A stretch of 62,902 nucleotides of DNA, the filler included, from Klebsormidium nitens (Eukaryota > Plantae > Klebsormidiophyceae), in NCBI GenBank assembly GCA_000708835.1. It is 7 parts of 7 records of this genome, joined end to end, with 100 filler letters (N's around TTAATTAATTAA, not from the genome) between each part and the next. Parts side by side here need not be neighbours in the genome. Positions count along the whole stretch, not along the records: positions 9,415 to 36,434 come from DF237816.1; 6 more parts are not named here. The stretch is one strand, 5' to 3'. Shown here one piece after another: positions 1 to 62,902 of the stretch. Both the position numbers and the translations under genes were made by a program. Every line of letters begins with the position of its first letter. The first letter of the stretch is position 1. The notes under the pieces are model-generated. The model saw nothing but the letters and a program-made list of their open reading frames with translations, was not told where the DNA came from and did not search any database.

Positions 1-2262
1 CTAAGGGCGTTAATACATGAGAAGTTACCATCGATGCATCTATAGCTGCTTTCTTATAATTATTTAGCTATAGAACGTCGAATGTGCATGGCTATGGACT
101 TGAGCACGGTCAACATTAATACAGGGCAAACTTAGCCATGCAAAACTAATTGGAGTGCTAGCTTGCTATATTAGACGCGGTCAGGTTCAAAAGACAGTCA
201 AATTGGGATCCTCTAAATCTAATGTATACCGGTGCTGTCAAACAACGCTATCCATGTCATGATTGATTGCACTTCGTCTAGTGATGGCCTTGGCGTGCTC
301 GAGCAATCAAAAATGTCATTGCATGGACAAGTCATACTCAGTATATAGGTGGGCTGCTCACCGGGGCAATGTCAACATTTGCTCTCAAAGTTTTTGAGTA
401 TTGTAGCCAGTCGGGAGGCAAAGGAGATTAAACCTGATATCCAAGACTTTGAAAAGGTGGGATGTAGAACATGTATCAAATCTGCTTATACTGAATGTTG
501 TTCCGTTATGTATGATCATGGTGTGCATTTAGCCGGCATGTTTCCAAACATATTAGCGGTGGATTCAAAATCCCAAGGTATTCCTGCTGGCTGACTGTCA
601 TGCTTGAATCTGCCCCGAACAGCCAGATTATGGCACATACAATCAGTATACTGTCGCGTAAGCAACATTGAAGCTTGCTGCACATCTCCGCAAAGAAAAC
701 AACAATAAGATGGAATGAAAAGCTCAAAAGTTGCTTGCCAGCTTGTAGACACCTTACTGCCTAATCAGGAAAGACACAGAGTACCCTCCATCATCACAAC
801 AGCACCTGTCCGCTTTCAAACCATCCCCAACAATGTGCTTGTGCTGTAGGTTTAAGCAAACAAGGCTCACGAAATTCAAATGCAGTATCTTACAACCTCT
901 GATTCACCATTGAAACAAATAACGGTACTCGTGCAGAACCTTGCAAAGGCCGCATGGGGATAGGTGCGGGTAAAAGTTGAAAAGCAAATTGCATGCGGCA
1001 AAAATGGCACCCTTGCTGAAGGACTGAAGAAGTAACAGGGGTGACTTCTAGAAGCATCGCCTCAGTTCATCATTGAGGAACAATCTGAATGTTTAAGTGT
1101 TCTTCATCTTGATACATGTCAGCAAGCTCCAGCGATGGAGAGAGAGTGTATCCTTGTGCAAGGACCAAACATTCTGAAAAGATGGTGACACAAACGACCG
1201 GACAGAAGGGACTCCTTCACACAGAGAAATAGAGCAAGAAAGGAACTTTAACTCCCATGATGTTGACCAAAAAAGCAAAGGAAAGCAAAGCAGAAGGGAT
1301 TACTCATTTATTTCATATTCCAGAAACTGCCAAAAGCCCTCCTGCAAAGTTTTCCTTAGGAAGGAGAGCAGCGGCAGCAGCCAACTTAGATCCACATGAA
1401 AGGCTTCCACTGGCAGAGCGACATGAGCAGCCACTGATCCTGTATCCAAGACTGTGATGGGACAACCGAGCAAACACTGGGTTCCCATTCAAACACTGCT
1501 TTTTTCGATGCAGTATCCTGTAAAGTCTGAGCGGCTTGCTACAAGATACGTTAACCCCTAAAACAAAAGTGTATGCAGACAAACTCTGCAGAAGAGCAAC
1601 TTGCATCCCAAGACTGCTGTTCCAGTCTGTCTTGCCCACATCCTCTCTTCAAATGCTAGTCATAGAGAACGTTGAACCCCATTCTTGCACGTGTGGTAAA
1701 GGTGGGCAGGCAAGTTGCCTAATTATCTTTTGGGATGCAACAATGCAGCAGAGTGCCAGCACACAACCCCTTAATAGTCCATCTTGATATGCTAGAGATT
1801 GTCGTCCAGTCCATCTTTGAGAATGGAGAGATTGATTGGCGCTAGCGGAAGCATCGGCAAAAACCATGTCCAGGGGTTGCGGTTGGATCAAAACCTTGGA
1901 TCCAGAATCATACCTGTTGCCTTCTAAATCATCAGATCCAACAGCATCAAGATGGTTTAATTGAAAATGAGGAGAGCTCCAATGTCCGGCTAAGAGAACA
2001 GGTCAGTGTCTCGGAGGTTATTCTACACAATGTAGTGACACAGTCGAGTCTGATTCCTTGATGATGGCAGTTCTTGTCCTCCTAAATATCTAGCAAGTAC
2101 ACTCTTCAACCCCATTGTTCCTACCTCAAGAGTTTTCCTTGCTCTTTCATGCTCCCTGCGCCACCCAATGCCCCTTCCTCAGCCCCATAGGCAGCCCATC
2201 CCACACCTTTGAAGAAATCTTAAATGAAGTCACCGCCACTTTGTAGCTTGCAATGTGCAGGC

Positions 2263-2640
2263 CTACTCCGACTCTTCAAGAGCAGCCTCAACTCTTAGCA
2301 GCAAAAACCCGACTGCAATGCCTGTCAGAACAAGTCCGCTAATGATGGGAATGATAGGGAACATCTCAGCAGCGATGTCTGCCTTTGTTTGAAGGGCGCC
2401 ACCCTTGGCCTGAGAAGAAACTTTCCTAGCGCTGGCTGTCGCCTGAGCGAACTGCTGGTTCACTGACTTCTGCTCTGCAAGTGCAGAAACCCCCCGCGAC
2501 TGCATTTTCAACCCTCCATACTGGCTAAAGGACACTGGCACCTTCGCCACGGGCGTCGAGGCCTTGGTGGTCCTGGAAGAGGCAGCCGAGGCAATGGCTG
2601 CCGGCACAACCACAGAGCAAGCAGCGACAGCGGAAGCCAT
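2263..2640 (-). CDS. petM: Cytochrome b6f complex subunit 7 (PetM) precursor with chloroplast transit peptide; single exon
   Basis: 125-aa ORF: Ala/Ser-rich transit peptide followed by AAEMFPIIPIISGLVLTGIAVGFLLLRVEAALEESE, which matches the plant PetM single-TM pattern (xxEIFxxAxxxxxLxLVGxAxGFxLLRxE). Confidence 0.9.
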   Translation of the reverse strand: MASAVAACSVVVPAAIASAASSRTTKASTPVAKVPVSFSQYGGLKMQSRGVSALAEQKSVNQQFAQATASARKVSSQAKGGALQTKADIAAEMFPIIPIISGLVLTGIAVGFLLLRVEAALEESE

Positions 2641-3389
2641 TGCAGATGAGGTTCAGGGAGATGCACCAACGGCAAGATGCAGCTCCGTCTTTGCGTGTGG
2701 ATTCAAAAGCGCCTCTCAAAATCAAGCGCCAGCGGTGAATTTCAGCTTGCTTCTTTTTGCTTCTTGTTCTCACCAGCTGGGTACTTTGCTCTCCGGTAAC
2801 GTACAGGGTGTTTCACAAGACTACTCCAACCCCAATGTACAAAAGTACCCAAGTCGAAGCAGCACACCCACGAAGAGAAGAGGACGGGTGGTGGTGTCTT
2901 ATCCGCGAGACATTTCATCTGAGCCGTTCGTGGACTCTTCGTCCACTGTAGCCCGTTCGATGCGAACATATCTCAACCCATACTAATCTTGTGCGGATGT
3001 TGGCGACAGCAAAAGGTACTCGAAGCGGACGCTCCACCCAGAGTCATGCACTTTCGTCGCCCGAGAGGGCCATGCAGCGACGATTTGTCAGACACGGCTG
3101 TGAAATGGTCGCCGCCGGCAAACTTACAAGTGTTCGCAGACGATGGCAGATACCTGAGATAGCAAATTGCAGACGGACCGCGGGATCGTGCTTCATTCCT
3201 GGTTGTTGAGGCTCTACTTAAAGCGGACGGAGGCTGCATGGAGCGACAGCTTTGATCTGAACACCCTTTTGTAGGCTAGGTATCCGTAGGTTGTGGATCT
3301 GAGGAAGCTAGACTGAACTTCTCCTCTTGGAAAACACTAAATTCGTTTCTTGCACATTTTTTTTGCCCCGAAAGGCAGCCTGATTAAGC

Positions 3390-6300
3390 ATGGAGGCGTA
3401 CAAGCGTGCCAGAATGGTCATCTCTGCAACAGAGGACAACGATGAGGTCACGCCCGTCTACAGGCTGGATGAGATATGTGATGTGTGCAGGAGCTCGCCG
3501 CCGGATGTTGTCAAGGACATTGTCGACCATGTCATGAGGCGTCTAGACCACCGGAGCCCTTACGTGAAGCAGAAGGTGATGATACAAATTTCTCTCATGA
3601 TCACTGAGATGACAAGCTGTAGTTGTCTTGTAGGGTTTTTATCTGCATGCCAGCACAATCAAGTTCTGATGCAAGTTGAGCTCATAACATCTGACCGCCG
3701 ATATCAACCTTCAGCTCAGCTTTCTGAAAGCTTGAATCTTCCGTCTGGCCTCAGCACTTTTCCGCTTTTGGAATTGATCAGCTGCAATCAGTCCTGAAGG
3801 TGTATGTTTGAGCTGCTTCTTGGTGAAGGATATGTAGTGTCAAATCATCCCCGGGGTTTCTGGTTTCAAATCCTCATTCAGTTGCAAACCTATCTTAGCT
3901 CCAATTTTAGATCTATTTATGCATAGACGAGTATGCGTACGATTCCTGCTGTAGGATTTGTACAGCTTCGACATTGAGGTCTTTGGCGCGCTTGTGCGAT
4001 CCACATTCCAGCTTTGTGGAACTTTGCAGAGCGCTTTTCCACAGGATGCTGTGTGCATGTTACAACACTGCAGAAGAAAAACTTCGCTGAAATCCTCTCT
4101 CTCCGCCAGGTCCAGGCTTTATGTCAGCTTTCATTCGGCTATCATTCTGTGTTCTTGTGGAATCAGGTGCACAGTGAAGTGACCAGCCTCTCAGAAATCG
4201 ATGAAGATGGACGTGCATAAACTTTGAAACCCATGACAAGGCTGCAAGCCAACTGTCTATTCCACTTTTCTCAGGCCCTGCGCCTGATCAAATTCGCCTC
4301 TGGCCGAGCTGGGCCCGATTTCAAGCGCGACATCCAACGCCACTCCGGCACCATCCGTGGCCTCTTCCACTACAAGGGTCAGCCGGACCCCCTGAAAGGT
4401 GACGCCCCGAACAAGGCCGTACGGGACATGGCGCACGAGACAGTGCAAGCGATGTTTAGCACCGAGGCCCCTCCGTCGGGGGGGCCAGCCGCGTACTCCC
4501 ACAAAAAGATGGAAGGTTTCGGGAGTACTGGAAGCCGGGATCCGGGAGCGGACTCCGGCAGGGGCGCAGGGTTCACGGGGATGATCTCAGCGGGGATGAA
4601 GGAGCTGGAGACGGCAGTGATGGCCAAAGGGGGGCTGAAAGATATGGTCAACAGCGCAGTGGGCCAGTACACGGGGCGTGGCTCCAGGAAGTCGTTTCTG
4701 TCTGATGAGAACGACAGGGGGTCATTTCGCCCCCCCCGCGAGAACGAGGGGTCGTACGGTGGGGGCGGGGGCGAGTCTTGGCGAGGAGGTGGGGGCAGGG
4801 GGTACTCCGGTGGGAGTTCAGGGTTTGGCGGTGAGTATGGCCGAAGTAACGGAGATTATAGCCGCAGCAACGGGAGCTTTGGTCGAGGGGGGAGCGCAGA
4901 CGTGTGGACGAACGAGAGAGCCGATGACGATGGGGCGGGTGATGACGTCAGCAATGCCAGAGAGATCGAGACGACTTCTTCGGCGGCGGCAGGGTCTGAG
5001 GAGGAGAGGCTCGTGGAGGGGATTACAGCCCCTGGCGGGGTGCGCCCTGCGCCGACGAGGGAGGCGCTTCAAAGTTTCATGAATTCTGCGGCGACATTGG
5101 ATGGACGGGCGATTGCGGGGAGTCTGGAGGGGAAGCTCCGAAGTCAGAGGTGGCAGGTGAGAGACAGTCAATGCACCTTGCTGACCGCAAGGGGCTGAAT
5201 TGTTTCGCAGAAGCTTCTTTGCTCCTTAATGTGGCTGAGGGAGATCGCTGATCCGAATAATCCCCTCTACAAACCTTTGCCATAATGCTCTTAACACTGA
5301 TCCTATTTTGCAGCACTCGATGGTCACCGTGCTTCTTGGTATGGGAGGGCTGTGCATTTCCGCTTGCACCTTGAAACACCACGGTTCTGACATTGCCTGC
5401 TCGCTTTCACAGCGTTCAAAGGCTTCGCCCCGGTCTCTGCTCCAATTGTTGTATTTCGAATATTGTGATCTAGGTGCGGTTTCGGGCCCTCTGCGTCATT
5501 GAGGCTCTCCAGCGCCATGAAGGGGGCGGCGGTGTTGCAGCAGTGACGGAGCACTTCCAAGCGCAGCCAGGTGCGGTGACGAAAAACCTGGACAGCCCCC
5601 AGGCGTCCGTCCGTGAGAAGGCAAAGAAGGTGGGGCCAGCCATCATGTCTCGGCACTTGCGCTCTTGCAAATCGCATCTGCTATATTGGAACTGGTTGGT
5701 GCACTCCCGAAACTCTTGCAGGGCCTCTCGCCACCTCCGATCTAAGAAAGTTCGCGCGCTGTTCCTCATCGAGAGATGCACCCGGAGTTGGTCGACCCTT
5801 TCTCTCTGATTGGCCATCTTCGACATTTTTAGATTGCAAGACTAACTTCGCCCTTTCGGGCGTGGGATTGTGGACCTTTGTTTGATCTCGAAACCGATTT
5901 GCATTCGCGTTCCGCTTCTGCTCCGCCTTTCCTTCACTAGAAAGCGAACGCCACCAGTCCATCTCCATTGCGACTTCTTTGAACGACGTAGTGAAACCCG
6001 TATTGGGCTTGTAGCCGGAGAATTCCTGACCATCTACGTGCTTTGATCGCACTGAGATTGTCCTCATATCTAGGCAGTCTTAACCAATCAGCAATTGTAA
6101 CAGGACGACATGCCACCGCTCCAATCTGATTTACCTTTGAAATGCAGATCTTGGTCAACTTTGGTCTAGACAACTCTGCCGCTCCCGCTGCCCCCGCCGC
6201 CTCCAGTCCAGTCGCAAAACCGGCTCCTGTAGCAGACCTTCTCAATGTCAACGAACCCGATCTGCTGGGCGCTAGCAGCAGTACGCCTGCCGAACCCCCA

Positions 6301-7463
6301 AAACCCCAAGACCCCGCACCTTCCGCCGACCTTCTAGGAGACGATCTGTGGTCCGCTCCCCAGACTAGTGCCCCCCCTCCAGAGCGCCAAGCTTCGGGCA
6401 GCGACCTTTTTAGTGGGCTGACTGTGGGCTCGAGTGAGGCAGCCCAGAAGCCCGGGGGTGGAGACTCGTCCGAGCTCTTTGCCGGGATGAATCTTGAGTC
6501 GGGGGGGCCTGCACCAGCCGCGAGCGTCCCCCCTGTCAGCGAAGATCCCTTTGGCCTTTCCGCGCCGGCTGCCAACGGCGGGAAGGATTCTTTGAGCGAC
6601 TTGCTGGGGGGCTTGTCAGTGGCGCCACCGCAGAGTGCCACCGTGCCTCCTTCCCAGGGGGTCAAGTCGCCCCCCAGAGCAGCCCCCCAGGCTAAGCAGC
6701 CGCTCCCCCCCATGCCTATGCCAGGCTTTGAGAGCGCTCAGTGGCAGCAGCCGCAGGGTTTGCAGGGTATGCACCCGCCTCAGGGGGTGCCAGCCACGGC
6801 GTTTATGCCCCCCCAGCAGATGGGTTTCCAGCAAATGACGCCCCAACAAATGCAACAAATGCAGATGGCGTATTTACACCAGATGCAACAGCGGGGCATG
6901 GGCATGCCCGGGATGATGCCATTCTCCGGGGCCCAGCCAGGTTACAGCCCGGGTTTCCAGGCTGGGTTTGGAGGGTTGACCCCGCAGCCGCAGCCGGCGC
7001 ACGGGATGCCGCAGAATGGGGCGCACTTCGGAGGGGGGTTTGGCGGAGGCTTGCAACCAAGCGGGGGGTCTTTGGGCGGAAGCACATTCAGTTCGCTCGG
7101 GGCAGGGGGGTCGGGAGACTTGTTTCAGAACGCCGGAATCGCGCATTCGCAAGAGAACAAGGCCGAGACCAAGGCGTTTGACTTCATTGCGGTAAGTATG
7201 GTCAACTCACGAGTGAGGAAGTTGCGCTGCTTTGCTTGGCAGCCCGGCGAATGGCGAAGTTTCTCGCTGGCTGGGCAGAGGAATTCCACGTCATTGACTG
7301 CATTCGACGCATGGGGCTCTTCCATTACGATGTTGCTTGATGAATTAGTCTTGAAGTTAGCTCACGGCTTCGAGCAACATCTGGTTGCAAGCGTCCAATC
7401 TGTCTATCGTCGTTTTTGTAGGATCAATTGAAAACGGCAAAACCTGGAAAGAGCATGCGGTGA
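3390..7463 (+). CDS. MTV1: ENTH/VHS-domain AP-4 accessory protein (tepsin / MTV1-like); exons 3390-3575, 4275-5156, 5474-5629, 6148-7191, 7422-7463
   Basis: N-terminal ENTH (ATEDNDEVTPVYRLDEIC...SPYVKQK/ALRLIKF...DPLKGDAPNKAVRDMAHE), second VHS-like repeat (WQ/VRFRALCVIEA...QASVREKAKK), Pro/Gln-rich tail ending KAFDFIA/DQLKTAK. All four introns are GT-AG with matching phase 0. Confidence 0.85.
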
Positions 7464-9314
7464 CCTGATGCGAGGAGGGGAAAGGTTGTAGCTCGAGGGC
7501 TACCGATCCAGCAAAGCTCACGTATGTGCATCTTCTGTATCCATCAAAGTCTGATATGCTGTTGACTCCACTCTACTCGTTGTAAGTTTTTCACCAGAGA
7601 CTCTCGTGCAAAGTGCGGCGCAAACTTCCTCAAATCTCAACGCCTCCCCAAAGTGGTAGGAATAATGGAGAGAGGTCAAATCTTTCTTGCTTTACGAAAA
7701 TTCCAAACTAGTTGTAGCATTTCCTGATTCTGAGCAAAGCTTCATCACACAGAGCGTGCATGTTGGACCACGAATATCGTGAATCTTCGGATTCTGGCTG
7801 CCGCTCGTGAAGATGTTCCTACATGCCAGCCGAAAAAGCAAAGATGTTGGCAGAGGATCCGTTTTATACAAAACATCATGTTGCTACGTGCTCATACAAC
7901 ATGTCGTTGTGCGAACCGGATCGAGATGCATCTTTGAGAATCCTGTTCAGAACGTTACGCCAATGACATGCATCTTCGTTGCCATAGGATTAAAGAAATC
8001 CACTGTCGGCGGACGCTTGCATCATGATTATCTGTGGCAGGTATATCAATTTGACCAACTCGACTTGTGTTCAATACATGTAACTGTCAATACGTGTACC
8101 AACTTTGACTTGGACTTTCATGCTAGTAGTCGTGCCAGGTGCTGGGAGTCCAGGTCCTCAGTCCACCTTGCGTCAACCATATGCGTATAATCATTACTCG
8201 GCTGAGTTGGCCCGGCCAAGATCGCGCGTTTTGCGGAAATCCTGCCTTTGAGGACCTGATACTTCAACACGTGGATACTCGACGAAACATGTGGATCAGG
8301 CAAGTCCATGTCAGCAAAAGCTTCCTATCCAAAATCTCTGCACAACTAACCATCTGAAATCCGGCATAAAATCGGCCAATGCCGAGCCGCCACGTGCCCC
8401 CCTCTTCGTTTCTGCTGGTGCCCTTGAGATTCCGCTACGGGGTCTCTCCGACCGGGTCTGTTCCCGAGTGGGACATTTTGAGGGCAAGGAAACGTAGGGC
8501 CCGGTACTTATGCGCATATTTTTGGCCATTCGTGTACGCATTTTCGACCTTCTCGACCAGACTCAGCCTCGACTGCAGCGGACTGCGGGCGTAGAACATC
8601 CAAGTCGGCGAAGGCAAATTCTCACTCTATAATTCCATATGCCTTCGGCAACAGAACGCCAGTGCGACCCGGGTTGCAGCGCTTAAAGCCTGGACCCATG
8701 GCTTTAGAGAGAAATTTCAAATGAGTGCATGGTCGGTTGATCGATGGATTGAATCGGCAGTATGTTACTATCCCAGCCTTTTGACGGACCCTCATGTGCC
8801 TTATGATGGAAACCCCTGCAAAAGGGCAGATGTACGTGAAAATGCTTATTCAATCACCGTTCTTTCTCCGTTGATCGAGACGTTCTGGAAAGTACATGTA
8901 CATTCCAGCCGGGGAACAAATATCCAACGTGTTTTTTCAAGTCAAGAGCTCCATTGGGTGGTGTACCACATTAGGACTTGCATGATCTTCCTTCAAGATT
9001 GGATTTGCTACTGAAGGGACCGACATATGAAGTGCTATCAATGAGTGCCATACTTCTATGCTTACGAAGCCATTTGGGCGCAGATGCGCAACGTTGAGTA
9101 ATAAGTGTTAATACTTTTAGCTTGAAGCCAGTATGCAACGCTCTACAATCGAAGCATTGGAAGGAGTGCTTGGCAAATGATATCCGTCCATAGCGAGAAA
9201 AGTGAGTAATTGAGCAGCGTCAAGTCGCGTTTCGCAGCACTTGTTACAACACCGAGGCCTCTCTTCTTGGCTCGTCATGCAATATCACGTAGGTGTCACA
9301 TGCCCATTTTGGGT

Positions 9315-9414
9315 NNNNNNNNNNNNNNNNNNNNNNNNNNNNNNNNNNNNNNNNNNNNTTAATTAATTAANNNNNNNNNNNNNNNNNNNNNNNNNNNNNN
9401 NNNNNNNNNNNNNN
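9315..9414. other. Artificial contig spacer (N44-TTAATTAATTAA-N44); same spacer at 36435-36534, 45309-45408, 49758-49857, 57436-57535, 60652-60751
   Basis: Six identical 100-nt blocks, each with a six-frame stop core flanked by Ns. Confidence 0.95.
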
Positions 9415-10891
9415 CACCACCATAGTCACAGTCCGGCGGTCGGTTGGCAGTCTGCCGATCGTACGTTCCGTTTCCACTGCCAAACTTTATCATATGCATT
9501 TAATAAATGCTATAATAATCCAGAAATTGATTGGATTTCCGTTGTTCCGCTGCCGACAAGGACACCGGATTCCGACTTAAAATCTCCCCTGTGGTCAAGA
9601 TTAGCGGGCCCCTATGTTCATTTATGGTCGCGGCACGGGAGGGTGTTAACACAGAAAAAAAATCCGGAGACACTAATATAATAGTGTACTTTGTCCTACT
9701 TGCCCCACTGCCCTCCCTGCCCTCCGGTTCCGTCCAACCGGTACACTCGCGAAACAACAACGTACACCACAGACTTCAAGGTACGTACCGTCGTTGAACG
9801 ACCTTTTCAAACCAAGAAATTAGTTCTGGCTTTGTGTAAAATTTTGCCAGATTATTGGAGCAAAGATTTTCCTGGTTAAGGCTTGGATTGACAACAACAC
9901 GGTATATAATACAAGGGTCTTAATCAGGGGTTAATGGGTTTGTGTGAAATGAAAAACGTGATTAACTACGTGTTGAAAAGGAGATGGTGTGAAAAGGTCA
10001 TGCGACTCGGTAGAAGGCCTACCGTACGGTACTCACTGCTCAGCTTCAAGGTTCCGCGTCGACCGAAAACTGCTGGGCTCACAACAGCAGTCGGCACAGG
10101 GGTCGGCACAGGTTTTTAGCTCGCCCATATTTATATGGGGCGAGCTGTAGCGGTCATCCGGATGTGGGGTCCGTCTGGCATTTTATTTCGCTGTACGACG
10201 TCACCGTGTTTAGGTGGTTAAATTCGCCGGTGGCGTCATACTGTGTATTTTCGAAAAGTTTAGGATTCTGTGAAATCCACTGTGAGTAAGGCCTTAATGT
10301 ACAGCAAAATCCTACCAACGAGAACCAAAAGATCTAATGAGCCCGTTCCTCGTCATACGACATAATCCAACGCCGTGTTTTTGCGGTTTTTTCGGGAAAG
10401 GGCAAACCAACTTGAGATTTTTCCTTAAGCTCCTTTTTTCACCTTTGAATCGTGTTAAGGTCTAACGTGCCAGTTTAACCCATTTTTCCCGGCGGTGCCG
10501 GGACGCACGACAATTTCCGTTTGGCCGCGTTTGGCCTGATTTTAGCAGTACATCGGAAACTGCTGCGTGGGGTATTGCTCCGGTCAGCTCTGAGATGAGA
10601 ATTGCTACCATACTTTAGACCGGGGCGCCCTCCCACCCACCCAAACGCAAGAGTCTCATATGATGTGACTAGAAACTCTTCAGATCTTTGGTTTTAGTGC
10701 AACCTAAAATGCTCAATATTGTACCGGGGCCCGCACGGGAATCAATCTTGCCCTCCCACCCGCCCCACGCAAGCGAATCGGGGCGCCCTCCCACCCACCC
10801 TCATTAAAGCTTTTCTATTTTATAATGCTTTCTATAAAGAGGCGAGCTGCTAAATCCGCCGAAGGCGGATTGTGTCGTCCTAGTTGGAAAT

Positions 10892-11066
10892 GTCGGCTCA
10901 AAGCCGACTGCCTCCCAAATTCATCGGCTTCTTGCTTGGATTTTTGGGTACTTGTCGGCTTTTGGCAGAGGGCCCTGCCTCTGGTGTCGGCTTTCGAGCC
11001 GGGTACTTTTCAATTTTGTCGGCTTTTCCCAAAATCTTGTGTCCTGGGGTTCACTGTTAGTCGGCT
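10892..11066. repeat. Phased array of GTCGGCT (= AGCCGAC, DRE/CRT-core-like) motifs
   Basis: Copies at 10892, 10923 (ATCGGCT variant), 10954, 10986, 11018 and 11060; spacings 31, 31, 32, 32, 42 nt. Confidence 0.75.
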
Positions 11067-11394
11067 TATGCCGACCCCTGGAAGCCTCTCGAGTCACAAG
11101 CTTTGCATCTCCGATCCGCGTACAGCTTTGTACACTGCCTCTCTAGCAAAATTTTGTACCAGGTCTGTATTTCTCATGCCACGTGATCGATCGAAGGGTT
11201 CTCATTGGTCCGAAGGACCGGAGATGAGCGCTCAGACATTTCGGTCGACGCAAAACCTGTCGCGATGTGGCATCTGCAGGCTCCGAGATTTTCTGGAGTC
11301 TGCAAACCAGCCCTGAGCAGTCTGCCAGTGACTGCAATATTGTGCATTGCTGCTTGCATGCATGCATTGAATTTTGATGCAACCGCCTGTTGCC

Positions 11395-11752
11395 GTACCA
11401 GGTAGGGTACGTTGCTACGTGTACGGTTTAGGCACTACCGCAGATATATGTATACGGTATGTACTATGTACCGATATCTGGAGGTTCTTCCATGCAGTGA
11501 ATTGGTAGAGCAGACTGCCGTACCTACTGTCAGTATACCGGTACCCGTACTGTGGGTATGTACCGTACCGGTCCTGCTTCAAGCCTTGAAGGCTCATAAG
11601 GTACCGTGGTCCGCATAACATGTAGGTAGGTAGGTACCGGGCGCTCAAGTGGCTGACCTTTGGGCTCTCGAGTTGAATACGGTATGGTGTGTACGACGAG
11701 GTACGGTACCCAAGGGCCAAGAAGGATTGAAGCCTCCAGGTTTGTACCGTAC
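11395..11752. repeat. GTAC-dense segment
   Basis: 17 GTAC tetramers counted in ~360 nt, against 1-2 expected by chance. Confidence 0.8.
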
Positions 11753-11781
11753 GATAGATTTACCGTATTGAATACCAGTAT

Positions 11782-12236
11782 GGCCCTCTTCCATCTAGCG
11801 GTCGGTCTTCCTTTCCTAAATTCCCATTGGCCAAAACCCCCTTTTAATACGGAGAACCGGTCTTACACTGAGCGGTCTTCCGAAAACTTCCGTGCCACGT
11901 CGGCGGTCAAGAAGTATTTATTTTACTACCGCTGGATTCCGCCGGTACTGAAATAATCCCACCGGTCTTCCGAATTGATCGGTGAACTCGGCCAATGAGA
12001 AGGCGGCGCGCACCGTGGGGGCTCGAAACCCAATGATTGAGTACAAGTCTGCACTGGTGTTTCCCTTTTCAACACGAAGACCGACCGGAAGAAGGACCGG
12101 AGACCTCTTCCATTGAGTAGCGGTCGGTCTTCAATCTTCTAAATTCCTATTGGCCAGCTTCACATTCCTCCGGTCTTTCTAGCTGGTCTTCCATTTTTGA
12201 ATTCACGAAGACCGACCGCTAGATGGAAGAGGGGCC
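11782..12236. mobile_element. MITE (~455 bp) with 27-bp perfect TIR core and 3-bp TAT target-site duplication; possibly PIF/Harbinger (Tourist)-like
   Basis: CCCTCTTCCATCTAGCGGTCGGTCTTC (11784-11810) is the exact reverse complement of 12207-12233. Ends are GGCC...GGCC, flanked by TAT on both sides. An internal copy of the left end lies near 12105-12155. Confidence 0.75.
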
Positions 12237-15155
12237 TATGTACGATAGTTTATATCGAAATTTAAAATGAGTAGATTGAGCATATTGAGCTATATACGTA
12301 ATATATTTAACCACCCTTGAGGCGACGGGTGGAAATAACCAATTAAATCTGGGTTTATAGTGGGTGCGTGAGCGCAAGCAGATAGGTAGATTTCAATTTT
12401 CAGGGTTTACTATTTGGGCTGTTTTATTAGCTGGAAGTTCATCGTTCATAAATTCCTAGGCGATTAGTCTTGACGAAGGAGTTTTCTGGAGTCGACCGTG
12501 TCCGATTATCGATATTGCGTGACGCGGCCGTGGTCAGCGCCGATTTGGAAAATCTGCTGATGTCAATGACAAGAAATGAGTCCGGTCGGAATCTGACTCC
12601 TGAGTACTGACTGCCGACGTCAGTCACGCACCGCAAATGCTGGCGCAAGACCGGACGGCGAAGGCGGCGTTTCTCCTAGCAGTACTCCCTTCGCTGTGTC
12701 ATCTCTTTCTGTCCAAACATGGACACCCACAAATTGACACTCAATATTTATATGGCTCCTCGGATCCGGATTCCGGTTCCCAGGCTCGCTGTCATGGTAG
12801 GTACGTCAGAACCAGACTCCGAAGTCAGCACTGCGGAGTCCGGACAGAGCCTGTAGCGTCATAAAATTGCCGGTGCCAGCATTCTACCGGCTTCCTTACA
12901 TCCCTACCGGCTGACTGGGCGGTTTAGACTACCGGGTGACTGTCCAACATGGGCGCCTAGATCTATCTTAGCCGGCTCTCTCAACCGGTGGGTTCCAATA
13001 GACACCGGGGCATCTTTCATTTCAGGCCGGTTTCCTCTAGGAGCAGTGCTCAGTTGGTCGCAAATCATGAAGCTGATGACTCGGTGTCACCGTCTTCTTC
13101 AGATCAGCTGAGCTGGTTGAAAAGAAATGAGAGGCTGACCTTTCTCTTTGCCCCGCAGAAAATGGAGGCGGGGTTGGAGTCTCAGACTCAGAGATCTGGG
13201 CCGCAAAGCTAGGGGGATGCCTCTTTCGCCGGATGGAGAAGGCGAGGATCAAGGAGTGCGCCTCGGTTTATATTTTCTGCTGAGAATATCAGGGGTGCAA
13301 GGACGAAGTCTGGCAAAGGCCTTGGAAACATGTCAGAAGAAGGATCGGACAGTGATTTGGTGGTTGTAGAGAACGATTGGAGGCTGCAGACCAGAGAGGA
13401 GCATGATTGAGTGCTTCTAGAGCTGGATAAGAAGGTTCAGGGGGTTGTACCCATCTAAAACGAAGCAATGCAACCACATAGATGGTGAAGAAATCCGCGG
13501 TGTGCTTGGGGATTGCACCGGCACTGCCAGCTGAGGTACGCTCTGCCCTTGTTGGGCTCAGTTAGATGCAGTTTGGCATCGGTCTTCATCTCGGGGGTTG
13601 CTGTCCTAAAGTCCAGCCGCTGTCTTGCATACCCTGTACCTTTTCATCCGTTGTCTGGTTTGGTTTGACTTTGAAGCGGTTGCCACTTCAAGTACTTTGC
13701 TGAAATGCAGGGCGTTCAGTGGTCTGTTGTGAAACAAACACAGGCAGTGGCATCTTGTATACATCCTTCTCATGTAGCTTTATCCACCGCTTTTGTCAGT
13801 GAGTTCTGACATTTCAATGAAGGTAATCAGGGCGAGAAACCCTTGTCGAAGATAGCCTTTTTTAGTGCATTGTGTTTCTGCTGCCAACCTTTTGGCTTGC
13901 AATGCTTGGTGACCAATCTAACCTGGTGACCATCCAGTTTCAAAGTCACCTCTTTACCGTATGCCAAACTTGTTTGAGAGAACCTCGTCTTGTATTTGGG
14001 GAGTTGCAGGGGTGCATTTGGATGTTGCAAAACTCAAATATGGAGATCGTTGTAGCTTACTGCTTCTGATCTGATGATGGAGTCTTTAAGAAGTGATGAA
14101 GTGATACCATGTATTGTTAGCTGTACCTAGTAGAGGGAAAGGCCAAGCTGCTTCAGATGCGTGTCAACCTTTTGGGAGTGTGGGGATTTGATACCTGTTG
14201 CAACACTGCCGTGCATTACTGATACTGAAGTAGAGAAGCCTTTAATTCACAAGGTTTTGCTACTGTCTTTGCAATGAGAGGGTTGACAGGGTTGACCGGT
14301 TTGCTTGTCCCTGCGTGCTCATGTCGCATCTGATGCAAAGAACGCCCTTGGGAGGCTGTAAGCTGGTGCTCTTTCATTTGTAGTAGGTGCTGTTGCCTGC
14401 CTAAATCTAACTTGCAGGATCCTATGTCTTACCATGTTTCATCAAAAGAAACCATGAAGATTCGTGGGGCATGTAGCAGCTTGCCAAGTCTGTACATGCA
14501 GGACATCAATCTGAACTCCTATTCCTTTCCTGTGCAGGTCGCCTGTACGTTCACAAAAGGTCACTTTAGTCAGCCTGACAGACAAGCACAGAGGCCAGTC
14601 AGACCCTTGGTTAGCCAGGCAACCCCATACGAAACCCTAATTTGTCAACCTACCCATATGGTTACCAACCGCTTAGCTCGTCGCCCTTTGTTGTAGCGTA
14701 GTCTTTGCCCACATTCTTTTGGGACCATACAGTGCTGGCAAAACAGGCGACTTTCAATACAGCGCATAGGAAGGACAGGGACATCAGTCACAGCTTGCTG
14801 AAGCACCCGCCGAGGCTTTGCTCTGTCTGGACAAGTCCCGGGACTCAGCTTTGGTGGAAGTGACCTTACGTGTAGTGGCAAAGCTCGCAGGGTCAGTCTG
14901 TGAAGAGCAACAGGGCTTAAATGCGGCTTGCGCAAGCATACTTTGGCGGAAGCATAATTCTGAGTCAACTTAAGCAAATTCTCAGACAGTCAGCCGCCTT
15001 TTCGCATACACCTTTGCAGTGAACTAGCTAATTGGACCAATGCACTCAATGCACTCAGCTGGCAGGCCATGCCTGGGTTGCAGCCAGTCGCGGTTCCAGC
15101 AGCTCCCACCACTGTGGCTTAGACTCCAAGTCACTGCCTAGCAGAAAGGGTAGAA

Positions 15156-18100
15156 ATGGAGAGCGAGCGCCTTAAGTCATATAGGAGATGGTATAAGGAG
15201 CTAGACGCCAGGAAGGCTGAGCTAGAAGAGGAGGGTTTGGAAGACCCCCGCACGCTGAAGCTCCTGGAAGGGGAGCTGCGCTGCCTAGAGGAACTGATCA
15301 CGCTGGACTCCCAGCTTATGTTGCACCTGCCTGATGCTTGTGGACAGGGAGGCCCTCCCGATGCTGAGAGTCTCGTTTCAAGGTGAGGCTTGCTGCTTCA
15401 TCAGCTCATTCTGGCCATCTTACAGGGGGGGGCTTTTGTCCGAGCATGTGTACTGATAGCTTGGCCTTTGCAAGCATGATTGGCTCTTTTACAGAGCTGG
15501 GACCCTCGGGCACCACCCTCGGGCACCTGCTAGTTGTCTTAGATGAATTGGCTGTACCTTCTTAGGAAGGGAAGGTGAACTCTTAGCGGACACCTGCTTT
15601 TAGTGTCAGGGGAAAAGTTGTAGAAGTTGGTGTTCCAGGGCTGAGGGCCACATGTATTGCAGCCCCCTTGTGCTTGGAAGTTTCGTGAGACTCACTGTGG
15701 GCAGCCAGACAAAATCCTGAACGCAGGTTGCCTGCTTAAAATGCGATTCCTCTATGATGGAGATTGTCCAAGGTTGTCTTTGTCGCTGCTGAAAAGTTTT
15801 TCTGCTTGTCAAAAAGTTCTTACACTTGTTGCAAGTTGATATGGTTGTGCTTTGAATGAAGCATGGTCCTTTCACCGAAGTCTTGCTGAAGTTGGTGTTG
15901 CTCTAACATCCATCTTGCCCTCCCTGTCATTTTGAAGTTTTGTGTTTTTTCAGCTGGAGCCTCGATAAGCCCCGTATTGGTGTCGCGGAGCTCAGTGTGT
16001 AAACCTGGAGGGTCTATCTGCAGTGCCTCATCTCTTGTTGCTCAATAATGCGCTGTAATGTAGAACCTCCTCCTTCGTCCTGGAAAGAGGCTATTCATGG
16101 AAAGAAGTTTCAGCTGTAGCTTTCAGTATCAAAAGGAAGGCATCCTCGCAGCTTTCAGAGCTTCCTTTCGTTGCATTGACTTCACTGAGGCTGCAGTGTC
16201 TTAGCACGCCCCTTTGGTGAGCTTTTTGTGTCTCCTGCTTCTTGCAGTTTTCTCCTGCTATTTTGTTCTTTCTGCTAGGACAAACCTACAGGCACAGTTG
16301 CGCGCCTCTAGCTCTCAACCGAGCCCTGTTCCCCCTCCCACTCAAGTGCATGATTTATCTTTTCTCTCAACCACTTCCCCACTTCTCTTCCCCCCCTTCT
16401 TTACTTCTTGTCCTTCCTTCTCCCAGCGCTGTGCTGAAGCACTTTGAAAGCCTAGGTCCCTCCAACATATCTTTCTTCCTTTGTCTTTCCAGGCTCTTTG
16501 TCTAGGTCAGAAACAGTGTCACTGGAGGGTTGAAGCTCCACTGTATTTGCATACTGTCCAGGGTGTCAGATATGCAGTCCTGAGCCCCTTCCTCTGCCTC
16601 TTCACCCTCAAAGGATACCTGATTGTTGATATGGTTTCTATGTGAAACAAGTCTGTCTTCCTTTAGTATGACAGACGCACCTCCCTTTCTTTTCAAAAGA
16701 TTAGAGGTGATGCAGGTTTCACAGGCACTTGGAATCCCAACGTTTTGTTTTCTGCCCCCAGAAACGTATCCACATGGCCAGGCGACAGCGGCCTCCCCCC
16801 GGTGGAAGGCCTCGACCTCTCTCTAGTTACGGACATGCTCATCCTGAGCGCGACCTCCCCTTGGGTGGTATTTGTCGCGGAGCGCTTCAAGTGGAACACG
16901 GTCTACGTCTCGCCCAGTGCGAAAAGGCTCCTGGGGTGGCGGCAGCAGGAGCTGGTTGGCGTCCCTGTGAGCGACAGGTGTCATCCCGACGACGTGCCGA
17001 CCATGCTCAATGTGAGTGTAGGGACCTCGCAGCTCAAACTGCTCAAAGTTTTTTCATAGTTCTTTCCAATCTCAACCAGCATTGAAACAAATGGTCACCT
17101 TTCCCAATTTCAGTGGCCGTATGAATCGTCTGTGCTATTCTACGCAGTCCACTTTGTGTGGTCCCAAATACCTGCAGCTTGATCTGTCTGTGGCATTGCT
17201 CTTTGGTGTCTGGCCCCTTCCATGAAAATTTTCAAACAGGTCTTCACTTTCTTTGTCACTATCAGTTGAAACGATTGCTGCTTGAGCAGTCTGGTGCAAT
17301 GTTCAGCAGCTGTTAAGTATCACCCCCAGTGGCATTGTCATGCCCTCTTCTTGTAGTTTAGCTGGGCAATTACCGAATCTCGCTTGTCTATGTCAGTCAT
17401 GTTAGGTAGTGCTAACTTTACTTGGTCAAAGTGTGTCCAAGTTTGGATAGTCAAGCCCGCATCCTAAAAACCCTCCTCTAGTAGTTACAGCTTTTGAATG
17501 TAAGAACCTTCTAAGAACCAGCCCCCCTGGACAAGGGGTAACTGCTCAATATCAAGGCTGTGAGACCAAACTCATGTCAACCCAGTTTCCTCTGCGCTGG
17601 CGCACTTTCTCACAATAATCCACTTTCCTCTGTGCTGATGCAGATGTTTAATGCGGGCGCAAACTCTTCCGGTAACAGCCTGTACTACCGGAGGATGCGG
17701 CGCGACCGGAGCTACGTGGCAGTGCAAGGGACGGGGCGCATCCTCGGGCAGCGGTGGTTCGCTTGGATGGAGTTGCTAGTCGCCGAAGCAGAGCCAGCGC
17801 CGCCAAGCGGGGTTGGGGTAAGTATTGGTGGCAAGGTTTCTTATGAGCGTACTTACGTCTGGTTGATTTGGAGGTTGTGATTTTTGAGTGGAAGCCCGAG
17901 TTCGCATGGACGGAGTTACTGGTCGCTGAAGCAGAACCAGCACCGCCAAGCGGCGTTTTGGGGTAAGTTCCTGAGTGAAGTTAGGGCTCGGTTCAGTATT
18001 TCGAAGGTCTCGGTTTTGTTTGTTCTGTGAGTTGCTTTGTTTGCAGACAAGGTTAAGATACTTGTGGTTTATTGTGACGAAAGGTTGCTTCAATGGAGTT

Positions 18101-21100
18101 GCCGGTTGCCGAAGCAGAGCCAGCTCCGCCAAGGGAGCTGGGGTAAGGTTTTGTGCAACGTTTTCCCCGCTTGTTGGAGCTCTTGTTTATATTTGTTTTG
18201 TATGTGCAATGGTTGCAGACGAGGTGGAAATTGTGGCGATTAAGCTAACACTAGTTTGCTTGGCTGGAGATGTCGGTTGCCGAAGCAGAGCCGGCATTGC
18301 CAAGCTGGGCAGGAGTAGAGTTCTGTGCAAAGTTTTGCAGTCTGTTGAAGTTGTCATTCCGGGTAGTGGTGATGCGGTGTGGGCGTGACGGTCTCCTGCG
18401 AACCGCTTGGGTCTCCTGCGAGTCGTAATTGATGTGTCTATGTCTCTTGTCCGTCTGATTCAAAGGCGTCTCGCCAGGTCCAGATTATTGATCTGGCTGG
18501 CCAAGGCTACGTTTACATGGTCAGTTTTCTTTTCAAGCAATTTTGTCCTTCAATCTGAAGGATGAAACCTCTTCTCCTTGGTTTTGCAAGATCGAAGCGT
18601 GCACCCGATCCACCAATCTTGCATTTATTCAAGTTGGTTTTTGTCCTCCTTTCCGTTTTCTTGATTCTGGTCGGACCTTCCAGAATGACTAGTGCACCTC
18701 TGTTCTGGACCTGCTTGAAAAATAGATGAGGTGACACCTATACTAAAGAGCACCCGCCCTCGTTTTTGCAGTCCCCAATGAGGCGTGCCAGCCCCCCCTC
18801 CCCCCCCACGTCAGCACGCTCACGGCTGATGAGGGCCCCCACCCCCCCGGACATGCCAAGCCTGCCGGCCACCGCTTTCTTCCCGGGGGCCGGCAACAGC
18901 TCTTTCGCCTCTTTCCCTGCGGGGGGCAACTCTCTCGCGTCGTCCCGCAACCTCTCCTCCCAGTCAATCAACGAGCTGGTCGCAATGCCGTCCGTCCGGC
19001 ACTCTCTGGGGGGCAGCCCGCCAGCTGCCAGGCAGTCTTCGAGCGCCCCCCTGAACGAAAAGAAAGAGTTGGTTCACTCCATCGGGGGGTCATACGTGGA
19101 GCCGCAAAGGGCGTCCACTGGGGCTCTTCCAGTGGGGCCGCTAGAGATGGTGCGCCGGAAAGGGTCGCGGCCGACGTCTCCCCTCTCGGAGCAGGACTCG
19201 GAAGTGAGGAACTTAGCTGGAAGATTGAATGTTCATCACGTGCTTGTCACTTCCTCCGAGCTGATTCTTTGCACGGCTTTGGGTTGTACATCGACTAAGT
19301 CTTGTATGGCACATCAGAAAAGGAGGCAGTTTCTGTTGAGACGTGGGGTCCACATTGGGCAAGCTTCCGCTCGTCACAAATCTCAATTATTGCATAGCAC
19401 CTGGGCTGCTCGCCTCGCTTGCTCATCTTGCACTTTATGTATTCAGCGACCACATCATCAGAACTGTATTGCAAGGCAGTTTCACAATGTCTGGAAGGTT
19501 CACATTGAGTTTTGGTTCTGTCTCTCGACTCCGCCTTTCTCTTCCGCGACAATCGTTCTTGGCCATAGAGTTTCGAGTAGGGAGGAAGAAACGCGTCTTC
19601 TCTCGTTCCTGCATCCCATTCTCTCTCAAGAGCTTTTGCAACCGTGTCTGATCATGAGAGGCTCGAGTAGGATCTGAACACAATCTTTCTGTCGCCCTTG
19701 CAGCAATCTTTCAACAGCGGCCGTTACAACGGCCAAGACGTCCTGGGCTTCAGCCACAGTACCGGCGCCCTGGGGCTGAGCAGTTCCGCTCTCAACCGAA
19801 CGATCCGCCCGTCCGAGGGACTTCGCTCAGAGACCCTCGTATCTATGGTGCGTCGCCCCCTAGTTTTGAGAGCTCTCTTTTGAAGCTTATCGCAGTGCAG
19901 GCTTTGTCCGAGGTTCTTCTTGCAATTACTTCGTGATTCCTCGGGAGTTCCCTTTTTCTATTGCTCCGCTCATGTTTGCCACTTCTCTTCTTTGCTGCAC
20001 TTTTTGACAGGTGTCCTGGGCTGTGTAGCATGCATGAAAGCCCCTGAGATGATTGCTTGTGCTACAGAGCTGCCTCTAAGGCCTTCTCACCATAGCTCAC
20101 TCCTGCATATTTCGTTACTTAATCGAGCTTTGCTGTGTACCCGGCTCTCCGCTTTTCATACTGTCCTCAGAACTGGCGCACTATTTCTTGACATTTGCGG
20201 GGACGAAGCTTAGGGGATTGCTGTGTTTCTACTGTCAAAACGCCGTTATACCCGGTCGTAAACTTCCTTTCATCTATGCATATCGACCCATTGGACCGGT
20301 CTTACTTTCCTTTCATGTTCCAAAAGCTATTTCTTCGGTTATTGGTTCTGGATGTGCAAATGCTTTGATTACAGTTCTTGAATTCCGGATTTGCAAAAGC
20401 TTTTATCCAGTTCTTGGTTCCGGGTCACTGAAATTGTCTTCCTTCTCTTTCTGCAGAACTCCGCCGAGCGCCTGCGAACCCTTTCTCACCGCAGCTCCCT
20501 CCGGGGGTCCGGCTCGAGCGGAACTCCCAGCAACAGCTCCCCCAGTGTCGAGAACGGCGCCCCCCTTCTCCCGAGCGAAATCAAGTTATTCCCGCGCCAG
20601 GGGGCTCAAAATGAGCCGCACATGAGCCCCCCCTCGCAGCCGCTCTCGCGCAGCGGGAGCGGTTCCAGCGGCGGGGGGAAGTCGTTGCCCCCGGGGACTT
20701 CAAAAGTGGGGCTCGAGTTTGCGTACGGGGCCCTCGTCGGCGAGAAGGAGGGGGAGCGGGAGCTTCTGCGGACGTCCGTGGATTACGAGTCCGTTTTGGA
20801 CGCGTCCGGTTTGGTGGGCACTCCGCTGTACAAGGAGGCGAGCAACGTGGATCTGGGTGAGTAAAGGAAGCCTTAAATTTTGCGAAAACGCCTTTCAAAA
20901 CTTTTAGATCACCTCGCAGGCGTCTTAGACAAGATGGTTCTTGTTTGTACGTTTCCTCGCTTGGAGGTCATGCGTTCTAGGCCATTTAAACCGGACGTAT
21001 GTAGTCAGTTTCCAATTCTGGGTCAACACATATCCAGAATCCAGGGTCAAACTTTCGAGCCTCCAATTTCTACGGCCCCGGTCCACGAGGAATGTAAGAA

Positions 21101-23886
21101 CGTTGCTAGTGAATCTTTACTTCCTTCTTTTTTCGCGCGGTAAGGTTGTTCTCCCGGTTCCGATGTTGAATATCCAATCGCTCCGGAATCTGAGCGGAGG
21201 CCGCTGTTAAACTCGTTGATGAGGCTTCGGTCGTTAAACAAAGTCGCTCCCCTCTCAGCGACAACTGAAGTTGTGGTTTGAGAGAATGTTCAAAACTCGA
21301 CGGAGTATCGTCCTCGGACTTGGCTGATGAACAGGAGTGTTCTCGGCTCCACGACATCCCAAATCCCCCACATCTGAAACTGATACCTTAGAACCTTGAG
21401 GATCTAAACCCCACAAAAGCCTCTCTTTACTTCGAATGTCCATCAAAGCCCCGTTTTCCTGTCGTGCAGATGACCAGGAACGCTGGCGGCTTCAGAATGA
21501 GGAGAGCAACTCCGATATCGGCCTCTCAAACTCGATCCTCGTGCCCGTCTCCGGGGGAGCCTCTCCCAAGCTGCCACCTGTCAGCGGTAAAGTGGCCGGA
21601 GAACCCAATTCCCGATACCGGACCCGACCTGCCCCCCCCCCGCCCGTAGGGCTTATGGCACCCCCCCGACGACTCCGTTTGCGGCGGAAGTTGCGGCCCC
21701 CGTTCCTCGCCCCCCGGGGGGGAAGCCCGAGGGGGAGTTGGACGGGATCCGTGGGGCGCGCGTGCTGCTGGTGGAGGATGATGTCACCAACCGGACGGTT
21801 GGGCAGCGCCTGCTGGAGAGCCTGCACGTGAGTCTTTCGGGAGTTGCTTATATGGTTTGTGAGTTGTGAGTTGCCGTCTGACGGCGGTGCAAGTGACTTT
21901 GGAACTCGAAGCGAGCTTGAATTCTGAGAAGCTCTAGGTCCGGGTCTGGAACTTTTTTGTGGTTTGATTGTCCTTTGCTTGCGAAGCTGGCTTGGATCGC
22001 TTCAGCGGAGTGGAAGACCTGACGATGTGAACCCAACGACTAAGATTGAGAATATGCTTGCCATGTGGTTCTGGTGTTTGACGGATATCGAGAAATAGGA
22101 CGTGTTCGAAAGGTTTGTGTTTAAACCTTGAAAGTGCGGTGTGATTTCGCAGCTTGCAAATATTGACATGGTTGAAACACCGTATGTCTAGTGAACGTGA
22201 GGCACGGAGCAGCTTTTCGGACCTAAAGAGCTTCTCGATTGTTTGTGGTCGCTGAACTCTCACAATCAGAACCCTCTCCCGCTCTCTTTTTCTGTGTGGC
22301 CCAGCTTTCTGTTGTAACTTCGCTTCTGGCCCAAAGGCGATATCGAGGACCTCTCTCTGAACCTTCTTTGATTTGGCTCTGTTCTGGATACGTGGAACTG
22401 TCCGCTTCGATCCCGCACTGAGAGGTGACCATTTCCAGCGGCAAGGAAGCTTTAGTTTGTGAGGCTTACCCTCGAAAAGGACTTCCCCTTTTCAAGTCTA
22501 TGGATGGTCTTGAGTGAGCACATATTTACCGTGCAGCTTAAATCTCGTCCCACGCAGTGCGAGATGACTGTTACGTGCAACGGCAAGGAAGCTTCAAAGC
22601 ATGAGGGCAAGCAGGAAATTCGTTTTTGGCGTGATTCCTGAGAAGAACGGACTATGTGAGGATACACAAATGAAAGTGGATTCTGTGAGGAGCACAATGT
22701 CATGGTTCTGAATCGCTTTGGCTTCCCCCACGCAGTGCGAGGTGACTGTCACGTGCAATGGCAAAGAAGCCCTGGAGGCGATGCGGGGCAACCCGGAGGA
22801 CCCCTTCTCTCTCTCGGAGTTAGGGGAAGACGAGGAGCTGCCCCCGCGGTTTGACCTGGTGTTAATGGACCTGTTAATGCCGGTTATGGACGGGTTACGA
22901 GCGGTGGAAAAGTTCCGGGACGAGGAGCAGGACCAGAAGCCCCGGCGCAAGCGGATGCTCATCTTTGCGCTCACGGGGAACGTTTCGGGTAAGTTTCAGG
23001 GGTTTAGGGTTTCTGAGTACGTGGTCAGCCTTTGCCTTTAAAAGCTTGACCTGTCACAGGTGGCCACGTGGCAAAGCGGAGCCGTAAGAACGTGTTCGTG
23101 TCAATTAGTTCGTTCTGAAGCAGTCTCCTTTCAAATTGGGCCATCCTTGCGTTTGTAAGTGGGGCTGGAGGTCTTTTTGTTAACCACTTCAGCAGTTTGG
23201 TCTGGCGGCAGGAGCAGAGCAGGAGCAGATGTCCCGGCCTCAGAAGGAGCTCTTTCGTGCACTCTCTTTGAACCTCTTGAGTGAGTTTGGGGGATCTGGC
23301 GGGTTTGTCTTTCTGGTGTATAGGGGGGAGCTTGCAGTATAGTGACTGCAGCATGTTGTTACTAACACGGAGTTGAGGTGATGCTGATAACCAAGCTAGT
23401 TCTGATTTAAAACGAAATGCAGACCGTTCTATTCAGTGGCTAGGTAAGAGTGGGCCAACGATGCACGTTACTCAAAAGGGTCACAGTATGTGTTGCGGCA
23501 AACAGGCTTGTTGGATTGCTCTGAAATCTGGCTAATTCATGTTTTGGAATCATTTAAGGGCCGCCGAGAGGTTTGGCCTCGGACTCACATATGAGGACTT
23601 TCTGCAGTCTTCGCAGATGATCAATGTGAGCGAGGAGCTTCACAGTTTCGCAACTCATGTCGCCACAAACGCTGTCTACAAATGCTTTTCGACTTCGGCC
23701 TTTGCCTCAGACTGCTTACCCCTTTGTGCAGATGGCGACATGGTCAAGTGTGCCCAAAGTGGCTTCGACGAGTTTGTCAGCAAACCGCTCACTGTAGAGA
23801 AGCTTCTCCATCGGCTGTACGGCGTTTGCAAAACAACGGATCGATTCCCTGGGTTGCGTACGAGCAACTTCGCGTTGCCTTCTTAG
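15156..23886 (+). CDS. PAS-domain + C-terminal receiver (REC) protein with no histidine kinase core, ~800 aa; exons 15156-15382, 16762-17011, 17644-17817, 18772-19203, 19704-19847, 20457-20856, 21470-21827 (1-nt frame break at the C10 run 21632-21641), 22736-22988, 23732-23886
   Basis: PAS: WNTVYVSPSAKRLLGWRQQELVG...CHPDD...YYRRMRRDRSYVAVQGTGR. REC: ARVLLVEDDVTN...FDLVLMDLLMPVMDG...IFALTGN...GFDEFVSKPL (DD, phospho-D, T and K all conserved). All introns are GT-AG with consistent phases; the linker is Ser/Pro-rich. Confidence 0.8.
17765..18310 (+). repeat. Four tandem diverged copies of the 3' end of exon 3 plus its splice donor (~55 nt each)
   Basis: GAAGCAGA anchor at 17785, 17928, 18111 and 18282. 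Copies 1-3 end in GGGGTAAG. Confidence 0.85.
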
Positions 23887-25438
23887 TAGGTGGATGCATA
23901 GGTCTTCTTTTCTTTCTAGAGGCATGCGTGAGTGGTCTCAGCATGGGTCCAAAGTGGCCGGACATAGCAAAGGGGGTGGGCTGTAGGTGAGAAAGCGACT
24001 GTACAAAGCGTTGCCCGTGATGAGATACTTGAGACGGGGGCATGGAACAGCTAAACGAATGTTGGGCATTAAGTATGAGCCAGCATTTGTTAGTGGTTGA
24101 AAGCGAACCCTGTTTGCGGCTTTGAGTACTAATGCCGGCGTTAGTTACTAGACAACTTGACGTAGGGTCGGTCGTTTAGCAGTTTACTATTAGGAAGTTT
24201 CGCACGAAATGCTTATTGTTTGCATCAGTAACTCCAGTACGCCCTTAAGGCACCTAATGTCCGTTTGGCATTTGTAGAATAAGGGACATCGGAGTATTGC
24301 CTGGCAAAGTCAAAGTAGCACATGTTTCAAGGTTTCGTGGACGATCAGTATCTAATAGATTTGCGTTGAAAACACAGAGGTTGTTGGCCATTGCTCGATT
24401 TCGGATCTGCAATCAATCAATCACTAAGTTGCATTGCTTGCACTTGGTGTATGTAAGTCTGGCCGCCTTGTCATTTCGAGCTTGTATTGCCCGTCAGTTT
24501 GTGTCGAGATTGTCCAACAGATTACTTGGATCGTCGGGCTGTAAACTCGCATGCAAGACCAGGAAATCGTTGAGTATCGCATGAACCACACTAAATTTTA
24601 CCTTTGTCACGACATGCGCGAGCAGGCCCTTTTCGCAACCGTACGTGATTCAATGCACTAGCTCCGGCTACTACATGGAATCGATGCGAATCGGCTTACA
24701 TGAAACATCATGACTATAAGAGTCACGTACAGTGACACTCTTGAGTCCTAGCGCTCAGCTGCTGCCGTGACGCGGGCGCGCCTAGCTCGATCATGCATCG
24801 CTTGCCTCACTGAGTAAAGTGCTTACTAAGTATCCTCTAGTACCGGCCGGTCACGAGACCTGCCGCGCGCCATGAGCGACGTTCCCCCGACGGTCACGGA
24901 GCTAGTTATTGAATATACAAAGCATGCGAGTACGACTCCAATCAATCAGCACATAAGTTAGTATACCGTATACTAATATATATGTAGTACAAGTGACTCA
25001 CTGCCAGAGTAGTGACAGTATGTCCAATTATTGATGATTGATTGAGCCCCCGCGCGCCTGGCCTATACCGTCTATAAGATTCAATGCAATGCCTGGCAGG
25101 TCACTTAAGTTTAAGTTTCGCCGTATACTACTAAAGCGGCCAAACTTGAAATTGCATATATATAGGCTTTTTGATCGATATCATTGGCGTACATTTAACA
25201 TATCACAATGTGCCGGGTTTGATGACGTCTCTTTGATGGTCTCTTTTCAAATACCTACGCCGCAACCAAATATAGGCCATAGGCTTCTCATGGCACACAA
25301 ATGTTTTGAAGTTCGTGAAAGTACATGCCAGCTAGCGGGCCCAGGATCAACACACTTCCCTATCAACCTACCGGGCAAAGCCTCAGGGGCCCGCACCGAA
25401 CGGCCAGCCAGCAACTCTGCGCAAGAAAGGTTTTGACT

Positions 25439-25632
25439 CTGGCGCCAGCCAGGGGAAAATTCGCCGGAAAATCCTGGCGGCCGGCCAGGGAGGACCGTAA
25501 GCGGGCAAGCAGCCCGCCAGGATTTGACGTTTTTACCGGAATTTTGAATTTTCCAGCCAGAAAAACCACTTTTTTACCGGAAAATTTTCAAAACCAGCCA
25601 GGATTTACCGGAAAAATCCTGGCTGGCGCCAG
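25439..25632. mobile_element. Small TIR element / MITE (194 bp)
   Basis: 15-bp perfect inverted repeat CTGGCGCCAGCCAGG (25439-25453 / 25618-25632) with internal CCGGAAAA and CCAGGATTT subrepeats. No clear TSD. Confidence 0.5.
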
Positions 25633-26975
25633 GATAAAAAATACAAATATAGGATCCACTTGCGCGGAGTTTACCTTCGGTGATGGCTCCTGAAGCCTAT
25701 CCGAACTCTACGTATCATGAGTATCAACAGTAGCTTTCAATCGTGGCTCGGACCCTCCGTCTATGTCATGCACAGCCTCTGTAAGTTCGAAGGGGCTATG
25801 AAGATCTCGAAAGGCACCGCCTTGATTGCACGCGCGCCGTCCGCCGTTAGCCAATACTATAACAATAACAATAACAATGCCTGTAGCCTTACTCAGCGGC
25901 TGCAGCGTGCGCGGCCGCGCCGGGCCCGGCCCTGGCAGCACGCGGCGGCTGCGGCCGTGCAACCGTAACGGTCCGCGGCCATAGCCGCCCGCGGGCTCCG
26001 GCGCGGCGCGGTCCGATCGACACCCGTTAAGTTGCCAGCTAGTACGTGATTTCGTAGATCGACGGCCGAGATTAGACTTCCCATGAAATTGTCTGGTGCG
26101 CGAGCAGGGGTTTGTTGACTGGCTGGTCTGCAACTGCTGCAACTTGCCGGGCGCGCACCAGGCTGGCCGGACCCGTGCTGACCAATCGACGACGAGCTGC
26201 AGGACTCGACACCCTAGCAACGCCACTCAAATCATAGAGGCCCTATTATTCTGAGGATGACGTTGGTCTGACATCCAGCTCCTGATCCTGTCCCGTGTTA
26301 CTGAGTGACGATAAGTATGAATTGGAAAAGCCAGCAATCATTGAATGATTTACACTGAGTCATGAGCTGCTAGCTTTGTTTAATTGCTCTATGCAGCCAG
26401 TGTACTTGACCTAGTTCGCAAGCGGCCTGCACCTGAGGCAATGTGTATCCGATCGTAAAGTCCTGTGCACGTGTCGATCCGTGGCCACGTGAAGTTAGCA
26501 TGACTTAAAACTGATCCAATTGGCGGCAGTCCAGCCTGAGCTCCCTAGTACCTAAGCTCAGTTGTGAAAACCGTCATAGATGGTCAATTTATCTTCTTCA
26601 CACAGATATTCGTTTTGCCAGCAGGCTGTTGCAGGCTGTTGCTTAGTCACCGTGACGATTGAGTCACTGAGTGGCCAAGCGCTCAAAAGGGACTACAGAC
26701 AAGGCAAGGACATGACAACTTCTTCAGACTGCCTGGCATAAGGATAGCTGGCGGCCCCTTTCTTTATCAATACATCATGCCAGCTTGTTGAACGATGCGG
26801 ATGCACGCTTTGGCTATATATGGTGGATTTCTGCCCAACAGTGGGTTTAAGGACGTCCAAGAAGCTCTACGGCGGGTACAACGATTCTCTGTCTGATGAC
26901 CTGAAACATGGGGACATAGCTTACGTAGGAGCTGGCTGACTCTGCTGAAGCATTGTGAACTTTACGTTTGTGAAG

Positions 26976-27270
26976 GAGAAAGAGAGACTGCAATTGAAGG
27001 TTGCAAACTGTGGAGAGGACTATGATTCGCAGGTAAATAGGAAGTTGGGGCCCTTTCTGGGAGAAAAGATGGTGGTTCCTATAGGTCCCCTCAGAAAAGC
27101 GTCCCAATGCTCTGCTTTGCGGGAGAGAAAGAGAGACTGCCAAATCATAGGTTGGAAAGTAGGGAGAGGACTATGATCTGCACGGTTGAGTAGATACTTG
27201 GGGGCCCTTTCCTTGAGAAAAGATGGTGTCCCTGATAGAGCGCCTCAGAAAGGCGTCCCAATGCTCAGCT
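26976..27270 (+). repeat. Diverged tandem duplication, period 149 nt
   Basis: GAGAAAGAGAGACTGC at 26976 and 27125; GGGGGCCCTTTC..GAGAAAAGATGGTG and CCTCAGAAA.GCGTCCCAATGCTC occur in both copies. Confidence 0.8.
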
Positions 27271-28331
27271 TCGCAGGAGGGGACTGGCGAACCACCCGAA
27301 GCGGGCATGAGTGCGCTTACCTCAGCAAGGAAGTCAAGCACCAGCTATCCTGCGCCAGACTTAGAACAGGGAGAGGATGTGCAAGCGGCACCAGGGCAGA
27401 AGAAGAAAAGGTTTCTGAAGAAGTATGACATTCTCTTCCTTCGGCTGGCAATCATGGTGAGCAAATAGACAAGAGAATGCTTGGACTTGACACCACAAGC
27501 TGTCCCTATCCATAAATTTAGCAATCTAAGTGATGAACCTTCTGATATGATGAGACCTTATCACTCAATTTCCTTGTGCATTTTATTGGCCCCAGTCCTT
27601 GCATCCTTCTAACCAAATTGGTAAAGACACAACTCTACACCTTCTTACACTTGGTTTCCTAACTGTCAGTCAAATGGATCGAAGCTCAAACACGGGCAGG
27701 CAGTTCTTTCGAATCCGGTTACGTTCTCACTTCGAAAAGAAATACCGCCTAAGTCAAATGTGCTATAAGGCATTGCCAGAAGTCACAGGCTGGCCTTTCC
27801 AAAATGAACCTACTTTTCTGCGATTGCTGGCTGTGTATTCGAAGGACTTCTTATCTTCTGCGTACATGCTAACTTGACCAAGCCTAGCAGGCCTACTCTA
27901 CCAGCTCCCCTTCAATGCATAGGGCATTCTAGTCAGCGGAAAGAGGACTAAAGCGGACCAGTCAATGGTGCCACAGATAGGCCAAACTCAGTCTCAAATC
28001 AGCTAAAGCCTGAAATCCCCCGACCTGTGGTTGTAGAGAGCTGCAGTTGGAGAATCGCTTACGTATGGTTGTCAAGGGTGAATGATCCAAGACTTTTCGT
28101 GTTTGTCCAGAGGTCCTCAGATTTGAAGTTGAGTCACAAATTAGGTCCTAGCCTCAAGGAACAAACAGACGCGCAGGAGCCACGTACGAAACCCATTGGC
28201 AGAGTCTTCTTTCTCCGTACGCGAAATCAAAGAGAGTTGACTAAGCATCGCATATCTCTTTTATTCATTTTTTTCCGAGCACTTTTGCTACTGAATGTAG
28301 ATCTCTGACGAACCGCTCTTCGCGTGTGCAG

Positions 28332-31300
28332 TTTACGCTGGCCTGCCTCCTATCAGGCAGCACCGCCCTGAGTTTCTTCTTGAGCAGCGCAAGGTGCCGC
28401 GACTCGCTGACTCAGCTCGTCCAGTCGTATCAGAACGACCTCATCGAACGAACTTCGGACGACGTCTTCAATCTTTTCGGGAGTGGCGAACTTTGCGCGA
28501 GGTTCTTAGTGGGATCCATGCAAAGGATCCACGCTGCGCGAATAAATTGGACGAACGACACCATAGATGATCTGGTAAGCTTATCTGAGGCTATGGTTTA
28601 CCCTTCCTGTTCTAGTACCTGTTAATATGTACTGCAGGGCTTCCTTCATACAAACCGGTCGTTTCACTATGGCCTACTTCTCTTCTTTGCAGCTTTTGGC
28701 TCGAACATAGTGAAACTTCTGCTAAATTTCTATTCAATCTGGTGTTGAATGGCTTACTCGAGCAGGGAAGGTGCTTTACAGTGCACAGAATCAAGCTCAA
28801 TCTATTCCAAATGGCAACCTCTGATCAGTCATGACACAACCGCATGAGACAGTCTACGGTGGGTTTGATCAATGCTCTTAAACGCCGAAAGAGTATCGCA
28901 AGTAGCACAATCTGTGGCTTGAAAGGTCGAGCAGAGGAATTGGACTCTCTTTGATTTCGAGAGAGGTTTGCAACTGGCAAATTCTGTCGTTTGAAAGGTC
29001 GAACAGAAGAGGGAACTCCTGTGAAAAGGCGCCTTTGAAAGGCCTGCGGCTCCGTTGTGATGTGACACTTATCGTATCTGCAATCGAAGTCGGATTCACA
29101 TTGCGCATTCCGAGAACAGCTTTTCTGAAGAGTGCACAAATGATAAGGCGCTTCGCAGGCGCCTTTTCAAGAATGGAGCGTCATTGGCGTCGCTTAGTGC
29201 AAGACCGCCAATATTTTCGCCGCAATATTTTCTCCGCGCTATTTTCACCGTAAGATTTCCACCGCAGATCAAAGAAGCAATCTTCGGCACCTTCACCGAC
29301 TGCGCTCAGACGTCCTCGCTCGGGTTCTTCAAGGGAGACGGCACTTACATTTCGATCAGCTCGAGTGACAAATTCACGCTGGGGAATAGTACTACGTCAA
29401 GTCGTATCCAAATGATGTTCAACAACGAGACGACGCCCGCAGGTCAACTGCCTCGAAGGTTTACTACGGTGAGGCATATGTTCTAACGTGGCTTGAAAAT
29501 CGCTTTGAAGCTGGATTGTGCTGTCTGGAAACCCTTCCATCTATCGCCATTGTGCTGTCCGCAAAGCCTTGTGCTGTCGTATTAAAGTGTGGAAGAACTT
29601 CAAGGGTGCGCAGACTTATGCGCTTCAGTGATCGGTTTCGAACGCAGCACGTTTACCAGATCGACAATAGACGAAGTTTCCGCCCTTATTCACGGTTGGT
29701 GGAACGGAAGCTAGCTAACCAGACGTGAACGGTCCTCGCCTAGAAGAAGGACAGCCAACCAATTGACTAACCAGCTGTCTTGGTTGACGATGGTCTCTTG
29801 CTGCAAAAATCTAATAGCCGACCATGCCAGGCAAAGCAGGAGTTGATTTCAATCACCTGCGCACAGCGGATTTTTAAGGGCTCACGGTGTCCGCCAAAGC
29901 TCCAAAATGACTACTTTCCTAACCACGCTTTGTTAGAGAGAAACTAGTACTGGAAGTACGCGGCTCTAGTTTGACCCACGAGTTAAGGAGCCTGAAAGAG
30001 CCGATACCAACCATGCTCTTCAGGGACGGGCAGACTTTCCACGCATTTGGCGCCCTGTCAATCAATGAGACTGGTCACATGAAATCATTGATCAGATGCT
30101 CTCACAGTACCGACATCAGTGCAGATGCGAAAATTTCGCCTAGCTCGCTTCGAATATTGTGCTGGATATTCGTTCACCTACGCTGGAAAATCTAGCATGT
30201 TTACCCGTTTAGCGCCAAAGAAGCAGAATTTTGCACTTGCAACTTGCACTGTTCTTTTCGCAGCTTACCGATCTCGCGCAAACGTTTTGGACAATGAAGG
30301 ATTGAGAGAACTCTACGAAATCTTTACAAGAATCCCGAGGGCCACTCTTACCGGAAACACGGGCTCTCTTGCTTTGTCGGCCATTCAGAAGCCACTTTCG
30401 GACGTCTCGCTACAGTAGATTGAAATGTTATCCTACTCTCTGGATCCCTCCTCTTTGGGCGATAAGTACCCCTGATCTCTGTAACGTCCTCACTCTTGTG
30501 CGACATCTAACCCTACTCTTCGTAACCCTCCTCTTTCAGCAATACTAACTCTCCACTTTTTGCGACAGTACCTGGCAGAAGACACGGGCGAGCCCCTCAG
30601 CCCGCCGCGCGAAGTCGCGCGGCTCGACCCGCGCGCGCGCGACTGGTACAATCAGGCACTGCACAGCGCAGACGGGCTGGCTGAGCAAGTTTTGGTCGGC
30701 ATAAGCGGGCGGCCGCAGTTGTCCCTCGGGAGACGCGTTACCCACCCGACCAACGGCCGAGTCTTGGGCGTGATTGGATTGTCCTTTTACCTGACGACGA
30801 TTAGTCGCTACATGAGCGAGTTCGACCTAAAGGGGGGGCTGATGTATGTAACAAATGGGACCATGCTAGTTGCAGACACAGTCGGGGATTACGCGGCGGC
30901 CACCAACGTTTCGACGGGGGGCCTTTTGCCGGCCAGCCAGTCGAGCAGTCTAGTTGTGCGCGAGTCGTTTGCATATCTGAAGAGCGTGGGGCAGGGTAAT
31001 ATGAACGTGTACTCACTGAGCGGGGGGCAGGGTATAAACGCGTCCGACGCGAGTAGTACGTTCCGCGAGGTGCGCCTGGGCGGGGCGCCGTACTTTTTGC
31101 AGTACAAGTACCTGCAATTCCGCAACATCGTTCTACGGCAGGTGCGTGGTCTCGATCCTTATGGTGAAATACGGCTACAAAGCAGCGATAGCGAGTCTTA
31201 ATATGCAAATATGCTAACTTCCATTCAAGCATATGACGTTTCTCGACTTGTCGGCACGAAAAATTCCGTTTTACCTTCCGGTCCTCCAATGGCCATGGTG

Positions 31301-34300
31301 AATCTAGCATACTTAGAGTGAGCATCAATCAGAAGAGAGGACATGAGGGGAAAAGAAGGGGATTTGGCAGTCCCGTCCCATCTTGTCCACGTACTTTTCC
31401 TTGATCCTGTGAACAAGATTATACATAATCTTATGTTGATTCAGGTCATGCCCGGAAGACGAGTGCGAGGCGCATGAACTTTGAATATCGGTTTTTTGTT
31501 TTTTATGAGCCCGGGGAACTAATTATCTAACTCAGCATACACCTGGTTCAACATAAAATTGGGACTTTTTGGCAGGTCATGGTCCTCCCGCGCGACTCCA
31601 TCATGCGGCCCATAGACAGCGGCGCGCGTTACACCAAAGCAATCGTCATCGGCGTAACGGCCGCGACCTGCGCGCTAGGGTTTCTGCTGATCGTGCTGTT
31701 CACGGATCCTGTCAGCAAGGAGATGCGGCTCAAGGCGCAAGTGATTGAGAATCTGGAGGGGAGGCGGCAGGCGGAGGCGCGAGAGGATTTCAAGACGAAG
31801 TTTCTGGCGAGGACCAGGTGAATGATCTATTCAATAAGCAAAACCCTATCCAAAACCCTTTTCTCTAGAGCATGCACGTGCCAGCTTTTAGCGTGACGAC
31901 ACAGCTTTGATACGCCGAGCGTTCGGATCCATTTCGATCCAGATTAGATCTAATTCTGTCCGAGCCCACATCCGAACCGCACAATTCGGATCTGGTTCGG
32001 ACCTGGTCTGGAGAAAGCCTTTTTCTAAAATCTGAGCCTTGGAGCGGAAGTCAGTACTTCTTCCCCACAGTGACAAGACAGAATGCTAGTGGTGTGTCGT
32101 TCATAATTTTCACAGATCGACAAAGCTGTGCGTTGTCCGATCTTCAGAATAAGTTCTTGCCAAGGTTGAAAAGTCGGAGCTGAAGATTAGGGGTCTCCAA
32201 CGTGCCAATCACTCTTGCGTACTTGATTCCACTTTGAAGCGCTTGACCTTCAAGCCGGGAGGGTTCTTAGGAGGAATAGGTAAACGAGCTAGTCGGCGTT
32301 TTCGCATTTGTCTTCTTTATCAAAAAAAAATTTAGGAATTTCGATATACGAGCTTGTCAATCTATTCCGCATCACATAGGAGGGGTGTGGCTGCTGATAA
32401 GGCTTGATAAGCAGATCTTTGAGACCGGTTATTTGTCCAAAGCTCGGGCTGCGAGCATGTTAAAAGGCCGGTTCCTGCTCGAAGCTGGTCACTTTACTTC
32501 TAACCAACTATGATCAATCAGCTCCAATATTAACGGAGCTTGCTTAACCGGCCTTGATTGACCAACCTTGGTTAAGCGCCGAAACCGAAAGACATATTGC
32601 GTGCAGCCATGATCTTCGGACCCCCTCCGCGGCTATGCTGGGGCTGCTCGATGTGATTTTGGAGTCTTCGCTGGAGACCGATCAAGCGGACCGAGTGAAG
32701 CAAGTCAAAGAGTGCGCGCTCACACAGCTCAAACTGCTGAACGACATCCTGGATTTCAGCAAGGTCAGGACGAAATCTCAACAACCACCCTCCCTGTTCT
32801 AGCGATTGTTCTGATGAAATACTTTCTCAGAACCGGCAGTTTCAGCTTTGAACGTTCTATCTTTTGTGCTACATAGCTTTTGACTTGAACCGACTGGAAG
32901 TCCGCTTTCTTTGTATTTTCCTACTGGACGGCCTACTGGATTAGGAGGGCGATTTTCTGAGTATCGATGTCAACTTTGAAGATGACTTCACAGGCGATCG
33001 GAAAGGTTGACCAGCTTCTATGCTCTTTCACAACCTTCCGCAGGAACAAGACTCGTTTGGTCTTTCTCCGTTCGATTCTAGCATAACTGCCGGTGTTCCT
33101 TGCGAGACAGCACAGGAGCGTGCAAATTTTGCGCAAAGCTTCCTTCGGGGGCATCTAAGACTCTGGTTTCGCAAAGCGGAGCATGCGAAGATGCTTCGAG
33201 AAGAATGATTCACATCTTTTCTTTGCTGTCCTTTAAATCTCTGGACCAAGGCACAAACACCTGAACTGAAGAGCAGGATATCAATGAATTCCGAACGTCT
33301 TGAGACCAGGTCTTTAACTGCTTGCCGCTTGCTGAGGCCAAAAGGGCGCTTGGTGAATATTCAACTGGTGCACGAGAGCACATTGCGAGTCGCAAAAGCC
33401 CTATCTTTTGTGGAAACCATTCAGTTAACTCGTTCCGGTTCCATTCCCTGTGCAGATTGAAGCAGGAAAGATGCAGCTCGAGAACGAGCTGTTCGACATA
33501 GGCAATCTGCTAGAGTCGCTGGTTGATATCTTCAGCGTACAATGCACAGCAAAGGGTCTAGAAGTTGGCTTGGACATGGACAGTGAGCATATTCGCACTC
33601 GCTTCGCCCAACGATCCAAACCCCTTGTCCTAGTCTTTGTTCTGTATAACATATTCATACAAACGGGCCTTTTTAGCATGTTCTAACACCCTTCTATGCA
33701 ACTTTCGGTCAAAATGTGCGCTTTGCATGCAAGTTCGTGCTAAAACGGGTTACTAGAACCGGCGGGGTGAATGTCAGTGTCGATCTTCAGAAGCAGTTTG
33801 CCTCCTCTCGTGCTCATTTTTGTTCATCGCTCAACTGCAAGCATCTACATGCGGGTGAAATCTGACACGCAAGGGCAACTCCATGGATCATCTTTAACGT
33901 CACTTCAAACTTGAAGCGTCACAAATCCGTCTTACGCAGCGCTCTGTCAAATTCATGAACCGTTTTTGTAACGTTTACTGACAGTGCTGCCCACGGTTCC
34001 AGGCAATCTAATCTAATCACCGCACTTGATAAAGAAGATTCTGGGATCTTTGGAATTCACTATTCTCGGATCCACTCTGATCAAGTCCAAGCAGGATAAA
34101 CGTTCTCAGATTCGGCTGAGAAAGAAACATCTCAGACTTGCTACTCTTCTGCGCAGACGCGGTTCCAAGGATGGTGCGAGGTGATTCGACGCGTTGCAGA
34201 CAGATCTTCACGAACCTGCTAAGCAACAGTATCAAGTTTACTAAGGTTGGAGCTTTCTCTAGTCTCTTTCGATCCCGTACACTTCACATAACGGATTCAG

Positions 34301-35852
34301 AACTCACCTAGCATGCACAGCAACGGTCTCTCCCTTATCTGACGCGTTAAACCTTCAGTTCGCGTACTGGTGCTTGTAGTGCTGTGCTGAATCGGGCCTG
34401 ATTTTCCGCCTTCTGCTTTTCTCAAGACCCTGCCGAAAAGGTTGCCGCTGCTTCTGGCTATGAACTTACGAGTTTTGACGCGTTACGAAATCGTTCGCGG
34501 ATTGCTGCTTTGTAGTGCGGGGGCTTTAGTTGGTCTGATACTCCGCCTTTCCGCTGTTTCTAAGATTCTGCCGAGTAGGTTGGCGCTGCTTCTGGCTATG
34601 AACTTTAAACTTCTGACGCATTACGAAAGTATTTGCGGACTGCGACTTGTAGCGCGGGACTCTCATATTCCGCGCTTCCGCTCATTCTCAGAGTCGGCCC
34701 AAAGGGAATCGCTGCTTCTCGCTAGGATCTGACCCAACATGTGCGAAGTTAAAGTGACGGACTCTCAGAACGTAAGAAGGAAGGACATGGACTTCCGGGC
34801 AACCCTCCCGAGCCCTCTTGGCTACAAACCCCAAGGAATCGACGGCTAAACCGTCCGGAGAGACCGTTTCCGAACTTTGCCTCTGAAAGAGTATAACTGA
34901 GGGGTGTCATCGAAATTGACCAGTGCCGGGTTCCTGCGTTCTCCTTCAAACCGTTCTCTCACCGTTGTTCCTTTCGACCGCCCTCTCACAGGAAGGCTAC
35001 GTACTTCAGCGCTGCTATCCAGGCCAATGTTACAGACTACGATTGATATTGTGAACATCGAACAGCTGCGGCACGATCTTGGTCACTTTGAACTTCTGCG
35101 ATCCGCCTGTCACAAGCAGGAAGGCTACGTACTTGTGCGCTGCTACCCGCTCCCCGAAATCGACGCCCGTGCCAGCCATGACTTTATCGAGGTGTTCCCG
35201 GAGGGCCCCCAGGTCCGCATCGGCTTCGAAATCGAAGACACGGGGTGCGGAATTCCGGCGGAGAAGCGCGACCTCGTCTTCCAAGATTACTGCCAGGCGG
35301 AAGCGTCTACTACGCGCAACCACGGCGGAACCGGATTGGGTTTGGGGATCGTGAAAACTTTGGTCGAAATGATGGGCGGCCAGATCGCGATCGTCGACAA
35401 AAGCGGTCCAGGTACGCTGTTCCGCTTCCACCTGGAGTTCCGGCGCGATTCCGCGCCGCCGAGCGAGCCCGTCACGCCGCGAACGCTCGCGCGCCGCGCG
35501 CGCCCGTCGTTCCTCCAGGAGCCACGCGCGTTCGCGCGCTTCCGCGTTGTGCTCGCGAGCGGCCGCGCGTTGTCGCGTTCGCTCGCCGCGGCCGCGCTGC
35601 GCCGGCAGGGCGCGGCCGTGGTCGAGGCGGCGTCTTGGGGGGAAGCCCTCGACGAGCTGCGTTCCGCAGCGGAACGGGCAGGGGGGCACACCGGAAACGG
35701 AACGGAGTCGCCGGAATGGGCCGGGGGCGCTAGCAAACACGGACCGCCCTTGTACTGCGCGTTGCTCGCGCTGTCGCTTCTCCCAAAGGAGCTGAGCGTG
35801 GAACAACTAGAGACGGCGGCGATACAAGTGCGCGAGGCGGTCGGAGGAGAGG
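28332..35852 (+). CDS. Membrane-bound histidine kinase, AHK1/CKI1-like (TM - extracellular dCache - TM - HisKA - HATPase - receiver-like), 5'- and 3'-incomplete; exons 28332-28574, 29268-29468, 30569-31141, 31576-31817, 32607-32763, 33457-33582, 34157-34245, 35120-35852
   Basis: TM1 FTLACLLSGSTALSFF; Cache DPRARDWY...GRVLGVIG; TM2 AIVIGVTAATCALGFLLIVLF; H-box SHDLRTP; LLNDILDFSK/IEAGK; N-box RQIFTNLLSNSIKFT; G1 IEDTGCGI; G2 HGGTGLGLGIV; degenerate receiver (RVVLASG...VVEAASW) as in AHK1. Exon phases are consistent. The first exon was not identified, and the true REC is presumably beyond the contig end at 36434. Confidence 0.88.
34442..34725 (+). repeat. Intronic tandem duplication, period ~138/126 nt
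   Basis: CGCTGCTTCTGGCTATGAACTT at 34446 and 34584; partial third copy at 34710. Confidence 0.75.
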
Positions 35853-36534
35853 GTAAGATACTCAGAACCTCTAGAAACACGCCCCTGTCAAGGTTATTTG
35901 AGTTGTTCAAATTGTTTGTTTATAAGTTGAACTGGCAAGTTTTCTCAAGCCGTCTTGATATACAGAAACGTGTCCCATTTTGGGTACGGTTGAATGGAGG
36001 TCTTGGATTGAACTTAGTAAAGATTTCTTTGAAGTCAGATCCTGCCAACAACGAAATACTTGGACAGGGGGTTTCGTTTAAGGTGACGTAACGGGAAACG
36101 GTGAAGAAAAGAACGTTGAACGGGGGAAATCTTGACGTGGATCGAAGTAAAGCCTTTGCCCCATGTTTGGAGCTTGCTTGGTTGTCCTTTTTGGTTGACA
36201 CCCGAATCGGTCTGGCTCTCTCATCGCCGCTAATTGAGAATGTTGGCTGAAGTTTAGCACCCCCCGCAATTGTTCCGTAGAACACAAGTCGCCCCGAAGT
36301 GGGCGAATCTGTAAATCTGTTCTGTGGCAAGCTTCGAGATCTGTGCGTGCCTGCTTTGAAAGCGAGCTTATATATTAAGTGCAGCACGTTTGAACACTCT
36401 TTGGTCGAACAGCTCTCCTCGTTGATTCGATGAGNNNNNNNNNNNNNNNNNNNNNNNNNNNNNNNNNNNNNNNNNNNNTTAATTAATTAANNNNNNNNNN
36501 NNNNNNNNNNNNNNNNNNNNNNNNNNNNNNNNNN

Positions 36535-39500
36535 CAGCATGAGCAAATGCTGAAGAACTCCGTTGAGTCGGAGGAGGGCAGCGGAGCCGGGGCCGGGGTG
36601 GCATATGCCGCTAGAGCCGGTAACGGAGGGGGCAAGGGCAAGGGGAGAAAGGCTTCGATGGCTTGCCACAAGTGTGGTGAGTTGGGGCACTTCGAGCGGG
36701 AGTGCAAGAAGGGGGCTCAAGGGCCTCAAGGGTCAAAGGAGTCCGGAAAGCCAAAGTTCCGGAAAGGCCGCGAGTGCTACGGTTGCGGAAGCACCGACCA
36801 CATCCTCAAGGATTGCCCCAAGGGAGGGGGATCGGGGTCCAACCGCGGGGCCGCCTCATGGCGGGAGACGGAGTAGGGGCCGGGACGGGGAAGTGGGTTC
36901 TAAACTCGGGGGCCACCCAACACATGAGCGGGGACAAGGGGAAGTTCACAACCCTCAAGATGCTAGAAACCGGATCGCGGAGGATTCGGATAGCAAACGG
37001 TACGTATGTGGACGTAGCCGGAGAGGGGACGGTCGAGTTGCGGTGTCTAACGCCAACGGGCGTGAGGGTCAACACTCTTCTTGATGTGTTGTATGTTCCC
37101 GGCGTGGTTGACAACCTCTTCTCGGTGACGAGGGCTACCGACGTCGGCGTGGTGCTTGGGTTCAAGCGAGACGTGTGCCAAGGCTTCTTGAACGGTGAGA
37201 TCATCTTCCGTGCGGAGCAAGGGTTGGGCTTGTTTGAGGTGTGTGAAGCGGAGCCCGATGTGGACGCGTGCATGCTTGTGAGGGAGGCCGAGACCGCGGA
37301 GTTGTGGCACCGGCGGCTTGGGCACGCCGGGTATGAGGGTTTGGCTAAGATGGTCGAGGGAGACCTAGTCCGGGGTGTGGGGGTGAAAGCCGAGGCGTTT
37401 CGGGAGAAGAAACCCTTGGTGTGTGAACCTTACATCATGGGGAAGCAAACCCGGGAGTCGTTTCCTAGGGAGTCGGACTCCAAGGAGAGCACGGAACCCC
37501 TCGAGCTCGTGCACATGGATGTGTGCGGGCCCATGCCGGTGGCGTCGCCCGGGGGGTGTAGGTGGTTGGCCACTTTCCTAGACGACTACACCAAGCTCTC
37601 GGTGGTGCAACCGTTGAAGAAGAAGAGCGAGGTGACGGAGGCCACGGAGAGGGTGTTTGCCCGGTTGGAGTTGCAATCCGGGAAGAAGGTCAAGTCGGTT
37701 CAAACGGACCGCGGGGGGGAGGACGTCAACGAGAAGATGACGGCTTTTCTCGGCAAGAAAGGAACGGTGCAACGCACTACGGCGGGGCACTCTCCCGAAC
37801 AAAACGGGTCGGCGGAGCGGTTGAACCGAACCCTTGAGGAAAGGGCACGGGCCTTGCTAGAGGACGCCGGCTTGGGAGGGGAGTATTGGGCGGAAGCNNN
37901 NNNNNNNNNNNNNNNNNNNNNNNNNNNNNNNNNNNNNNNNNNNNNNNNNNNNNNNNNNNNNNNNNNNNNNNNNNNNNNNNNNNNNNNNNNNNNNNNNNNN
38001 NNNNNNNNNNNNNNNNNNNNNNNNNNNNNNNNNNNNNNNNNNNNNNNNNNNNNNNNNNNNNNNNNNNNNNNNNNNNNNNNNNNNNNNNNNNNNNNNNNNN
38101 NNNNNNNNNNNNNNNNNNNNNNNNNNNNNNNNNNNNNNNNNNNNNNNNNNNNNNNNNNNNNNNNNNNNNNNNNNNNNNNNNNNNNNNNNNNNNNNNNNNN
38201 NNNNNNNNNNNNNNNNNNNNNNNNNNNNNNNNNNNNNNNNNNNNNNNNNNNNNNNNNNNNNNNNNNNNNNNNNNNNNNNNNNNNNNNNNNNNNNNNNNNN
38301 NNNNNNNNNNACCCTTGAGGAAAGGGCACGGGCCTTGCTAGAGGACGCCGGCTTGGGAGGGGAGTATTGGGCGGAAGCGATGGTGACCGCTAACTATACC
38401 CGGAATCGGGTGCCCTCGAGCGTGCACGGGAAGACCCCGTATGAGATGTTCTACGGGGAGAGGCCGGACCTTAGCCACATGAGGGTGTTTGGCGCGCGGG
38501 CCTATATCCACGTCCCCAAGGAAAACCGGAAGAAGTTGGAGCCGGTGAGCGAACGGGGGGTCTTCCTAGGGTATGTGCCGAACGCGAAGGCCTACCGGGT
38601 CTTGAAGGAGAGGACCGGAGTTGTGATTGTCTCCCGGGACGTCGTTGTGGACGAGCGGGGGCCCTCCGGGGTCGTTGAGCTTGGCTCCGCCCCGGGGAAG
38701 GAGGAGGGGGGTGCTCGCGACCCTAGTCGTGTGAGCTCCCCGACTCAGATGGGTGCAGGGTTTACCCCTACGGGGGAGGCCGGCACTCAGCCCGGTGTAG
38801 GGGCTACTCCTACGGGGGAGGCCGGCACCGGGAGCGAGGAGTCCGTTTTGATGGAGGGCGCCGATGAGAGCGGCGAAGTCGTGGAAGAGCCGGTGGTCAC
38901 CCCGGCGGATTTGGGGGCGAGGAGAAACCCCCCTCGAGAGAGGAGATCGCCGGAGCGTTTTAGGGTTAACCTCGCGGCGGAAGGGGTTAGCGATAACCCG
39001 CCAAAGGGGTCGGGGGAGCACCCGGAGCCCCAAAGCTATCAGGAAGCCGTAGGGGGAGAAGAGCTCTGGCGGTTGTCTATGGACGAGGAGATGCGGTCTT
39101 TGTTGGAGAACGGGACTTGGGAGCTCGTCGAAAAACCGGAGGGGGTGAAGCCGGTTCCCATGAAGTGGGTTTACAAGATTAAGCGGGATGCGCTTGGAAC
39201 GTGGAGCGGTATAAGTCTCGATTGGTGGCGAAAAGGTACATGCAAAAGCAAGGAATTGACTTCGAGGAGGTCTACGCCCCGGTGAGCAAGCACACAACCT
39301 TGAGGGCGCTTCTCGTGGTGGTTGCGGCGCGTGACCTAGAGCTTCACCAACTCGACGTCAAGACGGCGTTCCTCAACGGCGAGTTGGAGGAGAGGATCTA
39401 CATGCAGCAGCCGCAGGGGTACGAGCAAGGCGGGCCGGAGATGGTTTGCCTCCTCAAGCACTCCCTTTACGGGTTGCGCCAGGCGCCGCGGGCTTGGTAC

Positions 39501-40928
39501 CTGCGTCTGAAGGAGGAGCTCGGGTTGCTTGAAGTTGGGGCGTCCGTGGCGGACGCGGCGCTTTTCTTGGGGGTGGTCGACGGGGAGGAGGTCTTCCTTC
39601 TCGTTTGGGTGGACGACATCCTCATCGCCACTCGTGGGAAGGACCGCGTGGCAAAAGTGAAGGCGCACCTGGCGCGGACGTTCGACGTGAGGGACTTGGG
39701 GGAGGCGACCTACTTCCTCGGGATGGAGTTGGCGCGCGACCGGGAGGCGCGCACCCTGAAGCTGACGCAGAAGAAGCAGACGGGGAAGCTCCTTGGGCGA
39801 CACTGGTTGGCGGGCGCGCGTGCGCGCTCGGTTCCCCTCGGTACGGGGGAGAAGCTGACGAGGGATGGGACTCCGCTTGACACGGCGAAGTTCCCCTAGA
39901 GCGAGCTCATTGGAAGCTTGCTCTCTTTGAGTGTGTGCACACGGCCCGACATTGCTCAGGCCGTGGGGGCACTGGCGCGCTACACAAGCGCGCCAACGGA
40001 GGCGCACTGGGCGGCGGCGCTCGGGGTGGTGCGCTATTTGGCGGGGACGGCGGAGGCCGGGGTAACCTTTGGGGGGAGCGGTGAGCTCCTTGAGGTGTTC
40101 TGCGATGCGGATTTTGCGGGGGACATTGACTCGAGGCGCTCCACGACGGGGTACGTCTTCCTGATGTACGGGGGAGCGGTGAGTTGGTCAAGCCGTTTGC
40201 AGCCGACGGTGGCGGTGTCCACGGTGGAGGCGGAGTACATGAGCGCGGCGCAGGCGGTGAAGGATGCGCTGTGGTTTTGCAAGCTCGGGGGAGACTTGGG
40301 GTTGGGCCTTGGCACGGTCCCAATCAACTGCGACAACCAAGGGGCAATACGGCTCCTAAAGCATCCGGTCGCAATATTGCGGTCGAAGCACATTAACGTG
40401 TTACTGTACTTTGCACGGGAGCGGGTGGCGCGCAAGGAGGTTGGATTCGCGTACTGCGGGACGGAGGACATGAAGGCGAACATCATGACCAAGGCGCTGA
40501 CTCCAGGGAAGTTCTCCAAGTGCAGGAAGGACATAGGAATTGCGTAGTTATTAGTGTGTGGGGGACTGTTGAGATCTAGGCCTGAGCATAGGGTAGTGAC
40601 ACCCTAATGACTTAGTATAATTTGCCGTAGATCTCGCTCGACCGGACTCGGGCAGTCGCCCGGAGTCAAATTTGGTCAATATAAAACCGGGGTAATCAAG
40701 TGCCGTCGAAATTTGCAGTCGCGAATTTCGGAACGCAACCTGGGCACAATGTGCCGGCAATATTAGTCCTCGGTTATGCACAAACATAGGGCTCGGACTC
40801 AGTCGAGACTTAGCCTAGATTTAAACTTGCGAACTCGATTTGACTCGGCGGATTGCATTGTATTGGTACCTCACTTCTAGTAGTTGTGCTTCCTCTTGAA
40901 AGGCGCTCAAGGCGCGTTTATTTCAACA
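36535..40928 (+). mobile_element. Ty1/copia LTR retrotransposon, decayed, 5'-truncated by contig start
   Basis: Two CCHC knuckles, protease WVLNSGATQHM (D>N), GAG-pre-integrase ELWHRRLGH, integrase HMDVCGP/DDYT/TDRGGE/QNGSAERLNRTL, RT (HQLDVKTAFLNG, WVDDIL), RNase H (FCDADFAG...EAEY), in copia order. Frameshifts near 36856 and 39198; stop at 39897. Confidence 0.95.
40567..40928 (+). repeat. 3' LTR of the copia element (~362 bp)
   Basis: Follows the pol stop (40547) and the purine-rich GTGGGGGGAC tract; begins TGTTGA and ends TCAACA (6-bp inverted termini). Confidence 0.7.
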
Positions 40929-43900
40929 CTCGCAACAAAAAGCAGAGAGCACGCCCTTCAGCTTGCGCAAGCTCTCGTCAAGATTTGTGGGTTCAAATCC
41001 GGACAAGGGGGAAAGAGGCGTGTTGAAATACAGCGTTGTTGGAAGTGATATGCAATCAATCAAGTTCAGACAATGTATATGGAGTGTTTCGAGTCACGGC
41101 CTATCACTAGGTCTACACTCTAGCCGAGTAGGCTCAGTGGACCGTCACCTAGTAAGTCCGAAAATTGCACTCTATACTTCCGAACATCGACGGCCATTAT
41201 CGAATCTACACAATATCGACGGTTATTGCCAAGTTATTCGGGTGTAACGTTGTAAGCCGCGCGCATTTAACCGTGCAACCGTAACTTCTAGTTGCTGTCG
41301 AATTACCGTCGACGTCGTGATCCTAAAACCCTACAATCACCCAGAGATTCGGTCCTCTAAATGCCCGTATCTCAACAAGGCACGCAAACAGCGGTTTGAG
41401 CAGCACAATACTCAAATGGGGGAGTGCGAAGGAACAGCCGAGAAGACAAGAGTGGCGGCGCGGGCCTCATTTTGGTACGAATTGGTAGGATCAACGCAGC
41501 CGCAAATCAAGAGAAGTCGATTACAGAAGCAAACCGGATCGCTTTTCTTAAAGCGCATCCCCCCAGGGGAAGGACGCCTCGGATCCAACCAGAGTCGAAA
41601 CCAGGACGTAAAAGCGGCTTGACGCGTCGGGAAGGCCGCCTTTTCAACGGCGAGACGGGGGCACTCGCAAACGAAGGTTTCCACAAATGCGGGCCGCCGT
41701 TCCTCGAGCCCACTGCCCGACTAGTCACCGCAGACCGGACCGCCGGCGCTATGGTGACACCAACTCAAGCACGAACAATGGTCTTGAGCGTAAGCGAGCG
41801 CCATCTGGACAATACGTCACCCACTTGAGAATTTTCTGGGGTTCCTCTTTCAACGGTGAAGACCCCGCTGGATATTCTAGAAAGTCCCCTTGCCCTCCTC
41901 CTCTTCCCATCTTTGGACCAGGGGACTAGAATGCCGCTTAGGAAGAAGATAAACAAAGGGATCCCCTCTAGGTGGGGCAGCCAAAGAACTTCGAAAGGAT
42001 TTTGAGTGAGGTCTTCAGTGCCATGAGACTAAAAGGGAAGCCATTTGCACAGCAGTGCAGAGTTCGAGTTGCTGGGCAGAAAAAGTTGGAGGTCTGGGCG
42101 CATCTGCATAAGTTATATGCGGGCGCCGGATAGACTAAAGCTAGTTTCACATGGCAGTAGTTTGGCAGTGCCAGCTAGATAGGCGGATTTGGTTTACCTT
42201 ATAGCCTGTCGACTTAGCCTCTAGAAACGACACGCCAAATTGATGAACCTTCATGAGGATCCACGAAGCTACTTTATGATTAAGAATATGATCTTTAAGC
42301 CAAGCAGAATAGGATTTGCTTGAAGCAATCACTTGTAAGGATACATGCGGATTCGTTTGTATGAGGTTGGCGTGCTCGTATGCAGTGTAGATTTGCAGTT
42401 TTGCATTGGCAAAAAAATGACGGGGCAGCGTACCTAAGAAGCACAATAATTTAGCAGATATCAAAAGCTAGAATCCGTCACATTTCAATTCAAATCCGCT
42501 TTGCAAGATTTGAGCAAAGAGTCATTTGACGAGGGAACTCTGCTAAGCTCGGAATTCCCACTTAGCACTGTTCATTCACTCATCAAAGCATCCTTTCAGC
42601 ACCCTGCCTTCTGTTCACAAGTCGTCTTCAAAGCACGTTCTTCATGACAAGGCAGTGTTGCGTGGTTATATGATCTGTATGATAGATGGTCGCGGTGACA
42701 ACAAGTGCCGATAAAAACTGATTCAGTTCGTGAGAAACTGATTCGGGAATCTGAAAGAGCTTAGTGTGATTCCATATATTGCATACTATGTGAACGATAT
42801 CAAGTGGTATGCACTAGTTCATTCGTTGATTGTTGCATTGTCCTGACTTACCACTATAAGTGACGCAGTATTAGTCGCGTTGATTTCGGCCACAAGATAA
42901 CAAAACTGAAAGACTAGTACTTGCAACAAGTGAAATCATATCACACCCGCTTCTAGCAAGTCTGTGAAGGTGAAGGGCCTCATCAACTCTGCCGAGACGT
43001 GAACTCACCAATTCATGACTGTATTCATGAGCGTCTCTTAACAAAAGTGACAACAAAGCAGGGGTCATTGCTAGTAAGAGCTGATCTTTCACTGAGACAG
43101 TGGCAAACCGACTGTTTCAACCTGAGTGGTATGGGACGCTTCATTTGTGATTGATGATTGATTCTGCATGATTGAAAGCTCCGCACTCTAAAAGCTAGTC
43201 TTAGTAGTCTGCTGCACACCAATGCGCGACCGCACCGCCGCGCCGGTGTGCAAACCGGAGATTGAGCCGGGCAACTACTAGGCTAGCTGTGCACGCGCAC
43301 AAAGATTCATCGACGGACCTCAAGCCGGGACGTGCGTCACTAGGTAGGTTTTGGAGCTAGGCCCGTCATGTTTCGTTTGGCACGGAGCGCGCTATCCGAT
43401 GCGTGAGCTACGGCAATTTAGCCAATTCCCGTTTTTTGGTACGACAAATACCGGTTTTGTACCACGACGCCCACACTTTAAGGGAAGGTCATGTTGTAGG
43501 GGGATCCCTGTGGTAACTTTTGAGAGGGGGGTATATAATTAACCAAGATTGAAATTGCGGTTGAAAATTCCAATTGGACGGTCGATATTGCGTGTATAGA
43601 TCAACTTGCAATTTTAAAAACCAATTCCGGCGTACAACATCCTCAATCGAACAGCTATGATTTGAAGCGTATGGCTACGGTACTATAATACTACATTTGG
43701 CATTGTTCGAATATCGACATTGTTCTCACGCACTAAGCATCCTACTCATTTTCCTATCTTCGAAGTTTGCTCTTTCATTTCGAGAATAACTATAGTGCCA
43801 ACGCCTTGATTATGGTGCCCTCCGTCCTGAACTTCGCAAATCGACCTTCTTTTGCGCCACGTCCTCTCCAGCGCGAAATGGTGACACACGTCCATGTGCT

Positions 43901-44149
43901 TCCACCGTTGTAGAGCAATCGGATGCTTTAAGAGTTGTCATAAGCTCCTTGGATGTTGCAATAGCTTTGAACCGTTCTAAGTTACGTCCATCCCAAAGTC
44001 TTCCCACAACTTGCAAAATAAGATCGCCTCTTTTACCGCCCGTGCGCACTCAAGTACTTCGCCTCTAAAGTCAAACACCGCCATCTTTGGCTGCAAACTC
44101 GATTAAGTAACCGTCGTTATGTACATTGAAAAGACGTACTTCTTTCTGG

Positions 44150-44420
44150 AACGCCGAGCGTGTCCATGTTTTCCCCAAACACGCGAAGAAGTCCCTCAAG
44201 GACTTCGCTCCCCCCGAAGTTACCCCGACCTTGGCCGCCCGGCTCCGTGGTTGTGCACGATCCTGAGCACCACCGCCCAGGGTGCCTCAGGCGGCGCGCT
44301 TGTGTAGCGTGCAAGTTCCCTCACTGTGAGCTCCTCATAGAAAAACTTCCTTGTGTCAAGCGTCATCCTTTCCTTTGCCCATTTCCTCTCCGCAAAAAGC
44401 GGAAAGAGCCCGCCTGTGCC
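44150..44420 (-). pseudogene. Old copia RT/RNase H junction relic in inverted orientation
   Basis: Translates as ...TLDTRKFFYEEL...LARYTSAPPEAPWAVVL...GVT(S)GG, which aligns with PLDTAKFP*SEL...LARYTSAPTEAHWAAAL...GVTFGG of the copia at 39880-40080. Confidence 0.7.
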
Positions 44421-45606
44421 CCCCACTCCGCCTAAAGAGCTTCACTGTTAGCTTCTTTTGTGTCAACGTCAAAGTGCGCGTCTCTCCAAGCGCAATATCA
44501 ATTTAAGAAAGTACGTCGCCGGCCTGTAAATCTCGCACATTTAACTTCTACGCCAAATGCGCATACTTGCCTTCAAGCTCTACTTTAGAAGAAGAGAGTA
44601 AGCCGTTGTTGCCAACACCAACTCTATGTTGGTAAAAAGTATCCTAATGAGGGCTAAAGAAGTGGAGTAGATTTATTTCGAGATACCTACAAACACGTCA
44701 CTGACCTTTCTACGTCCTAAAACGCCCCCATGAGTAGGTTGAAAACAGCTCGAAACGGCCGAGGCTGGGGGTCTCGCGACCAAGTCCCGACAAATGGCCG
44801 GGCGGTTGAAATTCGCCATGAAGTCAATACCTACTCGGCTTAGCGCCGAAATTCAACTCGAGGCCCGTTTTGACCACAGTCGGCGAAACTCTACTCGGCC
44901 CATGACTTGAGCCACTCCACTAGTCAGTGGCCAGTGGGGCCTTGATTCCTCATCGTGGACGAAAACCGATTCTGGCATGTATGTGGTTGCCTGTGAGCCG
45001 TAGACTTCTTCGAGACGCACCGTAGAGCAAAAAGTGCCGCAGAGAATAAGAGACTCTCGCCAACATAGCACGCAGAACAACGACCGGTTAGCCACGAACT
45101 CGTAAGCAATCAAACAACTTTAGTCGAGGCTTGAGAATTCCAGACACGGATGTCGCATGCATGCAGTATCGACGAAATTCACCATGTATAAACGCGATTT
45201 TAGCGTGCGGAGTATAGTATGACCCCTACGGCAAGTAAAGATAACGGTTAAGCGCCTTTTGATGTGTGGCCGTGTCTAGATTGCCGTATCTCCGGAATCG
45301 AACCCCCTNNNNNNNNNNNNNNNNNNNNNNNNNNNNNNNNNNNNNNNNNNNNTTAATTAATTAANNNNNNNNNNNNNNNNNNNNNNNNNNNNNNNNNNNN
45401 NNNNNNNNAAGTACACTGACAGCCCCCCGCACCTATCCCACATGGTAGCCACGTAGGTTATCGAATGCCGTCAGATTGAGCATGTGACCAATTACAACTG
45501 ATCACGTGCTACTTTCGACGTTCTCGATCGAGTTCAGGCTAAACCATACGGTCCCAAAATGGAGACCGTATTGGGATGCAGAAATGCACGCGAAGAGTGG
45601 GCGATT

Positions 45607-45947
45607 GTACTACCGGTACCTACCTTACCGGTTTTTCTCCGGTTCGCTTCGCCGGTCTAGGTACTACTTCGGCAGTACAGGTACCATGGCTGCACGTGGG
45701 GCGCGGTTTTGTACCGGAGTCGAGTCTCGAATTTGAACTCACGCCGGCAGTCTGTCTACCATTTTGGACCGATTAGTGCCGTGGAATCCCGTTCCAAGAG
45801 TCATTGCGGGACTTCATACGTACCGGCCAGTCCCGGCGCTATACCTGTAATATCGCAGGTACTGGTACCGGTCCCGGACAGAAATTTCCGACCCGAATCC
45901 GGTGCCGGTGAGTTCCCGGTCCGATGGTACCAGTCCCGAACTAGTAC
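45607..45947. repeat. Second GTAC/ACCGG-dense segment
   Basis: 11 GTAC in ~340 nt, directly next to the LINE 3' end. Confidence 0.7.
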
Positions 45948-45959
45948 ACAAATCCCCTA

Positions 45960-48517
45960 AGGTCCCGGCCGGGAGGGCCCGGTAGTCCGCCGGGAAACAC
46001 GCATATCCTCGACGAAGAAGGCCTTGCTTTTTGATTACTTCGCAGCGCGAATGCCAACAACGATGGAAGGACTCCGCTAGCAGCGTATGCAACAAGCGTC
46101 CAATCTTTAGTGCTTTACACGAGGAGATACAGAGCGGCTCGAGCCATTGTCGAAATAACACAGGAATCTGCGCAGCTGAAAACAGTTTATTACGGCTGGC
46201 CGGGGAGAAAATATGTTCCTGTAAGGCAGCAGTGATTTCTGTATTTGAGGCAGCAACTTGTTGTACATACAAGAGTTGTGCAGCTCGTGCGGCCACCGTT
46301 TGACGCTCTGTGTGATGACAAGGGCATTCGAAAAGTACGTGTTCTATACTTTCTACAGCTTGCAGGTCACATAATGTACACTGTGATTCGAGGTACATGA
46401 ATGGTCTGATTTGATGTAGGCGGCGAAATGTTGGCAAAATTCGTACGAGGATTTGAACGAGGAATTTTCGGAGTGAACTCGTTGATGAGGTTTTGGAACG
46501 AAGAAGACTTTGCGAGGCGTCCTGCCACACGGAGTCTGAGAGAAGGTACAGATGCCAGTCGCCCCTAAAGTGGTACTATTTGTTCAATGCTTTATGTGTT
46601 TTCTGGTACAAATTTTGTGGATTGTTCTCAAGAATGTATGGTGGCAGATTCTCGGTTGGATTGTGTACCCTTACAACCACGGGAGCGATATATCTTTTTT
46701 CCAGGGGTATCGTTAGTGTGGACAGAGAGAGGCTGGCTTTTGCAAGTCTATCTGCTTGTTTGTTCATTTCTTGATGATGTTCGTCAATAGTTAGTGGGCC
46801 AATTTGTTTAGACGCTTGTCCGCGGTCCCGCTCGTGAGCTTTCACATGCAGGATTTGAGTGCTGCCGGGTCGATGAGAAATCTCTTCCAAAATTCTTAGA
46901 ATTAGGGATTTATCCTGCAGCTTTCGAAGCTCATGCTGCTGCGGGGCACGCATTGCAAACCGGTTAATGTCTTGAACCAGTGAAAACCCTGTCGCTAAAT
47001 ATTTGCAGGTTCATGTTTTGCTGTGCACACAGAAGTGCAATGAGAACCCCCGTGGCCTCTGCGCGAGCTATACTTTGCTGTCCTGGAATGCGGAAGCAGA
47101 GATTCTGATTTGGATCTGCTTGTGGAAGTTCGGGGAAGTGTAAACCTACGCCCGCGCAACTCTCGTTTCGAGTAGCACTGCCGTCTGGATATGCGCGCGT
47201 AATGGGAAGAGAATATTTTTGGATTGGACCATAATGAGACTGTGTTTCGATAGGCAGTCCTTCGTTCATCTGATGACCCTGTACATGTGGTTCGAGGACG
47301 CGCTCCAGGAAAGCGCGTAAGAGAATACTTAAAAGACGCCGCTGAGCTGCACTAGCATTTGGAATTCGAAGATTTGGATGTAGTACTTGACGAGTGCTGG
47401 CAAGAATCTGAGTAAATGTTTTGGTTGCTCGTCCTTTTTGTCGCATCCATGGTTCAAACCCGGGACGTTGTATTGAATGCTCGAACAAGAGACTGATGTC
47501 AGAAAGAGTGTGCAGTTGGGCTGCCCGGAGGTTGCCAAGTAGCCGCTGAATAAACATAGATGTGAAAAGTGGATGGTGGTGCTTGTTTAATATTTCATAG
47601 GCAAGAGGAGCAAGTGTGCAACCAATCAAACGACTATGTAGGTCTAAGGAGGCGTCGAAGGAGACTTCTAACGACATATTCAGCGACAAAAAATGGTTTT
47701 GAACGCCTCGAAATAGTGGCGAGTACCGTGTATCGGTCCACTCAATCCGGAGTCCTTGCGGGCTGAAGGGCGCCACTCCCTTAAGTTCAGAAGAGTGTCT
47801 GATAGCTGCATAGGCAATTTGAGATGTAACACGACAAGATGTATCAGGAACTTGCATGCAGGATTGCAAGAATTCTGCTCGAATTATCTCTTGAAGATTG
47901 TAGACATTCATTAGGCCTTGATTGTAAAGAAGATCCGTTGCAGTCGACTTCGAAAGCCGAGCTAGGCGTTTGACAACACGAACTATTGTTCGCTCAAATT
48001 TGTCAAGATATGTTTTTGGAAAGGAAATTAGATACATACGATATCTCAGTTTAGAAACGAGGTCGGCATTGACGTAAGTAATAGCCTCTTGTATACTCAT
48101 GGCGTTGTTACTGTAGTATCTCTGTGCGTCATCTTTCGGTTTGCGAGCCATCGCTTCATGCTGGTATGTGAAACTTAGCTGCTTATTTACAAAGTATCTT
48201 AGATATTTGTAGGGAGTTTTGCCATGATGAATAGGAAGCGCCCCCCAGCGGCTTGTCAATGGTGGTGGACGCTTTAGCGGATTGCAGACGCGGTATTGAT
48301 ACGCGCATTTTGCAGGATTCAGTTGCATTCCGTAATATGCTAGAAATCTCTCAAGCATAGACAAAAGTTGTTGGGCATCTGCATGACTATTGCCAATAAG
48401 GGCCATATCATCCTCGTAGCCGTTGACAGGAATACGTATGCTTTGTGGATTTGCAATTGGTTGATCGAGGCTAGACATTGTAGAGCGTCCTGCGCCATGC
48501 CAAGCAATCCTGGTCAC
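45960..48517 (-). mobile_element. Decayed, 5'-truncated non-LTR retrotransposon (LINE): RT C-terminal half + RNase HI + CxxC..H..C zinc finger
   Basis: RT GYEDD (YADD box), LNPAKC, YKYLR (YKYLG). RNase H: YPDGS...AGVG...QSIARAE...IFSD...HVKAH...MNKQADRLAK. zf-RVT: CTLCDLQAVESIEHVLFEC. Frameshifts near 46960 and 46560. Confidence 0.85.
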
Positions 48518-49857
48518 GCAAGAGACATGCTTTATCTCGTAGCTCTACATACTAACACTAGTCGACATATCCAATAATAACTATTATCGAACATTACTTC
48601 GACCAATCAATACCGTGCCACGTGTCACTATCGGACAGTGGACTTAGATCGCCACGCGTCGCATAGGCGAGCGTTGCTTAACTCTGTGGGTTTGAGCGAT
48701 TAGACTTAACCATAGCCCAAACGTTACATTATGATAGAGGATACTGAGAAGGCTCGAAGAGTTCGTGATCGTTGCTGCAGTAAAGGTCTTTTAAGCAATC
48801 AAACCCTGCAGTGTCTCCGCTTTTGTTCAGTTATGACAAATCTGCCCCATTCAAAGACGATATTTCCGATGACTTATAAATATAGATGGCTCGCATGGAG
48901 ATCTCAATCGACATCTGCGACTGCTTGAGCATGGTTTCCAGTCTGATGCTGACCAAACCAGGGGGAGTTGCGAAAAATCCGAATTTACGAGCCTTCAGAC
49001 GAATTCAGTCAATCAGCCAAGGTTCTCACCATGTTTCTTCTCGCCGACTCGTGGTTCTTTGTTAAATTCCAAGCTGCAAAAAGGATCGGAGACGATGATT
49101 TCTTGGGACACTCTAGGAACGTGTGTATCGGAAAGTGGCACAATCTATTGAGTCGCACTATGAGTACCTTGACCCGTTCCAAGAGCGGTCAAGTAGGACG
49201 GAACCGTTACTAAAAACCGGACAATTGAGAGCGAAACGTACTGAATCCGATCCTCATGCAAGCGGCCTGTCTTCTATGTCGCCGCCGCTCTGGAAACGGG
49301 TAAAGCTTTCTTTTAAGGACGGTCGAGCGACCTTACATAATATGCGAAGAATAAGCACAGTGTCATACTTGAATATCATGTCGAGTACCGCTCCTCAATG
49401 ATTACAAGAGCGACACCGGTTTAAGGTCAACTAGCTATGGCACGAGTCTCCATTCCGGGCTACAGCCTGCCTGGATGTGAAGCTTGCACATGCATACTAA
49501 ACATGATGTCATTACATTGCACATCTTTGCCACCGATGCGTTGATATATGCGATGACAAGACGGCGGTTCTATCACGTACTGTAACGGCACGACTGCGCA
49601 CCGACTTCTGGCTGCGCGCCAAACTCGCGGCCGCGCATCGTCCGTTATTATACGCTATCGACTTATTTGATATATCGAATCACTACACGACACGTGTCTG
49701 GGTTACTGTTCCACCGCGTGACCGTCCGATAAGACCCACGTGCACCGCGTGCGAAGGNNNNNNNNNNNNNNNNNNNNNNNNNNNNNNNNNNNNNNNNNNN
49801 NTTAATTAATTAANNNNNNNNNNNNNNNNNNNNNNNNNNNNNNNNNNNNNNNNNNNN

Positions 49858-51458
49858 CAGGCCCCCCTCAATCTCCCTGAAAGACGTGTCACCCACCATC
49901 CACTGAGCAGCAACCTGGCTGAATTCATTCATCACAGTGTAGACCGCCTCGTAGGCCTTCCCCCCCTCAGCCGTCTTGACCTTTGAGGCGGATCGGAATG
50001 TGTGATCGCCACGGAGATAGACTTCGTCAACCATTGCTAGGCGCTCCTTCGTCCACGCAAGCCGCTCCGTTAGGTATGCCAGCAACATACCTGAAGTGGA
50101 GATCATTGGCTTGAGAAAACGCAAAACGATGTTGCTTTGATCAGACAGATTTATCACTGAAACATTTGATGCTTTGAGCAGGGTCGATCGCACCAGACTT
50201 TGTGCGCTTGAAACAGTTGCTGTGAAGCGAGCACTTCTTGATTCATCACTAAATGCATGATTTGTCACCTTATCCCTGCAAGCGGGACATAAGAGGCTGC
50301 GAAAGTCAAGACGAAGATACAAGAGCAATGCTTTGCAGAGCCTACTCCAGGAAGTAGCTTCGAGCAACACACAAGTGTTTTCTGGTTAATGATTACTCAC
50401 GTGTCAAGTACGAGCGGGAAGGCACCCAGCCGCGGTACCCCTGCCTGTCCTTATACGCTCCAAAGTCTGGGGGCTGCGGCACTTGCGCTGATGCACCAGC
50501 GGAGCCCATGAAAAAGGAGGACCGCTTTTGAGCCAGCCTTCCCCGCTCTGCTGTGTACTGCAGGTGGCCCAGCTTGCTTCGGTTGTAGGTAATGTAATGC
50601 AACTCTTGTACGGCATCCGTTGAATCGGCGAACGACACGCCGCTGCTGACATTGCGAAGCAGGAAGTCCATCAGAGACACCTCCACTGCCCCATGCTGGG
50701 TGAAGCGGATGTTGAGCGAGGACTCGAGGGCTGCAGGGAGCTGCTTGATGACGCCCTCATCATGCGCCCGGAACTGGTAGTCCTTGCAGTTGTTTCCTGC
50801 GCATGTTGATGGCACAGAAGTAAGTGCTTGGCACACGTGGTCACTACCAAGCTTGCAGAAGATTAGCACTCTCTGCTCTGGTGACCTTCAATTCTTGAGC
50901 ACAGCTTTGCATCCGCCATCGAGCAACAACTCTACGCACAGTGTTTGCAATTCAAACCTGCTGACTCCCAGGCTGCATCGCTACCTGGCTTCAGTGTTTT
51001 TCAAGGATCAGTCAGCGTTTGCTGGAGGCAGACTTTAAGATAAGGAGTTCGACTCATTATGATTAACAATCAGCCAGAGCTTGGAAGAATGTGCACATAC
51101 CTGGGCATTTGTTGCACCGGTAGCATTTGGAGACCAGGAACGCAGGCCCTGCCAGCATGCATACTCTCCTTACTTTTGCAAGAGTCCACCCATCCCCCTC
51201 GAGTCCGTTGAGCTGCTGGCACTTCGAGCAATAGATGATGGGAACCAGGTCGTTGTAAAGCACCTGCCAATTGCAGAAGAAGACCCGCTTGCCCGCACAC
51301 TGGAAAATTTGAATAACCTTCTCCGGTGGCTGCCCCTTGCTAGCAATGAAAGGGTCCGGACAATCTTTGAAGCATGATGGCCAAAACCTGGTATCGAGTG
51401 GTTTGCTGAGCTTCCCTGTTTTGAGATTGACTGTGGGCAGGGTCCACCCACCCACCAA
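49858..51458 (-). CDS. DUF6729-like Cys-cluster protein with downstream RNase H-fold 'DHTF' domain (putative DNA transposase), intron-containing, 3'-truncated; exons ~51458-51101, 50796-50401, 50090-<49858
   Basis: RFW..PDPF; CSKC...VRRVC...LVSKCYRCNKC-GNNC..FRAHDEGVIKQLP...ELH; LRGDHTFRSASKV...AVYTVMNEFSQV. Two phase-1 GT-AG introns join the blocks. Family assignment is from memory of the motif pattern, not a search. Start not resolved. Confidence 0.6.
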
Positions 51459-52267
51459 TCCACTCTTGAAGGAATAAGCTAAGCTTCACCTCATCCTCTG
51501 CTAAGTCGTCAGCCATCTTTTGTTGTTAAACCTGCCTGAGACAGCTGTTAGCAACTGAAGTCTGAAGCACTCCCCCAGGCTTTGGCCTCCTGTACGCCTT
51601 CCTTGCAAAAGCTTTCAAAGTGATCAGCAGTGAAAGCTTCGCAAGCAGACCAGTCACAGAAGTTGAAGAACTGGCACAAACTTGTTGCTGGCGGACTATC
51701 GAGCTTGAAAATCCTGATTTATTCCAGCCTTGTTATCTGCCGGACGGTATCAGCTGGCTTGATTAATTTATTCCAAATATAGAAAATGACCACATATACA
51801 TCTACAGCATCAGTCTGATATGCTGGTAAAACCTGCACAACATACTTCACATGTCCTGCATCAGGAATTCAAATTCTGCCTGGTTGCTGGTCAGGGTAGG
51901 GACCGGCGGTACCTCTTCTTCGCGCCCCTCGCGCTGACGTCAGGGGGGGGATCCAAGATGCTGGATCCCGCAACAATCGAGAGGGTAAGCAAGCACCACG
52001 TGTTAGCTGCTTTGAACCGTTGAGACATTTGGGAGCGTTCATCGGACGACCATGGAGGTATGGAGAGATTTGTCAACGCACAATCCGGAGCGCTCTGTGG
52101 TTTGTCGAGACAATTGACCCTCAAATCTGTCGACCGTCGCGATGGTAGCAGCTCATCATCGAAGTCCTCGACAGTTTGACCCACAATTCTGTTGGCCAAC
52201 CACAAGCCAGAATTTCACCCCGACCCTCCGCTCCGGACCGCGGACCCATCCCCGACCATACCTGTTA

Positions 52268-52429
52268 CAGCGGTTTTCAAGCAGGCTGCCGGTTTTAGAA
52301 AGAACGAGACCCTTAAAAAGTTAGTGGAGTTAGTCATCCTTGGTTTGAATCAAGACCTACTCTACTAACTTTGAGTACCTATTAGGGTTCTTCCAGTAGT
52401 AAAACCGGAAGCCTGCTTGAAAAGCGCTG
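52268..52429. mobile_element. Tc1/mariner-type (Stowaway-like) foldback MITE, 162 bp, TA TSD
   Basis: TA|CAGCGGTTTTCAAGCAGGCTGCCGGTTTTA...TAAAACCGGAAGCCTGCTTGAAAAGCGCTG|TA (2 mismatches); inverted pairing continues inward (AAAGTTAGTGGAGT / ACTCTACTAACTTT). Confidence 0.7.
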
Positions 52430-52496
52430 TAATGAGTGGAGAAACAATAAATCAGGGAGCCTAACAGACAGAATATTATACTTCATTGCAAGCACT

Positions 52497-53000
52497 TATG
52501 TATGTATGTGTTTCCTAATCTGAGGAGAATCCAAAAACTTTGTATTTTCCTCTTCTTTTTTGTAAGAAGAAAACGCATTTGCGTTTGTAGTACGACTTTT
52601 CCGGAGAAGGCAGATTAGCAAATACATACATACCTTGTAAACTCAGGGGTTTGAGGCACGGGCCACCTTACCCAAGGATATTATAGTTGACTGCAAGGAC
52701 TAATGTATGTATGTACCTTGTAATCTGAGATCAACCCAAAGGCTTTTGTGTACTAAAAACTATTCAACCTCCTAACTTTCCCATACGTTTGCTCCTTGTT
52801 TGGAGCAAGGAGAATTAGCAAATACATACATAATATCATTGATACAAAAGTATTATGTATGTATGTGTTTCCTGCTTTGCATGGGATCCAAGAAGTCCAA
52901 ACTGCAAGATTTTTCAATCTCTACTGCTGATTTTGTAAGAAGGAAGGATTGCGTTTGTAGTACGACCTTTCCAAGCCGGGCCAGATTAGGAACTACATAC
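52497..53000. repeat. Two diverged ~135-150 nt units, each bounded by inverted TATGTATGTGTTTCCT...AGCAAATACATAC ends
   Basis: TTGCGTTTGTAGTACGAC at 52579 and 52949; (TATG)n ends at about 52497, 52703 and 52853. Confidence 0.55.
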
Positions 53001-53876
53001 CCTTGAAGTGGCTGCAGTCTAGTAAAAAGCGGTCTATCGCCAACATATTGACAACGTGGCATACTGCGATGATGCACCATCAAGACTATTTGATCAGGTA
53101 CAATCTTTCAACGACAAGGGTGTTGTTGGCAATGGCGCCACCAATTTGCCGATTTAAACTCACTTTGCTCCCGCCCCTTGAACATTGTCAAAAGCGTTCA
53201 GCGTGCCCTTAAGGGCGGCATGTTATACAAGTCCGCGCGTCAAGCTCTGAAAAGGCTAGGTATTCACTGCTACTCCGTTTTGCTTTCGTTTTAGGATATG
53301 TAGCTCGGAAATGACTGCAGTTCTGGTGCTCTTAGAAGCCCTTCCTCAAAGTTTCCCCAGTACTGCATCATCAGCTCAAACTGCGGCAAGTTGAATAGCG
53401 GCTGCTCACGTTGCGTTTCCTTATAAATGCACTCGGTAAGGTCATCATTGGAGGGATGAGGCGGCAAGATGTTGGACGATGTTCCGAGCAGCGGGTTTCT
53501 TGCGGGAGACTCAGGTGGTGCTACCGGATGATGGGGCTGAAGGTTGTCAAGGTCCTTCAGAAGATCGTCCACTGCGGCAGAACAAGGGCTATGCTTCAAA
53601 CCAAGAGACAAATTGCATCAAGAGGTGACCAAACTTTGCAAATCGAGCTCGACATCCGTGAAGCCTAAGAGCATAAAACTATCGGGAAACAGTTAGACAA
53701 AGGAATTGCAACTTCCCATGATAACGCCTGGGAAACGCTGTCCGGGACTCATTTCATGTAGGTAGAAAGCTCCTTCTTTGGCCATTCTCACAACTAGTGA
53801 ACCACCAAGGTCCTGATAAGTGCTGGACATTACGAAACATGAAGCCGAAGAAGCTAGCATCTTTGTCCGAGGAAAA

Positions 53877-56800
53877 CTATTCTGGAACCTCAGCAACAGA
53901 CAATCGCTGCTCAACCTCAAACTCCTTGAATCTGATCAGGGTACTGTCTAATGACAGGAGTGACTTACCCTTTCGTCGAGATGCGACTTCTGCCTTCTTG
54001 CACACCCCCGCAAAGTACCGGAAGGCTGCATTTTGGTTTGTAAACTGTACCTCCCTGACCACCGCTCTCCCATCAGAGTCCTGCGCGCCATGGAAGACGT
54101 TCGAGTCCCCTATCAGGTTCGTGAGCATGACGGGCATGCCTACGCCCTTCCGCCGAGAGACGAGCGTGCACCCTACGAACTGGCCAAGAGCTTGGCCGCG
54201 AAACTCCTCGTGGTTTTTCTTCCATGCTGCTTCAGTTTTGGTGTCGACAATGCCGGATGTCTGCAGTAGAATGCAGAGCAACGGTCAGCAGATTGCGGGT
54301 GGGTATTGTAGAAACTCAGAAAATACTGAAAGCTCTTTGTTTATGTCTACGCCTGGATAGAAGCTCGTCATTCCTTGTACAGTAAGGGTGCTGCGGAGGA
54401 GTGTTAAAGAACCTCAAGACGAATAGAGAATCTTGTCTCCGTCTATGCCTAGACAGAAGCCCCTCGTTCCTTGCACAGGGATTTAGGGAGGTGCTCTGTT
54501 TTCGATGTCGCTTCTGCTCAAAGAGGGCCTACAGAGATGCACATTAGCAGACTCCGATACAAACTTCCACATGTGAAATGTAAACGCTTCACCTCACCTT
54601 ATCCAAGACGTTCTCTGGATTCTCTTTCGCTTGTGCCTCGAATTCAGCCATGACGAGGGCCAAGTCCGTTTTTGTCTCCCGCAATTTCAGCCTTTTTGTA
54701 GGAGTTGCATCCACCTTGCTGAAGATGTTCAACTGGCAGACGTTCACTGCCTTGTACCCCTCCAGATGCGCCGATATTTTTTCTTGGACAAAAGACTGAG
54801 CGGCGGTCATGTTTGCGCTGTCATCTTCGCGGACACCTGGCAATACAACAGGTTATGAATCAATTCAGAAACGTAGCTGACGTTTAACTCAAGCGAGCTG
54901 ATTCTTAAGGTCTGAACAAGCTCTAGACCAACTGCTGGATATCTTCGACAGCTGACACTTGCTTGAAACAAACGCAGCGAGTAAGACTGGCATGGAGCAG
55001 CTTCAGCCCCTCTACGAATAATCAGCGATTCCTCCAGCAAGGTTGCCCTGGCAATCAACAGGGAAAACGCCCTCTGACAATTTCGACGCTACCTGAACTG
55101 CAACAACCAGCTGCCAAACATATGGAAGAATGCCCGCACGAAGATCAATGCAAACATAGACAGAAGCAACAAGGAGCTTGCCTGCTTTCCAGTTGAAGAC
55201 TCCGCTGTTGTCAGCATCTAAAGCAGGGTCCAAGTCCCCAATTATCGTCTCTAAACCCTGGAAGCCCATCCTGCCCAACGCCTCCATCGCGTCCTCCAGG
55301 TCCGACTTTGACCCTCCTATTGAAATCTCGTCTGGGAAGTCCACGTTGAATTCCTTCTTTGCAACCCGGCGCACGATGGCTTCATCACAAAAGTAGGAGG
55401 TAATCACAAAAAGCGTCAGCTGTTCTGTTTTCTACCTCTCAAAACAACCACGTGTATTGCAACAGATACCGCGGCTTAGATGCCACAAACGAACTAGTCA
55501 GCTCGGACGCAAGAAGAGCCTTTCGCCGACCCTGCAACAAAGTGCCTGCAAAAGCTTATACGTAGTGCAAAGTCCACATCTTACCTGCAATGTCCTCTGG
55601 AAGCTGTAGTTGGACGACGGGCAGAGTAGCACCTGAAAGAATGACAGCTCATCATGAGCCGCTAAAAGCCTCCCAGCAGTCCTAACAATGTGTGGCTCTG
55701 AAGGGCAATTGCTCGCTGCCTGTAGCAGCTTGCCCTGCTTAGTCTGTACAATCGCCCTGCTTGAACAAGGAACAAGGATACTCGACCGCAGTGTTTCAAG
55801 GGTCGGAGAAAACGTAGAAGCATATGAAAAATATCAGAAATATGAGCATTTTGAGCTGTTCGCAAAACAAAACCCCCGAGGAAGTGCGAATGACTGGTTA
55901 CTAACATACGAACATGTTTCTTCCTTGTAATCAGCAATACTGAGACTGCAGTGCATGCTCGGCAAGAAGACAAAATGGAGAGAGCATTCATCATTGTCAG
56001 ACGCATTTCGGCAAATTCCTAGAAGGAAGGTAACCACGAAGCTTACGCTGACACAGTGGTGACCAGGAAGGCTACACAACAAAGGGAATCCTAGCACCAC
56101 CTCTGCGATCTACTTGCAGAGGTGCACTGACCTGCTTGAAGCCCGTGGACCTGCGCCGCACAGCTGGTTTCACCGATAGCTGATGACTGAACACCTGAAA
56201 TGGAACGGAGAGGAGCAGAGAGAGTCGGGATTTTCGCAACCAAAGGCAGCAAGCAAATCAGAAATGAAGATTGGAAATAGAGCACTATAGTATGGCTTTG
56301 GTGACAGTCTGTCTGATCTTCACCTCTTCTGGCATGCTCTGCTTACGCATGCGCACCCCCCAGCGTCGCATCATCAAACTGCTTCAACGTCTGCTTTGTT
56401 CACACTTCCTCGGTATGCTGTACATGCTGCTTTGATTCTCTTGAACGCTCTGACCACTAATGGAAAAGCGCAAGTTCTGATTCTGCTTACATACTTAGCG
56501 TAGGTGCCAGCGCAGCAGGCTATTAGGAGAAACCCTAGTAATATCTGGCCGCATGATCAGGACCGCTGCAGACATTCAGCTACCTACTCCAGCGATGATG
56601 GCACACCCAACTTCCATCATGAGGTAATGCTTCTCACAGACCATTGCCACCACCAACTGCAGGAAGGGGTGTCCACAACAAGAAACCCTGCCCCACTCCT
56701 ATGATGCTGAAACTGCAAGCAGATGGTGCAATGTGACTGGTAGGCCCCTACCTGCTGCCAGAGATGCCCGCACCAACAGCGCCCTCTCCTCCTGCAGGCG

Positions 56801-57004
56801 CCCCTTCTCGTCCTGCAGCTGCCCCTTTTCCGCTCGCAGCTGGCGCTTCTCCTCCTCCCAGTGCCCCTTGTCGAGGCCACCTTTTCTCCACTCCGCTTCT
56901 GCATTGGCGATGGCCTGTTTGACTTGCTTGATCTCCGCTTCCACCTCCGCAATCTGCTCGTTGACTCGCTCAATCTTCTCCTCCATAGCGGCTTGATCGT
57001 TCAT
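53877..57004 (-). CDS. Crinkler/RHS (CR)-like protein: N-terminal coiled-coil header + PD-(D/E)xK restriction-endonuclease-like domain; tentative exons 57004-56752, 56194-56132, 55632-55585, 55424-55182 (GC donor), 54836-54598, 54260-53877
   Basis: Header EEKIERVNEQIAEVEAEIKQVK...HWEEEKRQLRAEKGQLQDEK. Core FNW..GVREDD...KTDLALV...GIVDTK...GQALGQF...PVMLTNL parallels the CRN motifs FxW..E / TDL / IELKK / QAxxEL / PxxLTDL. Exon phases are consistent. The 3' end is uncertain (possible further exons to ~53300). Confidence 0.55.
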
Positions 57005-58093
57005 TCCGTTCAGTAGAGCAAACTGCCCCTACTCCACAGCCCCTTAGCAGAACCAGTGACCACTGGACCTGCGCGCCGTAGAGGTACCCCCTTACAGGGC
57101 TCACTAACCTTCCCGTATCCCTCAATTGGAAGTAAAAGTCAGGCTCTCATCTGGATGGCTATGGTCAGCTCGTATTTCCCCCACCTATGGCAAGTAGTGC
57201 AGGCCTCGGGCTCTCTGTTCCTCCCACCGGGGGTGCTGGGCTGGTTCGCCGCGGCCAGTCGGCTCAGACCGGACAGTATAGACCGGGCCGGGGCTGCCCT
57301 GCCGGTCTTGACAATCCTGGGTCCTGGATATTGTAAAATACTGCCCAAATCGTCTAAGAGCGTTGAGATCGATGAGATCGAATCTTCGCAAGGTTCCGTT
57401 GACCGACTGTATTGAACTAGAAATGCCACCGGATCNNNNNNNNNNNNNNNNNNNNNNNNNNNNNNNNNNNNNNNNNNNNTTAATTAATTAANNNNNNNNN
57501 NNNNNNNNNNNNNNNNNNNNNNNNNNNNNNNNNNNTTAGGTTCCGCTTTTCCCGTCTGCGGACTTATGAGTTACGACTTGGGTTTGCACTACCTTTCGGA
57601 GGAGGAAGTCGATTTCGACGGCCCACCGATTGAGTTTGCGGACCAGCTGCCTTCCCCTGGACCGTTGAACAACGCGCCGGACTTGCTGCAGGCGTTTGCG
57701 AAGGACGGTGACGTCATCGACGACGACTTGCTGCGGCGAGTAATCGACGTTCCGGTCCTGGCCTTGGCAGCGCCGGAAGGGGAAGCGGCAACCGGAAGGA
57801 ACGACGGCGGAGCGGCAGGCGACGTTTTCGTCGCAGACTCGGGTGAGAGGGCCTGTTGTTGCCACGTAGGAAAAGTTCTTCTTTTCAGTGGAGAGACTTT
57901 AAAGCCGGACGCGGCGGAAATCTCACCAACTCTGAAGGAGTGAAGAACGGCAGTGCGTGGTTTAGCGATATTGGGATTAACTCGAAGTCGCGCGAACCGC
58001 TAGCGGCTCAGGGTACGCTCACCGATCTCTTTCTGCGTTGTGGGATGGAACCGCAAACACGGTAAACCGAGGAGGAAGTCCGAATTGTTATCA

Positions 58094-60651
58094 GGGGCCC
58101 CGCAAAGTCTAGGCTCCACCGATACCCCAACCCCATGATTGGCAGGCTCTGCATCACGCTCATCTCCTTTGCGAAGGCCGCCTTGGTCCGGTCACATTGG
58201 TGACACCCCGCGACGCCCCGCCGTGCCGTCTCATACATCCCCGCCCACCAATACGTTCGCTTCAACAGATGAACCGTCCGCTTCTCTCCCCAGTGGCCGG
58301 TTTCCTCGTGTACCGCTTGCACCACGCCTTCCCGCTCCGCCGGCGGTGGCACAACCTTTTCTTCCCCGTTCCCCAGCCGCCGCAGTAGCACCCCGTCGTC
58401 AAATCGGTACGACAGGCTGCGCCGGCGCACTCTCTCCTGCTCCTTTTCGCTCCAGGCTGGGTCGGGCTGCTCTCCACGCACCACCTATAGGCAGTGGACA
58501 TCTTCCCATATGTCCGTGAGGCTCTTTGCCCTCTCTCCTCCCAGTTCTGCTTCCGCCGGCACAGGCAGTTGCACGTCAGGAAGCCCGTAGTCGAGAGGTG
58601 CTGGCAAAGCCAAGTCCTCGGGCTCACTTGTGGGGTCGTCGGGATACTCTTCTCCCCCGATCTCCCACCCCCAAGGGAAGTCTTGGTCGTTGTCCAGCGC
58701 CGGCCCCGCCGCCCTGGCTTGCCACGCAAGCAGCGCGGACGCCGTCCACACCGGCTCTGCCGGCGGGTCGTCATGCACCCGCGCTCCCGCCGGTCTTCCG
58801 TTTCCGGCAAGGGGTTTCGGCTGAGCCTGTCGGCGTTCATGTTAACCAGCCCCTTCCGGTACTTCACCTCAAAGTCGAACTCTTGAAGCATCAGCGCCCA
58901 CCGCGCGTGCATGCCGGTGAGGTTCTGGCTTGTCATCAGCCACTCCAGGGGCCGGTGATCCGTGTACAGCTTGAAGTGCACTCCGTAGAGGTACACCTGA
59001 AGTACCGTACCCCCCACACCGCTGCTAGGCACTCGCCGGCGTAGCTGCTGTAGTTCGACTCCGCTCTGTTATTGCTCCGGCTCGCGTACGCCACTACCCG
59101 CTCGTTCCCCGCTTCGTCTCTCTGCTGGAGGATCGCCCCGCACCCCGCCGCACTTCAATCCGTGTGCAGCTCGAACTCCCGTTTCGGATCCGGCCTCACC
59201 AGTAGCGGCGCCGCGCACAGCCCCGCTTTCAACTGGTCTGTCCCCGCCTTACACTCCGCCGGCAGCTCCGCGGGGAACTCCACGTCCTTCTTCAGCAAGT
59301 TGTTCAGCGGCCGGGCGACGACGCTGCAGCCCTTGAGGAAGCGCCGGTAGTAGTTGATGATGCCAAGGAGCTGCTTCAGGGCCGTCACGCTGGTGGGGTA
59401 CGGGATCCGCTGGATCGCCGCCACCTTCAGCTCCTGCGGCTTCAGGCCCACCGGATTCACGAGGTTCCCTAGGAAGGGGATCTCTGGGAAGAGGATCCTG
59501 ATCTTCTTCGGGTGCACCTTAATATTGTACTTGCGCGGCTGCACNNNNNNNNNNNNNNNNNNNNNNNNNNNNNNNNNNNNNNNNNNNNNNNNNNNNNNNN
59601 NNNNNNNNNNNNNNNNNNNNNNNNNNNNNNNNNNNNNNNNNNNNNNNNNNNNNNNNNNNNNNNNNNNNNNNNNNNNNNNNNNNNNNNNNNNNNNNNNNNN
59701 NNNNNNNNNNNNNNNNNNNNNNNNNNNNNNNNNNNNNNNNNNNNNNNNNNNNNNNNNNNNNNNNNNNNNNNNNNNNNNNNNNNNNNNNNNNNNNNNNNNN
59801 NNNNNNNNNNNNNNNNNNNNNNNNNNNNNNNNAGTAGTTGATGATGCCAAGGAGCTGCTTCAGGGCCGTCACGCTGGTGGGGTACGGGATCCTCTGGATC
59901 GCCGCCACCTTCAGCTCCTGCGGCTTCAGGCCCACCGGGTTCACGAGGTGCCCTAGGAAGGGGATCTCTGGGAAGAGAATCCTGATCTTCTTCGGGTGCA
60001 CCTTAATGTTGTACTTGCGCAGCTGCTCGAACACCGCGCGGAGCGCCTCCAGGTGCTCCTCGAACCCGCGCGAGTGCACGATCGTATCGTCGATGAAGGC
60101 GCGTGCCACCTCCCGCAGCTGCCGCAACACCCGGTCCATGAGCCGTTGGAAAAGCGCCGGCGCGTTCTTTGGGCCGAAGGGGGTGCGCAGGGGCATGTAG
60201 ATGTCGTCGTGGCCCCAGAACGCCAGCTTCCACTGGTCCCCCTCCCGGATGCGGATCTGATGGTACCCCATCCGCAGGTCCAGGGTTGAGAAACAGTCGC
60301 TCCCCCCCAGGTCATCGAACAGCTCGTCCGCCACCGGCATGGGGTACCTGTCCAGCACCGTCTTGTCGTTGTGCCGGCGGTAGTCCCCGCAGATCCGCCG
60401 CTCTGTTCAGTTCCCCTCAGCGTCCTTCTTCCGTGGCATCACCGTCGGCGCGCAGTTTGGTTCCTTCACCCCTGGCGGCAGCTTCAGTCTCGTTATCAGC
60501 TTCGCCGCTTCCTGCTCCTCGCAGTAGGCCTTCAGCAGCTCGTGTTCGTACTGGGAGAACCGCCGGCGGGGCGCGAGGATGGGCCTGTCGTCCGTGAACT
60601 CCACTTCGAACTCCACCCCCTCTATCGCCGTGTCGCTGAGGTCGTAGATTG
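58094..60651 (-). mobile_element. Ty3/gypsy LTR retrotransposon pol, decayed and truncated at both ends
   Basis: RT (RICGDYR, DRYPMP, FSTLDLRMGYHQI, PFGPKNAPALFQ, FIDD), RNase H (ELHTD*SAAG, VVAYASR, FKLYTDHRPL), integrase zinc finger (HEETGH...CHQC) and WSLDFAGP, in gypsy order. TGG>TGA stops near 60407 and 59155, plus frameshifts. Confidence 0.93.
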
Positions 60652-61027
60652 NNNNNNNNNNNNNNNNNNNNNNNNNNNNNNNNNNNNNNNNNNNNTTAAT
60701 TAATTAANNNNNNNNNNNNNNNNNNNNNNNNNNNNNNNNNNNNNNNNNNNNTCATTGACGGGGTGTGGTCCAGGGCTAAAAGTGCCCACCATTTGCTTTA
60801 TTAATGGCAGACATGGCCGGCCTGCCCCACACACTAACCGGCCCACACCTTGCATACGGCTCTTCCTTGCAAAACAGGAGGCTTCCTAAAGAATCATTGA
60901 CGGGGTGTGGTCAAGTGCCGAGAGTGCTTACTTGATGGGAGGGATGGCAGGTCCAACTTTACCGACGGCTTAACTGACCGGACCACACCTCGCGGATGGC
61001 CCGGACTCCAGCAGGAAAACGGCGCTC

Positions 61028-62807
61028 ACCTGACCAATGGTCGCTCGCCGTGGACGCAGCACGTCCTCCCCAAAGTCAGATTCGTCGAAGCAGCCATCGT
61101 CTTCAGGCTCTGGCGGGTCGTCGCAACTGGCCGCACGGTCACCAGGCACGGGCTCATTGCCCCTACTCTGCTGCACCTCCTCGTCCAACCCAGCAGTGTT
61201 GCTCTGCCTTGCCCGGCCGTCGCCGTTCTCACCCGAGGACTCCGACGATGAGAGCAGCACTCGGCGGCGCTGCCTGGTTTGTAGAGAGCGGGCTGCCCCA
61301 TCGAGCACCCGCCGCTTACGGAGAGCCGGAAGCTCGTCCGACCCAGAATCCGTTTCCATTGCGGCGGGCACCAGCTGCCGCTCAACCTGTGCCCCCGCCC
61401 ACCGCCCGTTGCTTCCGGCAGAGTCGGACTCGGCAAAGGACTGCGACCGTGAGGGCGGGGAACGGGCTTCGGCCGCTTTCGTCGTCTGCCTCCGCGCTCG
61501 CGGCTTGAAGCGCCGACCCAGAAGCTGAGAAACGTCCGACTCGGAGTCGCATTCCAGGGCGGCGCGAATTCTGCCTTGGGCGACCACGGGATTCTCCTCG
61601 TCTTGGCTTTTGTCGTCAATCATTTCGCGATCTTGGGACGTCTCCACGTCCGCAGATTCGCCCACGCTCTCGAACTCCGCCCCCTCAATGTCCTCGCCTT
61701 CGTCTTCCGAATCCGACAGCTCGGACCCGGACTCACTGGCCGCACTCGTAGCCGACCGCTGGTTGCCGCCGTTTATCTGTACAGAGGATGAGAGGTTCCT
61801 GATCAGTTCTAAGCAAACCTGATGCAAAGGTGACGACTAGCGCCGCTCGACTCGTGTTTCAAAGACCGCAACCGGCCAGGCCGTGAGCTTTCACAAAGTG
61901 CTGGAACGTGACCCACTAGATACAGTCAAGTTGAGAAAGAGACCTAATTGCTGCTTACAACATGCAGATTGCCATCATTTTCGGGCCAATCTCAAGGGCT
62001 TGCGCTAGACAGCTATGCAAGGGACACTCAGCGACTCCAATGATCTCTTTCCCAGGCTGAGATCTCTTTCCCAGGCTGAAAGCAGCGCCAGTCTGAAGAC
62101 GTTTGGGGTCAGGATGCAAAGATCACTAATATCTCGTTGCAACTGTCCGATGTGATGTGTAACTTCCTAACTCACCTGCTCGCTCAAACGTGCTTTGCTC
62201 CTCCACGCTTCAAACTCTGAATGCATGCTCTGGGCTTGGCGCGACGGCGGACTGCCGTAAACCTCCTGCACAACATAGAAAGGCGATGATATTGAGCTCA
62301 GGTTCCCTCATCTGTGTCCCTTTTGTTCTGGGATGCCGCACGTCTCAACCAACATGCAACCGACTACATGCTTCTCAGCTCGCACGCAAGCGATCTCAGC
62401 AATCATGGAAGGATCCTCTTCGATGATGCTGCAAGGGGATTGTGCGCGCGCTCACCTCCAGTGACGGCAGTGGGATGAGTGGCCACCCTCTGTCGATGTC
62501 GCTTCCCAGCGTTGTCCTGCCTTGAGCCGCAGAATCGCTTACCTCGTTGCCCCCCCAGCCGGGATTGGGCTCGATCCCCCCAATGATCAGGAGCGTTGCT
62601 GCTCGCAAAAAGACCACACCTCGGACTTTAGAAACAGATGCAGGACGCGGAGCGTAGCTTGCAATGGAAGGATGTTATGGATCAATGGCGAAGGAGGCAA
62701 CTGACTCGAGCAAAGCACAAGAGCTCGCAAAGCTGGACCTCTGGGGCGTCAGAAATGAGCCTCTCACCTGTGAGGCGTCTGCTCTTGGGCGCTGAATTAT
62801 AGTACAT
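61028..62807 (-). CDS. Unknown multi-exon protein with a 2A-like N-terminal motif and an acidic, disordered, NLS-like region; tentative exons 62807-62768, 62625-62543, 61778-61028; continues toward the contig end
   Basis: Exon LLIIGGIEPNPGWGGNE|gtaagc joins in phase 0 to tacag|INGGNQRS...SDSEDEGED...RKRR...IGQ|gtgagc. The first exon and its AAG acceptor are inferred only. Confidence 0.5.
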
Positions 62808-62902
62808 CCCACTTCACTGAAAAGTATTGTTGTAAGCTGCAATTCATGAGCAACAGATCAACAACTTTGCATCCTAGTATCCGGAATGACATTGAACACG
62901 CC

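Follow-up and report, generated by a model that had tools for sequence, protein, structure and literature searches.

The window analysed here, a 62,902-nucleotide stretch of Klebsormidium nitens DNA, contains on its DF237816.1 scaffold piece a gene for a protein with a PAS domain and a receiver. The coordinates of its coding sequence (15156-23886, + strand) coincide exactly with those of the CDS of GenBank GAQ91844.1, which agrees in gene, strand, start codon (ATG at 15156) and stop codon (23884-23886). The GenBank entry is named as a receiver-plus-PAS protein, and the automatic UniProt name is "histidine kinase". No runs of N lie inside the scaffold piece, a search of both strands of 9415-15155 for further coding exons revealed no protein-like open segment upstream of the gene, and neither Rfam nor a tRNA scan gave a match in the piece. 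The GenBank model and spliced RNA contigs together confirm that the gene proposed by a sequence-only reading of this locus is real.

The gene is transcribed and spliced to one mRNA encoding a helical hairpin, a PAS domain, a linker of about 400 aa and a hybrid-kinase-type receiver. Spliced RNA contigs from four runs of four studies connected the PAS exons with the receiver exons via six GT..AG introns (17011>17644, 17817>18772, 19203>19704, 19847>20457, 20856>21470 and 21827>22736), with no additional exon between them; for these six joints, the contigs supply the RNA-seq check that the sequence-only reading had proposed. The joints 15382>16762 and 22988>23732 lie outside the read-covered stretch; both have GT..AG sites and were placed by homology and by the GenBank model. 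Exon 1 (15156-15382, this and all following features being on the + strand) matches GAQ91844.1 and contains the start codon and the conserved N-terminal hairpin, with an in-frame stop at 15120 ahead of the start and the donor GTGAGG. Exon 2 (16762-17011), with PAS_3/PAS matches and a donor at 17011 confirmed by RNA, encodes a variable spacer and the first half of the PAS domain, and exon 3 (17644-17817), both joints of which were found in the four runs, encodes the second half with its conserved strands. Exons 4 (18772-19203), 5 (19704-19847) and 6 (20457-20856), all with RNA joints and none with a Pfam match, encode the linker, which in exon 4 is Ser/Pro-rich and unconserved in orthologues. 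Exon 7 (21470-21827) comprises the linker end and the receiver start with its acidic pair, and the RNA contigs spanned 21469-21827 without any joint, indicating that this exon is unbroken. Exon 8 (22736-22988; Response_reg match; 57-70% identity to orthologues) encodes the receiver core, including the phospho-acceptor Asp and the conserved Thr as well as an acidic insertion specific to the family. Exon 9 (23732-23886), defined by GTAAGT..CAG sites and phase, encodes the receiver C-terminus, the conserved Lys and the stop, and is conserved in the transcript-derived orthologues P0002 and P0184. Single exons alone gave partial PAS_3/PAS and Response_reg matches in Pfam.

The earlier statement that all exon phases match does not hold for exon 7, which is out of frame in the window as given. 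The frame shifts at a C10 homopolymer in this exon (21632-21641), where the RNA has C11 (three runs) or C12 (one run). Joined as the RNA defines them, the exons of the window add up to an out-of-frame CDS of 2393 nt; because the RNA has one extra C, the reading frame into the receiver is restored, giving 2394 nt and an RNA-supported protein of 797 aa. The C10 run probably reflects an error of assembly or a polymorphism, and scaffold DF237816.1 probably carries a homopolymer error. Moreover, the public model GAQ91844.1 holds one exon and one intron without RNA support. The small phase-keeping intron in exon 7 is unused in RNA, and the extra 32-aa exon in intron 3 is missing from RNA, which joins 17817 straight to 18772; among aligned orthologues this segment is unique to the GAQ91844.1 model (P0172). 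The extra exon falls in a stretch of degenerate tandem repeats (repeat family D1, 17900-18336), in which the exon-3 end and its 5' splice site are copied three times at about 70% identity. A second repeat family, D2 (22549-22592), is a 91% identical duplicate in intron 7 of the exon-8 acceptor and the first 35 nt of that exon. The D2 duplicate is unspliced in the main transcripts, as four of four runs join 21827 to 22736, and contig depth across it was 3-11 versus hundreds across the exons. Sequence analyses were performed with the exons and with sub-ranges of GAQ91844.1 that avoid its two mis-modelled segments.

The hairpin consists of two helices (residues 4-26 and 31-57) and is kept in all orthologues. 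The AF2 model also shows it as helical, with a disordered spacer after it and then a confidently predicted PAS fold that has a five-stranded core (pLDDT about 80-87). None of eight orthologous N-termini gave an HLH or any other Pfam match to the hairpin at E<=10. The PAS domain of GAQ91844.1 matched PAS_3 (PF08447) with 41.1 bits against a cut-off of 25.6. The top Foldseek matches were PAS structures, with ARNT ranked first at 27-29% identity, and the 43 matches of the PAS profile to the PDB at E<=1e-3 were all animal bHLH-PAS or PER proteins (ARNT, E 4.8e-15). The alignment of the N-terminal region and PAS domain from Klebsormidium to lycophytes showed 48% mean column identity, and hairpin and PAS together are the most conserved portion of the protein. 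Throughout the family, a Cys-His pair and many aromatic residues stay unchanged, and the His-Pro-Asp-Asp stretch around this pair can also be aligned with PAS-A and PAS-B of ARNT. A two-copy complex prediction for residues 1-212, in which the alignment was unused, scored 0.00 and is uninformative either way. The linker between PAS and receiver is disordered and unalignable among orthologues, with Ser (19%), Pro (11%) and Gly (10%) as its richest residues; its length is about 400-430 aa, as against the roughly 450 aa given in the sequence-only reading.

The receiver is C-terminal, followed by 30 aa, and matched Response_reg (PF00072) with 63.1 bits against a cut-off of 30.2 (residues 638-772 of GAQ91844.1); all full-length orthologues exceed this cut-off. 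All family members share the Glu-Asp pair that follows strand 1 and the Asp within the Met-Asp-Leu motif, the Thr and Lys-Pro are retained in each orthologue with a complete receiver, and the phospho-site positions align with the same positions in the hybrid-kinase consensus, so that the phospho-relay residues are intact as claimed. The hybrid-kinase flavour read from the motifs LMDLLMPVMDG, IFALTGN and FVSKP was likewise upheld: the motifs are present, and the nearest 40 non-family receivers are mostly kinase-borne, with HATPase_c in 33, HisKA in 31 and Hpt in 17. In addition, the best PDB sequence matches were histidine kinase receivers (8phn, AHK5, AHK4, SLN1 and CKI1), and in hhalign comparisons with 40 hybrid kinases the receiver alone aligned, at 99.9% probability. 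Pfam found no match to HisKA (H-box) or HATPase_c in the exons and open segments tested or in eight family proteins, and a domain search of the protein returned PAS_3 and Response_reg only. Pfam, RNA and hhalign therefore agree with the sequence-only reading that HisKA and HATPase are missing, and the spliced contigs of the four runs contain none of the kinase exons that it had named as a refuting case.

Proteins of the same architecture occur in Spirogloea, Closterium, Physcomitrium, Ceratodon, Calypogeia, Selaginella and Diphasiastrum. The helical hairpin lies at the N-terminus and is followed by the PAS domain, a disordered linker without conservation and, at the C-terminus, a receiver that keeps every phospho-acceptor residue. 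The range found thus comprises Klebsormidium, Zygnematophyceae, mosses, a liverwort and lycophytes. In seven orthologues from six species, Pfam assigned only PAS_3 and Response_reg, and the kinase is missing in orthologues of at least eight species. The Physcomitrium member, the one expressed orthologue there (XP_024375476), is backed by precomputed Pfam annotation and a transcript contig. The word-based family search was limited to hairpin and PAS, as full-length alignment was dominated by low-complexity words and missed known members. No seed-plant member appeared among the top 150 listed 50%-identity representatives or in the one word-based search, which is moderate evidence that the family is absent from seed plants.

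The conservation of this architecture from Klebsormidium to lycophytes indicates a real family outside response regulator (RR) classes A, B, C and PRR, and an atypical response regulator belonging to none of these classes is the most likely identity of the PAS-receiver protein. The proposal of a new class is supported in that respect, and literature searches, accession numbers included, found no paper describing the family; however, the domains are annotated, the orthologues are deposited and prokaryotic PAS-plus-receiver regulators are common. We favour, at slightly better than even confidence, the reading that the K. nitens protein is a member of a family, conserved in streptophytes, of soluble PAS-receiver proteins that lack a kinase and act as atypical response regulators, with a putative function as follows. 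HPt proteins acting downstream of hybrid kinases would pass a phosphoryl group to the receiver, and phosphorylation of the receiver would alter the availability of the hairpin-PAS module, the presumed effector, as a dimerisation or partner-binding surface. The linker would be a flexible tether and may hold further regulatory sites. The family is probably older than land plants and was probably either lost or changed past recognition in seed plants.

Type-C RR receivers (ARR22/24) look kinase-derived, and type-C RRs have been proposed as phosphate sinks. It is possible, though unlikely, that the protein is chiefly such a sink or competitor, draining phosphoryl groups from HPt while PAS and linker set its location or stability; the hybrid-kinase-type receiver, as in type-C RRs, and the lack of an enzymatic or DNA-binding output domain recognisable by Pfam are consistent with this, but the greater conservation of hairpin and PAS is hard to explain if the receiver alone mattered. 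PAS domains frequently sense ligands, and the invariant Cys-His pair and many aromatic residues would suit a true sensor of redox state, light or a metabolite that gates receiver phosphorylation or dephosphorylation. We consider this improbable: the closest relatives are the PAS-A domains of ARNT and BMAL1, which function in dimerisation, there was no LOV, heme-PAS or FAD-PAS family match, and the His-Pro-Asp-Asp stretch around the Cys-His pair is alignable with ARNT as well. The label "sensor" in the sequence-only reading is accordingly not supported, as the PAS resembles the dimerisation-type ARNT PAS-A and no heme, flavin or LOV signatures were seen.

A gene for a dCache-HisKA-HATPase sensor kinase lies 3.3 kb downstream on the same strand, and the nearest called upstream neighbour of the Physcomitrium orthologue is a hybrid kinase. 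This arrangement would suit a dedicated partner, in which the PAS-receiver protein is a split receiver for the adjoining kinase. That reading is very unlikely, since no kinase neighbour was found within 10 kb in Selaginella, Ceratodon, Calypogeia or Closterium, and a tblastn comparison of pieces of the K. nitens kinase with the Physcomitrium locus detected no similarity between the comparable parts. A kinase may also adjoin by chance, because K. nitens has 67 HK genes (PMC6324907). Finally, although the C10 run breaks the frame of the window CDS and UniProt names the protein a histidine kinase, it is scarcely credible that the gene is an artefact, either a pseudogene with a frameshift or a mis-modelled hybrid kinase of which some exons were overlooked, a reading largely refuted by four independent spliced contigs without a further exon (three with the frame-restoring C) and by kinase-less orthologues in at least eight species, in a piece free of N runs.

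Plant two-component signalling is usually described by four regulator classes defined in Arabidopsis. If the range of the family of atypical response regulators holds, the early land-plant phosphorelay had an output branch invisible in model angiosperms, and this branch is directly testable because Physcomitrium has a single expressed orthologue and efficient gene targeting. We raise as a doubtful extension that the family is a fifth, ancestral streptophyte RR class with an ARNT-type PAS dimerisation module after an HLH-like hairpin as its output, a counterpart, under phosphorelay control, of the dimerising bHLH-PAS regulators of animals, and that it worked with the PAS-kinases of non-seed plants and was lost in seed plants.

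The best sequence matches of the family receiver are the receivers of hybrid histidine kinases (AHK5, AHK4/CRE1, CKI1, yeast SLN1 and bacterial kinases with Hpt), with which it shares the Asp/Asp/Asp/Thr/Lys site and the C-terminal position. Unlike hybrid kinases, the gene and its orthologues are without HisKA and HATPase_c, and the family receiver is further distinguished by an acidic insertion of its own, about 18 aa long, ahead of the strand with the phospho-Asp. Plant RRs of classes A, B, C and PRR (nomenclature of PMC5975490) are likewise kinase-less receiver proteins, and the family is presumably also downstream of HPt, but it has an N-terminal hairpin and PAS and a linker of about 400 aa. 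Type-B RRs have Myb/GARP after the receiver, whereas the K. nitens protein has no Myb match and its receiver is C-terminal; type-A and type-C RRs are small receiver proteins, from which the 797-aa protein is set apart by architecture; and PRR/TOC1 proteins lack the phospho-Asp and carry CCT, whereas the K. nitens protein has the phospho-Asp and no CCT match. The PAS-histidine kinases PHK1 and PHK2 of Physcomitrium, with homologues in Klebsormidium, Marchantia and Selaginella (PMC6137987), are PAS-bearing two-component proteins of a charophyte, bryophytes and lycophytes, a range similar to that found for the PAS-receiver family, which has one PAS and no kinase core.

The closest solved PAS domains by profile and fold are the PAS-A domains of animal bHLH-PAS proteins (ARNT, BMAL1, HIF and CLOCK), and the likeness to ARNT/BMAL1 PAS-A is an unexpected lead on eukaryotic PAS history. 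A two-helix element precedes the PAS at similar spacing in both, but only the PAS part of the K. nitens protein aligns with ARNT. In contrast to bHLH-PAS proteins, it has a single PAS, a C-terminal receiver and neither detectable HLH homology nor a basic region, for which there is no room because the protein starts three residues before helix 1. Prokaryotic kinase-less PAS-plus-receiver regulators have the same domain pair, and ESM Atlas bacterial and archaeal clusters with Response_reg and PAS reached a cosine of 0.90-0.93, a likeness in domain content alone, without order or alignment; beyond this pair, the streptophyte family has the hairpin and a long disordered linker.

The annotated range of GenBank protein GAQ91844.1 (UniProt A0A1Y1IM18, a 794 aa model on scaffold DF237816.1 of assembly GCA_000708835.1) maps to window 15156-23886, and the sequence-only reading, with identical coordinates, therefore describes a gene already annotated in the streptophyte alga Klebsormidium nitens. 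Nine exons with GT..AG borders were placed by hand, and no N runs occur within the scaffold piece. Public RNA contigs from four runs in four studies were placed on the 6-kb stretch 16900-22899; these contigs are spliced, indicating that they derive from RNA. The joints 17011>17644, 17817>18772, 19203>19704, 19847>20457, 20856>21470 and 21827>22736 were identical in all four runs, with zero letters between the two sides of any joint, and thus a single transcript connects the PAS exons (2 and 3) to the receiver exons (7 and 8). Exons 4-6, which lie between them, are Ser/Pro/Gly-rich, and no further exon between the PAS and receiver exons was found in the spliced contigs of the four runs over 16900-22899. 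The transcript accordingly joins PAS to receiver with no kinase exon, as had been claimed. RNA confirmation of the junctions, which had been proposed as a check, was obtained for these six; joints 15382>16762 and 22988>23732, outside the read-covered 6 kb, are supported by splice signals, phase and homology, and the equivalent of the latter is read straight through in the transcript-derived orthologues P0002 and P0184.

The claim that all exon phases match does not hold for the window as it stands. The RNA-defined exons total 2393 nt there, and the frame is thereby lost in exon 7, which RNA shows to be uninterrupted (21470-21827). The run of ten C at 21632-21641 is lengthened to C11 in the contigs of three RNA runs and to C12 in the fourth, and one added C gives 2394 nt, or 797 codons, with the receiver back in frame. 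We infer that the C10 in the window is an assembly homopolymer error or a polymorphism. The GenBank model bridges the shift by a small intron that is unused in RNA, and the sequence-only reading presumably used the same bridge. One X1 contig ends at about this C run. The GenBank protein also carries 32 additional residues between exons 3 and 4, where the RNA goes directly from 17817 to 18772. The 3' end of exon 3, some 60 nt together with the GTAAG splice donor, recurs as three further degenerate copies in tandem in intron 3 (17757-18336 with the original), spaced 143-183 nt apart and about 70% identical. The additional GenBank exon, which lacks RNA support, sits in this repeat region, and the copies could act as decoy or alternative 5' splice sites. 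The searches described here used single exon references or the parts of GAQ91844.1 outside its two mis-modelled segments.

A second duplication was observed in intron 7, where the exon-8 acceptor and first 35 nt recur at 22549-22592, 178 nt upstream of the original, with a weaker echo near 22420-22450. The duplicate is covered by low-depth contigs only, which may be pre-mRNA. A 96% identical fragment from another sample (P0001) starts MTVTCNGKEA, which fits the Met of the duplicate and not the Val of the true K. nitens exon 8. At the other end of the gene, contigs reach 1238-1448 nt past 16900 on the upstream side, exceeding by about 1.08 kb what exons 1 and 2 account for. Since no coding-like open segment was found upstream of the gene on either strand, and the ATG is preceded, 33 nt upstream, by an in-frame stop, the additional ~1.08 kb is read as a long 5' leader. 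This putative leader, implied by the transcript contigs, would occupy window positions of about 14070-15155 (about 1.08 kb or more) and, if contiguous with exon 1, contains 18 upstream ATGs along with short upstream ORFs, none longer than 90 codons.

Domain searches gave partial matches to PAS_3/PAS and Response_reg with single exons, and the whole protein matched PAS_3 (41 bits) and Response_reg (63 bits), each above the curated cut-off, with no match to HisKA or HATPase_c. Moreover, when the family was compared with 40 hybrid kinases by profile-profile alignment, the receiver alone aligned (99.9% probability) and nothing in the linker did. The suggested profile check thus upheld the absence of a kinase domain. 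Ser makes up 19%, Pro 11% and Gly 10% of the PAS-receiver linker in K. nitens.

The same architecture, which the sequence-only reading had proposed to seek in other streptophytes, was found in several lineages. A HMMER search with the exon-8 translation against 1.84 billion representatives returned a small protein set matching the entire exon at 56-96% identity, its unusual insertion included. Family members occur in an alga represented by Logan SRR8128905, whose receiver exon is 70% identical, in Spirogloea muscicola, which has three copies, and in Closterium spp. They also occur in the mosses Physcomitrium patens (XP_024375476, also seen as an intron-free transcript contig) and Ceratodon purpureus, the liverwort Calypogeia fissa, and the lycophytes Selaginella moellendorffii, where the NCBI pipeline calls the protein "probable histidine kinase 1", and Diphasiastrum complanatum. 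The Calypogeia gene (L007:10001-11467) is intron-free, its DNA translating directly to 488 aa, compared with eight introns in K. nitens. No seed plant or fern member appeared among the 150 representatives listed at 50% identity or in a word/length-window search, giving moderate sequence evidence that the family may be absent from both groups. The alignment holds three conserved blocks, namely an N-terminal helix pair, the PAS domain and the receiver. The helix pair and PAS domain together show 48% mean column identity across family lineages; the linker varies from roughly 190 to 430 residues with zero conserved columns.

The phospho-relay residues of the receiver, described earlier as intact, are conserved in the family: its alignment shows no variation at the Glu-Asp that follows strand 1 or at the Asp of the Met-Asp-Leu motif, and the Thr and Lys-Pro are retained in all orthologues with a complete receiver. 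These conserved positions line up with their counterparts in the hybrid-kinase consensus, and a family-own acidic insertion of about 18 residues precedes the phospho-Asp strand. Among the best 40 non-family receiver matches, 33 carry HATPase_c, 31 HisKA and 17 Hpt; the two that were located are intron-free genes, found in a bacterial genome and metagenome contigs. The top solved-structure matches are likewise histidine-kinase receivers (8phn, PA1611, AHK5, AHK4, SLN1, CKI1 and ETR1). By these comparisons, the nearest receivers outside the family appear to be those of hybrid kinases, in agreement with the hybrid-kinase flavour first assigned to the domain.

The N-terminal part was modelled by AlphaFold2 with the family alignment (mean pLDDT 70), which predicted two helices (residues 4-26 and 31-57), a disordered spacer (58-86) and a PAS fold (95-204) with a core pLDDT of about 80-87. 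No Pfam family, HLH included, matched the hairpin. Foldseek ranked ARNT chains from HIF-2/ARNT complexes at the top (27-29% identity over about 112 columns). In addition, the family profile gave 43 matches at E<=1e-3 against all PDB sequences, every one an animal bHLH-PAS protein or PER (ARNT 4.8e-15, ARNT2 2.8e-14, BMAL1 5e-11); bacterial PAS structures reached 6e-4 at best with a single-sequence query.

The protein would act most like a response regulator in which the part outside the receiver serves for protein interaction. HPt proteins would phosphorylate the receiver, the phosphorylated receiver may then alter how available the hairpin and PAS surface is to a partner or to a second copy of the protein, and the linker would serve as a flexible, possibly phospho-regulated tether. 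Taken as a whole, we rate this mechanism slightly above even; our confidence in the architecture is much higher. The strongest rival is a type-C-like phosphate sink; the strong conservation of the hairpin and PAS module fits poorly with a role for the receiver alone and speaks against it. Alternatively, the PAS domain may be a genuine ligand sensor, a reading against which its closeness to ARNT and BMAL1 PAS-A counts. A third rival is a receiver dedicated to a neighbouring kinase. The sole other called gene on the scaffold lies on the same strand, its start 3.3 kb further downstream, and encodes a sensor histidine kinase (27223-36434, +, truncated by the scaffold end), with a weak dCache_1-like region at 30.5-31.2 kb (+), HisKA at 32.55-32.80 kb (+) and HATPase_c at about 35.2-35.45 kb (+) followed by a receiver-like stretch. 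In Physcomitrium patens (CM009320.2, L003:1-1446), a hybrid histidine kinase of 1464 aa is found upstream of the orthologue at a distance of 8.5 kb, in divergent orientation. No kinase lies within 10 kb of the orthologue in Selaginella, Ceratodon, Calypogeia or Closterium, and therefore the pairing is not regarded as conserved. Just upstream of the kinase gene start, a 154-nt unit forms two tandem repeats (26976-27279, 80% identical); no Rfam family or tRNA was found in the piece. An artefactual gene is essentially excluded.

The proposal of a candidate new class stands in part. The family is conserved, and no published description or name was found in full-text literature, searched with all accessions included (Ishida et al., 2010 and Pils and Heyl, 2009 lie outside its scope); the bare domain observation is already known, the domains being annotated in public databases. 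A survey of eukaryotic kinases retained a protein only if it had two of the domains HisKA, HATPase_c and REC (PMC6324907), and the K. nitens protein would thus have been dropped. We regard the family as real, conserved, unstudied and easily testable, although not categorically new. The protein belongs to the receiver superfamily and the PAS_3 family, and does not qualify as a hybrid kinase, a type-A, type-B or type-C regulator or a PRR by the features that define these classes. Kinase-less regulators combining a PAS domain with a receiver are common in bacteria and archaea, a likeness in domain content. In contrast to animal bHLH-PAS proteins such as ARNT, which possess a basic region, the K. 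nitens protein has no room for one.
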